Below, in pieces: positions 1 to 64,000 of a stretch of DNA of 64,000 nt. Under the pieces are notes generated by a model. That model made no database searches and was not told the origin of the DNA. It was given only the letters and a program-made list of their open reading frames with translations. This DNA is from Kiritimatiellia bacterium (GTDB lineage: Bacteria > Verrucomicrobiota > Kiritimatiellia > RFP12 > JAAYLN01), in contig JAGCUY010000070.1 of the NCBI GenBank assembly GCA_017962605.1, positions 2,095 through 66,094 of the forward strand, read 5' to 3'. Made by a program: the position numbers and the translations under genes. The first letter of the stretch is position 1. Every line of letters begins with the position of its first letter.

Positions 1-10
1 GAGAACGCCC

Positions 11-409
11 ATGAAAACAACAATCATCATCGATGCGGAGGATGACCCCAGTGTCGTTGAGGCTTTCATGAAGGTATCCAATGGCTTCTTCGATGCCGCA
101 ACGGACTTCATGGACCGCAGTTTTAAAAGCATGGAGGCCCTCCGCGACCTCATCGCAAAATATGGCTCCGGGAAGAAGGTCATAATCAAGCATTCCTCGA
201 AGATGGACGGTGACGCACGACAGATCTTCAAGGACGCCATGTCTGAAACTTCCGGGTTCACCGTCATCTTCGAGGACGAGGACACGAAGCCCAAAAGAAA
301 AGACCGCAGTTTCTTTACCATGCTCGGGAGAATCGTCCTCATCTTTTTAGCCGCGAGTATCGTAATCACCGCCGTGGCGATGCTGGCGAAAACCCTTTTT
401 GGTCTGTGA
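11..409 (+). CDS. hypothetical small protein with C-terminal transmembrane helix (tail-anchored)
   Basis: ATG at 11, 132 aa. Acidic N-terminal half, single hydrophobic stretch LGRIVLIFLAASIVITAVAMLA at the C-terminus. No recognisable family. Confidence 0.35.
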   Translation: MKTTIIIDAEDDPSVVEAFMKVSNGFFDAATDFMDRSFKSMEALRDLIAKYGSGKKVIIKHSSKMDGDARQIFKDAMSETSGFTVIFEDEDTKPKRKDRSFFTMLGRIVLIFLAASIVITAVAMLAKTLFGL

Positions 410-507
410 GAATATCAATATCATTCTCTGTTTCATGAAGAGCAAAAACATGGTCAATGTTTGCGGTTCCCCCGCTTACTTGTTAGAATGTGTGCGCCCG
501 TTATCAA

Positions 508-1638
508 ATGAGCAAGTATTCCAAATGTAAAAAAGCAGACAGGGGGGGGAGAGTTGCCTTTGTTGAAAAGGTGTTCCTCGACCGCCGCGCCAGCGCCTCT
601 GCGCTGCGCGGCGTGGAGCTCTTCAACCTCCGCCTTGTGCGCGACCTCTGCGCCCACGGCATTGGGGTTGACCTTTTCGCGGAGCCTTCCTGGCACGAGA
701 CGATCCTTCGTGAAATCCCCGGCGCAAAAACGCTGTGCATCGTCGGGGCGAATGGCTCTGGCTCGTCTTTCCTGGCGGGCTTGGCTGCGGCGTTCCGCGT
801 CAGGGGCCTCGCAAGGCGCGAGGGCCGCTACGACGCGCTCCTCTTGGGGAATGTCGCCAACCGCCTCATCCCAGCGATCTGGCTCCTGAAGTCTGGGCGC
901 GACTTCGCCCGCGCGACCCTCGTCGCCCACCGGGAGCCCTCGCCGCGCTTCCTGCGCTCCATTCGCCGCATGCCCGGGCGGGTCGTCGCGGTGAGCGAAC
1001 CCGTCGCGGCCGATTTCCGCGACCAGGGGCTTGCCGCCGATGTCGTCGTCGATTACGGCATCATGGACGCCGACCTCTTCCACCCATCCTCAAGAGAGCC
1101 TGACGGAAAAGTCCGCTTCTGCGTCCTTGGCGCGCTCGACAACGCATGGAAGGGGGCCGACACCGCAATCGCCGCCTTCCGTCTTTTGCCCGATGCCCTG
1201 CGTGCCCGCTGCGAGCTGCACCTGATGGCCTACCGCTCGCCGCCAGCCTTCCCCGGCGAGCCGGGAATCGTAGCCCATCCCTGGCGTGGCGCAACTGGAA
1301 TCCCCGACTTCCTCCGCACGATGGACGTGATGCTCGTTCCCTCACGAGACGAGCATATCATGCGCGAGACATTCTCCCAGTCTGTCGTCCAGGGGATGCT
1401 CACCGGCCTACCAGTAGTCTATGCGCCCATCCCCGTGCTGGCTGAGAAGTTCGACTGCGGCGGCGGATTCCCTGCGGAAACCCCTGAAGCCTATGCGGAG
1501 GCGATGGCGAGGTTGGCAGAAGATCCGAACCTGCGCGCTACCCTTGGCGCGAAGGGACGCGAAACCGCGCTGGCCCGCTACGTATGGGACACCGGGCGTT
1601 TCATCGAACGGCATCTCTTTTCAGGAGACGCGCCATGA
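508..1638 (+). CDS. glycosyltransferase, GT4-like (GT-B fold)
   Basis: Long ORF. C-terminal E-x7-E-like region (MRETFSQSVVQGMLTGLPVVYAPIPVLAEKF) is typical of the GT4/GT1 donor-binding domain. First in-frame ATG at 508; the track start at 490 is a GTG. Confidence 0.55.
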   Translation: MSKYSKCKKADRGGRVAFVEKVFLDRRASASALRGVELFNLRLVRDLCAHGIGVDLFAEPSWHETILREIPGAKTLCIVGANGSGSSFLAGLAAAFRVRGLARREGRYDALLLGNVANRLIPAIWLLKSGRDFARATLVAHREPSPRFLRSIRRMPGRVVAVSEPVAADFRDQGLAADVVVDYGIMDADLFHPSSREPDGKVRFCVLGALDNAWKGADTAIAAFRLLPDALRARCELHLMAYRSPPAFPGEPGIVAHPWRGATGIPDFLRTMDVMLVPSRDEHIMRETFSQSVVQGMLTGLPVVYAPIPVLAEKFDCGGGFPAETPEAYAEAMARLAEDPNLRATLGAKGRETALARYVWDTGRFIERHLFSGDAP

Positions 1639-3380
1639 AGACGCGCGGCGAGGGAATCCCCGGCGGCCGCCTCTGGCTGGGCGGCGAAGGCCCCGATGCG
1701 GAGGCGGTGCGGCGCTTCGTCGTCTCCGGCGAGGCCCTGAAACTCCCGCCGGAATGCCGCCTCGGCCACCATACCCGGCATGGCGCCGTTTACGTCGTTG
1801 AGATCGCGGGTGTCGGGCGCTGCGTCCTGAAGGAGTTCCGGATTCTCCGCGACCGGGGGCTTTTCAGGCGCCTTGAAAGCGCCTTCAAGCTGCTCTTCGT
1901 CCACCGGGGCCTTCGCACGATGCGCCTGGCGGGACGCCTTGCGGCGGCCGGCGTCAGGACAATCGAACCGCTGGCCTTCTGGACGGACACGCGCGGCGCG
2001 ATTCGAAACTTCCTCCTTTATCGCTTCATTGAAGGCGAGGTCTTCGGTGAACATTGGATGGGCGAACTTGCTGCAATCTCGCCCCCGTCAAAGGCCGATG
2101 CCGCTCCCGCTCCGGAGGCGCTTGAGGCGTTCTTCGGCAGGGCAGGGGAGATGGCCCGCCGGATGCATGACGCAGGAGTCGTACACACGGACCTTCATCC
2201 CAAGAACTTTATCGCCGCCGACGTTTCGCATCCAGCGGACACATTGGCGCTGATCGACCTCGACTCAGCCCATCCTTCATCCTCTTCAGGGCGCATCGCG
2301 TTCAACGCAAGGATGCGTTCGCTCCGCCGCCTTGCGCAGTGCTTCAAGGACGAGGACGCCCCACTGCTGCGCCTGTTCGTGCGGGCCTACTCGCAGGAAG
2401 ACCCGGAGACGGAGGCCGCCGTCCTCCGCGCCCTCCGCTTTTGGCGCGGGCGCAAGTGGCACAGCATTTCCGATGTCGTCCTATCCTGGTTGCGATGCCG
2501 TCCGCCTCGCCCCGTGGACAGGCGCGGCCGCACCGAGTACGACGTGGTCTTCTCGATTGGCTACGACTGCAAATGCTCCCAGAGCCTCCGCCGCGCCGGG
2601 CTCCAGCACTTTTCATATCCCTGCGACTGGCTGACAGGAGCTCCGCTGCGGGAGCGCGCGCGCATTGTCGCCGGCGGCTTCCGCGACTGGTTCCGCCTGG
2701 AAGACCTTGAGGACATCGGCACCGCCCGCTTCAACCGCTTCGCCGGCATGAAGCGCATTGCGAAGGACCGCCGCAACGGCCTTGAGTTCCGCCATGACTT
2801 CCCAGCCGAGGGTTCCCTCGCCGAAGGCTTCCCCGAAGCCGCCGCCAAATACGAGAGGCGCTCCGAGAGGCTTCTGGACGCCATCGGCAAGGCCGGACGT
2901 GCGCTGGCCGTCTTCTGCGACGGCTACGGCTGCCCGCCCATCAGCCTCGCAGACCTCCGGGAAGCCCGCGACATCCTCGCCGGACGCTTCGGCGATAAGA
3001 TTGATTTGCTAGGCATCTTCGACGATGCGCCGGGGACGCCCCACGAGGCTGCGGAGGCCGCCTCTGCCGACGGCCATGTCAGGCGCTGGTCTTTGCCCTG
3101 CCTCCGGCGTTCGCCAGACGGCCTCGTTGTCCGCGACCGCGTCGTCGCGCGCGCCCTTGCGGCGCGTGTGTCCTGCCCAGACCCCCATTCGCCTGCGGAG
3201 CGCCGCGCACGCAAGGAGGCCGACCGCGCCGCCCTCTACGCCAAATACAAGGCGAAGTCCTGGCTGGGAATGACCGTCAACCGCCTCCTCTTCCGCCACT
3301 ACCGCAGCCTGACGCGGCTGCTTCAGAAAAAGGGAATCATCCCCGCGAACACCGCCAACAACCCCGTCCCCCAACCATGA
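1635..3380 (+). CDS. two-domain protein: lipopolysaccharide (Kdo/WaaP-family) kinase-like domain fused to a DUF1796-type putative papain-like cysteine peptidase domain
   Basis: N-terminal half has kinase-like catalytic motifs (VHTDLHPKNFI ... LIDLDSA) as in Kdo/WaaP LPS kinases. C-terminal half has SIGYDCKCSQSL...SYPCDWL, which resembles the DUF1796 signature. ATG at 1635 overlaps the upstream stop. Confidence 0.5.
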   Translation: MKTRGEGIPGGRLWLGGEGPDAEAVRRFVVSGEALKLPPECRLGHHTRHGAVYVVEIAGVGRCVLKEFRILRDRGLFRRLESAFKLLFVHRGLRTMRLAGRLAAAGVRTIEPLAFWTDTRGAIRNFLLYRFIEGEVFGEHWMGELAAISPPSKADAAPAPEALEAFFGRAGEMARRMHDAGVVHTDLHPKNFIAADVSHPADTLALIDLDSAHPSSSSGRIAFNARMRSLRRLAQCFKDEDAPLLRLFVRAYSQEDPETEAAVLRALRFWRGRKWHSISDVVLSWLRCRPPRPVDRRGRTEYDVVFSIGYDCKCSQSLRRAGLQHFSYPCDWLTGAPLRERARIVAGGFRDWFRLEDLEDIGTARFNRFAGMKRIAKDRRNGLEFRHDFPAEGSLAEGFPEAAAKYERRSERLLDAIGKAGRALAVFCDGYGCPPISLADLREARDILAGRFGDKIDLLGIFDDAPGTPHEAAEAASADGHVRRWSLPCLRRSPDGLVVRDRVVARALAARVSCPDPHSPAERRARKEADRAALYAKYKAKSWLGMTVNRLLFRHYRSLTRLLQKKGIIPANTANNPVPQP

Positions 3381-4375
3381 ACATCATTCCACTTTGCCTG
3401 CGCAGCGGGAAAAACTCGAAATTCACCTACTTCGCGCGGGCCTTTGCTCGGGAACTTGTGCCGTGGTCGATTTACCGCGCCCGCCGCGAAGGTCTGCTGG
3501 AATCAATTGCCAGCCGCCCCGACCGCGACGAAATCGAGGCGCGCGCGGCCTACTGCTGCCGGCTCGACCCCGCCGCGCCCGTCACGCTTTCCGATGCCGC
3601 CCAGCGTCTGCGCGACCAGCCGCTCCCGAAGAAGAAGCATACCTACTACTTCGACTCCCGCGAGTATCTCCGCTACTTCCCGCGCGACCTGCGCTGGTTC
3701 CATGTCCCCGGCGACGTGACAAAGATCCCACCAGAACCGGCAATCGTGAAGTCCCGCCCCATCGCGGAGGACCTTGGCGGCATGAGCGTCAATGCGCGCT
3801 CTGTGCTGCTCAACGAGGACAAGGTCCGCCATTTCACCTTCGTCCATGACAAGCTCCGCTTCGAGGAGAAGATTTCGCGCGCGATTTTCCGTGGCGTGGT
3901 CCGCGCCAAGCCCAAGCGGATTACCTTGTTCGAGAAATACTTCGGGCGTCCGGGATATGACTTGGGCGACACCTCTTCGCGCCCCGTGCGTCCCGAATGG
4001 CTCGTCGGCAAGATCTCGATTGCCGACCATCTGCGCTGCCGCTACATCCTCGCGATTGAGGGGAACGACGTGGCGTCGAACCTCAAGTGGGTGATGTCGT
4101 CGAACTCCCTTGCCGTGATGCCGTGCCCCCAATATGAGACATGGTTCCAGGAAGGGCTGCTAGTTCCCGGCGTCCATTTCGTTGAGATTCGCAAGGACTA
4201 TGAAGACCTGCCGGAGAAAATCGCATGGTACGACGCGCATCCGGAAGAGGCGGAGAAGATCATCGCAGCCGCCCACGCCTGGGTGGCGCGGTTCCAAGAC
4301 CCCAGCCGCGAACGCCTCGTTTCGCTCCGTGTCCTTGACCGCTACTTCCGCGGAACCGGCCAGCAACCCCACTAA
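3377..4375 (+). CDS. glycosyltransferase family 90 (CAP10/LpsA-like) protein
   Basis: ATGA overlap with the upstream gene. Central/C-terminal motifs (RGVVRAKPKR..., YILAIEGNDVASNLKWVMSSNSLAVMPCPQYETWFQEGLLVPGVHFVEI) match GT90/CAP10 glycosyltransferases as I recall them. Confidence 0.5.
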   Translation: MNIIPLCLRSGKNSKFTYFARAFARELVPWSIYRARREGLLESIASRPDRDEIEARAAYCCRLDPAAPVTLSDAAQRLRDQPLPKKKHTYYFDSREYLRYFPRDLRWFHVPGDVTKIPPEPAIVKSRPIAEDLGGMSVNARSVLLNEDKVRHFTFVHDKLRFEEKISRAIFRGVVRAKPKRITLFEKYFGRPGYDLGDTSSRPVRPEWLVGKISIADHLRCRYILAIEGNDVASNLKWVMSSNSLAVMPCPQYETWFQEGLLVPGVHFVEIRKDYEDLPEKIAWYDAHPEEAEKIIAAAHAWVARFQDPSRERLVSLRVLDRYFRGTGQQPH

Positions 4376-4446
4376 ACTTCCCAACCTCCCAACTTTTCAA
4401 CCTCCCAACTTTTCAACTTCCCAACTTTTCAACTTTTCAACTCCTC
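4376..4446. repeat. tandem octamer repeat (CCAACTTTTCAAC... = (GTTGRRAR)n on the other strand)
   Basis: cttcccaacctcccaacttttcaacctcccaacttttcaacttcccaacttttcaacttttcaactcc read directly. The same family occurs at 28560-28720, 42538-42650 and 52250-52310. Confidence 0.8.
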
Positions 4447-5292
4447 ATGCATCCTCCCGCCCTAATAGCCCTCGACCTCGACGGCACCCTCCTCGATTCC
4501 CAGAAGCGCATTACGCCGCGCACGCTGGCGGCGCTGGAGGCCGCCGCCGCGCGCGGCATCCACATCGTCCCCACAACGGGGCGCTTTTTCGACGGCATGC
4601 CGGAGTGCGTCAAGGCGCTGCCGTTCGTCCGCTACGCCGTCACCTGCAATGGAGCAGCTGTCTTCGACCGCGTGGACAATGTCGTCGTCGCCCGGGAGGA
4701 ACTTGCCCTCGACAAGGCGCTTGCCGCCATAGCCGTGTTCGAGCGCTTCGATGTCATCTACGACTGCTACCAGGACAACTGGGGCTGGATTACCGCCTCG
4801 ATGGTCTCCAAGGCCGACGACTACACGCCGAACGCCTTCTACGCGCGTATGATGACGGAGCTGCGCACCCCTGTGCCTGAACTCAAGGCATACTTGAAGG
4901 AGAAGGGGTGTGACGTGCAGAAAGTGCTGTCATACGCCCGTGACCCGTCTGTTTACGAGACGATGATCCCAATCCTCAAGGCGGAAGTCCCGCACGTTTT
5001 CGTGACGATGTCCAACTCCAAGATGCTGGAGGTGAACGCCGAGAACTGCCACAAGGGGCGGGCGCTGGAGCTTCTGGCTGCGCATCTGGGCTTCGGCATG
5101 GACCGCGTGATGGCATTTGGCGACGGCCTCAATGACCTCACGATGGTGCGCGACTCTGGCATGGGCGTGGCTATGGCCAACGCCGTGCCGGAAGTCCTTG
5201 CCGCCGCGAAGATCAAGACGCTCTCCAACGACGAGGACGGCGTTGCCGCAGTCATCGAGAAGTTCTTGGGGGCTTCCTCGGAGAGCATTTAG
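4447..5292 (+). CDS. Cof-type HAD-IIB family hydrolase
   Basis: N-terminus LIALDLDGTLLDS (HAD motif I), TGR (motif II), C-terminal GDGLNDLTMV (motif IV). 281 aa. Confidence 0.75.
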   Translation: MHPPALIALDLDGTLLDSQKRITPRTLAALEAAAARGIHIVPTTGRFFDGMPECVKALPFVRYAVTCNGAAVFDRVDNVVVAREELALDKALAAIAVFERFDVIYDCYQDNWGWITASMVSKADDYTPNAFYARMMTELRTPVPELKAYLKEKGCDVQKVLSYARDPSVYETMIPILKAEVPHVFVTMSNSKMLEVNAENCHKGRALELLAAHLGFGMDRVMAFGDGLNDLTMVRDSGMGVAMANAVPEVLAAAKIKTLSNDEDGVAAVIEKFLGASSESI

Positions 5293-5360
5293 CCAAGGCG
5301 TTCGCGCAGAATATGATATACTAACAGAAACTTGGATGGAAACCATCCTGTTCTGGTGCA

Positions 5361-6122
5361 TTGATGAGAGGCGCGTTTTTCACAGTTGAATCCAATAGGG
5401 CGTTGGCGCCGGGCGTGTTTGAACTCGTCCTGGCCGGCGACTGCTCGGCCGTCCAGCGGCCGGGGCAGTTCGTCAATGTCGCCGTCCCCGGTCTTTTCCT
5501 GCGCCGCCCGATTTCCATCTGCGACTGGACTGCCGGCTCCATGACGCTTCTCGTCCGCACCGTCGGGCGCGGAACGGCTTGGCTTGAAAAGGTTGTGCGC
5601 GGCGAGAAGCTTGACGTTCTCCTCCCGCTGGGCAATGGCTTCGACATCTCCGCCGTTCCCGATGGCGGCACGGCAATCCTGGCAGGTGGCGGCATCGGCA
5701 TCGCCCCACTGTACGCGCTCGCAAAGGCGCTTCTCGCCTCTGGCCGCCGCTGTGTCGCGGCTCTTGGCTTCCGTTGCGCTTCAGATGTTTTCTACGCCGA
5801 CGAGTTCGCCGCCATTGGCTGCGAGGTCGCCATCGCCACCGAGGATGGCTCCCGAGGCCAGCGCGGTTACGTGACGGATGTCGTAAGCGCCTATTGCACG
5901 CATGGGCGCAGGGGCACGGAGTATCTTTTCGCTTGCGGGCCGGAGCCGATGCTGAAGGCGTTGGCGGCGAATGGATGGACCTCATCTACGCAGTTCAGCC
6001 TTGAGACCCGCATGGGGTGCGGCTTTGGCGCATGCATGGGCTGCACCACGGAAACGACGCATGGCCCTGCCCGCATCTGCCACGAGGGGCCGGTATTCCG
6101 CGTGGAGGACTTGAAATGGTAG
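5361..6122 (+). CDS. pyrK: dihydroorotate dehydrogenase electron transfer subunit
   Basis: FAD/NAD-binding ferredoxin reductase fold with a C-terminal 2Fe-2S cysteine cluster (CGFGACMGC...CHEGPVF). Directly precedes and overlaps pyrD. Confidence 0.8.
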   Translation: MMRGAFFTVESNRALAPGVFELVLAGDCSAVQRPGQFVNVAVPGLFLRRPISICDWTAGSMTLLVRTVGRGTAWLEKVVRGEKLDVLLPLGNGFDISAVPDGGTAILAGGGIGIAPLYALAKALLASGRRCVAALGFRCASDVFYADEFAAIGCEVAIATEDGSRGQRGYVTDVVSAYCTHGRRGTEYLFACGPEPMLKALAANGWTSSTQFSLETRMGCGFGACMGCTTETTHGPARICHEGPVFRVEDLKW

Positions 6123-7045
6123 CCCTCTCCGTCAATCTGGCAGGCGTCAAGCTGAAGAACCCGGTGGTTCCCGCCTCCGGCACCTTCGGCTTCGGGCGCG
6201 AGTTCTCCGAACTCTACGACCTCAACGTCCTTGGCGCGATTTCCGTGAAGGGGATCACCAGGGAGCCGCGCATTGGCAATCCGCTTCCGAGAATCGCCGA
6301 GACGCCATCGGGAATGCTGAATGCGGTGGGGTTGGAGAACCGGGGCATCGACGCCGTCCTGAGCGAGGAGCTGCCATGGCTGCGCGCCCACTTCGACGGC
6401 CCTATCATCGCGAACGTCGGCGGCTTCTCGCCAGAGGAGTATGCCTCGAACTGCGAGCGCCTCGCAGCCAGCGCCGCCGTCTCCATCCTTGAAGTAAACA
6501 TCTCATGCCCGAACGTCCATTGCGGCGGCCGCAATTTCGGCTCGTCGCCTGAGTCTGCCACCGCCATCACGAAGGCCGTGCGCGGCGTCACGGGCAAGCC
6601 GGTCTTCATGAAGCTCTCGCCCAATGTCGCCGACATCGCTGAGGTGGCGCGGGCATGCGAGGGCGAGGGCGCTGACGGCCTCTGCCTCATCAACACGCTT
6701 GTGGGGATGCGCATCGACATCGCCAGGCGGAAGCCCGTCCTCGCGAACGTGACCGGAGGGCTTTCCGGCCCTGCCATTCTGCCTGTCGCCCTGCGAATGG
6801 TCTGGGCGGCCTACGAAGCGGTGAAGATACCGATCATCGGCTGCGGTGGCGTGGCTTCCGCCGAGGACGCGATTGAGATGATGATGGCCGGCGCGACCGC
6901 AGTGGAGGTCGGCGCGGCGAACCTGATCGACCCAATGGCCTCAAGGCGAATTGCCGAGTCCCTTCCGGCGCTCTGCGAGCGCCTCGGCATTGCGGACATC
7001 GCCGGCATCGTCGGCGCGGCACATGATTTCCAACGAACCAAGTAA
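6116..7045 (+). CDS. pyrD: dihydroorotate dehydrogenase catalytic subunit (class 1B)
   Basis: MVALSVNLAGVKLKNPVVPASGTFGFG start, conserved NxSCPN (NISCPNV) and GGV motifs. Coupled to pyrK. ATG at 6116 rather than the track start at 6017. Confidence 0.85.
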   Translation: MVALSVNLAGVKLKNPVVPASGTFGFGREFSELYDLNVLGAISVKGITREPRIGNPLPRIAETPSGMLNAVGLENRGIDAVLSEELPWLRAHFDGPIIANVGGFSPEEYASNCERLAASAAVSILEVNISCPNVHCGGRNFGSSPESATAITKAVRGVTGKPVFMKLSPNVADIAEVARACEGEGADGLCLINTLVGMRIDIARRKPVLANVTGGLSGPAILPVALRMVWAAYEAVKIPIIGCGGVASAEDAIEMMMAGATAVEVGAANLIDPMASRRIAESLPALCERLGIADIAGIVGAAHDFQRTK

Positions 7046-7078
7046 CACTAACCCATAATCAAGTCAAGGAGTAAACAA

Positions 7079-7432
7079 ATGGCATGCTTCACAGCGCCTC
7101 TGGCGCAGGCGATAGCGATAAACGTGACCAAGCCCGCGGATTGCGGCAAGTCGGGCAACCCCTTCGTGCGCAGGCTGGGCGCCTTGCAGAAGATGCTCTA
7201 CGGCGGCGCGGGGCTGCTGGCAATCGAGCACGTGTGGCACGGCGAGATCACCTGGCGGTTCCCATTCCTGACGGCTGTGGCCGAGGGCGAGACGGCAGGG
7301 ATGCTGCGCGAGATCGCCACGTCGGGCGTCGCGATGGCGCTGCTCGTTACGGCGGTCTGGGCCGTTGGCGTCCTCGTCGCGGAAGCTTTTTCACGCTCCG
7401 CCGCGCGCCGCGCTTCGTCGCAGGAGGCGTAG
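7079..7432 (+). CDS. hypothetical small membrane protein
   Basis: 117 aa, C-terminal hydrophobic segment. No family recognised. Confidence 0.3.
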   Translation: MACFTAPLAQAIAINVTKPADCGKSGNPFVRRLGALQKMLYGGAGLLAIEHVWHGEITWRFPFLTAVAEGETAGMLREIATSGVAMALLVTAVWAVGVLVAEAFSRSAARRASSQEA

Positions 7433-7435
7433 GCC

Positions 7436-7708
7436 ATGTGTGAAATCCTCACCATAATCGCGGCGCTGGCCTTTTCGGCGCTGTGGATGTCGAAGCGCCG
7501 CGCCGGACGCGACGCCGGGGCCGAGGGCACAACCGCCTTGGCCTTTTGGGGCGCGGCCCTGATGTGGGCGGTCGATTGCGCCGTCTCGTTCATGGAGGGC
7601 GAGGGGCTTCTCGACCTTTCCTGGGATGACACCGCGCTAGGCGCGGTGATCGTCGCCGCCGGACTGGCCTTCTACGGAATCCTGCGCATACGGCGCGCCA
7701 AGGCCTAA
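7436..7708 (+). CDS. hypothetical small membrane protein (2-3 TM)
   Basis: 90 aa with three hydrophobic stretches. Tightly follows the preceding small ORF. Confidence 0.3.
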   Translation: MCEILTIIAALAFSALWMSKRRAGRDAGAEGTTALAFWGAALMWAVDCAVSFMEGEGLLDLSWDDTALGAVIVAAGLAFYGILRIRRAKA

Positions 7709-7714
7709 CGGGGC

Positions 7715-8602
7715 GTGGAGGCGCGTCAGGCGATGTTTAAGAGCGTAAAGGACCAGATCTGGTTTTTCGACTGCGAATGGGTGCCGGACCCCAAGGCGGG
7801 CCGGCTCCTATACGGACTGAAGGAAGACATGTCCGACAGCGATGTGCTGAAGGAGATGTGGAAACGCGGCGGCGCGACCGAGGAGGATCCGCAGCCCTTC
7901 CTCAAGACGAACCTCTGCAGGGTCGTGTCGATCGCGGCGCTGATGCGCAGGGTCGTCCCGCCCGAGCAGAACGACGGCATTCCTGTGAAGCACCACCTGC
8001 TTTGGCTGCCGCGCGACGTTGACGACGTGGCCGGGCGCTCCGAGGCTGCGGTCATCGGCACCTTCCTCGGCGCGGTCGGCAAGTTCAAGCCGCAGCTCGT
8101 GGGCTTCAACTCGCGTGCCTCCGATTTGCGCATCCTCTTCCAGCGCGCCTTGGTGAACGGCATCTCGGCGCCGGACTTCTGCAAGCGCCCCGACAAGCCC
8201 TGGGAGGGCGTGGACTACTTCGCCCGTGACAACGAGTGGTCCATTGACCTAATGGACTCCCTCTCTGGCTTCGGCTCCAAGCCGCCGTCGCTCAACGAAA
8301 TCGCCGTCTGCTCTGGCATCCCCGGCAAGATGGACGTCTGTGGCGACGACGTGGCTGGCATGTGGCTCGGCGGACGCTGGCGCGAGATAGTCCAATACAA
8401 CTGCTTCGACGCGCTCACTACCTACCTCGTCTGGCTGCGCATGGCGCATCTGGGCGGGTTCCTCACCGACGACGCCTACGAAGAGGAGCAGATGGCCTTC
8501 AACAACATGCTGCTGGAGGAGGCCGAGAAGCCGGGAATGGACTTCCTCAACAAATACATAGACGAGTGGAACAGACTTCAGGAGGCAATTGAAAATGGCT
8601 GA
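7715..8602 (+). CDS. predicted 3'-5' exonuclease, PolB exonuclease-domain-like (RNase H-like fold)
   Basis: N-terminal IWFFDCEWVPD matches the D-x-E Exo I motif of the 'predicted 3'-5' exonuclease related to PolB exo domain' family. 295 aa. Confidence 0.45.
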   Translation: MEARQAMFKSVKDQIWFFDCEWVPDPKAGRLLYGLKEDMSDSDVLKEMWKRGGATEEDPQPFLKTNLCRVVSIAALMRRVVPPEQNDGIPVKHHLLWLPRDVDDVAGRSEAAVIGTFLGAVGKFKPQLVGFNSRASDLRILFQRALVNGISAPDFCKRPDKPWEGVDYFARDNEWSIDLMDSLSGFGSKPPSLNEIAVCSGIPGKMDVCGDDVAGMWLGGRWREIVQYNCFDALTTYLVWLRMAHLGGFLTDDAYEEEQMAFNNMLLEEAEKPGMDFLNKYIDEWNRLQEAIENG

Positions 8603-9110
8603 CAGCAACGGACACGCCGGACACGTCCATGACAAGCGTCCGGACTGGGACTCATATTTCATGCAGATCGCGCATGTCGTGAAACTGCGTGCGAACTGCT
8701 CGCGGCGTATGGTCGCTGCGGTGATCGTGAAGGACAAGCGCATCATCTCGACAGGCTACAACGGCACTCCGCGCGGAGTCAGGAACTGCTTTGAGGGCAG
8801 TTGCGGGCGTTGCTCCGGCCACGCGCCCTCGGGTAGCGGCCTCGACGAGTGCATCTGCTCGCACGCCGAGGAAAACGCCATTACCCAGTCGGCCTACCAC
8901 GGCATCTCGACCAAGGGCGCGACGATGTATGTGACCCTCAACCCCTGCCTGACCTGCGCGAAGATGATCATCAACGCCGGGATCAAGGAGGTCATCTACG
9001 ACGAGGAATACCGTTTTTCGGATCAGACAAAGGCCCTGCTCGCCGAGGGCGGCGTCGTGTGCAGGAAGTTTACCGGCACTCGCCTTGAGATACACTTCCC
9101 GGAGGAGTAG
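8595..9110 (+). CDS. dCMP (deoxycytidylate) deaminase
   Basis: CSHAEENAI (zinc-binding H-A-E) and PCLTCAKMIINAGIKEV (PC-x2-C) motifs of the cytidine/dCMP deaminase superfamily. ATG at 8595. Confidence 0.8.
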   Translation: MADSNGHAGHVHDKRPDWDSYFMQIAHVVKLRANCSRRMVAAVIVKDKRIISTGYNGTPRGVRNCFEGSCGRCSGHAPSGSGLDECICSHAEENAITQSAYHGISTKGATMYVTLNPCLTCAKMIINAGIKEVIYDEEYRFSDQTKALLAEGGVVCRKFTGTRLEIHFPEE

Positions 9111-9112
9111 CG

Positions 9113-9925
9113 ATGAAGCAGCGCATAATCCTCTGCATTGCGGTTGCTGCCGGCCTGGTGGCCGCGTTTCTCACGCGGCAGTATATGGTTGGCAAGGACC
9201 GCGAGGTCGAGCGCGAGCTGGCGAAGCTTGCGCGGCGCTACAGCCGCATTTCCGTGGTCACGGTGAAGCGAGACCTGCCGGCCGGTAGCGTCATCCAGGC
9301 GGCCGACATCGGCGCAATCGAGGTGGTTGAGAGCCAGATGCGCTCCGACCGCATCCTCCAGGACGACTGGCGCTCGGTAATCGGGCGCAAGGCCCTTCAC
9401 CGGCTTGAAAAGGGCGTTCCGCTTTTCTGGACCGACGTCGAGGGCGGCGCTCCGGGGCAGGGGAGGCTCTCCCAGGATGTCAAGGAGACGATGCGCGCCC
9501 TCTCGATCAACGTCTCCGGCGCGGCGGCTGTCAGCGGCATGGTGCGCCCGAACGACCATGTCGATGTCATTGGCACCTTCACATTCCCGTCAAAGGATAG
9601 GCCCGACGAAATGGAGCTGGTCACCTTTACCGTTGTCCAGGACGTCACCGTTCTGGCAACTGGCGCCGAGACTGCCAAGAACGCATCCGGCAATGCCTCC
9701 AAGGCGTCCTCCTACGGGACGGTGACGCTTGAAGTCACGCCGCGCGAGGCGGAGATGCTGGTATTCGCAGAGCAGATTAAGGGACGCCTCGTCCTGGCGC
9801 TGCGCAACCCCTCCGACGTCCACTATGAGAAGGAGCTGCCGCGCGTCGATTTCGACAAGATCGAATCGGAAATCGAGCGCCTCAACCTCTACCGCCAGCA
9901 GACCCTCTTGAAAAAGCGGCAGTAG
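9113..9925 (+). CDS. CpaB/RcpC-like Flp pilus assembly protein (SAF domain)
   Basis: N-terminal TM (ILCIAVAAGLVAAFL), SAF-like segment (ISVVTVKRDLPAGSVIQAADI), C-terminal beta-rich domain. No other tad/cpa genes in the window. Confidence 0.55.
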   Translation: MKQRIILCIAVAAGLVAAFLTRQYMVGKDREVERELAKLARRYSRISVVTVKRDLPAGSVIQAADIGAIEVVESQMRSDRILQDDWRSVIGRKALHRLEKGVPLFWTDVEGGAPGQGRLSQDVKETMRALSINVSGAAAVSGMVRPNDHVDVIGTFTFPSKDRPDEMELVTFTVVQDVTVLATGAETAKNASGNASKASSYGTVTLEVTPREAEMLVFAEQIKGRLVLALRNPSDVHYEKELPRVDFDKIESEIERLNLYRQQTLLKKRQ

Positions 9926-9989
9926 CGAAAGTTGCACTTTTTTCTGGTCTTTGATAGTATTGAAAGCCAATTTTTTGGAAGGACAAAAC

Positions 9990-11558
9990 ATGAACATCTC
10001 AATGCTCGCATCGTTCGGCCTATACTTCGCCGCAATCCTCGCAATCGGAATATACTTCTTCTTGAAGACCAAGGGAGGCGGTGAGAAGGAATACTTCCTC
10101 GGCGGCCGCTCCATGGGGCCTTGGGTCACCGCCATGTCCGCCCAGGCGTCTGACATGTCCGGCTGGCTGCTGATGGGCTTCCCCGGCTCGATCCTCGCGT
10201 TCGGCATGGGAAAGGTGTGGATTGGCATCGGCCTGGCGATTGGCACCATCGCAAACTGGGTTCTCGTTGCCGCGCGCCTGCGCCGCTTCTCTGCGGCGGC
10301 TGGCGATGCCATCACCCTTCCGCAGTATCTCACCAACCGCTTCGCCTCGACGAATCCCGCCCTTAAAATCGCGTGCGCAGTCGTCTTCCTCATTGCCTTC
10401 ACGGTCTATGTGGCGAGCGGTTTCGTGGCCGGAACCAATGTCTTCATCAGCGTCTGCCCCGCCCTCAAGGGCCACGAGCTTCTCGCAATGGAGATTTTCT
10501 CCGCGCTCATCCTCTGCTACACCTTCCTCGGTGGCTACAAGGCCGTCTGCTGGACTGACTTCTTCCAGGGCATCATGATGCTCTGCGCCCTTCTTCTCGT
10601 GCCAATCGCCATGAAGGCCAGCGGCGCCTTTGATCCCGTCTTTGCTGAGAAGACCTGGACGATTACGAACGACGCCGGCGAAGTGGTGAAGGAGATCCCC
10701 GCCTTCGGCAACAGCCCGTGGACGGCGTCGTGGAACGACATCGTCTCTGGCCTCGGCTGGGGCCTCGGCTACTTCGGCATGCCGCACATCCTCGTCCGCT
10801 TCATGGGCATCAAGGATCCCAAGCAGGTCAAGACATCCGCCTGGATTGCCTGCGTCTGGGTGGTGCTTGCGCTTGGCGCCGCCATCGCGGTAGCCATCCT
10901 CGGCCGCACCTTCCTGCTCAAGAACCCCGATGGGACCATCGCCCTCGCCGAGAAGCTCTTCCCCACGCTCACCCAGCAGATGGTGTTCGTTGAAATCGTG
11001 AACGCGATCTTCCCCGCCTTCATCGCCGGCATTCTCCTTGCAGCCATCATCGCCGCATCGATGAGCACGGCGGACTCGCAGCTCCTCGTCGCCTCCTCTG
11101 CCTTCTCAAGCGACTTCTACCAGCCAATCGTCCGCAAGAACAAGGCCACCGACGCCGAGATGCTCTGGGTCGGCCGCTTCATCGTGATGATCGTCGCCTT
11201 TGTCGCCTTCTACATCGCGGCCAGCGGCCTGGGCAAGCCTGGATCTTGGGCTTCCAGCATCATGGACATGGTGGAGAACGCCTGGGGGCTTTTCGGCGCC
11301 GCCTTCGGCCCGGTCGTCATCCTCTCGCTCTTCTGGCGTCGCTTCAACTACGCCGGTGCCCTCGCGGGCATCATTGGTGGCGCGGTCGTGGACATCGTCT
11401 GCCTCTACAACCTCTCCAACTGGCTTGGCGGCACATACCTCTACGAAATCGTTCCCGGCTTCATCGCGAGCTTCATTTGTGCCATTATCGTGACGCTTGT
11501 GACGAAGAAACCCGGCGAAGAAGTCGAAGCCATTTTCGACAAGGCAATTGCCGACTAA
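9990..11558 (+). CDS. putP: sodium:solute symporter family transporter, proline permease-like
   Basis: About 13 TM segments. SSS-family motifs (YFLGGRSMGPWV, GWLLMGFPG). ATG at 9990 (MNISML). Confidence 0.75.
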   Translation: MNISMLASFGLYFAAILAIGIYFFLKTKGGGEKEYFLGGRSMGPWVTAMSAQASDMSGWLLMGFPGSILAFGMGKVWIGIGLAIGTIANWVLVAARLRRFSAAAGDAITLPQYLTNRFASTNPALKIACAVVFLIAFTVYVASGFVAGTNVFISVCPALKGHELLAMEIFSALILCYTFLGGYKAVCWTDFFQGIMMLCALLLVPIAMKASGAFDPVFAEKTWTITNDAGEVVKEIPAFGNSPWTASWNDIVSGLGWGLGYFGMPHILVRFMGIKDPKQVKTSAWIACVWVVLALGAAIAVAILGRTFLLKNPDGTIALAEKLFPTLTQQMVFVEIVNAIFPAFIAGILLAAIIAASMSTADSQLLVASSAFSSDFYQPIVRKNKATDAEMLWVGRFIVMIVAFVAFYIAASGLGKPGSWASSIMDMVENAWGLFGAAFGPVVILSLFWRRFNYAGALAGIIGGAVVDIVCLYNLSNWLGGTYLYEIVPGFIASFICAIIVTLVTKKPGEEVEAIFDKAIAD

Positions 11559-11689
11559 TCTTTCGCCTAATCCGCTGGCCGTCTTGCTAGATGCCATCGG
11601 ATACATTCGCTTCCAAAAGCGAACCACCGGCGCACAGCCCAAAAGGTTGTGCGCCTTGATTATATCTGACGGAATAATAGACTCACCCG

Positions 11690-12340
11690 TTGCTTGTCGA
11701 TGTTGGATTACGGTGCGGAAAAGTCTTTTGACTACGGCACTGAAATGTCGCTAGACTACGGCACGGAAATATCGCTAGACTACGGTGCGGAATAGTCTTC
11801 GGTAAGGCAAGCACACCATACTAATCACTAGCTACTAACGACTAACTACTAACGACTAACCATCCCCAGCGCTCCGCGTCAAACATCTAAACATTCAAGG
11901 CGCGAACGCGCCAAACCTCCCAGGCGCGCCAGCGCCAAACTTCGCCCGAAGGGCTCACCCTTTCACAAGACCACGGTGCGGAAAAGTCTTTTGACTACGG
12001 TTCGGGATGTCATTGGATTACGGATAGGAAATTTGGCTATACTTCGGTGCGGAAAGGTCTTTTGACTACGGTTCGGGATGTCATTGGATTACGGATAGGA
12101 AATTTGGCTAGACTTCGGTGCGGAAAGACAATTAGACCATGGAGCGTAAACATCAATAGACCATGGTTCGGAAAAAACTTTGGATCATGTTTCGGAAAAG
12201 TCGATAGACTATACAGTGCGGGAATGTCGATAGACCATGGTGCGGAAACATCGATAGACTACGGGTCGGAAAGGTCGCTAGACCACGGTGCGGAGAAGTC
12301 GATAGATTACAGTGCAGAAAGGTATTTGATAGGGGATGCA
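11690..12340. repeat. degenerate 24-bp direct tandem repeat array (about 19 units, consensus GGTGCGGAAANRTCGMTAGACTAC), with an internal near-perfect duplication of about 70 bp
   Basis: Units read directly (ggtgcggaaaagtcttttgactac / ggcactgaaatgtcgctagactac / ggcacggaaatatcgctagactac ... ggtgcggagaagtcgatagattac). The segment 11975-12040 is duplicated at 12043-12110. Lies in the convergent intergenic region between putP and the large secreted-protein gene. Confidence 0.8.
11878..11946. repeat. REP-like palindromic element (GGCGCGAACGCGCC / GGCGCGCCAGCGCC cores), copy A
   Basis: tcaaacatctaaacattcaaggcgcgaacgcgccaaacctcccaggcgcgccagcgccaaacttcgcc. Its reverse complement is nearly identical to 34018-34090. 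Confidence 0.6.
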
Positions 12341-12446
12341 CACCATGCGAGCCTTCGCAGGGGGAGTTATGGCACGGGCAACGGCGAGAGCGAGGATTGG
12401 TTGTGGCGAGAGAAAGCTTTGGCGATGGCGGCGTTGTTTCGCGCAC

Positions 12447-15400
12447 TTATTCTACTGTTGCCATCTCGCCTTTGTTCTCGCGGAGAATGGATAGGTTGCG
12501 CTTCGCCATCGCATTTCCTTTTTCAGCAGAACGATTGAGCATTTCAAGCACTGTGGCCTCATGGTATTCCCCGGGATTTGCTATCTCCGCATAGAGAAGA
12601 ACCGCCAGGTTGTTGAGCGCTTCCGCATCGTCGGCCATCGCGTTCAAGACAGTGTTGCCAATCGCCCGTGACGGCAACTCGCTGAAGAAAAACATCTGCG
12701 CGATGCCATCGCTCCCAGCGGTTTTGCGCAAGAAGAAATACTTTCGCGGCCCGAAGTCGTCGCTATGCCGCGCCAGTATCACAAAGCGGATGTCCTGCGA
12801 AATCTGCCACATGGCGATTGCTCGCTCGACCCCTTCAGGCAAATCCCCATATTGGATGGGCTTATCTTCGGAAATAACAGTCTCGTCCCAGTAGTCATAT
12901 CCGAGAACGGGGGAAAGCAATTCTTTTATTTCCTTTTCCCCGCAGCGTTGATACGCCCCGTCGAGTTTGTCGTATGCGTATTCCTCAGCCAAACAGTTCT
13001 GCGTCCAGTATGTATCCCTGACGCAAATGTAGCACTCCTCCTTATCGCCGCCTTTGTCAGCGGGAATGTGAAGCCTATAGACGCCATCGGCCAGTTCCGC
13101 CAGCAAGGCGCCGCTTTCTGCCTCATAGTCATCCATGTCAAGTTCCCAAAGGTCATTCGCCGCCGGTTTCCATGGACAGAAAACCATCCGTTTCAGCGTC
13201 TCCGGAGGAACAAGCCCCTTTTGCCTCAAAGCCACATGGGAATCCTCACGAAGCAGTTCGTTGACGTATTTACGCCAGTCGAGTGTGTCGTGGCGATAAC
13301 CCACATGGCGGTAGTAGCCGAGCATCATCTGGTCAATGAGCGGCAGCGCAAACCCGCTTTCCATGGAGAAATCTGCTCTGAGACAGAGTTCCGGCCTGTA
13401 GCGGAAGGGACGTGGGGGCTTTATAGATGGCTCGCCAACGAGGTCTGCGTCGCTTTTGTATTCGTATTTCCATGCAAGCGTTGACCGAGAGGGGTCTTCC
13501 TCAGTGAGGTCATATTGATGGCCATAGTAGCCAATCTTGGCATTGGCGAGGCCGTTTGTCAGATCTTCAGCGTCTAGCTCTTGCGTCCAAAACGCCTCCA
13601 TGCTTTGGTGGCCCTCAAGAGGTCTTCCAAGCTCATCGCGCGAGTCAATGATGAACCCCTCTCGCGTGAACTCGTTGGTTGATGCGTTGCCGTTGGACGC
13701 AGGTGTCACGCGCGTCCAGCCGATAAGTTCGCCGTCGTTGCCGTAGTGGAACGAATCAATCCACGTTCCCTTGGCGCATCGCCAAGGGCAAAACCCGCCA
13801 ATCTGCCGCTTCGTAAAGTCGCTGACAGCAAGCCGCCCCTGGGCGTCATATTCGCGCGTCTCGTTCGGATTGAAATAAACGCTGGCAATCGCCGGGACCG
13901 AGGCGCGGCCATTGCAGACGAAGAAGCATCCGATATCGACGCGGGAAGACTTGATGGTCGCGCCGCCCGGAAGCGGCGCGTCGAAAGCCCCGTGCCAGTC
14001 TATTTCGATGCGGGCATGTGCGGAGTCTTCTCCCTGCGTTGTTATTCGCACCTTGTCTGCATCCCCTTGCAGCACTTTCCACACGAACTCGCCGCCCGTG
14101 TTGTTTTCATTGAACAGGCCGTCGGGTTCGGGCAGCCTTTGGGCCTCCACCTCCATTATGGCCGTTTTCGCCGCCCAGAAAGCCTGGATTGCGAAATGAT
14201 GGGCGGAACGTGCGACATATTTGCCGGAATCGTCGCCGAAGTCGATGTTCGCCGCAGGAGACGTGTCAAACGGAAGCGACACCTTGATGAACGGCATGTA
14301 GGGCGGTAGCGCGTTCGTCATCGCGCGGGCGTCCGCCAAGGCCCTCCCGACGTCGATGTCCGCGAAGGACAGGACAGGGCGCTGGGCGACCCCATCCATG
14401 AACGCCGCCTCGTTCGTGACGCACCGCTGGGCGTGGCGGATGATGTTCAGCGCGGCAAGCGATGCCCGGTTCGCGAAGTTCGTCGGGAGCGCCACTACGA
14501 TGTCCCTGAAAAGGCCGGCGAACTTCGACGCATCGTCTGCGCCGCTGCTGACGCCGACGCAGACTGGCAGGTTCGCCATGAAGCGGTCGATGCCGTCCGC
14601 GCCATAGTCCGAACCTGCGGCGTAGAATCCGAGCATGTTCCGAAGGCCGTGTCGCCACACCTCGCGGCATGCCCCGCCCCTGTCGAGGGCGATGATGGCC
14701 GCCGTGCCCATCGGCCTGTTCAGGCGGTTGTCTTCACCCGGGCAGTCGCCTGTCGCCACGGTCGGGATGTGCTCCTCCCTGCGTGTGTCCCTGAACCTGA
14801 ATATCGTCTTGCGCTTGTCGTGGCCAGCCTTGCGGAGCGAGTCGGAAAACGAGACGGCCGTCATTCCCAGAGGCGGCTGGACGCGACTTCCCCAGTCGTA
14901 GTTGAGAAGGAGGACGGGCCGCGCGTCTTCGTCGGTATCGACAGAAACAAGATACTCGCCGCCGATGGGGCTTGTAGCCTCGCCGAACTCGTAATACACG
15001 TTGTCGTCGTCAAGTGCAAGCACGCCATCGGCAATCCGGGCGTGCTTGCGCGGCTCGTCCCACTGCTCCTTGATTTCGCCGGCAATGCTGACGAGTCTGT
15101 CGAACCGCGCGTCGCCGCGAATCCCGGCGAGGTCTTCGTCCTCCATCATGTAGTCCGCCTCGTTGTACCCGGCGGCGATGGCCTGTTCCAGGGCTTCGAT
15201 GGCCTCGTCGGCCCGCCCCTGGCGGGCGAGGGCGCAGGCAAGGTTGTAGAACCAGCGCGGCGGGGCGATTCTGAGACGAATTCCCTCGCGGGCGACCCTC
15301 TCGAAAACCTCCGCCCGCCCTCCGATGTCCTCGGAACACCAGTCCTGCGCCCTTTCCAATTCAAAGAAGTCCTCCGCATAGTCGGGCATTTCCGACATCG

Positions 15401-16133
15401 GGACGCGGACGTCCGCGCCGCGCCACTTGCGGCGCAGCGCGGCAAGCGCCTCGGACGCATCTTCGATTGCGTAAACATCGACATTGGCGGCCTCGATGGC
15501 CTCTGCGAAAAGCGCGTCCACCGCGTCGAGGATTGACTTGAAGTCGGTTGGCGGCGCCTCGCAGGGAAGGACGTTGGCGCTCTCGGCAAGCCGGGAGTAG
15601 CGTATCTTCACGAAACGGCCGCGCCATGCGGTGATGAAGGTCAGGGACAAGCACTTCGCCGGGGCGTCGTTCGCGTCAAATGTGAGCGATGTCCAGAGGA
15701 AAGGGAGCTTCGACCTTTCAAGCACTCCCTCCTCGCTTCTGCCAAGCCATTTGAAATTGTGCCTTATTTGCTCGATTTCATGGCATGCCTTTGCAAGTTC
15801 GCGCCTGACCTCGCCCCCTACGCCATCAGGCAGGATTGGATCGTCGCGCATGAAGATAAAGAGGCTCAATAGACGCCCATTACCGCCCAGGGTCGGGTCT
15901 TCACCAGAACTGTAAACGAGTGCGTAGTCGTCATCGCCAGATTCGGTGAAAGTTCTTCTATCCAGCATCGTCAGGCCGTCTATTTTCTCCGGGAATTCGA
16001 CGCGGAGAACAGGCTCCACCCAGGTGCTGCATTGCTGGATTGAGTTCGCCTCGTATTTCTGGGCCGCGCAAGCGTCTGACATTGCCATGCTTGCCGCGCA
16101 AATCAATGCTGCCGCTATTGTTTTTGTGTTCAT
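12447..16133 (-). CDS. large secreted hypothetical protein (1228 aa) with C-terminal Sel1-like repeats
   Basis: N-terminal signal peptide (MNTKTIAAALICAASMAMSDACAAQ). C-terminal AEALNNLAVLLYAEIANPGEYHEATVLEMLNRSAEKGNAMAKRNL resembles Sel1/TPR repeats. Confidence 0.5.
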   Translation of the reverse strand: MNTKTIAAALICAASMAMSDACAAQKYEANSIQQCSTWVEPVLRVEFPEKIDGLTMLDRRTFTESGDDDYALVYSSGEDPTLGGNGRLLSLFIFMRDDPILPDGVGGEVRRELAKACHEIEQIRHNFKWLGRSEEGVLERSKLPFLWTSLTFDANDAPAKCLSLTFITAWRGRFVKIRYSRLAESANVLPCEAPPTDFKSILDAVDALFAEAIEAANVDVYAIEDASEALAALRRKWRGADVRVPMSEMPDYAEDFFELERAQDWCSEDIGGRAEVFERVAREGIRLRIAPPRWFYNLACALARQGRADEAIEALEQAIAAGYNEADYMMEDEDLAGIRGDARFDRLVSIAGEIKEQWDEPRKHARIADGVLALDDDNVYYEFGEATSPIGGEYLVSVDTDEDARPVLLLNYDWGSRVQPPLGMTAVSFSDSLRKAGHDKRKTIFRFRDTRREEHIPTVATGDCPGEDNRLNRPMGTAAIIALDRGGACREVWRHGLRNMLGFYAAGSDYGADGIDRFMANLPVCVGVSSGADDASKFAGLFRDIVVALPTNFANRASLAALNIIRHAQRCVTNEAAFMDGVAQRPVLSFADIDVGRALADARAMTNALPPYMPFIKVSLPFDTSPAANIDFGDDSGKYVARSAHHFAIQAFWAAKTAIMEVEAQRLPEPDGLFNENNTGGEFVWKVLQGDADKVRITTQGEDSAHARIEIDWHGAFDAPLPGGATIKSSRVDIGCFFVCNGRASVPAIASVYFNPNETREYDAQGRLAVSDFTKRQIGGFCPWRCAKGTWIDSFHYGNDGELIGWTRVTPASNGNASTNEFTREGFIIDSRDELGRPLEGHQSMEAFWTQELDAEDLTNGLANAKIGYYGHQYDLTEEDPSRSTLAWKYEYKSDADLVGEPSIKPPRPFRYRPELCLRADFSMESGFALPLIDQMMLGYYRHVGYRHDTLDWRKYVNELLREDSHVALRQKGLVPPETLKRMVFCPWKPAANDLWELDMDDYEAESGALLAELADGVYRLHIPADKGGDKEECYICVRDTYWTQNCLAEEYAYDKLDGAYQRCGEKEIKELLSPVLGYDYWDETVISEDKPIQYGDLPEGVERAIAMWQISQDIRFVILARHSDDFGPRKYFFLRKTAGSDGIAQMFFFSELPSRAIGNTVLNAMADDAEALNNLAVLLYAEIANPGEYHEATVLEMLNRSAEKGNAMAKRNLSILRENKGEMATVE

Positions 16134-16161
16134 GTTGCGTATCCTTTGAAAGTGTAGGCTA

Positions 16162-18228
16162 TCAAAGCAGAATACTCTGTTTTAAAGCATTCCAGTCCTT
16201 TTCGTTCAGCGTATTCACACCAGAATTTGTCACTCGGCCCTTTGCATCAAAGTATAGATCGAGTTCACCTCCTCCGATTGGTGACTGAAAACTCAACCTT
16301 ATATGGTAATCAGAGAATGCTTTTGCAGAAACGAGTTGGAGAGGCTTGCCCTTCAGAGATTGCAAGATGCGAGCGACTATTGTTTCGTGTTGCGGACGGA
16401 CACTAATTTCTGGCTCGGCAACATCTGATTGTTCGGCTTCCTCCCCAAAGACTTCTCCTGTCTTTTTACCAACCAAAGAAGACAAGCGCCTTCGTGCTGC
16501 ATCATCAAGGCCATCGACATGGTTTTCAATGTGGGTAATCATGGCATTCTTGCGGTATATGACATCAACATATCCCGTTTTGTCTTTGCCTTGAACATGT
16601 ATCCGATACCGAGAGGAAAGCTCTTCGATTTGTCCCAATGTCAATCCAATAGATCGAATAACTTCATCGATTGCCGATGACGTCCTTTGAACACAAGTAT
16701 CCACTTCTACAGCCTTATCATAAGACTTATTAGACGCGAAAACATTAGACAAAGCGTCAATATGCGGAGAATTGGCAACGAATAAGTGTTCCTTGGCGCG
16801 TGTTGTAACAGTGTATGCCCAGCGGAAGAAATAACTACTCATGAGATTTAATCCACAATTGTAGTCCGCCCATACATAATTCCATTCACCACCCTGTGAC
16901 TTGTGGCCTGTAACGGCATAGCCGAATTTTACAATTGGTGCGCGAAGCCAAGGCAACTCTGCCATTTTTTCTTTAACCAATTTGTCCCAAAACAGCTTTT
17001 TGCTTCGGTCTTTTCGGAAATCGGGATATTTCTTTCGCAAAATTTCTTCTGCAAAATGTTTTACCCCATTGTAGAGTCCCATTTGGGCAAAACAATCATG
17101 TTCATCCCATTCGGAAAGAATTATGGGTGTAACATTTATCCAGATGTTATCGACCTGACCACGTTCGGGTTCATAAGTCCAACGCAGAGACATCCTCTTA
17201 AACGTGTATGTGAAGGTGAAAGTCTTTTCACTTTCTTTTGGGCGATAATACCCTTGCAAAGAAAAAGTTTCCCCGAAAGTGTTCACAACAGTGAGAAAGT
17301 CGCCATTGAAGAACTGCACCTTCTCTCCAGATGGAAGAAGAATGCGTGTGTTTCTGATGGATAGAAGCCTTTCTCCGTATTCCGGCAATTTGCCAAAATG
17401 CCCCAAAAAACCTCGAATTACAGCATTGTATTCTTGTACTTTGGCATTAGTATGGGCAATGGCAATCTTTTCGTCTATTGAATCCTTCCAATCGGGAACG
17501 ACAGACAATGTCTCTTCAGAGACCATTGAGACATCCTCGTGCGAGGTAAATGAGAAACGATTGAAGTCTTTTGCTTCAAGCGCTGAGCGCAACCTTGTCG
17601 CCTCAGCAAGGATGCCACTCCCTTTGCTTTGACGGAATACCTCGGTAAGTTCTATTACAGTCGGTTTAAATGAGGTTAATTCCTCTATCTTTTCCGCATC
17701 CAGGGCAGGAGGAGTCTCGCATTGCTCCATGACAGGAGGAAGCTGGAAAGAGTCTCCGACGAAAAAAAGAATGTTTGACGTATTTTGAGTCTTAATTCCA
17801 GAATACTGAATCAAATCCCCCAAAAGAGAACCACTGCCGAATTGAAACAACTCACGATCATTATCATGCTTGGAAAGACCGACCATCGAGGCTTCGTCTA
17901 TGATAAAAGCCGTGTTTTCAACATCCTTGTCATCCTTTAGTGGGAAAATCCATTTCAGCGCATCGTCTTGCTCGTCCCGGATTGGTTCATTCACAATGTT
18001 GAAGATTCCTGAATGGATAGTTGAAGTATCAAATCCTGTTCTCTTGTGTAGAACCATCGCAGCCCGACCCGTAGGAGCCATCAGCATCGGGAAGAGTCCG
18101 CGTTCTTGAAGAACTGGCACAAGCGAACGGATAAGGGTTGTTTTACCAGTACCAGCGGCACCCCGGATGATGAAACAGCGGGTACCAGCATCAAGCGCAT
18201 GCAAAATAGTGTCAAGAGGATTTCTCAT
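16162..18228 (-). CDS. SF1B RecD/Pif1-like DNA helicase (AAA_30 + UvrD_C_2-type) with about 200-aa C-terminal extension
   Basis: Motifs I GAAGTGKTT, Ia MAPTGRAA, II IIDEASMV, III VGDSFQLPPV, IV VFRQS, V YAVTGHKSQGGEWNYVW, VI YTVTTRAKEHL. Start codon lies 2 nt after the RT stop. Low-GC gene. Confidence 0.75.
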   Translation of the reverse strand: MRNPLDTILHALDAGTRCFIIRGAAGTGKTTLIRSLVPVLQERGLFPMLMAPTGRAAMVLHKRTGFDTSTIHSGIFNIVNEPIRDEQDDALKWIFPLKDDKDVENTAFIIDEASMVGLSKHDNDRELFQFGSGSLLGDLIQYSGIKTQNTSNILFFVGDSFQLPPVMEQCETPPALDAEKIEELTSFKPTVIELTEVFRQSKGSGILAEATRLRSALEAKDFNRFSFTSHEDVSMVSEETLSVVPDWKDSIDEKIAIAHTNAKVQEYNAVIRGFLGHFGKLPEYGERLLSIRNTRILLPSGEKVQFFNGDFLTVVNTFGETFSLQGYYRPKESEKTFTFTYTFKRMSLRWTYEPERGQVDNIWINVTPIILSEWDEHDCFAQMGLYNGVKHFAEEILRKKYPDFRKDRSKKLFWDKLVKEKMAELPWLRAPIVKFGYAVTGHKSQGGEWNYVWADYNCGLNLMSSYFFRWAYTVTTRAKEHLFVANSPHIDALSNVFASNKSYDKAVEVDTCVQRTSSAIDEVIRSIGLTLGQIEELSSRYRIHVQGKDKTGYVDVIYRKNAMITHIENHVDGLDDAARRRLSSLVGKKTGEVFGEEAEQSDVAEPEISVRPQHETIVARILQSLKGKPLQLVSAKAFSDYHIRLSFQSPIGGGELDLYFDAKGRVTNSGVNTLNEKDWNALKQSILL

Positions 18229-18230
18229 GG

Positions 18231-20069
18231 CTATAGGTCTCCATAAATGCCGAAATTGCTACCAGATTTTTCTTTGCAATAGTAGTCTTGAATCTCTACC
18301 CTTGTTAATCCCTTGAAAGAGCCATAGTAGCTAAATGGCGCTCCATAGTACCCTCGTTTAATTGTCAAGGTCGTGCTGTCGTTTACGGAAAGGTCTTTGT
18401 TGCCATTATCGCAGTCTATCGCCGGAGTTGCGGGATGCTGTTTCCGCCACTCTCTCTTCATGGCCTTTTTCGCCAGTTTCAGAACAGAGTTGCGTGTTCT
18501 ATCGAGGTTTTTAAGTTGAGACACTACTGAAGGACAAGACGAAATGTGGGGCAGAAATACCGCCAGCCAACTTCTGGCAAATCTTGCATTAGCCGGACGA
18601 TCAATCCTTCCCACGCCAATGGCTGTTAGACGCAATTGGAAAACCTTGAAGAGGTCATACCAGGTAAATCCATTCCTAAACTGGGATTGCGCGTCTTTGA
18701 GCATACGAGTAAGTCGCGTCTTTTCCATGTACATTTTATCCTGATGCTTTTTTATAGTTTCCTTTTTTATGCGGACTGCTCCATCATATCGTATCTGATG
18801 GCCCAGAAAACTAATCCATGGCGTACCAGGGCGTCCTAATCCAGTCTCCTTCCAGGCAATGGGGCCTTTTGATTTTTCGGTGAAGTACGCCGATGAATAC
18901 CTCGCACTTTTAGCTATGGGGTGTGTCGGTAGTTTTAATCGTTTCACAGCATCCAAATACCTGTCAAGAGCCTCCTTGCACTTCTTTTTTTCGGGATGTA
19001 CGATAATTATGTCATCGCAAAATCTTGCATAAAACAAGTTCTCATCTGCATCAGCCATAACAGCGCGGTCGGCTTCATCCATGACGATGTTAGCCAAAAG
19101 TGGTGAAAGCGCACCGCCTTGCGGAATCCCTATTTCATGTGGATTCACATCTTCGTCCCCATAAACTGATTGCAGGACACTAATCGGCACACGATCTACA
19201 CACTCGCGCTTAGCAATGATTTCCGGGTCTTCGTATTCGTCAAGATTGCGTGGAAATGCGTAAACATTCAAATATGCTTCAAGCACTTTCCGAGCGCGGT
19301 TGTCAACACCTTGCGGGGCACGGGCGGAAAAAATGTCGAAAGCTCGCCTAATTATATCGTGGTTGATTACGTCAAAGAACTTTTGAATATCGCAATCTGC
19401 CACATAGAGAGTTTGGTTCGTAAAGCGTTTTCTATATTCGATAAGATTGTTTATGGCCGTATGGATGGAATACTTTTTCCCGTTGCGGCGAAAAGCATAG
19501 CAACAGTTCAGCAAATGTGAATCAAAAACATTCCGAAGATATGCGGCAGTTTTTGAAAGAATTACCCGATCTTTTGAATCGGTAAAACACGACAGGCATC
19601 GGTATGAAGATTTCTTGTTCTCTTCGTCCATCGTTTTTACACGTCCTGTATTCTTCCGAATCAACATCAACTCAGGCCTTCTAAATGCGAATTCGCCGAT
19701 GGTTATAGTTTTTTGTATGTCCATGGCAAATGCAACCAGATTTCTGCCCCATTGGGAGTCTTTGAGCTTTCCGGCTTTCAGCATTCCAGAAATAACGCGA
19801 ATGATTGACAATGTGGCAACATCATTTTGCGATAAACCTTTTCGGGCTTCTTTGCCGCCCCGTCGCCACAGACGGCGCGGCGGAAGCATCTTAGTAATGG
19901 ATTCTTCACTTATCTTACTCTTGGGTTCAAGTTCCTTTCCGGCGTCATCGTGCAAAACCAGCCGGTCCCAATACATATGGTATCTATGGCGTGAAGAGGC
20001 AATACGAGTCCGCAAGGCGCACAGCACCTTTACGATGTCATCAAAACTGAAATACTGCTCAAAATCCAT
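18231..20069 (-). CDS. reverse transcriptase (612 aa) with long N- and C-terminal extensions; not intron/retron/DGR-like in context
   Basis: RT motifs 1-2 (CCYAFRRNGKK ... YVADCDIQKFFDVINHD), 4 (IGIPQGGALSPLLANIVMDEAD), 5 (YARFCDDIIIV = YxDD box), 7 (ISFLGHQIRYDG). About 190 aa precede motif 1 and about 200 aa follow the thumb. Low-GC. Confidence 0.8.
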   Translation of the reverse strand: MDFEQYFSFDDIVKVLCALRTRIASSRHRYHMYWDRLVLHDDAGKELEPKSKISEESITKMLPPRRLWRRGGKEARKGLSQNDVATLSIIRVISGMLKAGKLKDSQWGRNLVAFAMDIQKTITIGEFAFRRPELMLIRKNTGRVKTMDEENKKSSYRCLSCFTDSKDRVILSKTAAYLRNVFDSHLLNCCYAFRRNGKKYSIHTAINNLIEYRKRFTNQTLYVADCDIQKFFDVINHDIIRRAFDIFSARAPQGVDNRARKVLEAYLNVYAFPRNLDEYEDPEIIAKRECVDRVPISVLQSVYGDEDVNPHEIGIPQGGALSPLLANIVMDEADRAVMADADENLFYARFCDDIIIVHPEKKKCKEALDRYLDAVKRLKLPTHPIAKSARYSSAYFTEKSKGPIAWKETGLGRPGTPWISFLGHQIRYDGAVRIKKETIKKHQDKMYMEKTRLTRMLKDAQSQFRNGFTWYDLFKVFQLRLTAIGVGRIDRPANARFARSWLAVFLPHISSCPSVVSQLKNLDRTRNSVLKLAKKAMKREWRKQHPATPAIDCDNGNKDLSVNDSTTLTIKRGYYGAPFSYYGSFKGLTRVEIQDYYCKEKSGSNFGIYGDL

Positions 20070-20222
20070 AGGAGAAAAAAAGGAGGCGGCGTCGCGGAAT
20101 TCTACCTAGTTGGCCGCTTTGCGCCCTTTAGGGCGCAGGAATTTGACGCGGGGAACCAATTGGCCTGCAAGCCCCGCCAGAATCACGGTCGTTAGCCGTG
20201 CGCGACGCGCGCCTCCATAAAA
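20070..20222 (-). ncRNA. candidate structured non-coding RNA / regulatory leader immediately upstream of the RT gene
   Basis: 153-nt spacer that is GC-rich inside an AT-rich island. Contains a perfect hairpin TGCGCCC-TTTA-GGGCGCA (about 20119-20136) and further GC palindromes (GCGCGACGCGCGC). No ORF. Confidence 0.25.
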
Positions 20223-22925
20223 TCATTTCACAACCTCCAATGTGACAGCCTTCCACCCAACGCGATCCTTGAGCTTGTCGTAGGATTTCACCGCTACGCC
20301 TCCGATTTCCGTGCCATTTGTTAAGTCCTGAATAAGGCTTTGTGGCACGAAAATATCTTTTGAGTCGCCTGTTCTGTTGCGAACGAAACCATAGTTACGG
20401 CCTTCGGGCCTGTTGAATGTCCCGGAATAAAACATGCCGAAAGAAGGGAACCCTTCGTACTTGACATTTATTATTTCAAGAATATATGATTTGCCGCTTT
20501 TTGCGCTTCTTTCAAGAGCCAATTCGCATACCGTTCCGCTAGGCATGTTAGCCAGACATGGAAGCTTTGCCCAGTCACCTGTGCATGTTTCGCCATTGTT
20601 GCCGATTGTAAACTCTGAACGCCCACGACGTTTGTCTTGATAAGATAGAATGGCAATCTGCTTGGGGTAAATGTCCCATGGGACTCCCTCCTCTCTTTTC
20701 TCAACCTTGAGGACTCGTAGCCGTTCGCCAACCACTTCCGTCCAGATTTTCACGGGCATTCCTGGCGTAGCCATGCCAAGTACGGGAAATCGTCTTGTTT
20801 CAACGCGAACTTCGGTTGAATTTCCAAAATCTGCAAAAATCTTGGCAATTTTCTCATTGCGTTCCTTGTCAACATAGCATGTCATGAGAACGGCATTAAT
20901 GAAAGGCTGGCCGGCAAACGCGATTTCATCTGCCTTGGCCGCAAACTCATGGTACACGTCTTCATTACTATTTGTTGGAGTTGGATCGGTGGTAAACCGC
21001 ATCTTCTCGCCATCTGGAATTGCCTTTATTGTAACCAACTGTTTTTTTAGCAATTCGTCTTTTTTTTGCCGGAGTTGGTAGAGACTCCATTTTTTTGCGG
21101 TTCGGATCTCTTTTACAATCCTCAATTCACATAGAGCCTCAGGTATTTTTCCCATTTCAATGAAGGCGTCAGCAAGCATTTCATGGACGCCTACAAGATA
21201 CGAACTGTCTTTTGCCGGACAAAGCGCTGCGCGGCAAAGGCAGGCAAAGAATTTCTCCCTGTCATCGTGAAATGTTTCGGCAAGAAGTTGCCAAGTCCAA
21301 AACTGAGCCGATTTTTTGCGAGTTATTTTCGCTATATACTCTCTGGCCTTGACGGATTCGCCGCTTTCAACAAGCAGTTTTCCATAATAGAATGGAAACC
21401 ATTCCTGCGAAGGGTATCTTTCCATGGCCATCCTGATGAAATCCAATATCCATTTGTGGCCTACCACGAACGCAAGGTTTTCACTACGGCCTTTTTGTTT
21501 TGCACACTTATAAAGCAATCCTACTACAGTTTCAACAAGAGAAGGAAATGATTTGTTCGGATTGTCTTTCGGGATGAACGGCGCGTAATCTTCTTCGGCG
21601 AAATTGGAGACATCCCAATTTTTGACAAAATGGAGGAATTGAATGGCCAATTGTTCTTGGATATTCTCACCCGCAGCCTTTACTATCTTTGCATAGATTC
21701 GCAGATATTGCGAATAGGCAACCGAAGGCTTCGGAACGGCCGAGCAGCAATTCACCAAATTGAAACCTTCGACGACGCAATTTGTGACGGCATCTTCCTG
21801 CCCGTTCTTTTCTCGTCCCTCTGGGAAAACGTCATTGAGAATTTTCTTCAATGACGCAGGAGTCAAATCTGCCGCATTTGGATTCCAGCCTTTCTTCAAG
21901 GCTTCGTCTATTGTTCGATAAAGCGCCCAGATTGCACTGGTCTGGGCTTTCTCGCTTTCTGGGTTTAGCGGAATGGCGGCACAGTATTCCCTGAAGGCAC
22001 GGGGATAATCACCAAGCTTGTCACAGACAGAAGCCAATGCCATGTGTGCAAGGAAACTTGTTGGCTGTTCACTAATAAGCGATTCTGCCTTTGACAATGC
22101 TTCTGCCAGCGACTCCGGGTTTGCTGCCAATGCTTTTATTTCACCAGTCCCACTCAAAAACTGGTCAGCTTTTTTTAAGTCTATTGGTCTTGTCGCTTTG
22201 ACTTTGCTTTCTCCTGCGGCTTCCTCATTAAGAGAGAGGTTACGCATTTCGTTGGCAAAGAACTCGACTAGCTTTCGATTCTTAAGGTTTTCCATCGATT
22301 GTTTTAGGCAATCATGGAGCGTCCAAAACATATCTAGTTGGCATGAGGTATCATCACATTTATCAAGCAGTTTTGCCCTGCATTCCTCGAATTGTGCCGA
22401 AAGGTGTTCCTCGCTTGAAAGAGCCTCTGAGGCATAATGTTGAATCAGCTTTTTCAAAATCATGTCATATTCACTATCTCCAAGAGAAAGCCCTTGAAGG
22501 ATAGAGACGAATCTTTCTCGCGTTTTCTGAAGAGTTTCTTTTTGTGTTTTTCCAAGAACATGTAGAGACTTAAGGGCGGCGATTGCGTTGCATCCAGCCC
22601 AGCCAACTGCGCTCGCATTTTTAGCGGTGTCGAGATTGTAGAGGTCGCAGGCCATCAGGAACGCTATAATGCGACATGATTGCAATTCAATATTGTCAGA
22701 GCCACAAGTAGTAATTGCAGCTTTTGCCTCCCGTCTTATGGCCGTGCAAACCTTGAATGCATCCTGACGGTTCGCTGCTGCATATGTTATCCATGACTTT
22801 TGCACTTCATCAGCATAGATCCCATTCAAGGCTGCAATGACATCTACGTCTTTGCGCGTCGCAAGGCCGGAAGCTAGCAACTGCTGCAAATCATCTAGTT
22901 TCCATGTTGTCGTGAAGGTTGCCAT
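20223..22925 (-). CDS. 900-aa alpha-helical (TPR-like) protein with C-terminal cold-shock-domain-like OB fold
   Basis: Mostly helical, repeat-like N-terminal 650 aa. C-terminus NYGFVRNRTGDSKDIFVPQSLIQDLTNGTEIGGVAVKSYDKLKDRVGWKAV parallels the CspA RNP1/RNP2 motifs (KGFGFI ... DVFVHFSAI). No nucleotide-binding motifs. Low-GC. Confidence 0.45.
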   Translation of the reverse strand: MATFTTTWKLDDLQQLLASGLATRKDVDVIAALNGIYADEVQKSWITYAAANRQDAFKVCTAIRREAKAAITTCGSDNIELQSCRIIAFLMACDLYNLDTAKNASAVGWAGCNAIAALKSLHVLGKTQKETLQKTRERFVSILQGLSLGDSEYDMILKKLIQHYASEALSSEEHLSAQFEECRAKLLDKCDDTSCQLDMFWTLHDCLKQSMENLKNRKLVEFFANEMRNLSLNEEAAGESKVKATRPIDLKKADQFLSGTGEIKALAANPESLAEALSKAESLISEQPTSFLAHMALASVCDKLGDYPRAFREYCAAIPLNPESEKAQTSAIWALYRTIDEALKKGWNPNAADLTPASLKKILNDVFPEGREKNGQEDAVTNCVVEGFNLVNCCSAVPKPSVAYSQYLRIYAKIVKAAGENIQEQLAIQFLHFVKNWDVSNFAEEDYAPFIPKDNPNKSFPSLVETVVGLLYKCAKQKGRSENLAFVVGHKWILDFIRMAMERYPSQEWFPFYYGKLLVESGESVKAREYIAKITRKKSAQFWTWQLLAETFHDDREKFFACLCRAALCPAKDSSYLVGVHEMLADAFIEMGKIPEALCELRIVKEIRTAKKWSLYQLRQKKDELLKKQLVTIKAIPDGEKMRFTTDPTPTNSNEDVYHEFAAKADEIAFAGQPFINAVLMTCYVDKERNEKIAKIFADFGNSTEVRVETRRFPVLGMATPGMPVKIWTEVVGERLRVLKVEKREEGVPWDIYPKQIAILSYQDKRRGRSEFTIGNNGETCTGDWAKLPCLANMPSGTVCELALERSAKSGKSYILEIINVKYEGFPSFGMFYSGTFNRPEGRNYGFVRNRTGDSKDIFVPQSLIQDLTNGTEIGGVAVKSYDKLKDRVGWKAVTLEVVK

Positions 22926-22961
22926 GTCAATCTCCGGTTATTGTCATTCAATTTGCAATTG

Positions 22962-24170
22962 CTAACCCTCAAAAACTAATCGTATCTTCGGACTTGGGCG
23001 TATACATTTTTCATACGGACGTGGGATGTCAATATCGCTCCCCTCAAAAAAACGTTTCACGTGGTCAACTATCTGACAACGTCTAAACTTCGCATCATCT
23101 CGTTCCAATGAACCATCACCTATGTCCCCGCTATAAGGGTGAAAGGTATTTAAATGGCCATTTTCATCACAGATATCAAGGCCTTCGGGAATCCTCATTG
23201 AGTAAATGCCGCCAACAATTGCACGGTTGTGAAACGTATGCGTCCTCCTAGAGTTATAATCCTTTTTGAGTAGCAAAACACGTATCAACAAACCCATTGC
23301 ATTGTTGTGCCTTATTTTATTGGTTCTTCCCATTTCTTCAATCAGATTAATCACTTCTAAGGCTGAAAACTTTTCATATTCCACAGGGTATTTCGAGATT
23401 ATCGTCAGTTCCGTAATATCAGAATTTGACATAAATGGTTGCAACAACGCTTTTGAGGAATGCTTCCATCGGTTTTGATTGTCAATGTGTTCGGAAGTAT
23501 TATCATCATTAGGTTTCGCAATTGCGCTCCAGTACCGGTCGGCAAGCACTACTTGTCCTTCTGCTGCGGCACAAAAAGCATTCATATAGTCATAAAAAGA
23601 GTTTTTGGAACTATCATCATATGTTTGTTCTCCTATCCATTTTTTACGCAATATTTCTGTATCACTTTCTTCATAGTTATCTATTGATTCACAGACGAAA
23701 GATTGTCGTAAGTTGTTTATTGATAACCCTTCACTAAACTTGTCGGTTATTATAACGAAGCCCTTGATTTCTCGTGGGGTGGCAATACGCCGAGTATGTT
23801 TGGTCCATGCTTGGATACATTCTTTCAAATAGTCATTATCATCGCCCGTGGACTCGTTAATCGCTACTATATGTTTTCGATCTTCATAAAGGCTATCATA
23901 ATTTTTGAGAACGTTGCAAAGATTGCCAAAAAAGCCGCCTTCTTCTAGTTCGGCATATTCCTCCGCATATTGTTCTGCAATGGTCGTAATTAAAGCAAGA
24001 GGTTTGCGCGCTTTACTAAACTCGTCAAGAATGAGAATACCATTGGCTTCAATAGCATTGCGAAGATTGACAAGTCTGCTTTGAAGTTGTACGGCATACA
24101 CTATGTTATTCGCCGCCTTATCGATGCAACGGCGAATATGCATCCAATCTATGAGATACTGAACAATCAC
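22962..24170 (-). CDS. hypothetical 402-aa protein, partner of the adjacent ABC-type ATPase
   Basis: GTGA start/stop overlap with the upstream ATPase gene. Very AT-rich. No confident domain. C-terminal C-x-x-N-G-H...H...C...D-H region is a possible but unconvincing nuclease-like motif. Confidence 0.4.
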   Translation of the reverse strand: MIVQYLIDWMHIRRCIDKAANNIVYAVQLQSRLVNLRNAIEANGILILDEFSKARKPLALITTIAEQYAEEYAELEEGGFFGNLCNVLKNYDSLYEDRKHIVAINESTGDDNDYLKECIQAWTKHTRRIATPREIKGFVIITDKFSEGLSINNLRQSFVCESIDNYEESDTEILRKKWIGEQTYDDSSKNSFYDYMNAFCAAAEGQVVLADRYWSAIAKPNDDNTSEHIDNQNRWKHSSKALLQPFMSNSDITELTIISKYPVEYEKFSALEVINLIEEMGRTNKIRHNNAMGLLIRVLLLKKDYNSRRTHTFHNRAIVGGIYSMRIPEGLDICDENGHLNTFHPYSGDIGDGSLERDDAKFRRCQIVDHVKRFFEGSDIDIPRPYEKCIRPSPKIRLVFEG

Positions 24171-25228
24171 CTCACGCCCTCAATTCCGAAGAATTCATCG
24201 ACAACTCTTGTTCGAGCAGTAAAGAATCCACCCGGCCATCTCGTTCGATAGTTTCCATAGGAGTCGGTCTTTATCTCATCCACTATACTACCCTCTTCGG
24301 TTTTTGTAACATATAGCACGGAAAGGTCATCTGGCGTAATCGTTCCCATCCTAAGGAAGTTTTTTAGTTTCAAAGCCATTAGTTCGCTATGGCTCTCAAC
24401 AATAAGCTGTCTGTCTCGATTCTCATTAGCGGTCTTGAAAATGAAATTCATGAGACTGGATATTTGCCGCTCGTTGACATGGGATTCCGGCTCTTCAAGT
24501 GCAAAAAGATGTTTTTGCCCCGCCCTCCATTTGCAAAGGCTCAGTCCTGTCTCATACAATCCGTCTATCCCTGCTCCTGTATTGTCTCGCACGACAGTTA
24601 TACCAAAAGTTTTGTCTTTAAGTCTGCTAAAGTCAAGGGCCTCATAAGGGACATTTAGTTCCGAAAAAAACTCATTAACAAATTTGATTGCATCCGTCCC
24701 AAGAAGGAGTGCTTCGTCCAGACTCGTTTTTTTCGTTTCGTCGATTCTGGTCCGAATTGGACGAGCGGCTTCTTGGTGAATCATTTCTGGAACGCCATTG
24801 ACATACGGATCTTTCAAACTCTGATGAATACGTTTCCTCTCTTCAACATCGGTCGGCCTTTCATAAAAGCTATGGACAGCCCCTGAATATGGAGTTTCAT
24901 AGCCGATGTACTTTAGAGAATGTCCGTTTTCACTTTCTCGCCCTTCTTGCCTTGCAGAATACTCATATTTTGGGGAGTGTCCCAAAGAATCTGCGGATGT
25001 TGTTATCCTCAATTTGATTTCCAGATTTGTGTCGCCTGAAAAAACATACTCTTTAAAATTAGCACGAATGGCGGCTACTTCGTCGTTGCATATCATGCGC
25101 AACAATTGAAGGAAAGTGCTTTTCCCGGCGCTATTGTCACCAAAGATAAAGTTGATTCGCCGCAGAGAAAAATCTACTCCTGGGTCACCATAGCACTTGA
25201 AGTTTTTCAGTTGAATTCGCCTAATCAT
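24167..25228 (-). CDS. ABC-type (AAA_15/AAA_21, SMC-head-like) ATPase, defence-associated type
   Basis: MIRRIQLKNFKCYG N-terminus typical of the family. Walker A GDNSAGKST. Walker B/D-loop LFALEEPESHV ... LIVESHS. Likely start at 25228 (MIRR) rather than the track start at 25318. Confidence 0.65.
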   Translation of the reverse strand: MIRRIQLKNFKCYGDPGVDFSLRRINFIFGDNSAGKSTFLQLLRMICNDEVAAIRANFKEYVFSGDTNLEIKLRITTSADSLGHSPKYEYSARQEGRESENGHSLKYIGYETPYSGAVHSFYERPTDVEERKRIHQSLKDPYVNGVPEMIHQEAARPIRTRIDETKKTSLDEALLLGTDAIKFVNEFFSELNVPYEALDFSRLKDKTFGITVVRDNTGAGIDGLYETGLSLCKWRAGQKHLFALEEPESHVNERQISSLMNFIFKTANENRDRQLIVESHSELMALKLKNFLRMGTITPDDLSVLYVTKTEEGSIVDEIKTDSYGNYRTRWPGGFFTARTRVVDEFFGIEGVR

Positions 25229-25262
25229 GAGCAAACCTCTCCTCCAAAAACAAACGATAAGA

Positions 25263-26417
25263 TTATACCAAAAAATGGCTTTCTTTGATAAGGTCTGGAC
25301 ATCCGCAGACATCCGCAACTATTTCCCTGTTCCTCCACTTGATTCGTTGCAGGGGGAATGTGACAGGGGCGTTGCGCTTGGGGACAAGTGTTTCCACGGC
25401 TGTGAAGCCGGCGGCGGCAAGGCTTTTGCGGAGGTTCGACATGGTCTTGGTCAGGTCTTCCGCGAACTTCTCGTTGGAGAAGAGCGAACCCTCCTGGAAA
25501 GTGGCTATCCAGTCGCATTTGCCGGATGCATGGTTTTCCGTGCCATGCAGGGCGAGTAGTCGCCTATGGAGGTCACGGATAGGGCACCCGCCAGCAATCA
25601 AAAGGAGCGTCGCAAAGCATGGGCGGCTCATGGGGACTGTCGCCCCGTCGAGTGTCACCCAGCCATTCCATGCGTCGATTTCAATCTCAGGATAAACAAC
25701 GGCTGGCGGTGCGACTTCCTGAACCCGCGAAACAAGTGTTCCGTAATTTGGCGGCAGCGACTTGAACTTCTCCTGATACCACCCACGCATGCGCACATAC
25801 GGCACCTCGAACAGCTCGCTTTTCAGCGAAGCACCCGCATGACTCTTTCCCGTAAGCAGGGACTTGTAGCGCGTTCCCTTTTTGGGGAAGAAGAAGGGCG
25901 GCTCACTTCCACCCTCCAATGCTGGCGGCAGCAACACATGGTAAACCTTGTCGCAATCGCGGCCGAGAAGCGTCATGCAGGAAAACATGAGGGCGCTCAT
26001 TGTCTTTCGTCCGCCTGCAATCGATACGTGGAGTTCCGTCCCGCAATCCTCTGTGAATTGGCGTAGTTGCGAGAGCATGAAGTTTGCTGCGCGGAGATTG
26101 TCGTCGCCCGTCCTGAGATCGTCGATTTCGTTGCCATGCGCATCAGGGATGGCGCGAATGGATGCGCTCCCGAAAACGAGACGCCCTTCGACATCAAGCC
26201 CGCTCCGCTTCATGCAAGCCAACATGTCGTTCCAAACGCCCCCTTCGAGAAGCGCTTCGCAAAGACATCTCTTCCCGCTCTTCGTCGTGATGGCGACGAC
26301 CTCGTCAGGCACAACCGGAACATCACAATGGGCCAGCGCCCATGCGGTCTCCGTGAGAATCGACGGCGTCGTGCCAACAACGGCCACCAAAACTGCCTTC
26401 TTGTCCTTTTCCATCAC
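25263..26417 (-). CDS. CARF-domain protein (CRISPR-associated NE0113-like Rossmann sensor) with uncharacterised C-terminal domain
   Basis: Strand-1 motif VLVAVVGTTPSILTETAWAL and strand-4 motif LHVSIAGGRKTMSA match the two CARF signatures. 384 aa. GC-rich, host-like composition. Directly upstream of the AT-rich island on the same strand. Confidence 0.45.
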   Translation of the reverse strand: MMEKDKKAVLVAVVGTTPSILTETAWALAHCDVPVVPDEVVAITTKSGKRCLCEALLEGGVWNDMLACMKRSGLDVEGRLVFGSASIRAIPDAHGNEIDDLRTGDDNLRAANFMLSQLRQFTEDCGTELHVSIAGGRKTMSALMFSCMTLLGRDCDKVYHVLLPPALEGGSEPPFFFPKKGTRYKSLLTGKSHAGASLKSELFEVPYVRMRGWYQEKFKSLPPNYGTLVSRVQEVAPPAVVYPEIEIDAWNGWVTLDGATVPMSRPCFATLLLIAGGCPIRDLHRRLLALHGTENHASGKCDWIATFQEGSLFSNEKFAEDLTKTMSNLRKSLAAAGFTAVETLVPKRNAPVTFPLQRIKWRNREIVADVCGCPDLIKESHFLV

Positions 26418-27676
26418 TATTCCCCCTCTAGCAGAAAGTCGTAGGCGTTGACTTGGTGGACGCCATTGTTCGAGGCTGGCAGATCCATGTCGAGCGTAAT
26501 CAGCGTCTTGGGGTAGTGGTCGCGTATCGCCAAAAGAGGCGCGTATTCGCGCATCCGCGTCGTTTCGTCCCGCACTGTCTCCGCAACCTGGTAATAGCGG
26601 ATGTCGTCGCCATCCCGCGTGACAAAATCGACTTCTCGGCCGTCATGTTGCCCAACCATGACATTTCCCGAACGGCGCAGCAACTCAAGATAGACGATAT
26701 TCTCCAGCATGCGCCCCGAATCGCCGGAACGGTTGCCCAGAAGACGGTAACGCAATCCCATGTCAACGGCATAGTATTTGCACCCGCTTGTGAGTACATC
26801 CCGTCCGCGAATGTCATAGCGCGGGGCCTTTAGGAAAAGGAAGGCGTCGCACAAGGCATCAACATAGCCCTCGACCGTGTTGCCGTTCGTCCTGGCACCG
26901 GCGGAGGAAAGCGAGGTGGCGATGTTCCTGAGGCTCGTCAGATTGCCGATATTGTCCAAGAGGAAACGAGCTATGCGGTCGACCAGCCCCGCGTCCGTCA
27001 TCTTCCGCCGTCGCAGAACATCCTTCACCAGAACGGTATTGTAGATGCCGTCAAGATACTCGCCTACAAGCCTCGCATCGCCCCGCAGTGACGGAACATA
27101 CGGAAAAGAACCGAAGCGAAGGTAATCTAGGTAATGACGGGTGTAGTCCCCTGTCGCGCCGATGGCGTTGCAGTATTCGCGGAATGACAGCGGCTGCATC
27201 TTGATTTCAACATAGCGGCCGGAGAGAAATGTCGCGAGGTCGCCTGAAAGCATGTTGGCGTTCGAACCCGTGACATAGACGTCGATGTTCTTGCGCGAAT
27301 GGAGTCCGTCAACCAGCTTCTCGAACTCCGGCAAACGCTGAACCTCGTCAAGGAAGACATATGTCTTTCCATGAGTGGCAATCTGCTGCTTGATGAGATT
27401 CCAAGCATCGCGCCATGACGAAAACTCCGGCGTATCGGGATCCTCGAAGTTGAGGGCGACAATCCGGCTGTCAGGTACGCCGGCGCGCTTCAAACTGTCA
27501 CGAAAGATTTCAAGGATCGTGGACTTTCCGCAACGGCGGACGCCTGTCACGACTTTGACAAGATCATGGTCTCGCCAATGTTCCAACTGGCGCACGTAAT
27601 ACGGCCTGCCGAAGATAGTCTTTTCGCTGTTGTCCATAAGCAACTTCCCGATATAAAAACACTTCAATTGAATCAC
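26417..27676 (-). CDS. AAA+ ATPase, AAA_14 + DUF4143 family
   Basis: Walker A GVRRCGKST, Walker B VFLDEVQ, and a C-terminal region typical of DUF4143 ATP-binding proteins. 1-nt overlap with the CARF gene. Confidence 0.65.
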   Translation of the reverse strand: MIQLKCFYIGKLLMDNSEKTIFGRPYYVRQLEHWRDHDLVKVVTGVRRCGKSTILEIFRDSLKRAGVPDSRIVALNFEDPDTPEFSSWRDAWNLIKQQIATHGKTYVFLDEVQRLPEFEKLVDGLHSRKNIDVYVTGSNANMLSGDLATFLSGRYVEIKMQPLSFREYCNAIGATGDYTRHYLDYLRFGSFPYVPSLRGDARLVGEYLDGIYNTVLVKDVLRRRKMTDAGLVDRIARFLLDNIGNLTSLRNIATSLSSAGARTNGNTVEGYVDALCDAFLFLKAPRYDIRGRDVLTSGCKYYAVDMGLRYRLLGNRSGDSGRMLENIVYLELLRRSGNVMVGQHDGREVDFVTRDGDDIRYYQVAETVRDETTRMREYAPLLAIRDHYPKTLITLDMDLPASNNGVHQVNAYDFLLEGE

Positions 27677-27734
27677 ATTTCATCGAGAAAGTCAAGAACT
27701 GCTAAAATATTTGAGCATTTTTAAATAAAACATG

Positions 27735-27762
27735 GGAAATGCTAATCTCGATTAGCATTTCA
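27735..27762 (-). terminator. perfect 11-bp inverted repeat (AAATGCTAATC-N3-GATTAGCATTT) followed by a T-rich tract on the minus strand
   Basis: Read directly. Sits at the 3' end of the ferredoxin-like gene and upstream of the DUF4143 ATPase gene. Could be a terminator or an operator. Confidence 0.3.
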
Positions 27763-28404
27763 CAGGCCATCCTCCATCGTAAGCGTGTGGCGGGGGCAGC
27801 GGTCTATGCAGCGGCGGCACTGGATGCAATCGGGGTTGCGGAAGAGTCCGTCCTGCGTGTCCTTGGGTGGGGTGAATCCGAAGGGGCAGACCCTTGAGCA
27901 GAGCCCGCATTTGACGCAGGTGTCCGCGACGCGGATGGCGGTGCGCTCGGGACGGATCGTCTTGTAGATTTTCCCCATCGGGCAGACGGAACACCAGAAC
28001 CAGCGGTTGAAGACAAGCCACCCGACAAGGCCTACCGTCGTAGTGATGGCGATCATGGCATAGAAGAGGAACCCCCAGCCGCGCACCGTTGATGGCCGCA
28101 TCCAGAGGTAAAGCCCCGCCACCATCGCCACCATGACGAAGAGCGATGTTTTCCGCGAAAGGAGTTTCGTCGGAACCTTGCGCCCGGTGTCGGGCAGCAG
28201 CGAATAGAACGCGCCCCGTGGGCAGAAGTTCCCGCACCCGTGCCGTCCGCCGTGCCGGAGCGCCCCGACAAGCCCCACCGCCACATTCACGAAAAGGCAG
28301 TAGGCGAGATACGGGTATTTCCATCCAAGCGCCAGGACGATTACAAACACCAGCGCCTTGATTCTGTCTTTGGTCTTCCTAGTCATGGTGGTTCTCGGCT
28401 TCAT
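27760..28404 (-). CDS. membrane-bound 4Fe-4S ferredoxin-type protein (NapH/MauN-like)
   Basis: Several TM helices plus two C-x2-C-x2-C-x3-CP clusters (CVKCGLCSRVCP, CIQCRRCIDRCP). Confidence 0.55.
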   Translation of the reverse strand: MKPRTTMTRKTKDRIKALVFVIVLALGWKYPYLAYCLFVNVAVGLVGALRHGGRHGCGNFCPRGAFYSLLPDTGRKVPTKLLSRKTSLFVMVAMVAGLYLWMRPSTVRGWGFLFYAMIAITTTVGLVGWLVFNRWFWCSVCPMGKIYKTIRPERTAIRVADTCVKCGLCSRVCPFGFTPPKDTQDGLFRNPDCIQCRRCIDRCPRHTLTMEDGL

Positions 28405-28559
28405 GAGGCGTTACGACTTCCCAATGACCGCCCTTGTCCGGACCGACGCGGCGGATAACGCCCGGTTGCTTCGCTGACCCGCGCCAATAGCGGGGGAGAA
28501 GTGAATTTGCCTCTCCAAATTCATGCCCGCGAAACGCATTTATTCTAGCACAATGCGCA

Positions 28560-28720
28560 TTAGGAAGCAAATGGAAGTTCTTGAAGTTGAAAAGTTGAGA
28601 GGTTGAAAGGTTGAAAAGTTGAAAAGTTAGGCGCTGACGCACGACAAATAATCTCACACAGAGGCACAAAGACACAGAGGAGAAGTTGAGAGGTTGAGAG
28701 GTGGGGCGAAAGGGCCATGC
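28560..28720. repeat. tandem octamer repeats (GTTGARAR)n with an embedded REP-like fragment (AGGCGCTGACGCACG)
   Basis: gaagttgaaaagttgagaggttgaaaggttgaaaagttgaaaagttaggcgctgacgc...gagaagttgagaggttgagaggtgggg. Confidence 0.75.
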
Positions 28721-28723
28721 CAC

Positions 28724-31519
28724 CTAGTGCATTTCCCTTGAGAGGGAGACGACTTCCATGAGGGTGCGGTCGTCGAGGCCGGCAAGCCAGCTGGCGCCGT
28801 CGGTCACGATGGTGCCTGCAAGCTGGCGCTTGCCGGAGATGAGGTCGTCAATTTTGGACTCAAGTGTCCCGTCGCAGATGAAGGTGTGGACGAAGACTGT
28901 CTTGGTCTGGCCTATGCGGTGGGCACGGTCGGTCGCCTGGCTCTCTGTCGCGGGATTCCACCAGCGGTCGTAGTGGAAGACGTGGTTGGCGCGGGTGAGG
29001 TCGAAGCCAAGTCCGCCCGCGCGGATTGAGATTAGGAAAATCGGCGGCCCCGACGGCTCCTGGAACTTGCGGACCATCTCGGCGCGGGCGGTGGCCGGAA
29101 CTCCACCGTGGAGGAAGGGGACCTCGAAGCCGAACTTCTCCGAGAGGTGGGCGGCCAGGAGGTGTCCGAAGGTAGCATACTGCGTGAATACGAGCGCCGC
29201 CTCGCCAGATGAGACAACCTGGTCGAGCATTTCGTCGAGCGTGGCGAGCTTGCCGGACTGCTCCGGGTCGAGCGTGCCCGAGCCGTCGGTGGGATAGTCG
29301 CAAATCTGCTTGAGGCGCGTAATGAGGGCGAGAACGGCCCCGCGCCTGGATATGCCTTGGCGTCCGGCGAGGTCCTTTTCGGCTGCGGCTGTCTCGGCGG
29401 CGTAGAGCGACGCCTGCGCGACGGTGAGATGGCAGAAGACCTTCTCCTCGACCTTGTCGGGGAGTCCGGCGGCGATTTCCGGGTCGGCCTTGACGCGCCT
29501 CAAAACGAATGGCGCGACAATGCGGCGCAGCTGCGTGGCGGCCTCAGCGCTGGCGTCTGCCGGCGCGGCGGAGCCGAACTTGCGTTCGAACTCGGACTTG
29601 CCGGGGAGAAGCCCGCGGTTGACGAAGTCCATGATGGCCCAGATGTCGGTGATGCCGTTCTCGACGGGCGTGCCGGTGATGGCGAGCCGCCAGGAGGCGT
29701 CGAGCGAACGCGCCGCGCGCGACTTCATTGTCTCGGGGTTCTTGATGTTCTGCGCCTCGTCGAGTGCGACAATCGCCCAGCGGATCTGCCCTATGGACTC
29801 AATCTCCGCCGCGAGCATCTGGTAGCTGGTGATGCAGATGTCCTTCCTGTTGGCCTTCGCAATGAAGTCTGCGCCGTGGGGGCGCTCAAGGCCGTGGTAT
29901 ATCCACGACGAGAGCGATGGGGCAAAGCGCCGCGCCTCATGGAGCCACTTGAGCATGATCGACATCGGGCATACCACGAGGAAGGGGCCGGTCACGCCGT
30001 CGCGGCGCGCGTCGAGGAATGAGACAATCGCCTCGATTGTCTTGCCGAGGCCCATGTCGTCGGCCAGGCATGCGCCAAAGCCCGACCTGCGCAAATAGGA
30101 GAGCCAGTCCAGCCCCTGCCGCTGGTAGGGGCGCAGCGAGCCGGCGAAGTCATCCGGAACTGCGACCTGCTTCAGCCTGCCGCCTCCGCGCAGCGGTGCA
30201 GTGAGGCGACGCGCCTCCGCAGGCAGCGCCGCATCCGGGACCTCAACGGAAATCTCGCCGCCTACGCCCATGCCGAGACGCACAAGGTCGCGCAGGCTCG
30301 TCGTGCGGCTGGCAAGCGTGGCGAGGGTGGATGCGGCCTCCTTGACCAGTTCGGGATCGACATTCATCCACTTGCCGCCGATTTTGGCGACGGGGACTTC
30401 GTTCTCCGCGATCCACTTCAGCTCGCGGGCGGAGATGCCTGTGCCGCCAAGGACGACCTCCCACTTGACATTGACGATGGAGTCGAGGGAGAAGGCGCCC
30501 TCGCGGTGGATGCGTTCAGCCGACACGGCGCGGATGAAGGGGCGTCTCGCGGAGGCGGGCTTCCACCAGCGCGGCGCGAAGACGGGGAACCCGGCGGCGG
30601 CGAGGCGCGGCATCGCCGACTCCATGAAGGAGCGGAGGGCCGCGCCGTCGAGAGTCGCGGCGGCGAAGCGTCCGGCTGAGCCGCCGTCCTCATCCGAGAG
30701 GCCGTGGAAGAGGCGCGAAGCGCCGCCGAGGGCCAGGAGGATGCGGCGTGCTGCGGCGGGGCCGATTTCATCGAGCAGCTTGCGCGTTACGGGGCGCGCG
30801 GAGGAGTCGGTAATCGCCACTGGGACAAGCCGCCAGAGCGGGCTGACGGAATCGCTGCCGGTGGGGTCGGCGATTTTGAAGCCGAGCGCGGGGGATTCGC
30901 ACTGCGCGGGCATGGCCTGGCCGCGCCAGGTTTCGAGCGATGATGCGAGTTTGGCTAGGTCGGCGTCGCTGCCGACGGCGACCTCGCCATTAGGCGTGGC
31001 CAGAGACGCGAGGAAGAAGGAGTGCGGGTTGCTTGGTGAGAAGCGCTCGAGGAGCAGGCTCTTGAAGGGAAGGCAGAACTTCCGCATCTGGATATCGACG
31101 GCGTCGAGGAAGAATGCGTAGGGGGCGGATACGCAGGACAGAGCCTGCGAATCAGGACAGGAGGGTGAGGGAACGCAGGACGGAGCCGGAGAATCAGGAC
31201 GGGAGACGACGGACTCAGGGCGGAAGGCGCTGGCCGCAGCCTCGCAGAGGGTGGCGAGGCGGGCGCGGTCGGCGGCGCAGAGCAGGGGCGTCCAGCGGCT
31301 GCGGCGGCCGCTCAGCGAGGGCAGAACGCATTTCGCCTCAATGGCCTCGGTGGCGAAGCGCCAGAGCGCGGCGAGGGCCTTGAGGTCTGCGCCGAGTTCG
31401 GTGCCTTCCGGCGGCTTCGCGAAGAGCGCTGCCGGATTGGGGCAGGGGACGGGGCGTTGCGCCCCTTCCTTCCACACCCAGAGGCGTCCGCGAGTCCAAT
31501 TGCCGTGAAGGATGTCCAT
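28724..31519 (-). CDS. SNF2-family helicase (RapA/HepA-like) with long N-terminal region
   Basis: DEXD box (LADDMGLGKTIEAI, DEAQNIKN) and helicase-C motifs (GGLGFDLTRANHVFHYDRWWNPATESQATDRAHRIGQ). Confidence 0.8.
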   Translation of the reverse strand: MDILHGNWTRGRLWVWKEGAQRPVPCPNPAALFAKPPEGTELGADLKALAALWRFATEAIEAKCVLPSLSGRRSRWTPLLCAADRARLATLCEAAASAFRPESVVSRPDSPAPSCVPSPSCPDSQALSCVSAPYAFFLDAVDIQMRKFCLPFKSLLLERFSPSNPHSFFLASLATPNGEVAVGSDADLAKLASSLETWRGQAMPAQCESPALGFKIADPTGSDSVSPLWRLVPVAITDSSARPVTRKLLDEIGPAAARRILLALGGASRLFHGLSDEDGGSAGRFAAATLDGAALRSFMESAMPRLAAAGFPVFAPRWWKPASARRPFIRAVSAERIHREGAFSLDSIVNVKWEVVLGGTGISARELKWIAENEVPVAKIGGKWMNVDPELVKEAASTLATLASRTTSLRDLVRLGMGVGGEISVEVPDAALPAEARRLTAPLRGGGRLKQVAVPDDFAGSLRPYQRQGLDWLSYLRRSGFGACLADDMGLGKTIEAIVSFLDARRDGVTGPFLVVCPMSIMLKWLHEARRFAPSLSSWIYHGLERPHGADFIAKANRKDICITSYQMLAAEIESIGQIRWAIVALDEAQNIKNPETMKSRAARSLDASWRLAITGTPVENGITDIWAIMDFVNRGLLPGKSEFERKFGSAAPADASAEAATQLRRIVAPFVLRRVKADPEIAAGLPDKVEEKVFCHLTVAQASLYAAETAAAEKDLAGRQGISRRGAVLALITRLKQICDYPTDGSGTLDPEQSGKLATLDEMLDQVVSSGEAALVFTQYATFGHLLAAHLSEKFGFEVPFLHGGVPATARAEMVRKFQEPSGPPIFLISIRAGGLGFDLTRANHVFHYDRWWNPATESQATDRAHRIGQTKTVFVHTFICDGTLESKIDDLISGKRQLAGTIVTDGASWLAGLDDRTLMEVVSLSREMH
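31120..31225. repeat. in-frame tandem repeats (GGACGGAGCCGGAGAATCAGGAC-type) inside the SNF2 gene, encoding SRPDSPAPSCVPSPSCPDSQALSCV
   Basis: Same repeat family as 33075-33205, 33580-33675 and 35785-35875. Confidence 0.7.
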
Positions 31520-31520
31520 T

Positions 31521-32966
31521 TTACCGCCGTTTGACGGCGGTGCCGCCGCTCAGTTTTGCCACGAGGTCGTAGCCTTCGTGGCCGGTGATTTCGACTTCGG
31601 CAAAGTCGCCAGGCCGGAGGCTGGCGGGAGGATTTGCAATCAGCGTGGCGCCATCGACGTCGGGCGCCTGGAATTCGGCGCGGGCGACGGCGCGGTCGCC
31701 GTCAACTTGCTCGACGAGGACGCGGGCGCGGATGCCGGCCATCGAGGCGAGACGGCGCTCCACGATCTCCTGCTGAGCCTCCATGAGACGGCTGCGGCGG
31801 AGCTCGGCCATTTCCGGCGCGACGGTGCCGTCCATCTTCGCGGCCGGAGTGCCCTCTTCGGGCGAGAAGGTGAATACGCCAAGCTGGTCGAACTCCGAGG
31901 CGCGGACGAAGTCGAGGAGGTGCTCGAAGTGGGCCTCGGTCTCGCCGGGGAAGCCGACGATGAAGGTGGTGCGCAGGGCGATACCTGGGACGGCGGCGCG
32001 GAGGCGGCCGACGATGGAGCCGATGTGGCGCACTGTGTCGGCGCGGCGCATGGCGCGTAGCATCTCAGGGTGGCTGTGCTGGAGCGGGAGGTCGATGTAG
32101 CGGCAGACATGGCGGGCGGAGGCCATGACGGAGAGAAGTTCGTCGCTGATGAGCGACGGATAGCCGTAGAGGAGGCGGAGCCAGAAGTCGCCGCGAATCC
32201 GGTCGAGGCTGGTGAGGAGCGAGGCGAGCGATGTGCCGTCGCGCAGGTCGCGGCCGTAGGCGGTGACATCCTGCGCGACGACATCGAGTTCGCGGATGCC
32301 GGAGCGGACTAGCGCCCTGGCCTCGGCAAGTATGTCGCGAGGCCGGCGCGAGCGCAGATGGCCGCGGATGGCGGGGATGGCGCAGTAGGCGCATGCGTGG
32401 TTGCAGCCATCGGCGACCTTGAGGAAGGCGTGGACTCCGCCGGTGATGGTGAAGTCGGGAACTGGCGGCTCAAAGAGGGTGTCGCGGGCGGTGGAGACGA
32501 GGACGGGGGCGGCCGCTGGCGCGGCCGCCGTGGAAGGCGCGGTTTGAAGAACCGCGCCGACAAGACGGGAGGCGACAGACTTAGGACGGTCGGGAGCTGA
32601 GAGGGAGCGGAGAAGTGCGGGGAGGTCGAAGAGGTGGTCTATGCCGAGCCAGCCATCGACTTCCGGGTATTTGGCGGCGAGGGAGGCTCCGTAGCGCTGC
32701 GGAAGGCAACCTGTAACAACGACGAACCGCGCCTTGCCCGAACGCTTGAGGTCGCATGCGCGGAGAATTTCGTCGTTGGCCTCCTGTCGTGCCGCCTCAA
32801 TGAAGGCGCATGTGTTCACGAGAATGCAGTCGGCGCGATCAGGATTTGACGACAGCGCGATGCCCTCTGTGAGGAGGGCGCCTGCCATTACCTGAAGATC
32901 GACGGCGTTCTTGGCGCAGCCCAGGCTGACAAGCCCCACCGAAAACTGGCGCCTTTTATTCGGCAT
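31521..32966 (-). CDS. rimO: ribosomal protein S12 methylthiotransferase (MiaB-family radical SAM MTTase)
   Basis: MTTase N-domain, radical-SAM CxxxCxxC (DGCNHACAYCAIP), C-terminal TRAM. Carries a Pro/Ala-rich insertion that contains the hairpin repeat element. Confidence 0.7.
   Translation of the reverse strand: MPNKRRQFSVGLVSLGCAKNAVDLQVMAGALLTEGIALSSNPDRADCILVNTCAFIEAARQEANDEILRACDLKRSGKARFVVVTGCLPQRYGASLAAKYPEVDGWLGIDHLFDLPALLRSLSAPDRPKSVASRLVGAVLQTAPSTAAAPAAAPVLVSTARDTLFEPPVPDFTITGGVHAFLKVADGCNHACAYCAIPAIRGHLRSRRPRDILAEARALVRSGIRELDVVAQDVTAYGRDLRDGTSLASLLTSLDRIRGDFWLRLLYGYPSLISDELLSVMASARHVCRYIDLPLQHSHPEMLRAMRRADTVRHIGSIVGRLRAAVPGIALRTTFIVGFPGETEAHFEHLLDFVRASEFDQLGVFTFSPEEGTPAAKMDGTVAPEMAELRRSRLMEAQQEIVERRLASMAGIRARVLVEQVDGDRAVARAEFQAPDVDGATLIANPPASLRPGDFAEVEITGHEGYDLVAKLSGGTAVKRR
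32527..32590. repeat. GC-rich hairpin repeat element (GGCGCGGTT-TGAAG-AACCGCGCC core), copy 1, in frame within rimO
   Basis: gccgtggaaggcgcggtttgaagaaccgcgccgacaagacgggaggcgacag. Encodes ASRLVGAVLQTAPSTA on the minus strand. Confidence 0.8.
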
Positions 32967-33972
32967 AGCTGTCGGGGGGTGGAAGAAGGTTGTCGGTGAG
33001 GGCGCTGCCGACTATGGTGATTCGGGCCTGTGAACTGGGGGCATCCAGGCTTTCGCTAGCAGGTTCGGCAGATTCGGCTACGGTGGACGGAGCCGGTGGG
33101 GCAGGAGGTGTGGGCGTGGCTACGCTGGACGGAGCCGGCGAATCAGGTTGGGGGGCCACGGCTATGTTGGATGGAGCCGGTGAATCTGGATTGGAGGGTT
33201 CGGGGCCGCCGATGGAGAGCGTGCAGATCCAGGCTGCGGCGGCCAAAACCAGCACTGCCGCGCATGCACGCTGGAAAAGGGGAGTGCGCGCAATGCGGCC
33301 AGCGGCTGTGATGGCTTGCGAGAGGATGGCCTTGGCCTGTGAACTGAGGGCCTTCGTGCGATTGCGGGAAGGCGCAGTTACGCGGGACGGGGCTGGCGAC
33401 TCAGGCCGCGAGGGGGCGACCTCTGGCGCGACCGCCGTGGCAGGCGCGGTTTGAAGAACCGCGCCGACAGGACGGGAACCGACAGAATCAGGGCGAGTGG
33501 GGGCGGGGGGTGGAGTTGGGCGCGGTGTTTCCTCGAAGAGATCGCCTTGGGCCTGTGTGCTGGCGCTTGTGGGCGCGGATACGCTGGACGGAGCTGGGGA
33601 ATCAGGATGGGAGGGAGATACGCGGGACGGAGCCCGCGAATCAGGACGGGAAGGGGCTGGCTCAGGGCGGGCGGGGGCGCGGTGGCTGGAGAACTTCTGC
33701 GGCGGGGCCTTGGTCTTGGGCAGGGCGGTGTGGGCCTCTACCCATGCCTGGTATTCCTGTGCGAATGTTTCGCGGAGGGGGGCGGCGTCCACGCCGTAGT
33801 ATTTGGCGAGGATTTTTATGAAGCCGCTGCCGTAAATGGCCGCAGAGATTCTGGAATAGTCGCCGGCCTCAAATTCCCTGAGGACATGCGGGCCGATGTG
33901 GGTTTCCTCGGAAAGCTTTTCAATCGTGAGGCCTTTTGCCTCGCGCAGTTTTACAAGTTCAGTGCCTAACAT
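32956..33972 (-). CDS. RodZ-like protein: N-terminal XRE-type HTH, Pro-rich linker, one TM, periplasmic C-terminus
   Basis: MLGTELVKLREAKGLTIEKLSEETHIGPHVLREFEAGDY resembles the RodZ/HTH_25 N-terminus. TM LFQRACAAVLVLAAAAWICTL. Linkers are built from the repeat elements. Confidence 0.5.
   Translation of the reverse strand: MLGTELVKLREAKGLTIEKLSEETHIGPHVLREFEAGDYSRISAAIYGSGFIKILAKYYGVDAAPLRETFAQEYQAWVEAHTALPKTKAPPQKFSSHRAPARPEPAPSRPDSRAPSRVSPSHPDSPAPSSVSAPTSASTQAQGDLFEETPRPTPPPAPTRPDSVGSRPVGAVLQTAPATAVAPEVAPSRPESPAPSRVTAPSRNRTKALSSQAKAILSQAITAAGRIARTPLFQRACAAVLVLAAAAWICTLSIGGPEPSNPDSPAPSNIAVAPQPDSPAPSSVATPTPPAPPAPSTVAESAEPASESLDAPSSQARITIVGSALTDNLLPPPDSYAE
33075..33205. repeat. in-frame tandem repeats (GGACGGAGCCGGYGAATCAGG) inside the rodZ-like gene
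   Basis: ctacggtggacggagccggtggggcagg...gctggacggagccggcgaatcaggttgggg...ggatggagccggtgaatctggattggaggg. Confidence 0.7.
33434..33477. repeat. GC-rich hairpin repeat element, copy 2, in frame within the rodZ-like gene
   Basis: gccgtggcaggcgcggtttgaagaaccgcgccgacaggacggga. Encodes SRPVGAVLQTAPATA. Confidence 0.8.
33580..33675. repeat. in-frame tandem repeats (GGACGGAGCYSGGGAATCAGGA) inside the rodZ-like gene
   Basis: gatacgctggacggagctggggaatcaggatgggagggagatacgcgggacggagcccgcgaatcaggacgggaagggg. Confidence 0.7.
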
Positions 33973-33985
33973 GGGATGGTGAGGG

Positions 33986-34120
33986 GAGGTTTAGAAGTTT
34001 AGAAGTTTGGCGCAAGCGCCTTGGATGTTTAGAAGTTTGGCGCTGACGCGCCTGGGAGGTTTGGCGCTGACGCGCCTTGGAGGTTTAGATGTTTAGAAGT
34101 TGGGAGGATGGGAAGTTGGG
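33986..34120. repeat. intergenic composite repeat: (GTTTAGAA)n octamers plus REP-like palindromes GGCGCTGACGCGCC x2, copy B of the 11878-11946 element
   Basis: aggtttagaagtttagaagtttggcgcaagcgccttggatgtttagaagtttggcgctgacgcgcctgggaggtttggcgctgacgcgccttggaggtttagatgtttagaagttggg. Confidence 0.7.
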
Positions 34121-34122
34121 GG

Positions 34123-36780
34123 TTATTCGTCGGCGGGGACATCGGTGGGGATTTCGCCGTCGAGGTCAATGAGGATTTCGCGCGGGAGGGCGCCGCGTGA
34201 CGGCCCGACTATGCCGCGCTCTTCGAGCTGGTCGAAGATGCGGGCGGCGCGGCCGTAGCCGATGCCGAGGGCGCGTTGGAGCGACGAAGTCGATGCGCGG
34301 CGCGTCCTGCGGATGACGGCGATGGCGTCCTGGAAGAGCGGGTCGGTGCCGTCGCCGGAGTCCGCCGCGACATCGGGGCTTGCCTCCATCGCCGTGGAGG
34401 CGGGTGCGCTGGAGTGGCCGCCAGAACGGTCCTTCTCCTTGTCCTTGCCCTCGCCGGTGGTGGCCTCCAGCTGGCGCTGCGCCTCCTCGCTGTATTTCGG
34501 GCGGGCCTGGGAGCGGATGTATGTGGTGACCGCTTCGGCGTCGCCATCGGTGATGAAGGCGCCCTGCGCACGGATGGTCTTTCCGGTGCGCGGGTTGAGG
34601 AAAAGCATGTCGCCCTTGCCGATGAGGGATTCCGCGCCCATGCGGTCGATGATGGTCTTGCTGTCGTTCTTCTGCGCCACCTGGAAGGCGATACGGCCTG
34701 CGATGTTGGCCTTGATGGTGCCGGTGACGATGTTCACCGTGGGGCGCTGGGTGGCGAGGATGAGGTGGATGCCGACGGCGCGTGACTTCTGCGCGAGGCG
34801 GGTGATGCCGTCCTCGATCTCCTTCTTCACCTGAAGCATCAGGTCGGCCATTTCGTCGATGACGATGAGGATGTAGGGGAGCTTGTCGGGGAGTTCGCTG
34901 GCGGGGTCGTCGTCTTGCGTGTCCTCGAACATGTCCTGCTGGACGGGAACGTGCTTGCGGTTGTTGAAGGAAGCGATGTTCTTTACCCCGGCGGTGCTCA
35001 GCATCTGGTAGCGGCGCTCCATCTCGTGGATGGCCCAGATGAGGCCAAGCGCAACCTTCTTGGGGTCGGTGATGACGGGGACGACCAGGTGCGGGATGTC
35101 CCTGTATCCGGCGAACTCGACGACCTTGGGGTCAACGAGGATGAGCTTCAGCTCTTCGGGCGTGCGGCTCATCAGGAGGCCGGTGAGCATGGCGTTCATG
35201 CAAACGGACTTGCCGGAACCGGTGGCGCCGGCGACGAGGAGGTGCGGCATTTCCGTCATGTCAACGACGAGGTCGTGGCCGCTGGCGTCCTTGCCGAGCA
35301 GGAGCGGGAGGTTGTACTTACGGACGGCGGCGCGCCAGGTGTCGCCTTCGAGGACCTCGCGGACGGTGACGGAGCGGGCGACGCGGTTGGGGACCTCAAT
35401 GCCGCAGACGCCCTTGCCGGGAATTGGAGCCTCGATGCGAAGGGACTTGGCCTTGATGCGCATCTCAAGGGTCTTGTCCATCGCGGCGACCTGCTCGGGG
35501 CGAATGCGCTGCGCGGGGAGGAACTCGTAGGTGGTGATGACCGGCCCGACCTCGACATGGGTGATGTCGCCGGGAACGCGGAACTCGGCGAGTGTGGCGG
35601 CGATGTTCGCCGCAGTCTCCTCGGTGTCGCCGGCGTCGGCCTCGCCCTCGGGGATAGGTGAGAGCAGGTCGATGGAGGGGGAGACATAGGGCTTTTCTTC
35701 GGCGGAGAGGGCGGCCGCTGGTGTGCCCGCCGTGGCAGGCGCGGTTTGAAGAACCGCGCCGACAGGACGGGAGACGACGGAATCAGGACGGGAGGGGGAT
35801 ACGCGGGACGGAGCCCGCGAATCAGGACAGGAGGGTATGCTGGACGGAGCCGGAGAATCGGGGCGGGAGGGGGCGGGTTCGGGTTGTGGCTCTGGTTCGG
35901 ATTCGCGCCGGGCCTCCTCGATGGCGGCGCGGCGGCGCTCCTCGGCGGCTTCTCGTTCAAGGCGCAGGCGCTCCTTTTCCGCCTCGTATGCGCGCTCGCG
36001 TTCGGCGCGTTGCTCCTCTTTGGCGCGCAGACGCTCCTCCTTCTCAAAGCGGCGCTGCTCCTTCTCGGCCTCGCGCTCCTGGCGCAGGCGATCCTTCTCG
36101 GCCTGCTTCGCGGCCTTGGCCTCCTCGCGGAGACGACGCAGCTCCTCCTGTTCCGCACGTCGGCCCTCATCCATGCGGGCCATTCGCCAAGCGCGGAATT
36201 TTTCCCAAAGAGATGCGAAAAGGTTGCGCCAGTTCCGCCAGCCAACACCGAAGACAATCGCGATTATGGCAAGCACAAGGACAATCTGCGTGCTCCCCAC
36301 TCGCCCGAGGACTGGCCGCAGGCATTCGGTCATCATGAACCAGCCAATTGCGCCGCCAGCGCTCTTGAGGTTCAGGGCCTCGCATTTCGCCTGGAAGCCG
36401 CCGGCCTCAAGCAGCGCCGAAATGCAAGACTGAAGAAGCAGCGCCCAAAGTAACTTGCGCCAGGGGTGCGGCATCTTGTCCGTGACCATCAAGTAGCCGA
36501 AAAGCAGCATCCAAACGGGCAGGAGCCAAATCCCGAGGCCGAAAAGTGTGTAGCCAAAGAAAGTGCCAATAGCGCCCGCCATGCCTACAAGGTTGCGGAC
36601 ATCGCCGGTACCGCCGGCGTGGAGCCACGGGACATCGTGCCAGTCATAGCTCGCTATGCTCAGCAGTGGAAAGCTTACAAGCAAAATGAGAACGAACCCC
36701 ACGATACGTGTCGTGACGGTTGGTTCGTATTCTTCTTCTTCCAAACGTTTGTTGGATCGACCTTTCGAATTCAGCATCAT
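34123..36780 (-). CDS. ftsK: DNA translocase FtsK
   Basis: N-terminal 4-TM domain, Pro/Glu/Ala-rich linker, motor domain with Walker A (GATGSGKS) and a C-terminal gamma winged-helix (TSSLQRALGIGYGRAARIFDQLEERGIV). Confidence 0.85.
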   Translation of the reverse strand: MMLNSKGRSNKRLEEEEYEPTVTTRIVGFVLILLVSFPLLSIASYDWHDVPWLHAGGTGDVRNLVGMAGAIGTFFGYTLFGLGIWLLPVWMLLFGYLMVTDKMPHPWRKLLWALLLQSCISALLEAGGFQAKCEALNLKSAGGAIGWFMMTECLRPVLGRVGSTQIVLVLAIIAIVFGVGWRNWRNLFASLWEKFRAWRMARMDEGRRAEQEELRRLREEAKAAKQAEKDRLRQEREAEKEQRRFEKEERLRAKEEQRAERERAYEAEKERLRLEREAAEERRRAAIEEARRESEPEPQPEPAPSRPDSPAPSSIPSCPDSRAPSRVSPSRPDSVVSRPVGAVLQTAPATAGTPAAALSAEEKPYVSPSIDLLSPIPEGEADAGDTEETAANIAATLAEFRVPGDITHVEVGPVITTYEFLPAQRIRPEQVAAMDKTLEMRIKAKSLRIEAPIPGKGVCGIEVPNRVARSVTVREVLEGDTWRAAVRKYNLPLLLGKDASGHDLVVDMTEMPHLLVAGATGSGKSVCMNAMLTGLLMSRTPEELKLILVDPKVVEFAGYRDIPHLVVPVITDPKKVALGLIWAIHEMERRYQMLSTAGVKNIASFNNRKHVPVQQDMFEDTQDDDPASELPDKLPYILIVIDEMADLMLQVKKEIEDGITRLAQKSRAVGIHLILATQRPTVNIVTGTIKANIAGRIAFQVAQKNDSKTIIDRMGAESLIGKGDMLFLNPRTGKTIRAQGAFITDGDAEAVTTYIRSQARPKYSEEAQRQLEATTGEGKDKEKDRSGGHSSAPASTAMEASPDVAADSGDGTDPLFQDAIAVIRRTRRASTSSLQRALGIGYGRAARIFDQLEERGIVGPSRGALPREILIDLDGEIPTDVPADE
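35729..35875. repeat. GC-rich hairpin repeat element copy 3 plus adjacent tandem GGACGGAGCC-GAATCAGG repeats, in frame within the ftsK linker
   Basis: gccgtggcaggcgcggtttgaagaaccgcgccgacaggacgggagacgacggaatcaggacgggagggggatacgcgggacggagcccgcgaatcaggacaggagggtatgctggacggagccggagaatcgggg. Confidence 0.8.
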
Positions 36781-36887
36781 TGCGTCCGCCTAAAACAAAA
36801 CACCATATTTTATTATAATTCGACAAGAATATCCACTTTGCCACAGCCGCGTTGCCGATTCCGCAAAAATGATAGAATCTTTTAATC

Positions 36888-38522
36888 ATGAAACTCGATT
36901 GCACGCTAGTTCCTTCCACACTTCGCATTTTCCCGAACGACGCCCTTCCGGCGCGTTCACTGTCCTCGATTGACGCCGCCCTAAACGAGCGGTTCTCTTT
37001 CCAATTGGGGCTTCGCGCCGACGAGGCGGTTCGCGTCCGCGTGTCGCTAGTCGGCCCGGAAGGGTGGTCGTTGAGAGTCCGCCGCGTGGGCTTCGTCCCC
37101 ATGCCGCACCACAACACCCTCATCATAAGAGACCCGCTGGACACCGACGGCCTCGGCCGCATCCCAGGCTTCGTCCCAGACCCGCTCTTCGACGAAAGCG
37201 AATTCTCCCTCCCGCAATCTGAAACGAACGCCTTTTGGTTCACGGTGACGCCATCTGCAGGCGCCGATCCTGGGCGCCACCGCCTCCAAGTGACGGTTGA
37301 GACATTCGACGAAAAAGGCAACCCGGCGGGGCGTCCGCGCCGCCTTGCGCTCATCGTGCGGCTGCACAACGTGCGCCTCGCCAAGCGCAGCGGGTTCCAT
37401 GTCACCCACTGGCTCTACACCGACTGCCTAATGGACCGTTACGGAACTGACGGCTTCGACGAAAAGTTCTGGCGCATCCTTCCCGCCTATTTGCGCAACG
37501 TCGTCGAGCATGGGCAGGACACGATCTACGTGCCGATGTTCACGCCGCCGCTCGACGGAGTGAAGCGCCCCTCGCAGCTCCTGCGCGTCAAGCGCCGCAA
37601 AGGCGGCGGCTATGAATTCGACTGGACGGATGTGCGGCGCTACGTCCGGCTGGCGAAAAAGTGCGGGCTCGGCACATTCGAGTGGTGCCACCTCTTCGCG
37701 CAATGGGGGTGCCGCCATGCCCTCCGCATCTACGAAGGGCAGGGGAAAGACGAAAAACTCCTCTGGCCGGAAGAGACACCCGCGACCTCGCCAATCTACC
37801 GCGACTTCCTAGCGCAGCTGCTTCCCGAACTGCGCGCCTTCCTGCGCGACGAACGCATACTTGGCGCGTCGCTCTTCCACCTCTCGGACGAACCGTCTGG
37901 GGAGGAGGCGCGCGTCAACTACGCGGCGGCAAAGAGCATGCTGGTCGGCATCGCGCCATGGATGCGCTTCATCGACGCAGTTTCGGAAATCGAATTCGGC
38001 AAGGGCGGCCTCATAGACACGCCGGTTCCGAGCATCCATACGGCACTCGACTTCCATGCGGCAGGCATATCGAGCTGGTGCTACTACTGCTGCGGGCCTC
38101 GCGGCCCCTTCCTCCAGCATCTGCTCGACACGCCTCTGGCAAAGGTCGCCATGCACGGGTTCCTCTTCTGGCGCTGGCCCTTCCTCGGCTTCCTGCACTG
38201 GGGGCTCAACTATTGGAACCAGCGCGGCACGCGCACGCCCATCGACCCATTTGCCGTGTGCGACGCGGGCGCCTGGCCGATTTGGGCCTACGGCGACACC
38301 TTCCTCATCTACCCCGGCCCAGATGGCCCGATTGACTCGATGCGCTGGGAGGTCTTTGCCGAAGCAATGCAGGACTACGCCCTTTTGCAGACGCTGGGCG
38401 TCGCCCGCGACAATGCCATTCTCGCGCCGCTGCGCTCCTTCTCCGATTTCCCGAAAGACGCGGAGTGGCGCATTGCCGCCCGCCGCCGCCTATTCGCCCT
38501 TGCGGAGCGCTCCGCTCTTTGA
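36888..38522 (+). CDS. hypothetical protein, possibly DUF4091/glycoside-hydrolase-like
   Basis: 544 aa, no signal peptide seen. HLSDEPSGEE and W/Y/C-rich C-terminal segment are only vaguely reminiscent of DUF4091 (GH123-like) proteins. Confidence 0.3.
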   Translation: MKLDCTLVPSTLRIFPNDALPARSLSSIDAALNERFSFQLGLRADEAVRVRVSLVGPEGWSLRVRRVGFVPMPHHNTLIIRDPLDTDGLGRIPGFVPDPLFDESEFSLPQSETNAFWFTVTPSAGADPGRHRLQVTVETFDEKGNPAGRPRRLALIVRLHNVRLAKRSGFHVTHWLYTDCLMDRYGTDGFDEKFWRILPAYLRNVVEHGQDTIYVPMFTPPLDGVKRPSQLLRVKRRKGGGYEFDWTDVRRYVRLAKKCGLGTFEWCHLFAQWGCRHALRIYEGQGKDEKLLWPEETPATSPIYRDFLAQLLPELRAFLRDERILGASLFHLSDEPSGEEARVNYAAAKSMLVGIAPWMRFIDAVSEIEFGKGGLIDTPVPSIHTALDFHAAGISSWCYYCCGPRGPFLQHLLDTPLAKVAMHGFLFWRWPFLGFLHWGLNYWNQRGTRTPIDPFAVCDAGAWPIWAYGDTFLIYPGPDGPIDSMRWEVFAEAMQDYALLQTLGVARDNAILAPLRSFSDFPKDAEWRIAARRRLFALAERSAL

Positions 38523-38557
38523 TATCATTGAAGCGAACTAACCCCAAATCACCCAAA

Positions 38558-39865
38558 ATGTCAGAAATTCGCGTAAGATTCGCCCCGTCGCCAACGGGAC
38601 AGGTGCACATCGGAAACATCCGTGCCGCTATTTTCAACTGGCTATACGCGCGCCATGTCGGAGGCAAGTTCCTCCTGCGCGTCGAGGACATCGACCTCGA
38701 ACGCTCCACGCCGGAAGCCATAAAGGCGCTGCTCGACGTCATGCAGTGGCTGCGCCTCGACTACGACGAACCAGAAGTTTACCAGACCCACAATGTCGCC
38801 CGTCACCTCGCCTGTGCCGAAGCCCTCCTGGCCTCCGGCCACGCCTACAAGGCCGAGAAAGCCACCAAGGACGGCAAGACCGGCGAAGTCGTGATCTTCC
38901 GCATGCCGAAGGAAGGCATCCTCTCCTACGACGACCTTGTCAAGGGTCACATGGAGAAGAAGGCCGCCGACACGCAGGACTTCGTTATCGTGCGGTCCGA
39001 TGGCTCGCCGGTCTTCCACCTAGCCAATGTCGTCGATGACCTCGACCAGGGCATCACCCACGTCATCCGCGGCGACGACCACGTGGAGAACACCTTCAAG
39101 CACCTGGCCCTCTTCCGCGCCCTAGGGGCCGAACCCCCGCGCTACGGCCACCTGCCGATGATCGTGAACGCCCAGGGCAAGCCCTACTCCAAACGCGACG
39201 GAGCGGCCTTCGTGGGCGAGTTCCGCGACCAGGGCTATCTGCCCGACGCCCTCTTCAACTACCTCCTGCTCCTCGGCTGGAATCCGGGCGACGACCGCGA
39301 GGTCCTCACCCGCGACGAGATGGTCGATCTCTTCACGCTGGAGGCGTGCCACAGCTCCCCGGCGAAGTTCGACATCAAGAAACTCACCTGGATGAACGGC
39401 GAATACATCCGTCGCGCGCCTGCGGCAGAGTTCGAGGCCGAGCTGCGCCGCCGCGTCGCCGCCGCCGGACTCACCATCCCCGAAGGCTTCGATGTTCCGT
39501 TCCTCGTCCAGCAGCTTCAAGTGCGCACGAAGTTCTGGGGCGACATCCCCGGCAACTGCGCCTACTTCTTCACCGACGACTACGAGTTCGACCAGAAGGC
39601 AGTCGAGAAGCGCCTGTCTGGACCGGAGGTTCCGGCGCTGCTGGAAGACCTCGCCAACCGCTTCGAGGCGCTTGAACCCTGGACGGCGGCCGCCGGCGAG
39701 GAAATGGTGAAGCAACTCTCGCAAGGCAACGGCATGGGACCGTGGGTCCACCCCATCCGCGTGGCCGTCTCAGGCCGCATGGAAGGGCCGGGATTATTCG
39801 AGATGCTCCAGCTCCTCGGCCGCGAAAAGACGGTGGCGCGCCTCCGCCGCGCCGCGAGAAGGTAG
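38558..39865 (+). CDS. gltX: glutamate--tRNA ligase
   Basis: Class I aaRS HIGH (PSPTGQVHIGN) and KMSKS-like (KFDIKKLTWMNG region) motifs. Typical GluRS N-terminus MSEIRVRFAPSPTG. ATG at 38558. Confidence 0.85.
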   Translation: MSEIRVRFAPSPTGQVHIGNIRAAIFNWLYARHVGGKFLLRVEDIDLERSTPEAIKALLDVMQWLRLDYDEPEVYQTHNVARHLACAEALLASGHAYKAEKATKDGKTGEVVIFRMPKEGILSYDDLVKGHMEKKAADTQDFVIVRSDGSPVFHLANVVDDLDQGITHVIRGDDHVENTFKHLALFRALGAEPPRYGHLPMIVNAQGKPYSKRDGAAFVGEFRDQGYLPDALFNYLLLLGWNPGDDREVLTRDEMVDLFTLEACHSSPAKFDIKKLTWMNGEYIRRAPAAEFEAELRRRVAAAGLTIPEGFDVPFLVQQLQVRTKFWGDIPGNCAYFFTDDYEFDQKAVEKRLSGPEVPALLEDLANRFEALEPWTAAAGEEMVKQLSQGNGMGPWVHPIRVAVSGRMEGPGLFEMLQLLGREKTVARLRRAARR

Positions 39866-39884
39866 GGTGGTGTCGGAGGCCAGC

Positions 39885-41186
39885 ATGGCAAGGCAGCAGT
39901 CAAAGACATCCAAGACAGTGACCGCGCCAGCACTGGCCATCGACGGCGGCCCGAAGACACTTTCGCGGCCGCTGCCGCCCTGGCCGCAATTCGACCGCGC
40001 CACCGACGCCAAGGTCCTCGACATCCTCCACAGCGGCCGCGTCAACTACTGGACGGGCCCCTGCGGCCGCGCCTTCGAGGAGGCCTTCGCAAAATGGCTG
40101 GGGACAGGCAACGCCGTAGCCGTGACCAACGGCACGGCCGCCCTGCATGTGACCCTAGCAGCATTGGGCGTAGGCCCGGGCGACGAGGTCGTCTGCACGC
40201 CATATTCATTCATGGCCTCCTCCTTCTGCGCCCTCCAGGCCGGGGCGCGTCCGGTCTTCGCCGATGTCGGCGAAGACCATCTCCTCAACGCCAAAACGAT
40301 CGAGGCGGCGATCACGCCGCGCACGAAGGCGGTTGTGGTAGTCCACCTCTACGGCCTCGTGGCCGACATGGATCCGATTGTCGAAATGGCGCGGCGGCGG
40401 GGGATATTCATAATAGAAGACTGCGCCCAATGCCTCGGCGGCACCTACAAGGGTAGAAAAGTCGGAACACTTGGCGACGTCGGCTGCTTCTCCTTCTGCC
40501 AGAGCAAGCACTTCACCACAGGCGGCGAAGGCGGCATGGTCTGCTGCAACGACGACGCCCTGGCATGGGAGTGCCGTTCGCTGCGTGATCACGGCTGCGA
40601 CATCGCGGCGCGGCTACTCGGCACCGGCAACGGCAAGGCGACAATATTCAAGCGCGTGGGCTACAACTTCCGCATGACCGAACTCCAGAGCGCGATTGGC
40701 CTCGGCGAACTCGCCCGCTTTGACAAATGGAACCTCCCACGCCGCGCCAGGCTCGCAAAGGCGCTCCTCGATGGCCTCGCCGGACACCCGCTCGTGAAGC
40801 GGCTCCCTCAGCCAACGCCAGAGCGGACGCCATCCTTCTGGCTCGTTCCGGTGACATTGGACATGAAGCGGCTAAAGAAAGGCGTAACGGCGTTGCGCTT
40901 CGCCCAGGCGCTACAGGCGGAAGGGGTTGGCGCATACGCAATCCTCTGGCCGGAGATGTTCCGAGAAGAAGCCTTCCAGAAAAGGCGCGGCTTTGGATCA
41001 AAGGGCTACCCATTTGGGGACCCTTCCTTTGGCGAACCCATCGACTACACCAAGTGCCGCTGCCCGGTGGCGCATAGGCTGCTGGCATCGACCATTGGCT
41101 TCTGGGTTCACCCCACCTACGCTCCGGCGCACATGCGCGCCGCCGTGGCCGCATTCAGGAAAGTGGCCGACGCCTGGATGGCGTAG
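39885..41186 (+). CDS. DegT/DnrJ/EryC1/StrS-family PLP-dependent aminotransferase
   Basis: Fold-type I aminotransferase. NGTAALHV, C-terminal domain, and the catalytic-Lys region (FSFCQSKHFTTGEGG) typical of DegT-family sugar aminotransferases. A GTG at 39867 is an alternative start. Confidence 0.7.
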   Translation: MARQQSKTSKTVTAPALAIDGGPKTLSRPLPPWPQFDRATDAKVLDILHSGRVNYWTGPCGRAFEEAFAKWLGTGNAVAVTNGTAALHVTLAALGVGPGDEVVCTPYSFMASSFCALQAGARPVFADVGEDHLLNAKTIEAAITPRTKAVVVVHLYGLVADMDPIVEMARRRGIFIIEDCAQCLGGTYKGRKVGTLGDVGCFSFCQSKHFTTGGEGGMVCCNDDALAWECRSLRDHGCDIAARLLGTGNGKATIFKRVGYNFRMTELQSAIGLGELARFDKWNLPRRARLAKALLDGLAGHPLVKRLPQPTPERTPSFWLVPVTLDMKRLKKGVTALRFAQALQAEGVGAYAILWPEMFREEAFQKRRGFGSKGYPFGDPSFGEPIDYTKCRCPVAHRLLASTIGFWVHPTYAPAHMRAAVAAFRKVADAWMA

Positions 41187-41226
41187 TGGCGTTTGATTGT
41201 TTTTTCGGGAATGGAGAACTGACTCT

Positions 41227-42537
41227 ATGAGCGATAAAAGAACGGAACAGGACGCGGGCGCGCCACGGCTGGAAGTAGTGGCCGGGCCTGACAAAGGGCT
41301 TGTTTTCGCCCTGCCGGAAGGCGTGGCGACAGTAGGTCGCGCCGGAAACAGCACCCTTGCCCTGAAGGACCCGCTGCTCTCGCGGCAGCACTGCCAGTTT
41401 TCGCGCAACGGCTCAAAGGTCGAGGTCGCCGACCTCGACAGCGCCAATGGCACAATCGTGAACGGAGTAGAGGTGCCGTCCGCCACGCTGAAGGACGGCG
41501 ACGAGATCCTCCTCGGCGACACCCGCCTCATTTTCAGGGCAGGGGGGAGCGCCGCAGAGGCGCCACTCGTTGACCTCGGCTTCGACTCGCCGGAGGACGT
41601 GGCGTCCGATTCAGCCACGCGCCCGAACTGGCGTCCGCTGATTTGGGCCATCGCGGCAGTGGCGGTCGTGGCGATAGCCGCGTCATTCATACTTCGCGGC
41701 GGCTCGGCGCCAACGGAGCCGAAGATCGTGGCACCAGTGGAGGCACCTGTCCTGCCGCTTGTGGTGCGCTACGAGAAGGTCGAGGCAAACGACTCCAACA
41801 TCTTCCGCTACGGGATGGAGCTTTCCCCATCGCGGATGCTCTCCATTGAAATCGACGACCTAAGCGAAGACCGCCATGTGCGCAAGAGCGCCGAAGTGCC
41901 CGTCGAGAATGTGGAGCGGCTGGCCCGGCGCCTGGAGAAGGCCGGGATGTTCGCTCTTGAAAGCCCATCGCAGGGAATCTCGCCGGATGGCTCGCTCATG
42001 CGCAGGTCGGTGTCGGTCGCGTCGGGCAAGCGCTTTGGCGAGGCGGTCGTTGAGAACCGCGTCGTTCCGCCCGCCATTTCCGATGTATGCGACCTGCTTG
42101 AGACATTCGGGCGAAACGAGCTTGGAATCTGGGCCGTCCAGTATCCCACCGAGAAGTTAATTGAGCTGGCGCGCGAGTCATTCACCAGGGCGCGGAACCT
42201 CTTTGAGCAGCGCGACATCTCCCACGGGAACCTATATGACTCGGTCAAGGCTTGCCGCGAGTCGATCTTCTACTTGGAGACAGTAGAGCCAAAGCCTGAC
42301 TTCAACGTCGAGATGCTAGATCTGCTCGAAGACGCGGAGGCCGAACTCTCCCGCCGCTACGAGGAGCAGCGTTTCCGCGCCGACCGCGCAATCAACCTGA
42401 AGGAGTGGCAGACTGCCGCAGAGGAGCTGCGCATCCTGCGGGAGCAGATTCCAGACGAGGACGATCCGCGCAACGCGGACGCCACTCGCAAGCTGCTTGA
42501 CGTTGAGAACCGCATAAGGAAGGGGAAGGGGAAATGA
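41227..42537 (+). CDS. FHA-domain membrane protein
   Basis: FHA signature (TVGRAGNSTLALKDPLLSRQHCQF ... GSKVEVADLDSANGTIVNGVEV), followed by a single TM (LIWAIAAVAVVAIAASFIL) and a C-terminal helical domain. Confidence 0.65.
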   Translation: MSDKRTEQDAGAPRLEVVAGPDKGLVFALPEGVATVGRAGNSTLALKDPLLSRQHCQFSRNGSKVEVADLDSANGTIVNGVEVPSATLKDGDEILLGDTRLIFRAGGSAAEAPLVDLGFDSPEDVASDSATRPNWRPLIWAIAAVAVVAIAASFILRGGSAPTEPKIVAPVEAPVLPLVVRYEKVEANDSNIFRYGMELSPSRMLSIEIDDLSEDRHVRKSAEVPVENVERLARRLEKAGMFALESPSQGISPDGSLMRRSVSVASGKRFGEAVVENRVVPPAISDVCDLLETFGRNELGIWAVQYPTEKLIELARESFTRARNLFEQRDISHGNLYDSVKACRESIFYLETVEPKPDFNVEMLDLLEDAEAELSRRYEEQRFRADRAINLKEWQTAAEELRILREQIPDEDDPRNADATRKLLDVENRIRKGKGK

Positions 42538-42650
42538 AGTTGGGAAGTTGGGAAGTTGGGAAGTTGAAAGGTTGGGAAGTTGAAAAGTTGAAAGGTAGAA
42601 AGGTTGAAAAGTTGGGAAGGGGAAGTTTAGATGTTTGGAAGGTAGGAAGG
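42538..42650. repeat. tandem octamer repeats (GTTGGGAA / GTTGAAAG)n
   Basis: aagttgggaagttgggaagttgaaaggttgggaagttgaaaagttgaaaggtagaaaggttgaaaagttgggaagg. Confidence 0.8.
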
Positions 42651-42671
42651 GCGCTGGTGGCGGTGGTGATG

Positions 42672-43973
42672 GAGGCGCCGGTGGTGGCTGCCGTTCCGGC
42701 GCAGCCTGCCTGTAGGGTCGAGATAGAGGCTGATCCGGCTGGCGCGGAAATCTTGCTGGACCACAAGCCGCTTGCGGACTGGCCTGGAGCGATGTCCGTA
42801 GAGCCTGGCAAGTGGGAAGTGCGGCTTGATCCGGGCGACTACCTCGTCGGCTTCAAGGCCGAGGACTACGATCCGGCTACCGCGCCGCTGCGTGTCAGGC
42901 AGGGCGATGCCCGCGCCCTCGTGGCCCGCACGCTGGCCAAGACCACCGGTCTTGCGCTGCTGACAAGTGATCCGCCAGAGGCGGAGATCACCATTGACGG
43001 CGTTTCATTTGGCAGAACGCCGCGCATGATTTCCGATTTGGCCCTTGGCACATGGCAGGCGACATTCTCTCTGCCCAGCTTCAAGGCGCAGACTCTCCAG
43101 TTCACCCTCAAGGACCGCACACCAGTGGCGGTCGCCGCTAAGCTGTCTTCCGACTCCGCCACGCTAGAGATCGTAGCCAACGTGGCCGATGCCGAGATTA
43201 GCGTGAACGGCGCACCACGCGGACGAGCCCCTTGCACAGTCGAGCGCATCCCCGCTGGCGAAGTCGTAATTGAGGCGAAAGCCCATGGCTACCGCGACTT
43301 CACACTGAAGGTTCGCGTCGGCGAGGCGGAGCGCCTGCCAGTCGATGTGCGCATGGAGCCGCTTCCGGCCTCCCTCTCCGTGTATTCCATCCCCGTCGGC
43401 GCACGCGTCTATATCGACAACAACTACCGAGGGGAGTCGTCGCTTACGCTGGATGACCTCGCGCCCGGTGTCCACCGCATCCGCGTCGAGAAGGACGGGT
43501 TCGACCCGATGGCGCGCACAGTCTCGCTAGGGCGCGGCGACAGCGCGACAGAGGAGTTCAGGCTGCGGGCCAACACGGGCAAGCTCTCCATTACCTCCGT
43601 TCCGGCCGGCGTCACCGTGTTCGTCGATGGCGTGAAGTCCGGCGAAACGCCTCCAGGCGAAGTCAAAGACCTTTCGGGCGTCTTGGAAATTGACAGCGTC
43701 GCCGAGGGGCCCCATTCGCTGAAGTTCTCCAAGCCCGGATATTATGAGAAGAGTGCAGAATGCCTTGTCCGGCGCGGCGAGACGACGCTCCAGCGCATCG
43801 AGTTGGCGCGCCAGTTCATTCCCGACTACGAGGTGGTCACTGAGACAGGTGCGCACAAGGGCATATTCCTCTCGATCACACCCACGGCTGTGCGCATGGA
43901 GACAAGCCCCGGCGTGGTGAGCCAATACCCGATTTTGAACATCATCAGCCACGGGCCATTGAAGGAGAAATGA
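42672..43973 (+). CDS. PEGA-domain repeat protein (about 5 PEGA domains)
   Basis: Repeated PEGA-type motifs: PAGAEILLD, PEAEITIDGVSFGRTP, ADAEISVNGAPRGRAP, GARVYIDNNYRGES, PAGVTVFVDGVKSGETP. The 5' end of the track ORF (from 42534) translates the octamer repeat, so the true start is probably downstream, near 42672. Confidence 0.55.
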   Translation, partial: EAPVVAAVPAQPACRVEIEADPAGAEILLDHKPLADWPGAMSVEPGKWEVRLDPGDYLVGFKAEDYDPATAPLRVRQGDARALVARTLAKTTGLALLTSDPPEAEITIDGVSFGRTPRMISDLALGTWQATFSLPSFKAQTLQFTLKDRTPVAVAAKLSSDSATLEIVANVADAEISVNGAPRGRAPCTVERIPAGEVVIEAKAHGYRDFTLKVRVGEAERLPVDVRMEPLPASLSVYSIPVGARVYIDNNYRGESSLTLDDLAPGVHRIRVEKDGFDPMARTVSLGRGDSATEEFRLRANTGKLSITSVPAGVTVFVDGVKSGETPPGEVKDLSGVLEIDSVAEGPHSLKFSKPGYYEKSAECLVRRGETTLQRIELARQFIPDYEVVTETGAHKGIFLSITPTAVRMETSPGVVSQYPILNIISHGPLKEK

Positions 43974-46036
43974 AAGTGACAAATTCGAAAGGCGGCTATG
44001 TGGGCGGCTGGGCGCTTGGCTGCCTTTTCCAGATTGGGCTGCTGATCATACTGGCCGCCGTTTTCTCAAAGGAAACGTTTGCGAGCATCTGCACCTATGC
44101 CGTGGCCTTGTCTATCCCGGCGGTGATCACGCGTTTCGTCTGCCATGAGTTCGACATCGAGGACGGGTGGTTCGAGCGGCTGCTAGGCCCTGGATATCTC
44201 ATCCTCGCAATTGCCTTGGCACTCATATTCCCCATAGGCGACAAGGTCAATCCGCAGGGTGGCGGCGATGCGCCCGTGGCGGCAACGGACGGCCCCGACA
44301 AGGACGCTGATGGCGGCGACGGCGGCGAAGCTGCGGACGGCGGCAACGTAAGCATCCAGCAAGTCGAGGAGGCGACGCTGGAAGAGGCGCTTGCGGAACT
44401 GGACGAGCTCGTGGGGCTGGAGCCTGTAAAGGCCGAGGTTCGCAAGATCGCCAATGGCGTGAAAATCGCGCAGGCCCGCAAGGCCGCCGGGATGCAGGTG
44501 CCGACAGTGTCATACCACATGGTCTTCACAGGCAATCCCGGCACTGGCAAGACTACAGTCGCCCGCATTCTCGCAAAGATATTCCGTGCGTTGGGCGTGC
44601 TGGAGAAAGGGCAGCTCGTCGAAACCGACCGCTCGGGACTGGTCGCCGGCTACCAGGGCCAGACGGCTATCAAGGCGAGCGAGACGATTGACAAGGCAAT
44701 CGGCGGAATTCTGTTCATTGACGAGGCATACTCCCTCGCAGGCAAGGACGGGAAGGGCGACTCCTACGGCGACGAGGCCATCGCCACACTGCTCAAGCGC
44801 ATGGAAGACGACCGCGACCGCCTGATTGTAGTCGTCGCCGGATACACCGACGAGATGCGCGACTTTATCAACGCCAACCCAGGACTGAAGTCGCGCTTCA
44901 ACCGCTACCTTGACTTCCCCGACTACTCCGGCGCGGAACTGGCCGAGATGTTCCGCCGCCGCGCCGCCAAGAACGAGTATTCGCTCACGCCAGAGGCCAA
45001 CGCGGCCCTAGAAAAACTCCTGGCCGACGCGGTGAAGAAGCGCGACCGCCAGTTTGGCAACGGGCGCTTCGTCCGCAACCTCTTCGAGAAGGCGCTTGAG
45101 CGCCAGGCGGAACGCCTTGCCGCCTTGGACAACCTAACGCCAGAGGCCCTGGCCACACTGGAAGCCGATGACATCAAGCTGGAGAAACCGGCCGACGTCG
45201 GCCGTCCATCTTTGGAGGAGGCGCTTGCGGAACTGGACGGGCTCGTGGGGCTTGAGCCCGTCAAGGAAGAGGTGCGCAAACTAGCGGCCTACTGCAAGAT
45301 GGCCAAGGAGAGAGAGGCGCAGGGGCTGGAGACGGCCTCTGTCTCATACCACTTCGTGTTTACCGGCAACCCTGGCACGGGCAAGACCACAGTCGCGCGC
45401 ATCCTCGCAAAGATTTTCCGCGCGCTAGGCGTGCTGGAGAAAGGGCAGCTCGTCGAGACCGACCGCTCTGGACTCGTCGCGGAATACGTGGGCCAGACGG
45501 CAGTCAAGACCAACCGCAAGATAGACGAGGCAATCGGCGGCATTCTATTCATTGACGAGGCATACGCCCTGGCGGGCGACGCCTACGGCAAGGAAGCCGT
45601 AGCCACCCTGCTCAAGCGCATGGAAGACAGCCGCGACAGTTTGGTAGTAATAGTCGCCGGATACTCCAAGGAGATGAAGGACTTCATGGAGACCAACTCG
45701 GGGCTGGAAAGCCGCTTCAATCGCCGCATTGACTTCCCCGACTACAATGCGCGGGAACTTGGCGCCATCTTCCGCCTCACGGTGAAGAAGAACAAGTACG
45801 TCCTCTCTGCCGATCTGGAACACTGGCTAGACCCGGCGATCGCGCTTTGGACAAAGAACCGGGACCGCTCCTTCGGCAACGGGCGCTACGTGCGCAACCT
45901 CTTTGAAAAGGCAGTCGAGCGCCAGGCCATGCGGCTGTCGGAAATCGACTCGCCGACGAAGGAGCAACTGGTGACCCTCACACTCTCGGACGTTGGCATC
46001 TCGCTGAAAGACCCCGACGCCTCGGATGAGGACTAA
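43970..46036 (+). CDS. membrane-anchored protein with two tandem CbbX/SpoVK-type AAA+ ATPase domains
   Basis: N-terminal 2 TM. Two near-identical modules, each with VSYH(M/F)VFTGNPGTGKTTVARILAKIFRALGVL Walker A, DEAY Walker B and an arginine-finger region. ATGA overlap with the PEGA gene. Confidence 0.7.
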   Translation: MKVTNSKGGYVGGWALGCLFQIGLLIILAAVFSKETFASICTYAVALSIPAVITRFVCHEFDIEDGWFERLLGPGYLILAIALALIFPIGDKVNPQGGGDAPVAATDGPDKDADGGDGGEAADGGNVSIQQVEEATLEEALAELDELVGLEPVKAEVRKIANGVKIAQARKAAGMQVPTVSYHMVFTGNPGTGKTTVARILAKIFRALGVLEKGQLVETDRSGLVAGYQGQTAIKASETIDKAIGGILFIDEAYSLAGKDGKGDSYGDEAIATLLKRMEDDRDRLIVVVAGYTDEMRDFINANPGLKSRFNRYLDFPDYSGAELAEMFRRRAAKNEYSLTPEANAALEKLLADAVKKRDRQFGNGRFVRNLFEKALERQAERLAALDNLTPEALATLEADDIKLEKPADVGRPSLEEALAELDGLVGLEPVKEEVRKLAAYCKMAKEREAQGLETASVSYHFVFTGNPGTGKTTVARILAKIFRALGVLEKGQLVETDRSGLVAEYVGQTAVKTNRKIDEAIGGILFIDEAYALAGDAYGKEAVATLLKRMEDSRDSLVVIVAGYSKEMKDFMETNSGLESRFNRRIDFPDYNARELGAIFRLTVKKNKYVLSADLEHWLDPAIALWTKNRDRSFGNGRYVRNLFEKAVERQAMRLSEIDSPTKEQLVTLTLSDVGISLKDPDASDED

Positions 46037-47391
46037 ATTTCAAGAGACTTGCCGCTGGCCAGGGCGCGGACGACGAGCGACGCGCCTGAGGCGCAGTCGC
46101 CAACGCAGTAGATGTTGCGCGCCGGATCCTGGATGAGCGCCGTTCGCGGTGTCTGCGAGAGACCCAGCTGCGAGACAATCGGGTTGTCCGCCGGAACGCC
46201 GGTGAAGCCCATTGCGAGGAATATGAGGTCCGCCTCGATGATCTCCTTGGTATCGGGAACCGCGTGGAACTTCATCGGCCTGCCCTCAGGCGAGAACTCC
46301 CACTCAACAGTCTCGACTTCAACTCCCGTCGTTTGATTGTCGGCGCCGATGAAGCGCAAGGAGTTGAGGTTCCAGCGCCGTTCGCAGCCCTCCTTGTGGC
46401 TGGAGCTGGTGCGGAGCATGTAGGGCCATAGCGGCCATGGCGTTGACGGGTCGCGTTCGTCCGGCGGGCGCGGCATGATTTCGATTTGCGTGACGCTGGC
46501 CGCGCCGTGGCGGATGGCGGTGCCAACGCAGTCGCTACCGGTGTCGCCGCCGCCGATGACGAGGACCTTCTTGCCCTTGGCATTGATGGGCGGGGCGTCA
46601 ATCTCGCCGGTGAGGAACCTGTTCTCCCCTTCGAGGAGTTCAAGGGCCAGGTGGATGCCGTTTAGCTCGCGGCCGGGGATCTTGAGGTCGCGTGCCGCCG
46701 GGGTGCCGATGGCGACGATCACGGCGTCGTTTGTCTTGGCAAGCCAATCCGCCGAAAGGTCCTTGCCGACCTCGATGCCGGTTACGAAGCGGATGCCCTC
46801 TTCCTCGAGGATTTTGCGGCGGCGGTCGATGAGGGCCTTGTCGAGCTTGAAGCAGGGGATTCCGTAGCGGAGGAGGCCGCCGATGTTCGCGCGGCGTTCA
46901 TAGACCGTCACCGCCCAGCCGCGCCGCCGCAGAGTGACGGCGGCTGAGAGGCCGGACGGGCCGCCGCCGATGACTGCGGCGCGCTTCCCGTTCTCCGTGG
47001 CGGGAGGATGCGGGACAACCCAGCCGTTGTCGAATGCGGTCTCGATGATGCGCTTCTCGCTCTGGCGGATCATTACGGCCTCCTCGTCGAGGCCATGGAC
47101 GCACGATGCCTCGCAGAGGGCGGGGCAGATGCGCGAGGTGAACTCCGGGAAGTCGGAGTGTTCGGAAAGGAGGTCGTAGGCGCGGTGCCAGTTGCCCTGC
47201 GCCACGGCGCGGTTCTGGTCGGGCACGAGGTTCCCGAGCGGGCAGCCGTAGGCATGGCAGAAAGGCTGGCCGCAGTTCATGCAGCGGGATGTCTGCTCAA
47301 CAAGCTCCTCATCGGTGAGGAAGCGCTCGACTTCGCGCCAGTCGCTCTTGCGCTCGTCAGTTGGACGGTAGATGTCGTGAATTCTTTCCAT
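46033..47391 (-). CDS. glutamate synthase small-subunit-like NAD(P)H-dependent FAD oxidoreductase
   Basis: N-terminal 4Fe-4S-type cysteine cluster (CMNCGQPFCHAYGCP), two Rossmann GxGxxG motifs (IGGGPSGLSAA, VIGGGDTGSDC). GltD/DPD family. Confidence 0.7.
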   Translation of the reverse strand: MERIHDIYRPTDERKSDWREVERFLTDEELVEQTSRCMNCGQPFCHAYGCPLGNLVPDQNRAVAQGNWHRAYDLLSEHSDFPEFTSRICPALCEASCVHGLDEEAVMIRQSEKRIIETAFDNGWVVPHPPATENGKRAAVIGGGPSGLSAAVTLRRRGWAVTVYERRANIGGLLRYGIPCFKLDKALIDRRRKILEEEGIRFVTGIEVGKDLSADWLAKTNDAVIVAIGTPAARDLKIPGRELNGIHLALELLEGENRFLTGEIDAPPINAKGKKVLVIGGGDTGSDCVGTAIRHGAASVTQIEIMPRPPDERDPSTPWPLWPYMLRTSSSHKEGCERRWNLNSLRFIGADNQTTGVEVETVEWEFSPEGRPMKFHAVPDTKEIIEADLIFLAMGFTGVPADNPIVSQLGLSQTPRTALIQDPARNIYCVGDCASGASLVVRALASGKSLEI

Positions 47392-47415
47392 AGTATGCAG
47401 GCTCCTATGCCATGT

Positions 47416-49155
47416 TCAATAGGATCGTTCGTTTTTGCGGTCGAGGTAGTTTTGCAGCGCCTTGCGCAGCACCTTGTAGCCGCCAGGAGTGGGATAGTTG
47501 CCGGAGAAGCACCAGTCGCCGACAGCATAAGAAGAGTTCTGGGTTTTGGGGGCAAGGGGTGGAGTGAGTGGTTTGAGGCAGCGGCGCAGATTGCCGACCG
47601 TCTGGAAGACAACGGCGACTTCGGCCTTCATCCCAGGCGGGGTGAGGAGGCGTGCGATCTCGGCGCTGTGCTGCTCCTCCGTGAAGCGGGCGTAGAGAGG
47701 GGCCAGAGGGTCTTGGTCAGGGGCAATGCCTGCAGGGGAGGCAATGGCGGAGCGAAGTTCTCCTTCCGCGCCCTCGCCAAGGAGATGAACAAGGGCGCGG
47801 AAGGCGACGAGTTCGCCGAGAGTGGACATGTCAATGCCGTAGCAGTCGGGATAGCGGATTGGCGGCGCGGAGGAGGCTACGACGATGCGCTTTGGCCCTA
47901 GGCGGTCGAGCATCGGCAGGATGGCGTCGCGCATCGTGTTGCCGCGCACGATGGAGTCGTCGAGGACGACGAGGGTGTCCTGGCCTGGCCGAACGAGGCC
48001 GTAGGTGACATCGTAGATGTGTTTGTAGAACTCGCTGCGGGCAGTGGCGTCGGCGATGAAGGTGCGGAACTTGGCGTCCTTGACGGCGACCTCGCCGAAG
48101 CGGGGAATGGTTAATGACGAAGCCTCGCTCGAAGGCGTGGAGGTGCGGAGACGTTCCTGAAGAAGCTCTTCCAGAAGCCCGTGGAAGGCGATGCGGGCGG
48201 AGTTGGGGATATAGGAGAAGAAAATGTCGGGAAGGTCCGCCTTGGCCGCTTTGAGGATGTCCGGCAGCAGCGCCGCGCCGAGGGCCTTGCGCTCGCGATG
48301 GATGTCGGCGTCGTTGGCTCGGGAGAAGTAGATGCGCTCGAAGGCGCAGGGGGTGTGGGGCTGTTTGACAGAACATAGTTCTGCCATCTGGACTTCACCA
48401 GAAGGGGAGACGAGGAGGGCCTGGCCGGGAGGCAGTTCGCGCACGGATTCGGGCGGGACGTTGAAGGCCGCCTGGATTGCGGGGCGCTCGCTCGCCACTA
48501 CGACAACGTCGTCGTCGATTAGACAGTAGCCGGGGCGGATGCCGTGCGGGTCGCGGGTGGCGAAGGCCCAGCCGTCGCCGGTCATGCCGCAGAGAGTCCA
48601 GGCACCGTCGGCGTCGGCCAGGGCCTTGGAAAGCGCATCGGCGAGATTGCTGCCGCGCGAAAGCTCGTGCGCGACAAGTTCGGCGATCAGGTAGCCATCG
48701 GCCTTGCTTGTGGGGAACTCCCCCTGGCGGCTGTAGCGCTCAAAGAGCTCCGGCGTGTTGGTGAGGTTGAAGTTGCCGGCTAGGATAAGAGTGTGCTCAA
48801 GCTCGCTTGCCTGGTGGACGAACGGGTGGCAGAAGGCGTCGTCGTTCTTGCCGAAAGTTGCGTAGCGCAGATGGCCGAGGAAAATGCGCTCGGCGTTCCT
48901 CTTCCGCCTGGAGATTGCGGCAAGGACGTCGGCAAGGGGTGTGGCGGAGGCCGATTTGCTGATCCAGTAAGGCGATTCGCCCGGTTCGGGGTGGGCGTCG
49001 AGGATTGCCGCGCCAGCGCCGTCCTGGCCTCGGTTGTGCTGCTTCTCAAGCAGAAGCGACAGCTTGGCGCCGCCGAAGTCGCCGGCCTCCGCCGGAAGCG
49101 GCTTCCGCAGCACAACCATTGCCACGGCGCATTCATGCTTGAGATCGTCGGACAT
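47416..49155 (-). CDS. class II glutamine amidotransferase + PRTase, amidophosphoribosyltransferase-like
   Basis: N-terminal nucleophile Cys (ECAVAMVV), GHLRYATFG (like GHNRYSTAG), PRTase motif VLDDSIVRGNT. Longer than canonical PurF (579 aa). Confidence 0.6.
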   Translation of the reverse strand: MSDDLKHECAVAMVVLRKPLPAEAGDFGGAKLSLLLEKQHNRGQDGAGAAILDAHPEPGESPYWISKSASATPLADVLAAISRRKRNAERIFLGHLRYATFGKNDDAFCHPFVHQASELEHTLILAGNFNLTNTPELFERYSRQGEFPTSKADGYLIAELVAHELSRGSNLADALSKALADADGAWTLCGMTGDGWAFATRDPHGIRPGYCLIDDDVVVVASERPAIQAAFNVPPESVRELPPGQALLVSPSGEVQMAELCSVKQPHTPCAFERIYFSRANDADIHRERKALGAALLPDILKAAKADLPDIFFSYIPNSARIAFHGLLEELLQERLRTSTPSSEASSLTIPRFGEVAVKDAKFRTFIADATARSEFYKHIYDVTYGLVRPGQDTLVVLDDSIVRGNTMRDAILPMLDRLGPKRIVVASSAPPIRYPDCYGIDMSTLGELVAFRALVHLLGEGAEGELRSAIASPAGIAPDQDPLAPLYARFTEEQHSAEIARLLTPPGMKAEVAVVFQTVGNLRRCLKPLTPPLAPKTQNSSYAVGDWCFSGNYPTPGGYKVLRKALQNYLDRKNERSY

Positions 49156-50816
49156 CAGCCTTTCCTCCTGGCGAGGGCGGCGGCCACGAGGCCGACGAAC
49201 AGCGGGTGCGGGGCTGTGGGCCGCGACTTGAATTCGGGGTGGAACTGGCAGGCGATGAAGTAAGGGTGCTTCGACTGCGGAAGTTCGATGACCTCGACAA
49301 GTCGCCCGTCTGGCGAAGTTCCGGAGACCTGAAGCCCGGCATCGACGAGTGCCTTCCGCGCCTCGCCCTCGTTGTCTAACTCGTAGCGATGGCGGTGGCG
49401 CTCGGAGATAGTCAGCGAAGAGTTGCGGGAGGCGTGTGAAGAGTTGTAAAGCTTTGCGGCGAGGGAGCCTTTCCTGAGATCGCAGGGGTATGCGCCGAGG
49501 CGCATGGTGCCGCCCTTCTGCGTGATGCCGCGCTGCTCCTCCATGAGGTCGATCACGGGATGGTTTGTTCCAGCGTTGAACTCAGTAGAGTTGGCGTCCT
49601 TCCAGCCAAGGACGTCGCGGGCGTATTCGATAACGGCGCACTGCATTCCTAGGCAGATGCCAAGGAGCGGCACCTTGTGTTCGCGTGCGTATTTGATAGC
49701 CGCGATCTTCCCCTCGACGCCACGGGAGCCAAAACCGCCGGGAATGAGAAAGCCGTCGAAATCCTTCAGGGAACTTGAGGCGCGAGACGCGCCTTTCTCC
49801 AGCTCTTCCGCTTCGATAGGTATGACCTCGACATGGCAGTCCTTGGCCATGCCTGCGTGCTGCAAGGCCTCGTGGATGGACTTGTAGGCGTCGCGGACGG
49901 CGACATATTTGCCGATGAGGGCGATGCGGCAGTGCTTCTTCGGCTGGGTCGCCTTGCGAACGAGGGTGTCCCAGACGGTATGGCGGATAGGCCAGATGTC
50001 AAGGTGGAGGAGGCGCAGCACCTGTTCGTCGAGGCCCTGCTCGCGCAATTCGCGCGGAACGGCGTAAACGCTGTCGGCCACATCCTTCTCCTCGATGACA
50101 CATTCGCGGCGGACATTGCAGAAGAGGGCGAGCTTGTCGAGGTGTTCGGGCGGGATGGTGCGCTCGGTGCGGCAGACGAGGATATCGGGGATGATGCCGA
50201 TGGCGCGCAGCTGGCCGACCGAGTGCTGGGAAGGCTTCGTCTTGAGCTCGCCGGCGGCCTTGAGGTATGGCACGAGGGTGAGGTGGACGAAGCAGACGTT
50301 GCCGTCGCCGGCCTCGAAGCGGAACTGCCTGGCCGCTTCGAGGAAGGGCAGGGACTCGATGTCGCCGGAGACGCCGCCGATTTCGCAGAGGACGATGTCC
50401 GGCGCTGGCTCGTCGCCGTGCGGTTCTCCGGCTGAGCGGATGGCCGCCTTGATTTCATCGGTGATGTGCGGGACGACCTGGACAGTGCCGCCCAAGTAGC
50501 CACCGGCGCGTTCGCGGGCCAGAACTGCCGAGTAGATGCGGCCGGAGGTGTAGTTGCTGGCCTTGGTGCAGGTAACGCCGGCGAAGCGCTCGTAGTGGCC
50601 GAGGTCGAGGTCGGTTTCCGCGCCGTCGTCGGTCACGAAGACCTCGCCGTGCTGGTATGGCGACATCGTGCCGGGATCGACGTTCAGGTAGGGGTCGAGC
50701 TTCTGCATGAAGACGCGGTAGCCGCGACTCTTGAGAAGCAGGGCGAGGGAGGCGCTCGTAACCCCCTTGCCCAGGGAGCTCACGACGCCGCCCGTGATGA
50801 AAATGTATTTGGACAT
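49155..50816 (-). CDS. pyrG: CTP synthase
   Basis: MSKYIFITGGVVSSLGKG N-terminus, and a C-terminal class-I GATase domain (GICLGMQ ... HPEF). Confidence 0.9.
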   Translation of the reverse strand: MSKYIFITGGVVSSLGKGVTSASLALLLKSRGYRVFMQKLDPYLNVDPGTMSPYQHGEVFVTDDGAETDLDLGHYERFAGVTCTKASNYTSGRIYSAVLARERAGGYLGGTVQVVPHITDEIKAAIRSAGEPHGDEPAPDIVLCEIGGVSGDIESLPFLEAARQFRFEAGDGNVCFVHLTLVPYLKAAGELKTKPSQHSVGQLRAIGIIPDILVCRTERTIPPEHLDKLALFCNVRRECVIEEKDVADSVYAVPRELREQGLDEQVLRLLHLDIWPIRHTVWDTLVRKATQPKKHCRIALIGKYVAVRDAYKSIHEALQHAGMAKDCHVEVIPIEAEELEKGASRASSSLKDFDGFLIPGGFGSRGVEGKIAAIKYAREHKVPLLGICLGMQCAVIEYARDVLGWKDANSTEFNAGTNHPVIDLMEEQRGITQKGGTMRLGAYPCDLRKGSLAAKLYNSSHASRNSSLTISERHRHRYELDNEGEARKALVDAGLQVSGTSPDGRLVEVIELPQSKHPYFIACQFHPEFKSRPTAPHPLFVGLVAAALARRKG

Positions 50817-50960
50817 GTGTAAATATGGAAGTGTGAAAATGTGAAAATGTGGAAATGTGGAAATGTGGAAGTGTGGAAATGTGGAAGTGTGGAAATGTAA
50901 AGTGCTTATATCATTGGCTGTTGGCTGTTGGTTGTTTTCACATTTTCACACTTCCACATT
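50817..50960. repeat. (AARTGTGG)n octamer tandem repeat forming a long inverted repeat (arms about 50826-50851 and 50933-50958)
   Basis: gtgtaaatatggaagtgtgaaaatgtgaaaatgtggaaatgtggaaatgtggaagtgtgg...ggttgttttcacattttcacacttccacattc. The right arm is the reverse complement of the left arm. Lies between amt (3' end) and pyrG (5' end). Confidence 0.8.
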
Positions 50961-52244
50961 CTATATGTTGCTGAAGAATTGGAAGGATGCGTAGGCGTCT
51001 TGGCCGTGCTCGACGATGTCGAGGCCCTTGAGTTCGGTCTTGGCGGAGACGCGCAGGATTCCGGCTTTCTTCAGGACTGCGAAGATGACTGTGCCGCAGC
51101 CGAAGGCCCAGACGGCAGTGCATAGGGCGCCGAGCGCCTGGACGCCGAGGAATTTGATTCCGCCGCCGTAGAAGAGACCGACGAGGTCGTTGCCGTATCC
51201 GGCCGAGACTGGCGCGGCGAAGAGGCCAACGGCCAGGGTGCCCCAGACGCCGTTCACGCAGTGCACCGAGACTGCGCCGACGGGGTCGTCGATGTGGAGC
51301 TTATCGAAGGCGAATACCGACAGGACGACGAGGACGCCGGCGACTGCCCCGATTGCCAGCGATGCGTTGGCGGTGACGATGTCGCACGGCGCGGTGATGG
51401 CGACGAGTCCGGCGAGCGAGCCGTTGAGGGCCATGGTGAGGTCAGGCTTGCCCATGATCGCCCATGCGGTGACGAGGGCGGCGCATGTTCCGGCGCAGGC
51501 GGCGAGGTTGGTGGTCATGGCGACGCGGCCGATGGAGCCGATGCCCGCCGTGTAGCTGCCGGGGTTGAAGCCGAACCAGCCAATCCAGAGCAGGAATACG
51601 CCGAGGGTGCCGAGGACGAGCGAGTGGCCTGGAATGGGGTTGGCCGAGCCGTCGTGGCGGTATTTGCCGATGCGCGGGCCGAGGGCCATCGCGCCGGCCA
51701 GGGCGATCCAGCCGCCGACGGAGTGGACGACCGTCGATCCGGCGAAGTCGTGGAAGCCTAGTTTCTCAAGCCATCCGGCTGAAGCCTCCCCCGCGAGCGA
51801 ACCCCACATCCAGTGGCCGCTGATGGGATAAACTATCGCCGAGACGAGTACGGAGTAGATGAGGTAGCTCTTGAACTCGATGCGCTCGGCGACGGCGCCC
51901 GACACGATGGTCGCGGCAGTCGCGGCGAACATCGTCTGGAAGAATAGGAAGGTCCAGTCCCACGAGCCTTCGCCCGAGGAGAGCTGCGGCATTCCGAGAC
52001 CGCCCCAGCCGAGGAATCCGCCGGCGAAGGTGGCGCCGAACATGAGCGCCGCGCCGAGGATGTAGAAGGCGAGGGAGCCGGCCGCGAAGTCCATGAGGTT
52101 CTTCATCATGATGTTGGCGGCGTTCTTCGCACGGGTGAACCCCGTCTCGACAAGGGCGAAGCCCGCCTGCATTGTGAAGACGAGTATGCCTGCGATTAGG
52201 GTCCATACGACATTTAGGTTGGTTTGAACAATTTCTGGGTTCAT
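50961..52244 (-). CDS. amt: ammonium transporter
   Basis: 11 TM Amt/MEP/Rh family. Conserved DFAGSTVVH and GxxxxG segments. Directly downstream of glnK. Confidence 0.85.
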   Translation of the reverse strand: MNPEIVQTNLNVVWTLIAGILVFTMQAGFALVETGFTRAKNAANIMMKNLMDFAAGSLAFYILGAALMFGATFAGGFLGWGGLGMPQLSSGEGSWDWTFLFFQTMFAATAATIVSGAVAERIEFKSYLIYSVLVSAIVYPISGHWMWGSLAGEASAGWLEKLGFHDFAGSTVVHSVGGWIALAGAMALGPRIGKYRHDGSANPIPGHSLVLGTLGVFLLWIGWFGFNPGSYTAGIGSIGRVAMTTNLAACAGTCAALVTAWAIMGKPDLTMALNGSLAGLVAITAPCDIVTANASLAIGAVAGVLVVLSVFAFDKLHIDDPVGAVSVHCVNGVWGTLAVGLFAAPVSAGYGNDLVGLFYGGGIKFLGVQALGALCTAVWAFGCGTVIFAVLKKAGILRVSAKTELKGLDIVEHGQDAYASFQFFSNI

Positions 52245-52249
52245 GGTAG

Positions 52250-52310
52250 AAGGGTTGAAAAGTTGAGAGGTTGAAAAGTTGGGAAGTTGAGAGGTTGAGA
52301 GGTTGAAACG
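52250..52310. repeat. tandem octamer repeats (GTTGARAR)n
   Basis: agggttgaaaagttgagaggttgaaaagttgggaagttgagaggttgagaggttgaaacgg. Confidence 0.8.
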
Positions 52311-52337
52311 GGGAAACGGACAAAGAATTGATCGGCG

Positions 52338-52679
52338 TTAGCCGATTGCCTCCGGGCCGCGTTCGCCGGTCCTGATTCTCACGCACTCCTCCATCGGGAG
52401 GACAAAAATCTTGCCGTCGCCGATGTCGCCGGTGCGTGCTCCTTCGATGATTGCCTCGATCGTCTTCTCGATGAAGTCATCGTTGACGCCGATGGCGAGG
52501 CGCATCTTCTTGTGGAGCGAGACCTCCTCGGTCGCGCCGCGATACATGTGGACATATCCGCCCTGCTGCCCGCAACCGAGGGCGTTGGTTACGGACATCT
52601 TGTAGATTTCGCGGGCGAACAGCGCCTGCTTGACGGCATTCAGCCTCTCGGGCTGGATGTATGCGATAATGAGCTTCAT
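52338..52679 (-). CDS. glnK: nitrogen regulatory protein P-II
   Basis: [20 protein letters not shown] ... T-loop YRGATEEV ... [20 protein letters not shown]. 113 aa. Start at 52679 (MKLII) rather than the track start at 52808. Upstream of amt. Confidence 0.85.
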
Positions 52680-52728
52680 TGTTTTAACATTTAATAGAGC
52701 CGCGCCCATCGCGGCTGCACGCTTGTTA

Positions 52729-52748
52729 GAAGCACATCCCGTGCCAAC
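52729..52748 (-). promoter_or_regulatory. candidate sigma54 (-24/-12) promoter for glnK-amt
   Basis: Minus strand reads TGGCACG-GGAT-GTGCTT, against the consensus TGGCACG-N4-TTGCW. About 45-55 nt upstream of the glnK start. The palindrome GCCGCG-CCCAT-CGCGGC lies in the leader. Confidence 0.35.
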
Positions 52749-52891
52749 TGGCGGCGGGGAGGGGGAGACGGGGTTGTATTTACATTTTCTGTAATTGTTG
52801 CCATTCACGCCCCCGCGCCATTGTAAACTGGCAATTGGAGCGGAAAAGGTGTAAAATAGATAGCTTGTTTTACTGGAAACGAGGCTAAACT

Positions 52892-53137
52892 ATGGATGAT
52901 AAAGGCAATGGATCCCCGGCACTGCCGAGGCCGGTCTTCAACGAAGACCACTGCAAGGGGTGCGGTCGCTGCGTGGCGGCCTGCCCGCGCAAGGTTCTGC
53001 GCATCAAGGATACGCTCAATGTCCGCGGCGTGAACCCCGCCGAGTATGTTGGCGAGGGCTGCATTGGCTGCGCAATTTGCTTCTACAACTGCCCGGAACC
53101 TTATGCCATCCAGGTGCATAAGCCCGAGAAGAAATAG
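52892..53137 (+). CDS. 4Fe-4S dicluster ferredoxin subunit of 2-oxoacid:ferredoxin oxidoreductase (delta subunit)
   Basis: Two CxxCxxCxxxCP motifs ([24 protein letters not shown]). 81 aa. Precedes the alpha subunit. Confidence 0.6.
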
Positions 53138-53149
53138 GAGGGCTACAAG

Positions 53150-54193
53150 ATGACTAAATTCGTGAAAGGCAACGAGGCCGTGGTTATCGGCGCGCTCTAT
53201 GCGGGCTGCGACGCCTTCTTCGGCTATCCCATCACCCCCGCCAGCGAGGTCGCCCAGATGGCGGCCCTGTATTTCCCCTCGGTCGGGAAGGAGTTCCTCC
53301 AGGCGGAGTGCGAGACTTCCTCCATCAACATGGTCTATGGCGCCGCCTCGACGGGCAAGCTTTCCATGACGGCCACTTCCGGCCCCGGCATGAGCCTGAT
53401 GCAGGAAGGCATCTCCTACCTCGCCGGCGCAGAACTTCCGGGCGTGATCGTCACGGTGCAGCGCGCGGGGCCGGGCCTGGGCAACGTCTATCCCGAACAG
53501 GGCGACTACAACCAGGCCGTCAAGGGCGGCGGGCACGGCAATTACCACTGCCTCGTCCTCGCTCCCGGAAACGTCCAGGAGATGTGCGATCTTACGATGA
53601 AGGCCTTTGAGCTTTCGTTCAAGTACCGCAACCCGGTGATCGTAATCGCCGATGCCGTCCTCGGGCAGATGATGGAGACGCTGCGGCTTCCCGAAAAGGA
53701 GTCGCCCCGTCCTGACACCTCCGCTTGGGCAGCCGAAGGCAACGCCAAGACGCGTGGCAACCTCATCACCTCAATCTTCCTCAACGCGCCCCAGCAGGAG
53801 GAGCACAACATCCACCTGCAGGCGAAATACCGCAAGATCGAGGCCGCCGAGCAGATGGCCGAGTGCTACCGCACCGACGACGCGGAGATCGTCCTCTGCG
53901 CATACGGGACGTCGAGCCGCATCTGCCGTTCGGCGGTGGACGCCCTCCGCGAGGGCGGCGTGAAGGTCGGCATGTTCCGTCCGCAGACGCTCTATCCCTT
54001 CCCGGAGAAGGCGCTGGCCGAGGTCGCGGAAGGCCGCAAGCTGATGGTGGTCGAGATGAGCGCGGGGCAGTTCCGCGACGACATCGCGCTCCATCTGGGC
54101 CGCCGCGCCGAGACGATTCCGCTGGTGAACCGCATGGGTGGCATCCTCGTGACCGTCGAGCAGGTCATTGACGCGGTGAAGGGGCTTGCGTAG
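53150..54193 (+). CDS. 2-oxoacid (2-oxoglutarate/pyruvate):ferredoxin oxidoreductase alpha subunit
   Basis: MTKFVKGNEAVVIGALYAGCDAFFGYPITPASEV is the typical KorA/PorA N-terminus. Confidence 0.8.
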   Translation: MTKFVKGNEAVVIGALYAGCDAFFGYPITPASEVAQMAALYFPSVGKEFLQAECETSSINMVYGAASTGKLSMTATSGPGMSLMQEGISYLAGAELPGVIVTVQRAGPGLGNVYPEQGDYNQAVKGGGHGNYHCLVLAPGNVQEMCDLTMKAFELSFKYRNPVIVIADAVLGQMMETLRLPEKESPRPDTSAWAAEGNAKTRGNLITSIFLNAPQQEEHNIHLQAKYRKIEAAEQMAECYRTDDAEIVLCAYGTSSRICRSAVDALREGGVKVGMFRPQTLYPFPEKALAEVAEGRKLMVVEMSAGQFRDDIALHLGRRAETIPLVNRMGGILVTVEQVIDAVKGLA

Positions 54194-54219
54194 CGAGGCA
54201 AGAATTGGTAATGGTTCAA

Positions 54220-54420
54220 AGAAGAAAGTCCAGGTTTCGGAATTTGAAATTTGAGATTTAAGATTTCAGATTTGAGATTTCAGGATTTAGGATTTAAGAT
54301 TTCAGATTTGAGATTTCAGGATTTCAGGATTTGAAATTACAGATTTGAGATTTGAAATTTGGAATTTGAGATTTGAAACTTTAGATTTCTAATTTAGGAT
54401 TTGGACTTTCAGGCAAGGAA
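54220..54420. repeat. tandem heptamer repeats (GATTTSA)n, about 25 units
   Basis: gaatttgaaatttgagatttaagatttcagatttgagatttcaggatttaggatttaagatttcagatttgagatttcaggatttcaggatttgaaattacagatttgagatttgaaatttggaatttgagatttgaaactttagatttctaatttaggatttggactttcagg. Confidence 0.85.
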
Positions 54421-54444
54421 ATAGATTTTCAAGGAGGCAAACAA

Positions 54445-55854
54445 ATGGCTGTAATAAAGGCAAAGGGCTTCTACGATACTTTCGACCGTTCGGGCACGCC
54501 AACCCGCGACACCCACTACTGTCCAGGATGCGGCCACGGCATCATCCACAAGCTTCTCTGCGAGGCGATGGCCGACATGGGCATCCAGGACAGGACGGTC
54601 ATCGTCAACCCGATCGGCTGCGCCGTCTTCGGCTACTACTACTGGGACGTGGGCAACGTCGGCGCGGCGCACGGCCGTGCGCAGTCGGTGGCGACCGCCA
54701 TCAACCGCACGCGCCCCGACAGCATCGTCATCTCCTACCAGGGCGACGGCGACCTCGCGGCAATCGGCTTCAACGCCACCTTCCAGGCGGCGAACCGCGG
54801 CGAGCACGTGGCGACCTTCTTCGTGAACAACTCGACCTACGGCATGACCGGCGGCCAGATGGCCCCGACGACGCTCCTCGGCCAGAAGACGAAAACCACG
54901 CCATTCGGCCGCGCCGCCGACCACGAGGGCTACCCGCTCTGCGTCTGCGAGGCGCTGAACCAGCTCAAGGCCCCGGTTTACATCGCCCGCGTCTCCGTGG
55001 CCGACACGAAGCGCATCATGGAGGCCAAGAAGGCCATCCGCAAGGCGCTTGAAATCCAGGTGCAGAAGAAGGGCTTCGCCTTCGTGGAAATCCTCTCGCC
55101 CTGCCCGACGAACCTCGGCCTCGACCCGCTCAAGGCCGCGCAGTGGGAAATCGAGCAGTCCGAGCAGATCTTCCCGCTCGGCACCTTCCGCGACATCTCG
55201 GCCGAAGCCGAGTCGCGCAAGGATCCGGAACCCAAGCCGACCCCGAGCGAGTTCTTCGGCGGCGGCACCGACGTCAAAGCGCCGGAACCCGACTACGCAT
55301 TTGGCACCAAGCACATCAAGATCGCCGGCTTCGGCGGCCAGGGCATCCTGTCGCTCGGCCTCGCCATCGCTGAGGCGGCCCGCTATTCGGCCCGCTACTC
55401 CTCCTGGTTCCCCAGCTACGGGCCTGAGCAGCGCGGCGGATCGTCTTCCTGCAACGTCATCGTCAGCGGCACCCCGATTGGCTCGCCCGACGCGCCCCAG
55501 CCCGACGTCCTCGTCTGCATGAACCGCCCCTCCTACGACCGCTTCGCGAAGGACGTGCCTAAGGGTGGCGTGATCCTCTGCGACGCCACGGTGGAGATCA
55601 CCGAGCAGCCGCCGGAGGGCGTGAAGCTCTTCATGATGCCGTCGCTGAAGCTCGCCACCGAGTTCGGCGTCCCGAAGGCCACCAACACCGTGATGCTCGC
55701 GGCGTTGGCGCACCTCGGCGTAACCGGCCTCGCCACGGAGCAGCTGCTGAACGCGCTCGACGACAGCTTCAAGAAAAAGCCGAAACTAATCCCGATCAAC
55801 CGCGACATCTTCCAGAAGGCCTACGCATGGTGCGAGGCGAATTGGAAGGCGTAG
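54445..55854 (+). CDS. 2-oxoacid:ferredoxin oxidoreductase beta subunit fused to gamma subunit
   Basis: N-terminal TPP-binding beta subunit (CPGCGHG, GDGD). C-terminal 180 aa (IKIAGFGGQGILSLG ...) is the gamma/CoA-binding subunit. A Pro/Glu-rich linker joins them. Confidence 0.7.
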   Translation: MAVIKAKGFYDTFDRSGTPTRDTHYCPGCGHGIIHKLLCEAMADMGIQDRTVIVNPIGCAVFGYYYWDVGNVGAAHGRAQSVATAINRTRPDSIVISYQGDGDLAAIGFNATFQAANRGEHVATFFVNNSTYGMTGGQMAPTTLLGQKTKTTPFGRAADHEGYPLCVCEALNQLKAPVYIARVSVADTKRIMEAKKAIRKALEIQVQKKGFAFVEILSPCPTNLGLDPLKAAQWEIEQSEQIFPLGTFRDISAEAESRKDPEPKPTPSEFFGGGTDVKAPEPDYAFGTKHIKIAGFGGQGILSLGLAIAEAARYSARYSSWFPSYGPEQRGGSSSCNVIVSGTPIGSPDAPQPDVLVCMNRPSYDRFAKDVPKGGVILCDATVEITEQPPEGVKLFMMPSLKLATEFGVPKATNTVMLAALAHLGVTGLATEQLLNALDDSFKKKPKLIPINRDIFQKAYAWCEANWKA

Positions 55855-55879
55855 GCGGCTGGCGCACGGACTCACGCCC

Positions 55880-56152
55880 ATGGACAAAGTAGTAATCACA
55901 GTCGTCGGCAAGGATACCGTCGGCATAATAGCGAACGTCTGCAACTGCCTTGCGGAAGCCAATGTCAATGTCCTGGACATAGCCCAGACAACTGTCCAGA
56001 ACTTCTTCAACATGATGATGGTCGCCGACTTCACCAGGGCCGTGCGCCCCTTTGACACCATCGCCGCCGACCTCCGCGCCGTCGGCGACAGGATGGGGCT
56101 GCAGATCCGCTGCCAGCGCGAGGAAATCTTCGACATGATGCACCGCATCTAG
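55880..56152 (+). CDS. ACT-domain protein (UPF0237 family)
   Basis: MDKVVITVVGKDTVGIIANV... is the classic ACT start. 90 aa. Paired with the UPF0210 gene. Confidence 0.7.
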   Translation: MDKVVITVVGKDTVGIIANVCNCLAEANVNVLDIAQTTVQNFFNMMMVADFTRAVRPFDTIAADLRAVGDRMGLQIRCQREEIFDMMHRI

Positions 56153-56161
56153 GGGGCCGCC

Positions 56162-57526
56162 ATGATCAGCATCCGCGAGGTCGTAGAGACCAACCAGATG
56201 ATCGCCCACGAGAATCTGGACGTTCGCACGATCACATTGGGCGTAAGCCTCCTTGACTGCGCCTCGTCAGACCTGAAGGAAACCTGCGCCAACATCCGCA
56301 AGAAACTCCTGCGGCTTGGCGGGAAGCTGGTAGAGACCGGCGAGGAGATTTCACGTGACTACGGCATCCCGATTGTGAACAAGCGCATTTCGGTGACGCC
56401 GGCGGCGCTCGTTGGCGCTTCGTGCGCACGCGGGCCCGAGGACTTCGTGAAAATCGCCGAGACGCTTGACGGCGCGGCGCGCGACCTGGGCGTGAACTTC
56501 CTGGGCGGCTTCTCGGCGATTGTCTCAAAGGGAATGACCGCCGCCGACGAGAACCTGATCCGCTCTATCCCAGCGGCGCTGGCCTCAACGGAGCGCGTCT
56601 GCTCCAGCGTGAACGTGGGCTCCACCAAGACCGGCATCGACATGGATGCCGTCCGCCTCATGGGCGAGACGATCCTGGAGGCGGCGCGCCTCACGGCAGA
56701 CCGCGACTCGCTAGGCTGCGCCAAGCTGGTGGTGCTTTGCAACGCGCCAGACGACAACCCCTTCATGGCCGGCGCCTTCCATGGCGTCAGCGAGGGCGAC
56801 GCCGTAATCAACGTGGGCGTTTCTGGGCCGGGCGTGGTCAAGCACGCGCTTTCGCAGATTCGCGGCGCGAACTTCGAGACCCTTTGCGAAACCATCAAGA
56901 AGACGGCCTTCAAAATCACGCGCGTCGGGCAGCTCGTCGCGCAGGAGGCGTCGCGCAGGCTTGGCGTGCCATTCGGCATTGTCGATTTGTCGCTTGCCCC
57001 GACGCCGGCCGTTGGCGACAGCGTCGCCGACATCCTCAAGGAGATTGGCCTTGAGCAGCCTGGCGCGCCTGGAACGACCGCCGCGCTGGCGCTGCTGAAC
57101 GACCAGGTGAAGAAGGGCGGCGTAATGGCCTCCTCATACGTGGGCGGACTTTCCGGAGCCTTCATCCCGGTGTCCGAGGACCAGGGGATGATCGAGGCCG
57201 TAGAGGCAGGTGCGCTTTCCATTGAGAAGCTTGAGGCAATGACCTGCGTCTGCTCGGTTGGACTGGACATGATCGCCATTCCCGGCGACACTCCCGCGGC
57301 GACGATTGCCGGCATAATCGCCGACGAGGCGGCCATCGGCATGGTGAACCAGAAGACCACAGCCGTGCGCATCATCCCCGTTATTGGGAAGAAGGTCGGC
57401 GACAAGGTGGAGTTCGGCGGACTCCTCGGCCATGCGCCGGTGATGCCGGTGAGCCGCTTTGACTCGGAGAATTTCATTGTCCGTCGCGGCCGCATCCCCG
57501 CGCCCATCCACTCCTTCAAGAATTGA
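56162..57526 (+). CDS. UPF0210 (DUF711, PFL-like) family protein
   Basis: [33 protein letters not shown] matches the UPF0210 N-terminus. 454 aa. Confidence 0.7.
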
Positions 57527-57534
57527 GGATGGAG

Positions 57535-57705
57535 AAGGCGAGAAGATGGGGTTGAATTTCGGAATTTCAAATTTGAAATTTATGATTTGAGATTTCAGAA
57601 TTTGAGATTTGAGATTTGAGATTTGAAATTTGAAATTTCAGGATTTGAGATTTCAGGATTTGAGATTTGAGATTTGAAATTTGAAATTTCAGGATTTGAG
57701 ATTTG
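57535..57705. repeat. tandem heptamer repeats (GATTTSA)n with an internal duplication of about 40 bp
   Basis: gaatttcaaatttgaaatttatgatttgagatttcagaatttgagatttgagatttgagatttgaaatttgaaatttcaggatttgagatttcaggatttgagatttgagatttgaaatttgaaatttcaggatttgagatttg. Confidence 0.85.
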
Positions 57706-57731
57706 ATTATTACCAACAGGCTTGCAAGACC

Positions 57732-60269
57732 ATGAGGCGCTTCTTAAAATCCTACTGGCCATTCGCCATCCTTATTGCCGCAATCGCAGTCGTCTTCTCG
57801 CCCACATGGGGGAAGTTCGTGGTGCTGCCGTCGCCCGACAGCAGTCCTGGCGAATTCACCCGCCCGATCTTCAGGTTGAACGAGTGCCTCTCCGGCCTAA
57901 TGACCATTGACTTCTACAGCCTCCTTGAAGTCATCCTCCCGCCCTACACCTTCTGCGACATAACCTACCCGATTGACACCTTCCTCATTGCCGTCGGGCT
58001 TGCTTGGTTCCTGCGTGCTCGTGGACTGGGCCGCACTGCTGCGTCCGTTGGCGGCGGCATCTTCGCCCTGATGGGTTACTCGCTGACGCTCGTGTCGGCT
58101 GGCCATCGAGGCTTCTTCTACCTGACGGTAAACATGATGTTCCTCTACGCCTTCTTCGCGCGAGGACTCGCCGGGGGGCGCCTTGCCAATTACGCGCTTG
58201 CCGGCGTGTGCGCCGCATGGGGGTTGCGCCACCAGCCCGACTTCGCCGCCATCTACCTGATCCTCCTCGCCATCTACGGCATCTGCGCCATAATCCATCA
58301 GGCGAGGTCTATTGACGATCGCGGCGCATTCTTCAAGCGGTTGGGCAAGGGCGTTGCCTTGACCGCAGCCACCTTCGCCCTTTGCGTCATCCCCATCTTC
58401 CGCAGCACGCTGCTGAGTTCCCTACAAGGTCGCCAGGAGACAATCGGTGAAAGCGGCGAGACGCAGGCTGAACAAGCGGAAGCGAAAAAGACTTCCGGCG
58501 AGACATTGGAGGAAGAGCTGAAGAGCAAATGGATTTTCACGACCAACTGGTCCCTGCCGCCCGATGAGGCGCTGGAGTTCGTGGCGCCTTCGGTCAAGGG
58601 CCGCCAGACTGGAGATCAGGCGCTTCCATACTGGGGGCGTCTGGGTCGGACCTGGAAATGGGAGGAAACCCACCAGGGCTTCATGAACTACCGCCAGCAT
58701 CTGGTTTATTTGGGCGTGGTTCCGCTGATGCTGGCGCTTCTCGCGGCCCTCACGGTGTTCGGGCCGCGAGAAGGGGGAGGGCTGAAGCCCACCCCTCCGA
58801 TACAAGCCGGGAAGACGCCCGAAGAACCGATATATGACGGGAAGACGCCCACCCCTTCGATAGCGCGGGGATTGCGCTTCGAGGTGTGGTTCTGGGGCGT
58901 TGTGTGGGTGGTGGCGCTGTTGCTGGCCTTTGGCCGCTACACGCCATTCTACAAGCTCTTCTACGCCCTGCCGTATGTCTCCCTGATGCGTGCGCCGGTG
59001 AAGTTCGTGCGACTGGTCGAACTGGCCACTGCAATCCTCGCCGCCATCGGCGCGCAGGCGTTTTTGGAGGCCGGCGTCGCAAAGCGCCAATTTAGGCGCT
59101 TTGCCGCAGTTTCCGGAATCCTCTTTGCAATCTTCGCCATCTTTGCGGTCACGGTATCGGCGAAGCCTTCGATTTACCTTTCGCCGCTGATGGCGCTAGG
59201 CGCTGATGAAAGGCTAATGGCGGCGATGTCCGCCAATGCAGTAAACGCGCTGCTGCATGCCGTGATTGGCCTTGCGGTTGTGGCGGCAGTGGCATGGTGG
59301 CGCGGACGCGATGGAACCAAAAACTCCTTTGCACCGTTTGGGCTGGCAGTCCTCTTCGTCGCTGCGGTGATTTCGGCCGCTGTCGCCGAACGCCCCTTCG
59401 CCGCCGCGAACGACATTGAATTCAAATACACCACGCGCAACCCCGTCTCGCAGATGGCGCTTGAGGGTGGTGTGGCCAATGGCCATCCGGCCGTCTGGAG
59501 CGCCGTCCAGAGCCGCTTCCATGACTACGCCCTGAAGCAGAACCTCATATGCCATGGTGTCGATGACGCCCCGCACGATTTCGACCAAAGGGGCTTTTTC
59601 GCCAATGCCGGGAACGACGCCTTCTTCCGCGCCATGGAGCTTTCCGGATGCCAGTATGCCGTTGTTCCCGCCTCGCAGGCCAAGGCGCTGCCAAAAGGTC
59701 GCTTTGAGCCGGTCTGCGGACTTGCCCTCCGTAACCCTCCGGCCCTCTTTGAAAAGACAATGGCCCCAGGCAAGGACGACTATCTGCTAGCCCGTGTTGT
59801 CTCGCCGTTGCCGGACGCGCAGTTCTTCACACGCTGGGCGCCGACAACCTACGAGAACCTCATGCGCGACGTTGCGCTCAAGATGCGCGGCGACTGGTCG
59901 CAATGGACGCTTCCAGTCGTCGATGCGCCGGACTCCAGTCCGGAAGAGGCCAAGATGCCGCCCAAGGCGAGCCAGGCAATAAAGTCCGTCCTCGCACTTT
60001 TGGGGGCGCGCAAGACCCTTGTGGAAGTCGATGCACCTGCCGATGGCTATTTGCTTCTCCGCTGGGGATACTGGGAACGCAATGCCGCCTGGGTGGATGG
60101 GAAGACGGTTCCGCAGCTCCGTGCCGGCTACAACCATACGGCTATATTCGTGCCGGCGGGGCGCCACACGGTGGAATTTTCGAACATTGGCCGCTCGCCG
60201 GCGTGGACTCCGGTGTTGGCCATTGTCCTTGTCGCCTTCGCAATCGGCTTTGTCCGCGAGGCCATTTAG
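57732..60269 (+). CDS. large polytopic membrane protein (YfhO-like / possible membrane glycosyltransferase)
   Basis: More than 12 hydrophobic segments spread over 846 aa with large loops. Overall organisation is similar to the YfhO/DUF2298 families. No catalytic motif confirmed. ATG at 57732. Confidence 0.4.
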   Translation: MRRFLKSYWPFAILIAAIAVVFSPTWGKFVVLPSPDSSPGEFTRPIFRLNECLSGLMTIDFYSLLEVILPPYTFCDITYPIDTFLIAVGLAWFLRARGLGRTAASVGGGIFALMGYSLTLVSAGHRGFFYLTVNMMFLYAFFARGLAGGRLANYALAGVCAAWGLRHQPDFAAIYLILLAIYGICAIIHQARSIDDRGAFFKRLGKGVALTAATFALCVIPIFRSTLLSSLQGRQETIGESGETQAEQAEAKKTSGETLEEELKSKWIFTTNWSLPPDEALEFVAPSVKGRQTGDQALPYWGRLGRTWKWEETHQGFMNYRQHLVYLGVVPLMLALLAALTVFGPREGGGLKPTPPIQAGKTPEEPIYDGKTPTPSIARGLRFEVWFWGVVWVVALLLAFGRYTPFYKLFYALPYVSLMRAPVKFVRLVELATAILAAIGAQAFLEAGVAKRQFRRFAAVSGILFAIFAIFAVTVSAKPSIYLSPLMALGADERLMAAMSANAVNALLHAVIGLAVVAAVAWWRGRDGTKNSFAPFGLAVLFVAAVISAAVAERPFAAANDIEFKYTTRNPVSQMALEGGVANGHPAVWSAVQSRFHDYALKQNLICHGVDDAPHDFDQRGFFANAGNDAFFRAMELSGCQYAVVPASQAKALPKGRFEPVCGLALRNPPALFEKTMAPGKDDYLLARVVSPLPDAQFFTRWAPTTYENLMRDVALKMRGDWSQWTLPVVDAPDSSPEEAKMPPKASQAIKSVLALLGARKTLVEVDAPADGYLLLRWGYWERNAAWVDGKTVPQLRAGYNHTAIFVPAGRHTVEFSNIGRSPAWTPVLAIVLVAFAIGFVREAI

Positions 60270-60329
60270 TTGAAATTTTGTCCGGCTTGCGCTAGAATGG
60301 CCATTAGAATGTAAGGTGAATAGACGGCA

Positions 60330-61340
60330 ATGGCAGACATTCCTCCAAGACAACAGGTGAGCGGTTCCGATACGATCCGCATGGGTCAGACTAAAGGTCT
60401 GCCCCAGTACCGAGACCCGAACGCCGCACAGCGCAGCGCAACGCAACGCGCCGAAGTAAGGACAGAGGCGCTGGCGCGCCGCACCCCGGAAAACAACGAC
60501 CAGGCATTTGCCATACTCAAGGCGTTTCAGGATTATCTTGAGCATGAGCGGCAGCGTGCCCAGCGCCGCACAGCGATAGCCATCACCGTATTCTCCGTGC
60601 TGCTCGTAATCGTAATCATCAGCTTCATCGCGGTCTGGCTCTCCACCATGGGCAGCATGCAGGGAACGCAGACCGATCTGCTGCGCATGGCCCTTGCGGC
60701 GCGTGAGGAGCGCGAGGCTGCGCATACGCAGGCCGACATTTCCGCTACGGTTAATGCCGCCGTGGCGCAGGCCGTGGCTCAGGCCGAGAGGGAGGCAAAC
60801 GAGAAGGCCGCGCGCGAGAGGGCGCTTCGCGAAGCCGAGGATGCACGCCGTGCCGCAGAGGCTGAGGCCCTTGAAAAGCGCCTTGCCGAAGAGCGGCGCA
60901 AAAACGCCGAGGAGGCCGCCGCAAAGGAGGCGGCCTTGGCCCAGGCGCTGAAGTCGCTCAACGAGACGGTGGAGGCGCTCCGCAAGGACAACGACATGCT
61001 TCGTGGAAGGATTTCGCGCCCCTCGGCGGCCGTACCCGCGCAAAAACAGCCCGCCCAGACAACGCAAGCGACGGCCGCGCCAAAGCCAGCAGCTGCTAAG
61101 TCCGCCGCCCAAAACAATGCGCCCTCGGCTGCTTCGGAAACTCCGGCTTCTTCGGCTCAGCCCGCAGCGCCCAAAAAGAATGTGGCCCAGGTCGGCACCA
61201 TTGTTCCGCCACTTACGATCAAGCGTCCGGTTCCCCCCAAGGGATATGCCGCCGAATCAATCACCATCCCAGTCGGTCAGGATGGCGCAAGCCAGGTTAA
61301 CTGGCGGCTTCTCCTCCCGAACGAACTCCCGGCGCAATGA
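60330..61340 (+). CDS. hypothetical membrane-anchored coiled-coil protein (Ala/Glu/Arg-rich)
   Basis: One TM ([22 protein letters not shown]), then a long AEAR-rich predicted coiled coil and a Pro/Ala-rich tail. Confidence 0.4.
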
Positions 61341-62197
61341 GCGCGGAATGCCAATACGCGCTGCTTGACAGCGGCCTGGGGCGCAAGCTTGAGCGCTTCG
61401 GCTCAATTTCCCTTGTCCGACCCTGCTCGCAGGCGATATGGCGTCCGACGCTCCCTGACGAAGCATGGCGCCGCGCCGACGCCACGTTTGACCGCGAAGG
61501 TGGCCTGAACTGGCGCGGGCGCGAGGCCCTGCCATCCGATTGGACAATAGCCGTAGAGGGAATGCGTCTCCGTCTCTCCTCCACCGACTTCGGCCATCTG
61601 GGCGTGTTCCCCGAGCAGAGGGCTTCATGGCGCTGGCTGCAGGAGACAGTCCGCGCCTTCCCCGGCCGCCGCCTATCCGTCTTGAACCTCTTCGCCTATT
61701 CTGGTGGCTCCACCCTGGCATGCGCCCTGGCCGGCGCAGATGTCTGCCATCTCGACGCCTCCCAGGGCATGGTGGATTGGGCGAGGAAGAACGCCGAACT
61801 CAACGGCCTGAAGGCGCATCCGATCCGCTGGATTACCGACGACGTCCACAAGTTCCTGACGCGCGAGGTCAAGCGCGGCCGCAAATACGACGGCATTGTC
61901 CTGGATCCTCCGTCATTCGGCCGCGGCGCCCGGGGCGAAGTTTACAAACTCGAGCGCGATTTGCCAAAGACCCTTGCCCTCTGCCGCGAGGTCCTGTCGT
62001 CGAAGCCGGCCTTCATGCTCCTGAGCGCGCATACGCCCGGCGTGACGCCAGTCGTCCTCAACCACCTGCTTTGTGACGCCCTTTCCGGAATTGGAATTCC
62101 GGGAACCTTCGAGTGCGGCGAGATGCTCCTCGAAGGGGAAGGGGATGTCCGCCCTGTCCCGAGCGGCTGCATGGCGAGGTGGAGGGCGGAGCCTTGA
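61337..62197 (+). CDS. class I SAM-dependent methyltransferase, RlmI/YccW-like rRNA methyltransferase core
   Basis: [20 protein letters not shown] (motif I), [30 protein letters not shown] (motif IV). Confidence 0.55.
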
Positions 62198-63723
62198 CAC
62201 GCGGCGCATCCAGAATAGCCCGCTGGCTGTCCTTCGGCTTCCTCTGCCTGTATGCGCTCACCGCGCAGCGAGGCGTCTCCTGGCAAGACAGCGGCGTTTT
62301 CCAACTGCGGATCTTATATCGCGACCTCTACGGCACCGACGGAATCGCCCTGGCACATCCCCTCTATGTGTTATTGACCCACGCCTTCTGCGCCCTGTTT
62401 GGCGACTTCTTCTCAATTGAAGCGCCAACGGCGGCAAACATTGCCAGCGGAATATGGATGGCAATGGCGTTATGGCTATTCCATGACTGCGCCATGCGGC
62501 TTTCCCGCTCAAGGGCCGCCGCCATGCTCGCAACGCTTACTTTGGGCTTCTCCCACCTCGCATGGTGGCTTTCAACCATTGCCGAGGTTTACACGCTCTC
62601 GCTGTGCCTTCTTCTGGCCGAGGCGAGATGCGTCATAAGACTACTCCAAGGTGAGCGCTCGCGTCGGCTGTTTGTGGGCGCGGCGGCTTTTTCCGGCCTG
62701 GGATTCGCCGTCCACAATTTTGCGCTTCTGTCTCTCCCTGTGACTGTTGGCGCAATCGCGATTTCAATAGCGCGCCAATGGCATGACAACAATACGCGGA
62801 TATCGGTTCCATCCTTTTTGCTAAAGACGGCTCTCCTGTTCGTCGTCTGGGCCTCCTGCGCGGGGCTGGTCCTGTGTCCGGCGCTGAAGTTGCTTGCAGG
62901 GGGCATGGCGCCAGGACAGGTCATCTCGGAGTTGCTTGTTGGAAAATATGGCACCCAGGTGGCAGGCCGCTCCAGCCTTTCCATTGGCATGACAATCGCG
63001 AATTTCGGAATTGCGGCCATCAGCCTCTTGTCTCCATGCTGGCTTGCAGGCGCCGTGGCCTTGCGCCGGAGTTTCGGCCGCGCGGCAAGCCTTGGCGGAT
63101 TCGTCAGGGCAATCAGTCCGGCGATGCGCTACACCATAGCCCTCTTCCTAGTCCACGCCCTATTCGCGCTGCGCTACCGCGTTCCCGACCAGGCGCTCTT
63201 CCTCCTCCCGACGCTTTCGTTTGCGGCGCTGCTCCTGGCTCCGTTGCTTTCGCGCATCGGGAAATGCGGCTTGTTAGCCCCCGCTCTCCTGGCGGTCGCC
63301 ACTGTTGTCTGCGGCGTTGCCATGCCGCTGGCTGCAAATGCCGTGCTTCACCTTCCGCCTTTCCAGAACCGCATCGTGGCCTCCAGAAGCAGGATACTGC
63401 CATTCCGCGACGAGGTCCGCTACTGGGCGCTCCCCTGGAAGCACGACGAAAGCTCGGCGGAACGCTTCTCGGCTGCGGCAATAGCCGCGATGGACGCCAA
63501 GGGGGATGCTTCGCTATTTGCCGACTCCACCTCCGCGCCACCCTTGTCTCTGCGGCTTGAGGATGCCTCTCCGTCCTGGCATCTCTACACGCCGTGGAAC
63601 GACTGTTCGCGCTTTACCGCTGAAGCCGTTGAGGGCAGGCAGACCTTCGCAGTCTCGCCAGTGCCGGGCTATTGCCCCAATGCCGCCCTGGCCACAGGGA
63701 ATGTGAAGCCGCTTTTCCCGTAA
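62194..63723 (+). CDS. DUF2723-family polytopic membrane protein (TMEM260-like putative glycosyltransferase)
   Basis: [11 protein letters not shown] ... [10 protein letters not shown] matches the DUF2723 N-terminal signature (VSFWDSGEF ... LGIAHPPGYPL). About 11 TM. Start uncertain: TTG at 62194 or GTG at 62179, overlapping the methyltransferase stop. Confidence 0.5.
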
Positions 63724-63729
63724 GCGGGC

Positions 63730-64000
63730 TCAAATGCCGAGGTTTGGCAGGGCGGCCTGGAATGAGGCTGCCGTGAGGCCGCGCAGGAGGATGCGCTTGT
63801 GCTTCGAAGTGGCGCCGCCCTTGATTTCAGCGGCGGACTTGGGGATTCCGAAGATGCGGGCAAGGGTCTCCGTAAGTTCCTTGTTGGCCTTGCCTTCGAC
63901 GGGCGCGGCCTTGATGCGGACCTTCAGCGCCTCGTCGCCGTAGAGGCCGTCAATGCCTGCTGTCGATGAGCGCGGAACGGCCTTGACGCTGACGACTACG
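63730..64000 (-). CDS. YggU/DUF167-family protein, 5'-truncated by window end
   Basis: Minus-strand translation ...LKVRIKAAPVEGKANKELTETLARIFGIPKSAAEIKGGATSKHKRILLRGLTAASFQAALPNLGI* matches the DUF167 pattern. Stop at 63730-63732. Confidence 0.5.
   Translation of the reverse strand, partial: VVVSVKAVPRSSTAGIDGLYGDEALKVRIKAAPVEGKANKELTETLARIFGIPKSAAEIKGGATSKHKRILLRGLTAASFQAALPNLGI

Follow-up and report, generated by a model that had tools for sequence, protein, structure and literature searches.

How defense systems are regulated is poorly understood. The stretch of DNA analyzed here (64,000 nucleotides from a Kiritimatiellia bacterium, referred to as the window) poses this question in a concrete form, since a gene for a CARF-domain protein stands directly at the head of an island of defense genes. 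An initial annotation of the window had offered two readings of this arrangement, namely crosstalk with a distant nucleotide-signaling system or a role of the protein as a ligand-gated regulator of the adjacent island. We asked what the protein is likely to sense, what its C-terminal half does, and whether the DNA between the gene and the island holds an element through which the one could act on the other. The features discussed are collected in Table 1.

The CARF gene and its sensor domain

The open reading frame can also be read from a GTG at 26417 (25263..26417, minus strand, 384 aa). The most likely translation start is the ATG at 26414, which gives 383 aa, is preceded by a GAGGGGGA ribosome-binding site and lies 2 nt past the TAG that ends the upstream DUF4143 gene. 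The product is 100% identical to a 383-aa NCBI protein (P0001) named [quoted passage not shown] It matched NCBIfam TIGR02584 at 146.6 bits (curated cutoff, 80.65), Pfam PF09623 at 99 bits (cutoff, 23), and the PADLOC CARF5--CARF model at 188 bits; its other NCBIfam matches were limited to a weak one to Csx14, with none to a Csa3 model. By these profile matches, the product is a bona fide NE0113/TIGR02584 (CARF5-clade) CARF protein, in agreement with the initial assignment, although the matching Pfam family is PF09623 instead of the PF09651 named there.

Both CARF signature motifs that had been pointed out are indeed present. Motif I, GTTPSILTE, fits the G-[ST]-[ST]-P pattern of the loop following strand 1, and motif II, SIAGGRKTMSAL, fits the S-x-A-G-G-x-K-T pattern after strand 4. 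They are (nearly) invariant both in 48 homologues (G14, T15, P17, and S131-I-A-G-G-R-K137) and in 30 locus-derived orthologues. The lysine of GGRKT in motif II aligns with K106 of Cad1, a residue required for cA4 binding (PMC12669630). The CARF half was poorly modeled by AF2 in the full-length protein (pLDDT, 35 to 50), and a weak Foldseek search with this model returned Cad1 as the best match (E = 1.3e-3), followed by Cam1 and Can1. NE0113 proteins were predicted to be transcription regulators by Makarova in 2014.

A divergent winged helix at the C terminus

The C-terminal 180 aa had been described as uncharacterized, with a Csa3-like winged helix-turn-helix (wHTH) as one guess. This region is conserved along its entire length in more than 700 homologues, and both hhalign and Foldseek point to a DNA-binding domain. 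When a 35-sequence alignment of the region was compared by hhalign with an alignment of OmpR-type DNA-binding domains (PhoB, ArlR, and two response regulators, with the PhoB sequence confirmed against PDB 1QQI/1GXP), the match reached 95.4% (P = 1.7e-8) over 91 columns, corresponding to PhoB positions 3 to 93 of 103, and its register was correct from the β-sheet through the recognition helix. The reversed control gave 0.3%, and a shallower C-terminal alignment gave 51% (P = 1.5e-4). AF2 modeled the domain alone with a pLDDT of 82.6, with the C-terminal hairpin not assigned as strands. Among the top 35 Foldseek matches of this model, about 20 were OmpR-family DNA-binding domains, at nonsignificant E values (0.26 to 7) and TM scores of 0.35 to 0.58 (normalized by target length); BaeR, VanR, PrrA, AdeR, ArlR, PhoB, RstA, CpxR, KdpE, and CadC were the top matches. 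Pfam models run on 13 C-terminal fragments gave noise only, with no Trans_reg_C match at E ≤ 10, and a PDB profile search with the domain gave coronavirus protease noise and a single relevant match, the RstA DNA-binding domain (E = 1.5).

Judged from the alignment and the model, the protein ends in a divergent winged-helix DNA-binding domain of the OmpR/PhoB type, with a ∼25-residue insertion between helices 2 and 3 and with EDLTKTMSNLRKSL as its putative recognition helix. The winged helix that had been guessed is thus retained, while its assignment to the Csa3 type is not. A search of 1.84e9 proteins places the domain in only 60 representative clusters, and PF09623 was present in 27 of 29 diverse carriers, showing that it is almost exclusively fused to CARF. 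We refer to the protein as the CARF-wHTH protein below.

Gene neighborhood and the low-GC island

Translation of the first gene of the island, encoding the DUF3696 ATPase, starts at the ATG at 25228, which follows a GGAGGAGAGG ribosome-binding site. The 402-aa protein encoded next is probably a partner or effector of this ATPase; it belongs to cluster c20, which recurs beside the ATPase in locus L033. The GC/GC3 content changes sharply at the 3′ end of the CARF gene, 0.565/0.65 versus 0.40 to 0.46/0.37 to 0.46, and a further GC step marks the RecD/PIF1-like helicase gene as the last of the island. The step falls exactly at the 3′ end of the CARF gene in the window and in all non-CRISPR loci. 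Around the 9-kb low-GC island, a search for mobile-element borders found no att-like direct or inverted repeats, a tRNA search of the window found none, and no Rfam family was matched over kb 11 to 29.

Both the DUF4143 ATPase gene upstream and the CARF gene are of intermediate GC content, and the former is translationally coupled to the latter. The initial annotation had considered that the two might form a conserved housekeeping operon. However, this neighbor is found upstream in only 2 of ∼30 distinct contexts (the window and locus L031), so that we reject such an operon.

Table 1. Features of the window around the CARF-wHTH gene
Feature	Position	Strand	Remarks
CARF-wHTH gene	25263..26414	-	383 aa; ORF list, start context, NCBI identity
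CARF domain, NE0113/CARF5 clade	25770..26402	-	∼residues 5-215; profile coordinates
OmpR/PhoB-type winged-helix DNA-binding domain (predicted)	25299..25697	-	∼residues 240-372; AF2, Foldseek, hhalign
Candidate operator, tandem direct repeat GCGGATGTCT GCGGATGTCC	25297..25316	-	10-bp period
Candidate promoter P1	25262..25291	-	-35-like TTATCA, 18-nt spacer, TG-extended -10 TATAAT; promoter scan
AAA_14 + DUF4143 ATPase (PADLOC PDC-S01), upstream of CARF gene	26417..27637	-	
AAA_15/AAA_21 + DUF3696 ATPase (NsnB/AriA/GajA-like), first gene of island	24167..25228	-	
402-aa protein, no family match	22962..24170	-	Overlaps DUF3696 ATPase gene by 4 nt
TOTE-type conflict-system protein: TPR + DUF7017 + S1CSD-TOTE-2 (PADLOC PDC-M16B)	20223..22925	-	
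Defense-type reverse transcriptase RT_UG39	18231..20069	-	PADLOC 436.9 bits; RVT_1
RecD/PIF1-like SF1 helicase, weak C-terminal TBP-TOTE match (PADLOC PDC-M16A)	16162..18228	-	

A conserved operator-like repeat and promoter at the end of the gene

The last codons of the CARF gene (A-D-V-C-G-C) contain a tandem direct repeat with the consensus GCGGATRTCY ×2, which we regard as a candidate operator. It has a single match in the 64 kb of the window, against 0.04 expected by chance. In 590 kb of related loci (36 sequence sources), 37 co-oriented sites were found, 12 of them intergenic and located before cas1-cas2 or RT operons, and the repeat always co-occurs with a CARF-wHTH gene. Its conservation is independent of coding constraint: the units occupy different reading frames, Cys-to-Tyr changes are tolerated, and the third-codon positions inside the repeat are frozen (A in 37/37, C in 37/37, and T in 37/37). 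As a control, saturation was seen at 42 conserved four-fold-degenerate codons in other parts of the gene, where third-base entropy has a median of 1.7 bits and does not fall below 1.26 bits.

The repeat spans about positions -61 to -42 of a predicted promoter, P1, which scored 10/12 matches, with the TG, in the promoter scan and whose -10 box (25267..25262) contains the TAA stop codon of the CARF gene (25265..25263). A -10 hexamer lies at exactly +29 nt from the repeat in 34 of the 37 sites, P1 included; no other offset has one in more than 14 of 37. The +29 spacing is kept at the junction with each type of cassette found behind the gene. Tandem repeats with a 10-bp period are the type of site typical of OmpR/PhoB domains. 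A CARF dimer, if symmetric, would be expected on inverted repeats, and each unit contains the near-palindrome GGATRTCC, so that the binding geometry is ambiguous.

Two further places were considered for the operator and set aside. The regions upstream of the operon, aligned by eye, contain ordinary σ70 promoters (TTTGCA-17-TGGTATAAT) and no common repeat, and the three matches in IMG/VR phages, which lack both the -10 box at +29 and a CARF gene, are at chance level.

Relatives head type III-B operons or swapped cassettes

In ∼15 related species, the orthologue of the CARF-wHTH gene heads a type III-B cmr operon (cas10-cmr3-4-5-6-1), and in ∼15 other species, as in the window, it heads swapped non-CRISPR defense cassettes of lower GC content. 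The CRISPR loci carry one operator site before cas10-cmr3-4-5-6-1 and a second one before cas1-cas2 and the array. Their Cas10 proteins are predicted to be cyclase competent, as GGDD is retained in 17 of 18 cases. The cassettes behind the gene are of four types (type III-B; helicase/DUF1848/RT; TmtA/MkoA-like/RT; and ATPase/TOTE/RT), which are interleaved in the CARF-wHTH tree. Type III-B-linked copies occupy deep branches of the tree, and linkage to cmr is apparently the ancestral setting of the family. In the ∼15 independent non-CRISPR contexts, the protein is full length with intact CARF and recognition-helix motifs, and secondary operator sites occur within non-CRISPR islands before RT operons.

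In many loci, a DUF4062-HATPase_c_4-wHTH protein with a MarR-like wHTH (c2) overlaps the start of the CARF gene. Loci L004 and L015 carry 5′ remnants of the CARF gene, a trace of recombination in this region.

Source of the signal

The window had been described as free of CRISPR arrays and cas genes, and we came to the same result: TRF found no spacer-containing array over the window, a k-mer array detector found none there either, yet detected arrays in four related type III-B loci, and HMMs of Cas10, Cmr3, Cmr4, Cmr5, Cmr6, and Cmr1 from related loci had no match in its six-frame translation. A search for a cyclase in the 64-kb window was likewise empty, so that the input signal is unaccounted for there. 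The 402-aa protein was considered as a cyclase of the island and rejected, as it lacks a GGDD/GGDEF motif and matches no family. The recognition helix is as conserved in non-CRISPR-linked proteins as in type III-B-linked ones, and the same holds for the CARF ligand-site motifs. Given this conservation of the motifs, the most likely input is a signal produced by a type III system at another place in the genome. A distant cyclase and regulation of the adjacent island had been posed as alternatives, but the two readings are compatible.

A proposed alarm-gated regulator and its alternatives

Taken jointly, these results make it likely, in our view, that the gene encodes a cyclic oligoadenylate (cOA)-gated transcription factor, probably responding to cA4, which acts on the operator-promoter embedded in its own 3′ end and here controls a non-CRISPR cassette. 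The NE0113-type CARF domain would probably sense a cyclic oligoadenylate, with cA4 as the most likely ligand, and the OmpR/PhoB-type winged helix would bind the two GCGGATRTCY units inside the gene's own last codons; we infer that it is this protein, rather than another factor, that binds the repeat. Since the operator lies just upstream of P1, whose -10 box overlaps the stop codon, its occupancy would control downstream transcription. We favor activation as the sign of this control, but with its usable -35 and extended -10, P1 may fire without an activator, so that the factor could equally be a repressor. In the ancestral setting, the downstream genes would be the cmr operon, with the second operator copy controlling cas1-cas2. 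In the window, an AT-richer cassette of five genes (ATPase, 402-aa partner, TOTE protein, RT-UG39, and helicase) would have arrived by horizontal transfer and taken the place of the cmr genes. The protein would thereby couple the expression of a non-CRISPR defense system to a nucleotide alarm signal, the probable source of which is a type III CRISPR system at another place in the genome. The ligand-gated regulator of the adjacent island proposed at the outset is well supported by the winged helix and by the conserved operator and promoter at the junction of gene and island.

A different view is that the protein is mainly a ring nuclease, i.e., a cOA off-switch, whose adjacency to the island is incidental and whose winged helix is structural or of minor importance, as in Crn1/Sis0811. 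NCBIfam calls TIGR02584 "CRISPR-associated ring nuclease Csm6," so that signal degradation may be the main role. Cad1, the closest solved CARF protein and likewise of the CARF5 clade, acts as a ring nuclease on cA4, ring nucleases built from CARF and HTH are known (PMC9638899), and the conserved Ser/Thr residues of CARF motif I are kept. We nevertheless regard this view as unlikely, since it leaves unexplained the operator-promoter geometry at 37 sites, including those before cas1-cas2, as well as the intact gene at the head of cassettes without a cOA-activated effector. It is also not truly exclusive, because ring-nuclease activity would fit the regulator model as a self-resetting switch. More doubtful still is the idea that the gene is an orphan relic of a type III-B locus that lost cmr, with an unrelated cassette having landed at a hot spot without any functional link. 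The sharp GC/GC3 step, the deep branches held by type III-B-linked copies, the 5′ gene remnants, and the missing cyclase in the window are all compatible with decay, but a relic would hardly be expected to persist as a full-length protein with intact motifs in so many independent non-CRISPR contexts and with more than 700 homologues, or to keep its operator at precisely 29 nt from the -10 box at the junction of every cassette type and further operator sites before RT operons.

Finally, the repeat could be bound by another factor (c2, the DUF4143 ATPase, or a host regulator), with the winged helix of the CARF-wHTH protein targeting sites elsewhere. The MarR-like wHTH of c2 and its overlap with the CARF gene start, or the translational coupling of the DUF4143 gene in the window, would make either a candidate. 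However, c2 is missing from the window (a 15.5-bit fragment match only) and from most type III-B loci, DUF4143 adjoins the CARF gene in only the two contexts mentioned, no DNA-binding gene other than the CARF-wHTH gene is present at all repeat-bearing loci, and the repeat itself is of the kind typical of OmpR/PhoB sites. We consider this the least probable of the alternatives.

If the CARF-wHTH protein is the regulator proposed here, the repeated replacement of cmr by non-CRISPR cassettes suggests transcriptional crosstalk of type III CRISPR signaling with innate defense, and the conserved regulatory "head" suggests a mechanism for content swapping in defense islands. The concrete 20-bp operator and the defined promoter make this regulator hypothesis directly testable, and expression switches inducible by cOA could be built from the operator-promoter element. 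A broader version, which we put forward only tentatively and would not bet on, is that the CARF-OmpR-type regulator and its embedded operator-promoter form a portable alarm adaptor, by which type III cOA transcriptionally licenses otherwise silent, unrelated innate defenses. The licensed systems would be the RT-UG39/TOTE, helicase/DUF1848/RT, and TmtA/Mokosh-like cassettes, the trigger would be type III sensing of viral RNA, and cassettes would be exchanged at a junction formed by the conserved 3′ end of the regulator gene. If true, the sequence-specific sensing of CRISPR would trigger a second, non-CRISPR line of defense.

Comparison with known systems

To our knowledge, the archaeal Csa3 proteins are the only characterized cOA-responsive transcription factors, and the CARF-wHTH family would be their bacterial counterpart, combining a CARF5 sensor with an OmpR-type DNA-binding domain. 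The architecture of CARF plus winged helix is a known one, built here from different parts. Csa3a and Csa3b, CARF-wHTH proteins that bind cA4, control the cas adaptation genes, the CRISPR arrays, and the expression of Cmr (PMC8844856, PMC8699464, PMC7480081). The likeness extends from the order of the domains (N-terminal CARF and C-terminal winged helix) to the sites, predicted here at cas1-cas2 adaptation and cmr interference promoters, and to the crosstalk from type III signaling to other genes that is implied in both. In contrast to Csa3, the present protein belongs to the NE0113/CARF5 clade and would be Csa3-like in its working rather than a member of that family, its DNA-binding domain is OmpR/PhoB type, its host is a bacterium of the PVC group, its candidate operator sits within the 3′ end of the gene itself, and its gene has been repeatedly reattached to non-CRISPR defense cassettes.

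Among solved relatives, Cad1, which the literature places in the CARF5 clade (PMC12669630), comes nearest in both sequence and fold, and Cam1 is second in fold. The AGG-x-K-T ligand-site motif, including the lysine equivalent to Cad1 K106, is common to them, whereas the output domain is a deaminase in Cad1, a membrane pore in Cam1, and a predicted DNA-binding winged helix here, suggesting that the CARF-wHTH protein is a regulator and not a toxic effector. With OmpR/PhoB response regulators, it shares a homologous output domain (N-terminal β-sheet, α1 "LSxxEFAxL," and recognition helix "xxSxLRKKL"), and its putative sites, like theirs, are tandem direct repeats with a period of ∼10 bp just upstream of the -35 region. 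It differs from them in having CARF as the input in place of a receiver domain and phosphorylation, and in the insertion between helices 2 and 3, being too divergent for Pfam Trans_reg_C.

Ligand-sensing regulators that head variable defense or repair operons are also known from RtcR, a CARF-AAA+ activator of the rtcBA RNA-repair operon which shows that CARF can gate non-CRISPR transcription, and from CapW/BrxR, WYL-wHTH regulators heading CBASS, BREX, and other defense islands (PMC9122588, PMC7790460). Their sensor and DNA-binding domains are unrelated to those described here (WYL in CapW/BrxR and σ54 AAA+ in RtcR), and CapW/BrxR are repressors transcribed upstream of their targets, whereas the operator-promoter here lies inside the coding end of the regulator. 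Crn1/Sis0811 likewise are CARF and HTH proteins tied to type III loci, and both they and the CARF-wHTH protein may degrade cOA, but they belong to another CARF clade, and neither an operator nor a regulon is known for proteins of their type. More generally, Domainator states that many "CARF-only" proteins bear HTH- or wHTH-like domains.

Sensor domain of the CARF protein

The likely start of the CARF gene, an ATG at 26414 with GAGGGGGA as ribosome-binding site in front, lies 2 nt past the TAG stop of the upstream AAA_14/DUF4143 ATPase gene and gives a product of 383 aa, which matches an NCBI entry of the same length (Kiritimatiellae MAG) at 100% identity. Based on sequence, its N-terminal 215 residues can be firmly assigned to the NE0113 CARF family. 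The initial annotation had described a CARF protein with both signature motifs, and this was borne out by three profile matches (NCBIfam TIGR02584, 146.6 bits against a cutoff of 80.65; Pfam PF09623, 99 bits against 23; PADLOC “CARF5--CARF,” 188 bits) and by the motifs themselves, which are both present and essentially invariant among homologues. The lysine of SIAGGRKT aligns with K106 of Cad1, a solved CARF5-clade protein in which mutation of K106 abolishes both cA4 binding and cleavage (PMC12669630). The reported lack of a CRISPR array and cas genes also held, as no CRISPR-like array was found in the window and Cas10 and Cmr HMMs built from related loci did not match its six-frame translation. 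No tRNA was found in the window.

A C-terminal winged helix of the OmpR/PhoB type

More than 700 homologues of ~377 aa (60 to 67% identity) align with the CARF protein from end to end, showing that its C-terminal 170 residues form a conserved domain. Pfam and PDB sequence profiles found nothing in this domain. In the full-length AF2 model, the CARF half was poor and residues 241 to 370 were confident; a domain-only model reached a pLDDT of 82.6. About 20 of the top 35 Foldseek matches to the domain were OmpR/PhoB-family DNA-binding domains (BaeR, VanR, PrrA, AdeR, ArlR, PhoB, RstA, VicR, CpxR, KdpE, and CadC), each individually nonsignificant (E values of 0.26 to 7). Using hhalign, we compared the domain with the DNA-binding domain of PhoB (sequence verified against PDB 1QQI/1GXP), ArlR, and two response regulators from related loci. 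An alignment of 13 close C-terminal sequences yielded 51% (P = 1.5e-4). Enlarging it by 22 divergent family members, which came from an exhaustive search through 1.84 billion representatives, raised this to 95.4% (P = 1.7e-8, 91 columns), with the N-terminal sheet, alpha1 (“LSxxEFAxL”), and the recognition helix (“xxSxLRKKL”) all correctly in register; a reversed-sequence control gave 0.3%. The C terminus had been left as either a Csa3-like winged helix or an effector; the first reading stands as far as the winged helix is concerned, but this winged helix resembles that of OmpR/PhoB and not that of Csa3. The domain was confined to 60 representative clusters in the same search, and 27 of 29 diverse carriers contain PF09623, so the protein is a dedicated fusion of CARF and an OmpR/PhoB-type winged helix.

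A tandem repeat and predicted promoter at the end of the CARF gene

Junction alignment revealed a tandem 10-nt repeat, GCGGATRTCT-GCGGATRTCY, in the last CARF codons of nearly every locus. The copy in the window is the sole match in 64 kb, even at 3 mismatches (0.04 expected). Across 36 nonredundant sources (590 kb), we found 37 co-oriented sites when up to 3 mismatches were allowed, compared with ~0.4 expected by chance when the window's expectation is scaled by length. A called CARF gene ends at 21 of these sites; among the other 16, 12 lie clearly between genes, several of them with three units in tandem, and 4 are gene ends missed by the gene caller. In CRISPR loci (L025 and L030), cas1-cas2 and the array have an intergenic copy in front; in non-CRISPR loci, such copies stand ahead of small-ORF/RT operons and other small genes.

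Could the repeat be a mere by-product of the encoded peptide A-D-V-C-G-C? Besides the noncoding copies, the reading frame differs between the two units, Cys-to-Tyr changes caused by the variable R position are tolerated, and third-codon positions within the repeat are frozen (A, C, and T each in 37/37 sites, G in 35/37), while 42 conserved 4-fold-degenerate codons elsewhere in the CARF gene, taken as a control, have a median third-base entropy of 1.7 bits (minimum, 1.26). For these four reasons, the repeat is a DNA signal. In 34 of the 37 sites, a −10-type hexamer (A2 and T6) follows the repeat at a distance of exactly 29 nt, with a mean TATAAT match of 4.5/6, and no other offset exceeds 14/37. 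The window promoter scores 10/12 in a promoter scan; the CARF stop codon TAA falls within its TATAAT hexamer, ~33 nt beyond which the ATPase gene starts.

Coordinates of features in the window
Feature	Position	Strand	Details
CARF ORF	25263..26417	−	As in the ORF list
Candidate operator repeat	25316..25297	−	GCGGATGTCTGCGGATGTCC
−10 box	25267..25262	−	TATAAT; TG in front; −35-like TTATCA at 18-nt spacing
ATPase start	25228		GGAGGAGAGG in front
RT-proximal spacer	20070-20225	−	156 nt
Tandem repeat block	11709-12323		Periods of 24, 48, 71, and 98 nt; unit like GGTGCGGAAAAGTCGATAGACCAT
Copies of ~100-nt element	32507-32606, 33414-33513, 35709-35808		81-84% identical; within 31109-35882
Hairpin	27736-27761	−	Perfect 11-bp stem, GAAATGCTAATC GA GATTAGCATTTC
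Microsatellite-like arrays	4375-4442, 28584-28628, 42536-42649, 50810-50898, 52253-52308, 54242-54388, 57552-57706		Units AACTTCCC, AAGTTGAA, GAAGTTGG, TGGAAATG, ATTTGAG (~20 copies)

Downstream cassettes in related loci

For context, we called and clustered neighboring genes at ten places (contig look-ups) and 33 loci from species-representative genomes, nearly all MAGs of Kiritimatiellae, Verrucomicrobia, and Lentisphaerae from gut and rumen. The CARF gene always comes first in a tight co-directional gene set, or second behind a variable partner. At ~15 loci it is followed by a type III-B system (Cas10/Cmr2, Cmr3, Cmr4, Cmr5, Cmr6, and Cmr1), often continuing with Csx1, Cas1-Cas2, and a CRISPR array; GGDD is kept in 17 of 18 linked Cas10 proteins. 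Other cassettes comprise a HEPN-like protein, UvrD-like helicases, DUF1848, and an RT (type B); PDC-S31, TmtA, a MkoA-like helicase, and an RT (type C); or, in the window and L033, an AAA_15/DUF3696 ATPase, a 402-aa unknown protein, a TOTE protein (DUF7017 plus S1CSD-TOTE), and RT_UG39 (type D), with a RecD-like helicase in the window's cassette. In a neighbor-joining tree of the CARF proteins, those linked to type III-B form deep branches among which the other types are interleaved, so the downstream cassette has been swapped repeatedly.

Base composition agrees with such exchange. The CARF and DUF4143 genes of the window have a GC content of 0.56 (GC3, 0.65 to 0.68), the five island genes 0.40 to 0.46 (GC3, 0.37 to 0.46), and host genes 0.61 to 0.67 (GC3, ~0.80 to 0.83). 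The step falls at the CARF gene 3′ end; the non-CRISPR loci all show it there, and the type III-B loci do not. No att-like repeats were found flanking the island.

Many linked type III-B systems (L016, L017, L020, L022, L025 to L027, L030, and L032) have, after the CARF gene, a short Cas10 (~460 to 510 aa) with GGDD but without the HD region, in several cases preceded by a conserved 128- to 142-aa protein that ends in ...GWHVLKLTW and has no family match. L032 carries two CARF-wHTH genes 9 kb apart: the one at 9980-11176 heads a type III-B operon, and the one at 20060-21148, just past that operon, opens another gene set, at which point the locus is truncated. Remnants of the CARF promoter and first ~35 codons (e.g., “GMGISPVALTNAAYALAHC”) in L004 (~8150-8340) and L015 (~8400-8560), upstream of a c2 gene that is itself 5′ of the full-length CARF gene, look like scars of within-family recombination.

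Proposed regulation and known CARF regulators

Tandem direct repeats close to the −35 region, with a period of ~10 to 11 bp, are the binding sites of OmpR/PhoB domains; assuming that transcription starts ~7 nt past the −10 box, the repeat would lie at roughly −61 to −42. The CARF-wHTH gene is the only DNA-binding gene found at every repeat-bearing locus; its frequent partner c2 (DUF4062-HATPase_c_4-MarR-like wHTH) and the DUF4143 ATPase each occur in a subset of loci only. Given that CRISPR-linked and nonlinked proteins do not differ in how well the CARF motifs and the recognition helix are conserved, the best-supported reading of these sequences is that the CARF protein would be a transcription factor gated by cOA, with the operator-promoter embedded in its own gene as its target; in the window, this promoter would drive the ATPase/402-aa/TOTE/RT/helicase island. 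The earlier proposal of a ligand-gated regulator of the adjacent island thereby gains support and, with the winged helix and the operator-promoter, a more specific form. Activation is somewhat more likely than repression, since many of these promoters do not have a good −35; the window promoter, with its extended −10, could be constitutive and repressed. The obvious candidate for the source of the input signal is a type III system at another site of the same genome, and the crosstalk hypothesis is open to direct test. Ring-nuclease activity, hinted at by the NCBIfam family name and by Cad1 being a ring nuclease (PMC12669630), would be a self-resetting feature compatible with this regulator.

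Functionally closest are Csa3a and Csa3b, archaeal cA4-binding CARF-wHTH regulators of adaptation and interference genes (PMC8844856, PMC8699464, PMC7480081); the protein is not a Csa3 by membership, as both its CARF clade and its winged helix differ. Makarova et al. (2014) predicted that NE0113 proteins “regulate transcription directly,” and the Domainator paper noted HTH-like extensions on many “CARF-only” proteins. Judged by sequence, the protein would fall among the CARF transcription factors, a kind already known. In a comparison that leaves the 2020 CARF classification outside, four features appear new: an output domain of the OmpR/PhoB type, a candidate operator at a fixed distance from its promoter, a predicted regulon with two promoters at CRISPR loci, and repeated attachment of the module to defence cassettes outside CRISPR.

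Other elements in the window

The spacer between the TOTE/M16B and RT_UG39 genes is GC-rich inside the AT-rich island and folds strongly, with an MFE of −69.6 kcal/mol (z = −3.4) that was matched by 1 of 200 shuffles. It had no match in Rfam and may, by analogy with other defence RT systems, be an RT-associated noncoding RNA. Dense tandem repeats just past the 3′ end of the 1228-aa ORF bordering the island were rejected as a CRISPR array because they have no spacers. The hairpin directly after the ferredoxin-like gene is followed, upstream of the DUF4143 gene, by repeated TGCTAA/TTAGCA half-sites and a promoter-like TTGACT-17-TTCAAT; this region is a predicted terminator and/or operator of another regulator. 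The ~100-nt element and related 36- to 42-nt units lie in frame within four adjacent unrelated genes (SNF2 helicase, MiaB-like enzyme, HTH_25 protein, and FtsK), where they encode the low-complexity linkers “PDSPAPS” and “RPVGAVLQTAP.” Microsatellite-like arrays of 7- to 8-nt units occupy many intergenic regions.

Follow-up and report, generated by a model that had tools for sequence, protein, structure and literature searches.

Two repeat families in four adjacent genes

The window analyzed here, a 64 kb stretch of DNA, contains four adjacent, co-oriented genes on the minus strand (28724..36780): a SNF2 helicase gene (28724-31519), rimO (31521-32966; Pfam UPF0004, Radical_SAM and TRAM_2), a RodZ-like gene (32956-33972; Pfam HTH_25) and ftsK (34123-36780; Pfam support). 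These genes hold every copy of two repeats, the A-type units and a hairpin core (B), and no A or B copy was found in the window outside this cluster.

The hairpin repeat unit is a core of 35 nt in which a 12-nt head (TCCCGTCCTGTC) precedes a hairpin with a perfect 9-bp stem and a 5-nt loop. The 23-nt hairpin (GGCGCGGTT-TGAAG-AACCGCGCC; stability -16.1 kcal/mol, z = -4.1) occurs three times in the window, where no occurrence is expected by chance; on the plus strand it reads GGCGCGGTTTGAAGAACCGCGCC and is located at 32536-32558, 33443-33465 and 35738-35760. In shuffled versions of the window 0.03 matches were expected and three matches were reached in 0 of 100 shuffles, and no further match with up to two mismatches was found within the 64 kb. 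The initial annotation had reported the repeat three times, in frame and on the same strand, and the hairpin was indeed located in frame in rimO, the RodZ-like gene and ftsK, all minus-strand genes with Pfam support. The 44-nt unit given there is exact at 33434-33477 and 35729-35772 but has two mismatches at 32527-32570, and the 15-aa peptide described as identical in all three proteins is shared by the RodZ-like protein and FtsK (SRPVGAVLQTAPATA), whereas that of RimO (SRLVGAVLQTAPSTA) differs at two residues. Similarity among the copies extends past 44 nt, reaching ~61-83 nt at 89-95% identity.

The rimO core copy (32536..32570, minus strand, 60.9 bits) has the head TCCCGTCTTGTC, with one mismatch to the canonical head, and the hairpin GGCGCGGTT-CTTCA-AACCGCGCC. 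It encodes SRLVGAVLQTA(P), with GAVLQTAP starting at amino acid 137, and falls in an extra stretch of ~34 amino acids between the UPF0004 and radical-SAM domains in comparison to T. maritima RimO (4jc0). The RodZ-like copy (33443..33477, minus strand, 63.1 bits) and the ftsK copy (35738..35772, minus strand) both encode SRPVGAVLQTA(P), with GAVLQTAP from amino acids 170 and 341, respectively; the former lies in the cytoplasmic linker that joins the HTH_25 domain to the membrane segment, the latter in the linker between the 4TM and alpha domains. Each core is part of a long form on the minus strand. In rimO (32507..32588) it comprises the left flank CGTCCTAAGTCTGTCGCC, the core and a right flank with a second, perfect hairpin (GGCGGCCGC-GCCA-GCGGCCGCC, 32508-32529). 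The RodZ-like (33414..33495) and ftsK (35709..35790) long forms have the same three parts; their right flank is homologous to rimO host sequence, and its second hairpin is imperfect (33415-33436) or degenerate (35710-35731), respectively.

In the frame used the core translates as SRPVGAVLQTAP, a small, mostly uncharged peptide that has essentially no match among 1.84 billion representative proteins. Five of the six reading frames are open across the core, and the same frame is used in all eight intragenic copies. The hairpin has no matching Rfam family, and since no U-tract follows it in the window copies it is not an intrinsic terminator.

The A-type units, which the initial annotation did not notice, form a second in-frame repeat family with a period of 36-42 nt that encodes roughly SRPDSxAPSxV and is common to the SNF2 helicase gene, the RodZ-like gene and ftsK. 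All are on the minus strand. The SNF2 helicase gene carries two units of 36-42 nt (31125..31204; peptides SRPDSPAPSCV and SCPDSQALSCV), each composed of the head TCCCGTCCTGATTC and a small palindrome. In the RodZ-like gene units are found in the C-terminal, post-membrane linker (33076..33195), directly downstream (in coding sense) of the core copy (33374..33411) and, as a pair, in the cytoplasmic linker (33574..33651). The latter pair is 93% identical over 57 nt to units in ftsK. Two ftsK units are located in the ftsK linker upstream (in coding sense) of the core copy (35797..35868).

Core identity, strain polymorphism and replacement junctions

At five paralogous sites the core showed no difference in 350 compared positions, third codon positions included, whereas the flanks of the same sites diverge by 27% (left) and 13% (right), with 51 non-synonymous versus 14 synonymous codon differences. 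Since the core is identical while the flanks differ mostly non-synonymously, selection on the peptide is no explanation, and the repeat is a DNA-level and not a protein-level motif. The initial annotation had argued the same, and its view is further borne out by presence/absence among strains, by distant orthologues without the element and by the additional copies in MutL, CysRS and GT4.

The cluster was compared in four strains sharing ~95-97% identity across about 8 kb, and presence or absence of the core differs at three of its five sites. Copies in rimO and in the middle of RodZ (RodZ-mid) are present in all four strains; the ftsK copy is found in the window strain only, the SNF2 copy in L141 and L124 only and a RodZ C-terminal copy in L124 only. 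The RodZ-mid copy of L124 carries three uncompensated non-synonymous substitutions (G to D, L to P, A to T), and two substitutions break its stem, while the L124 copies at new sites are pristine.

Filled and empty alleles differ through replacement of resident sequence. At the ftsK junction 27 nt (an A-type unit) in three related strains correspond to a 75-nt segment in the window strain; at the RodZ C-terminal junction ~81 nt are swapped for ~84 nt, L124 having a long-form core in place of an A-type stretch; and at the SNF2 junction of L141 and L124 a short unit plus the core stands in place of two A units. Breakpoints at the cluster sites coincide with the shared motif TCCCGTCCTG. The filled versus empty junctions compared showed neither terminal inverted repeats nor target-site duplications; the MITE-like insertion initially suggested is therefore not supported, the change being a replacement and not a clean insertion.

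In related contigs the core also occurs, again in frame, in the genes for MutL, CysRS and a GT4 glycosyltransferase. All intragenic copies lie between domains, and their hosts (RimO, the RodZ-like protein, FtsK, SNF2, MutL, CysRS and GT4) are unrelated, in agreement with the seat in interdomain linkers first described for the window. The GT4 site is filled in L127 and empty in L143 (96.7% nucleotide identity) and in 14 further orthologues; here 54 nt, including 15 unrelated added nt, stand in place of 12 nt. The GT4, MutL and CysRS copies consist of the core without the cluster flanks, so flank homology cannot have guided them. In-frame intragenic placement applies to most copies but not to two diverged ones, of which one is intergenic, between convergent genes, and the other, L121:7531, lies at the 5' end of a gene, where the usual frame contains a stop codon. 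In L121:7531 two compensatory pair changes preserve the perfect stem, while copy L121:99 has a T.T mismatch; the covariation value observed, based on only six distinct sequences, was reached in 31 of 500 shuffles. Altogether, ten sites are known in about 110 kb, eight of them inside genes and half of them in the four adjacent genes, and six exact copies are spread across contigs of one metagenome. Orientation relative to the local gene is the same at all ten sites, all known copies are singlets without inverted doublets, and no transposase gene and no RAYT was seen in any neighbourhood examined.

The element is restricted to one clade. It is missing from relatives with protein identities of 62-75%, the syntenic cluster included, and orthologues of the RodZ-like gene at 42-65% identity do not have that core copy; the core is likewise missing in distant orthologues of RodZ, rimO, ftsK, SNF2 and GT4, so that the comparison of rimO and ftsK proposed in the initial annotation found both genes without the element in more distant relatives. 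A 51-nt segment with the rimO core is missing in a 75%-identical rimO orthologue. The right flank of the long form (ACGGCGGCCGC...) is present in the element-free rimO of L145, showing that it is ancestral rimO host sequence, and this rimO-derived flank accompanies the core copies in RodZ, ftsK and SNF2. Several samples and studies yielded independent assemblies with the same architecture (ERZ28653423, ERZ28653713, ERZ28653751, JAEEGG/JAEEGH/JAEEGL).

Probable origin and spread of the core

These data are probably best explained as a whole by a repeat that is young, specific to a narrow Kiritimatiellae lineage and low in copy number, and that spread by templated copying or gene conversion and is tolerated in linkers. 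Short homologies and the hairpin itself would seed either non-allelic gene conversion or template switching during replication, and one of these processes, not classical cut-and-paste transposition, would bring the core to new places. In the cluster the donor would be the older rimO copy, which may have moved together with ~30 nt of rimO downstream sequence into P/S-rich linker DNA of neighbour genes, with crossovers at TCCCGTCCTG and replacement of resident A-type units. Copies would survive only where they do little harm, as multiple-of-three insertions in the SRPVGAVLQTAP frame in disordered interdomain linkers, with the peptide itself presumably free of selection; old copies would decay while new ones are pristine. 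This explanation is based on the invariant core between diverged flanks, presence/absence among strains and at GT4, the replacement junctions and the rimO-derived flank, as well as on the decayed RodZ-mid copy of L124 beside pristine new copies, the absence in relatives and the unrelated hosts with interdomain sites. From these we infer both how the core is copied and that the element is neutral or selfish. Several points speak against it. Strains could exchange filled and empty alleles that already exist through allelic recombination, which makes the number of de novo events uncertain, and core invariance could reflect a selected DNA or RNA function instead of recency or homogenisation. The compensatory stem of L121:7531, the constant orientation and the core-only dispersed copies also count against it, as do the 15 extra nt at GT4, for which it does not account.

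Alternatively, a single-strand DNA transposase with strand specificity (such as a RAYT or an IS200/IS605-type HUH enzyme) could use the core as a REP-like substrate. It would read the hairpin and the 12-nt head and insert them with no terminal inverted repeats and no duplicated target, and the cluster rearrangements would be secondary recombination between copies. An asymmetric conserved head beside a perfect hairpin is the anatomy such enzymes recognise (PMC3116915), neither terminal inverted repeats nor target-site duplications are present, and the uniform orientation is expected of a strand-biased mechanism; core-only copies without flank homology, the intergenic copy between convergent genes and the compensated stem fit as well. 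We nevertheless consider it unlikely, as the junctions are imprecise (deletion plus unrelated nucleotides at GT4, replacements at the cluster sites), the neighbourhoods examined lack a transposase gene, copy number looks low and inverted doublets are absent. The compensatory changes, the perfect conservation of 35 nt between diverging flanks, the stability of the hairpin, its constant orientation and the interdomain placement could also reflect retention for a nucleic-acid function, either as mRNA structure at domain boundaries (translational pausing, RNase processing, transcript stability) or as a palindromic site for a dimeric DNA-binding protein. That the element comes and goes freely among near-identical strains, even in essential genes such as ftsK, and is missing from all relatives outside the narrow clade makes such a function rather doubtful; moreover, the stem is broken in RodZ-mid of L124 and mismatched in L121:99, neither a U-tract nor an Rfam match was found, and six distinct sequences give thin covariation support.

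A functional short linear motif, for instance a docking site, spread by recombination and kept by protein selection, is largely refuted and very improbable. Although eight intragenic copies share one frame while five of six are open, and FtsK and RodZ both belong to cell-envelope morphogenesis, the core does not vary at any synonymous position, flank changes are mostly non-synonymous and all three L124 RodZ-mid substitutions alter the peptide; one copy is intergenic, another has a stop codon in the peptide frame, presence differs between strains, and RimO, CysRS, MutL, GT4 and SNF2 are functionally unrelated. Linkers of RodZ, FtsK and MutL are generally P/S/A-rich and repetitive in many bacteria, and those of distant RodZ orthologues are P/A-rich, which could point to an ancient low-complexity linker shared by descent. 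This and a collapsed-repeat assembly artefact, both raised in the initial annotation, are refuted by the orthologue comparison and the independent assemblies and are hardly credible: distant orthologues lack the core, the identity across unrelated genes extends to the nucleotides, and assemblies of different samples and studies contain the same copies.

Comparison with known repeat families

Small dispersed repeats (SDRs) of cyanobacteria are reportedly ~20-30 nt long, hairpin-containing, numerous, often nested and present in genes as well as spacers, and no transposase is known for them. By description the Kiritimatiellae element resembles them as a very small hairpin repeat in genes and spacers, but it differs in sequence, phylum and abundance. 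Quasi-palindrome and microhomology-mediated template switching in replication is an established mutational mechanism; it would account for junctions of the replacement type at short shared motifs, co-transfer of donor flanks and the apparent compensatory, stem-restoring changes, but it is a mechanism and not an element family. Within-gene small variable segments, described between strains of one species (PMC2884548), are similar in that short stretches in near-identical genes are swapped for unrelated sequence across strains, whereas the incoming segment here is a defined repeat common to several genes.

With intragenic, ORF-fusing MITEs (ERIC, QMITE1, Anabaena MITEs; PMC10969869) the element shares the nature of a small non-autonomous repeat able to fuse in frame, but it is far smaller than typical MITEs and lacks their terminal inverted repeats and target-site duplications. 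Like REP/REPIN sequences with RAYT (PMC3116915) it is a short palindrome (20-60 nt) with an asymmetric conserved head beside the stem and strand or orientation bias, lacks those same repeats and duplications, and has one intergenic copy between convergent genes. The REP-like character initially proposed does not fit, however, since REPs are extragenic (PMC3116915) while eight of the ten known sites are intragenic, copies are singlets in one orientation and not inverted doublets, copy number is tens at most and not hundreds, and no RAYT gene was seen.

Rickettsia palindromic elements (RPEs) are hairpin repeats of ~100-150 nt located in frame in many housekeeping genes (Ogata et al., 2000, 2002, summarised in PMC10969869). 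Both are dispersed in frame in unrelated housekeeping genes with a peptide conserved in one frame, occupy fold-compatible positions (linkers or surface) and are also found in non-coding DNA (PMC10969869). By description they are set apart by the host, which here belongs to the Kiritimatiellota (PVC group), by size (a 35-nt core and a long form of about 85 nt), by an apparently low copy number with half of the known sites in four adjacent genes, and by replacement junctions with donor flank, RPEs being simple insertions. Our best reading is that the element acts like RPEs without being a member of RPE, REP/REPIN or MITEs, and it would add a small new case to the "selfish DNA inside genes" described in Rickettsia.

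An in-frame hairpin element in unrelated genes

The 23-nt hairpin GGCGCGGTT-TGAAG-AACCGCGCC is found on the + strand at positions 32536, 33443 and 35738. No further matches with up to two mismatches were detected in the 64-kb window, and the chance expectation in shuffled window sequence is 0.03 matches. The hairpin consists of a perfect 9-bp stem and a 5-nt loop, with an RNA stability of -16.1 kcal/mol (z = -4.1). All three copies are located inside minus-strand open reading frames, the identities of which were confirmed with Pfam: a rimO ORF (31521-32966; domains UPF0004, Radical_SAM and TRAM_2), an ORF for an HTH_25 RodZ-like protein (32956-33972) and an ftsK ORF (34123-36780; 4TM, alpha, motor and gamma domains). 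Position and Pfam domains thus confirm the three in-frame copies described in the initial annotation, and the 44-nt unit reported there matches without error at 33434 and 35729, with two mismatches at 32527.

The coding-sense sequence of the hairpin, GGC GCG GTT CTT CAA ACC GCG CC, is translated into GAVLQTA. The surrounding peptide SRPVGAVLQTAPATA is the same in the RodZ-like protein and FtsK, and the RimO version is SRLVGAVLQTAPSTA; the identical 15-aa peptide claimed for three proteins is therefore shared by two of them. Together with the copies from related strains, eight intragenic sites are known (rimO, two in the RodZ-like gene, ftsK, SNF2, MutL, CysRS and GT4), all of which read (S)RPVGAVLQTAP. 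The core is open in five of its six frames, so the use of a single frame by four to five independent events is non-random (p roughly 0.002-0.04, varying with the way events and orientation are counted); the frames other than the used one give arginine-rich peptides. The RimO copy is placed between the UPF0004 and radical-SAM domains (compared with 4jc0), where the window protein has about 34 residues more than T. maritima RimO. The GT4 copy lies in the interdomain loop joining the two Rossmann halves, a loop that varies in length among other orthologues too, the MutL copy in the interdomain linker after the DNA_mis_repair domain and the CysRS copy directly before the DALR domain; the copies in FtsK and the RodZ-like protein are within linkers. 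A word-indexed protein search with the 54-aa consensus peptide gave no match, and when 1.84 billion representatives were searched exhaustively with HMMER for the element peptide, the only hits were the RodZ-like protein of the window and the protein P0008. The latter was rejected as a relative: its DNA (L142) contains a different, unrelated repeat, and the likeness of the peptides is due to chance.

The core of the element (termed B element) is 35 nt long and follows the pattern CGTCCTGTC + 9-bp stem + 5-nt loop, while the long form with both flanks measures about 85 nt. We compared five paralogous sites, namely ftsK, RodZ-mid (the cytoplasmic-linker site), rimO, SNF2 and RodZ-C (the post-membrane C-terminal site), with SNF2 and RodZ-C taken from related strains. 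The 12-nt head and the 23-nt hairpin show no difference at 350 compared positions, whereas the left 18 nt of flank diverge by 27% and the right 33 nt by 13%, with 51 non-synonymous and 14 synonymous codon differences. An invariant core amid diverging flanks does not result from selection on the peptide, showing that the conserved object is the nucleic acid; the earlier claim that protein-level constraint does not explain the repeat is thereby borne out.

The central hairpin is the sole inverted repeat of the element: terminal inverted repeats are absent, and the two ends, TCCCGTCCTG... and ...CCGCGCC, do not form an inverted pair. The rimO long form bears a second perfect hairpin, GGCGGCCGC-GCCA-GCGGCCGCC. 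Inverted doublets were not found; every copy is a singlet oriented as the local gene. No U-tract follows the hairpin, which continues with CUGCCACGG or UUCCACGG in the coding sense and with GACAGGACGGGA in antisense, and an intrinsic (rho-independent) terminator was ruled out for the element on this ground. Rfam covariance models gave no relevant match in 30500-37000 at E values up to 1, and a search of viral contigs for the element was likewise without match.

A second repeat family, the A units, is present in frame in the SNF2 helicase gene (28724-31519), the RodZ-like gene and ftsK. These units have a period of 36-42 nt, consist of the head TCCCGTCCTGATTC followed by a small palindrome, and encode approximately SRPDSxAPSxV; the head of the B element, TCCCGTCCTGTC, nearly equals that of the A units. 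Within the 64-kb window both families are limited to the four adjacent co-oriented genes for SNF2, RimO, the RodZ-like protein and FtsK (31.1-35.9 kb). In the small palindrome of the A units 73% of cells pair and one pair shows A:U, U:A and G:C, with 13 of 18 unit types unpaired there, and covariation is only suggestive.

Copies, junctions and turnover in related genomes

The exact 23-mer was found in 21 metagenome contigs. Six of these belong to close relatives of the window organism and carry the core again in ORFs and in the same frame, the hosts being rimO, the second site of the RodZ-like gene, SNF2, MutL, CysRS and GT4. The remaining 15 contigs belong to an unrelated organism and all show a single intergenic terminator at orthologous positions, which was rejected as kin of the element: flanks and neighbours differ and the head motif is missing. 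This terminator is bidirectional, is located after a conserved gene (L119-L138, e.g. L119:1231 and L126:2755), has an FMN riboswitch and a large SRP RNA in its vicinity, and is flanked by aaaagaatgc and gcattctttt. The match was judged a coincidence, the palindrome carrying only ~14 nt of information. Relative to its flanks the terminator loop is CTTCA in about half of the L119-L138 contigs and TGAAG in the rest, a loop-inversion (flip-flop) polymorphism of a perfect palindrome.

A mismatch-tolerant search detected two diverged copies on L121, the contig carrying the MutL copy. The copy at L121:99 is intergenic between convergent genes, has one T.T mismatch and a GC-rich 3' flank in common with the MutL copy. 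The copy at L121:7531 is located at the 5' end or in the 5' UTR of an ORF without known identity, and its usual frame contains a TAG; two compensatory changes (G:C to A:U and U:A to C:G) leave its stem perfect, the structural covariation of the core being based on six distinct sequences only. The 3' extension common to the MutL copy and L121:99, AGCGCGGGGYGCGGGGCGCGAAGCCCCGCC (L121:9694-9730 and L121:134-165), has its own hairpin, GCGGGGC-GCGAA-GCCCCGC, and suggests a second long-form subfamily. Ten sites are known in ~110 kb of clade sequence, and the orientation is that of the local gene at all ten; the contigs of metagenome JAEEGL carry only six exact-hairpin copies. The in-frame insertion proposed initially holds for the eight intragenic sites; one site is intergenic and one lies at a gene 5' end with the TAG, so that placement inside genes and in frame is not a strict rule for the element. 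Searches with a covariance model built from these copies (R1), which covered 176 kb from close and 32 kb from distant relatives, added no further diverged copies. When the genome collection was scanned with the loop set to N, at least 117 loci matched; none of those listed had a TGAAG or CTTCA loop, and they were chance terminator-like hairpins of many phyla.

Occupancy was compared between the window strain and three related strains (L140, L141 and L124), which are 95-97% identical across the ~8-kb cluster. Only rimO and RodZ-mid are occupied in all four, and in L124 the RodZ-mid copy has decayed by three substitutions, all of them non-synonymous and two of them stem-breaking. The ftsK site is filled in the window strain and empty in the other three, RodZ-C is filled in L124 alone, and SNF2 is filled in L141 and L124 and empty in the window strain and L140. 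The GT4 copy of L127 is missing from the L143 locus (96.7% nucleotide identity) and from 14 more orthologues. Allelic recombination between strains may have inflated the apparent number of events, and GC skew was uninformative for orienting the copies relative to replication, being confounded by gene strand.

Comparison of filled and empty sites at ftsK, SNF2, RodZ-C, GT4 and rimO revealed no target-site duplication; replacement or insertion was found instead. In ftsK, 75 nt stand in place of 27 nt (one A unit) after the shared ...TCCCGTCCTGAT, and at RodZ-C ~84 nt stand in place of ~81 nt of A units after CCAGATTC. In SNF2, a short unit and the B element take the place of two A units with the breakpoint at TCCCGTCCTG, and both alleles finish in CCGCCCCC. 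In GT4, 54 nt (15 nt of unexplained sequence, the 35-nt core and TCCC) are present instead of the 12-nt GGCGACGCCCCG, a net gain of 42 nt or 14 codons.

In relatives at 62-75% protein identity the ftsK-RodZ-rimO-SNF2 synteny is kept, and neither core copies nor, in the FtsK, RodZ and SNF2 linkers, PDS-type units were found. The comparison of orthologous rimO and ftsK genes suggested in the initial annotation accordingly speaks against an ancient linker. The rimO of these relatives lacks a 51-nt segment corresponding to left flank and core, and retains ACGGCGGCCGC..., which in the long form makes up the right flank. Since an element-free rimO holds this right flank, the right flank of the RodZ, ftsK and SNF2 copies is rimO host sequence, which strongly argues that these copies were templated from the rimO copy, the sole copy apart from RodZ-mid to occur in all four strains.

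Several other repeats and variable regions were observed. Tandem 8-nt repeats (AAGTTGRR / CAACTTYY, 6-14 copies) are present in many intergenic spacers, 5' or 3' untranslated (4375-4442, 28584-28628, 33977-34120, 42536-42649, 50810-50898 with TGGAAATG, and 52253-52308), and in some arrays small hairpins lie between the repeats, for instance GGCGC-TGAC-GCGCC and GGCGC-GAAA-GCGCC. The ftsK-RodZ spacer (33973-34122) is hypervariable among the four otherwise 95-97% identical strains, differing in the number of octamers and of GGCGCGTCAGCGCC hairpins (0 to 3). Between genes at 11709-12323 lie ~600 bp of degenerate 24-nt tandem repeats (consensus ~ACGGTGCGGAAAAGTCGATAGACT) with higher-order periods of 48, 71 and 98 nt, and two AT-rich arrays of the heptamer ATTTGAG, ~20 copies each and 3.3 kb apart, are located at 54242-54388 and 57552-57706 amid sequence of 59% GC. 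The GT4 gene contains at its 5' end a 63-nt in-frame tandem repeat (MSADxPxPGFAPAAPAAGRAA; L127:4569-4760 versus L143:10001-10130), with three copies in L127, two in L143 (96.7% identical), one in the orthologue P0010 (78%) and none in more distant orthologues. An ~830-bp tandem duplication of 75-88% identity (44379-45776, in the + strand ORF 43844-46036) is probably accounted for by a double-AAA ATPase with its two AAA+ modules. A strain-variable island that follows the SNF2 gene downstream (window ~22900-27640; L140:15413-21020; L141:15553-21020) encodes AAA_14/DUF4143, Cas_NE0113-domain, AAA_15/AAA_21 and DUF7017/S1CSD-TOTE-2 proteins in the window strain and RhuM, ORC/CDC6-like or AAA_11/AAA_12-DUF559 proteins in the related strains, and looks like a defence-gene hotspot. 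The nearby Cas_NE0113-domain gene led us to consider a CRISPR repeat, which was rejected; no arrays are present in the window or the related loci.

Spread of the core

Templated copying of the core by recombination or replication fits the observations best. The core would be transferred by non-allelic gene conversion or by a switch of template between short homologous stretches, and formation of the hairpin may facilitate either process. Selection would then act as a filter, so that the survivors would be insertions of multiple-of-three length, in the frame that gives a small, mostly uncharged peptide, and within disordered linkers. The chief alternative is that a RAYT/IS200-like single-strand transposase uses head and hairpin as its substrate, which would account for the asymmetric conserved head, the orientation bias, the dispersed core-only copies and the missing terminal inverted repeats and target-site duplications; however, the imprecise junctions do not fit such an enzyme, and no RAYT (Y1/HUH transposase) gene was seen in the ~110 kb examined.

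That the hairpin is under selection for a function as RNA or DNA has a low probability: perfect conservation of the core and the compensatory changes speak for it, but the element is freely present or absent in essential genes, and one copy has decayed without compensation. We also regard it as unlikely that the core is recognised as a substrate by a strand-specific enzyme or nucleic-acid-binding system dedicated to it in this Kiritimatiellae clade, which would make it a REP-like element mainly in linker-coding DNA, with a hairpin that might also serve domain boundaries, for example through co-translational pausing or mRNA processing. A functional peptide motif, ancient linker sequence and an assembly artefact are effectively excluded.

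The points of interest are the very small size of the element, its activity at strain level and the evidence for flank-carrying templated spread among neighbouring genes. The sampled strains catch the process under way, with filled and empty alleles among near-identical strains, a decaying old copy beside pristine new ones, and a donor copy in rimO recognisable by the host flank carried along. The locus is a tractable natural system for how selfish or neutral DNA makes new peptide segments in essential proteins, and for whether it is a dedicated enzyme or, instead, recombination and replication errors that spread short hairpin repeats. Homology-based inference can be misled by such repeats, since an identical peptide is common to unrelated proteins, and the repeats are useful strain markers.

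Comparison with known repeat families

REP sequences are defined by extragenic placement, abundance and doublet organisation (PMC3116915). Like them, the element has the anatomy of a palindrome 20-60 nt in length beside which a conserved head is found, and to this extent the REP likeness noted initially stands; in contrast to REPs, eight of its ten sites are in ORFs, and in contrast to REPINs, which are inverted doublets, its copies are singlets. REPs reach hundreds of copies per genome; for the element, ten sites are known so far in ~110 kb of clade sequence. The proposed likeness to MITEs was not upheld, since the element has neither the terminal inverted repeats nor the target-site duplications of MITEs. 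No literature on such repeats in Kiritimatiellae was found.

In-frame palindromic repeats in housekeeping genes are best documented in Rickettsia, where hairpin repeats, the Rickettsia palindromic elements (RPEs), have become in-frame parts of unrelated genes (PMC10969869). Like RPEs, the element is palindromic and hairpin-forming, is located in frame in unrelated protein-coding genes with one encoded peptide, and occupies sites that fit the protein fold (surface or linker). RPEs are ~100-150 bp long and belong to Rickettsia, whereas the element measures 35 nt or ~85 nt and was found in a Kiritimatiellae MAG; size and taxon set it apart from the RPEs. We file it under the known kind of protein-coding palindromic repeats, as an independent case, far smaller in size, in a free-living PVC lineage that has been little studied.
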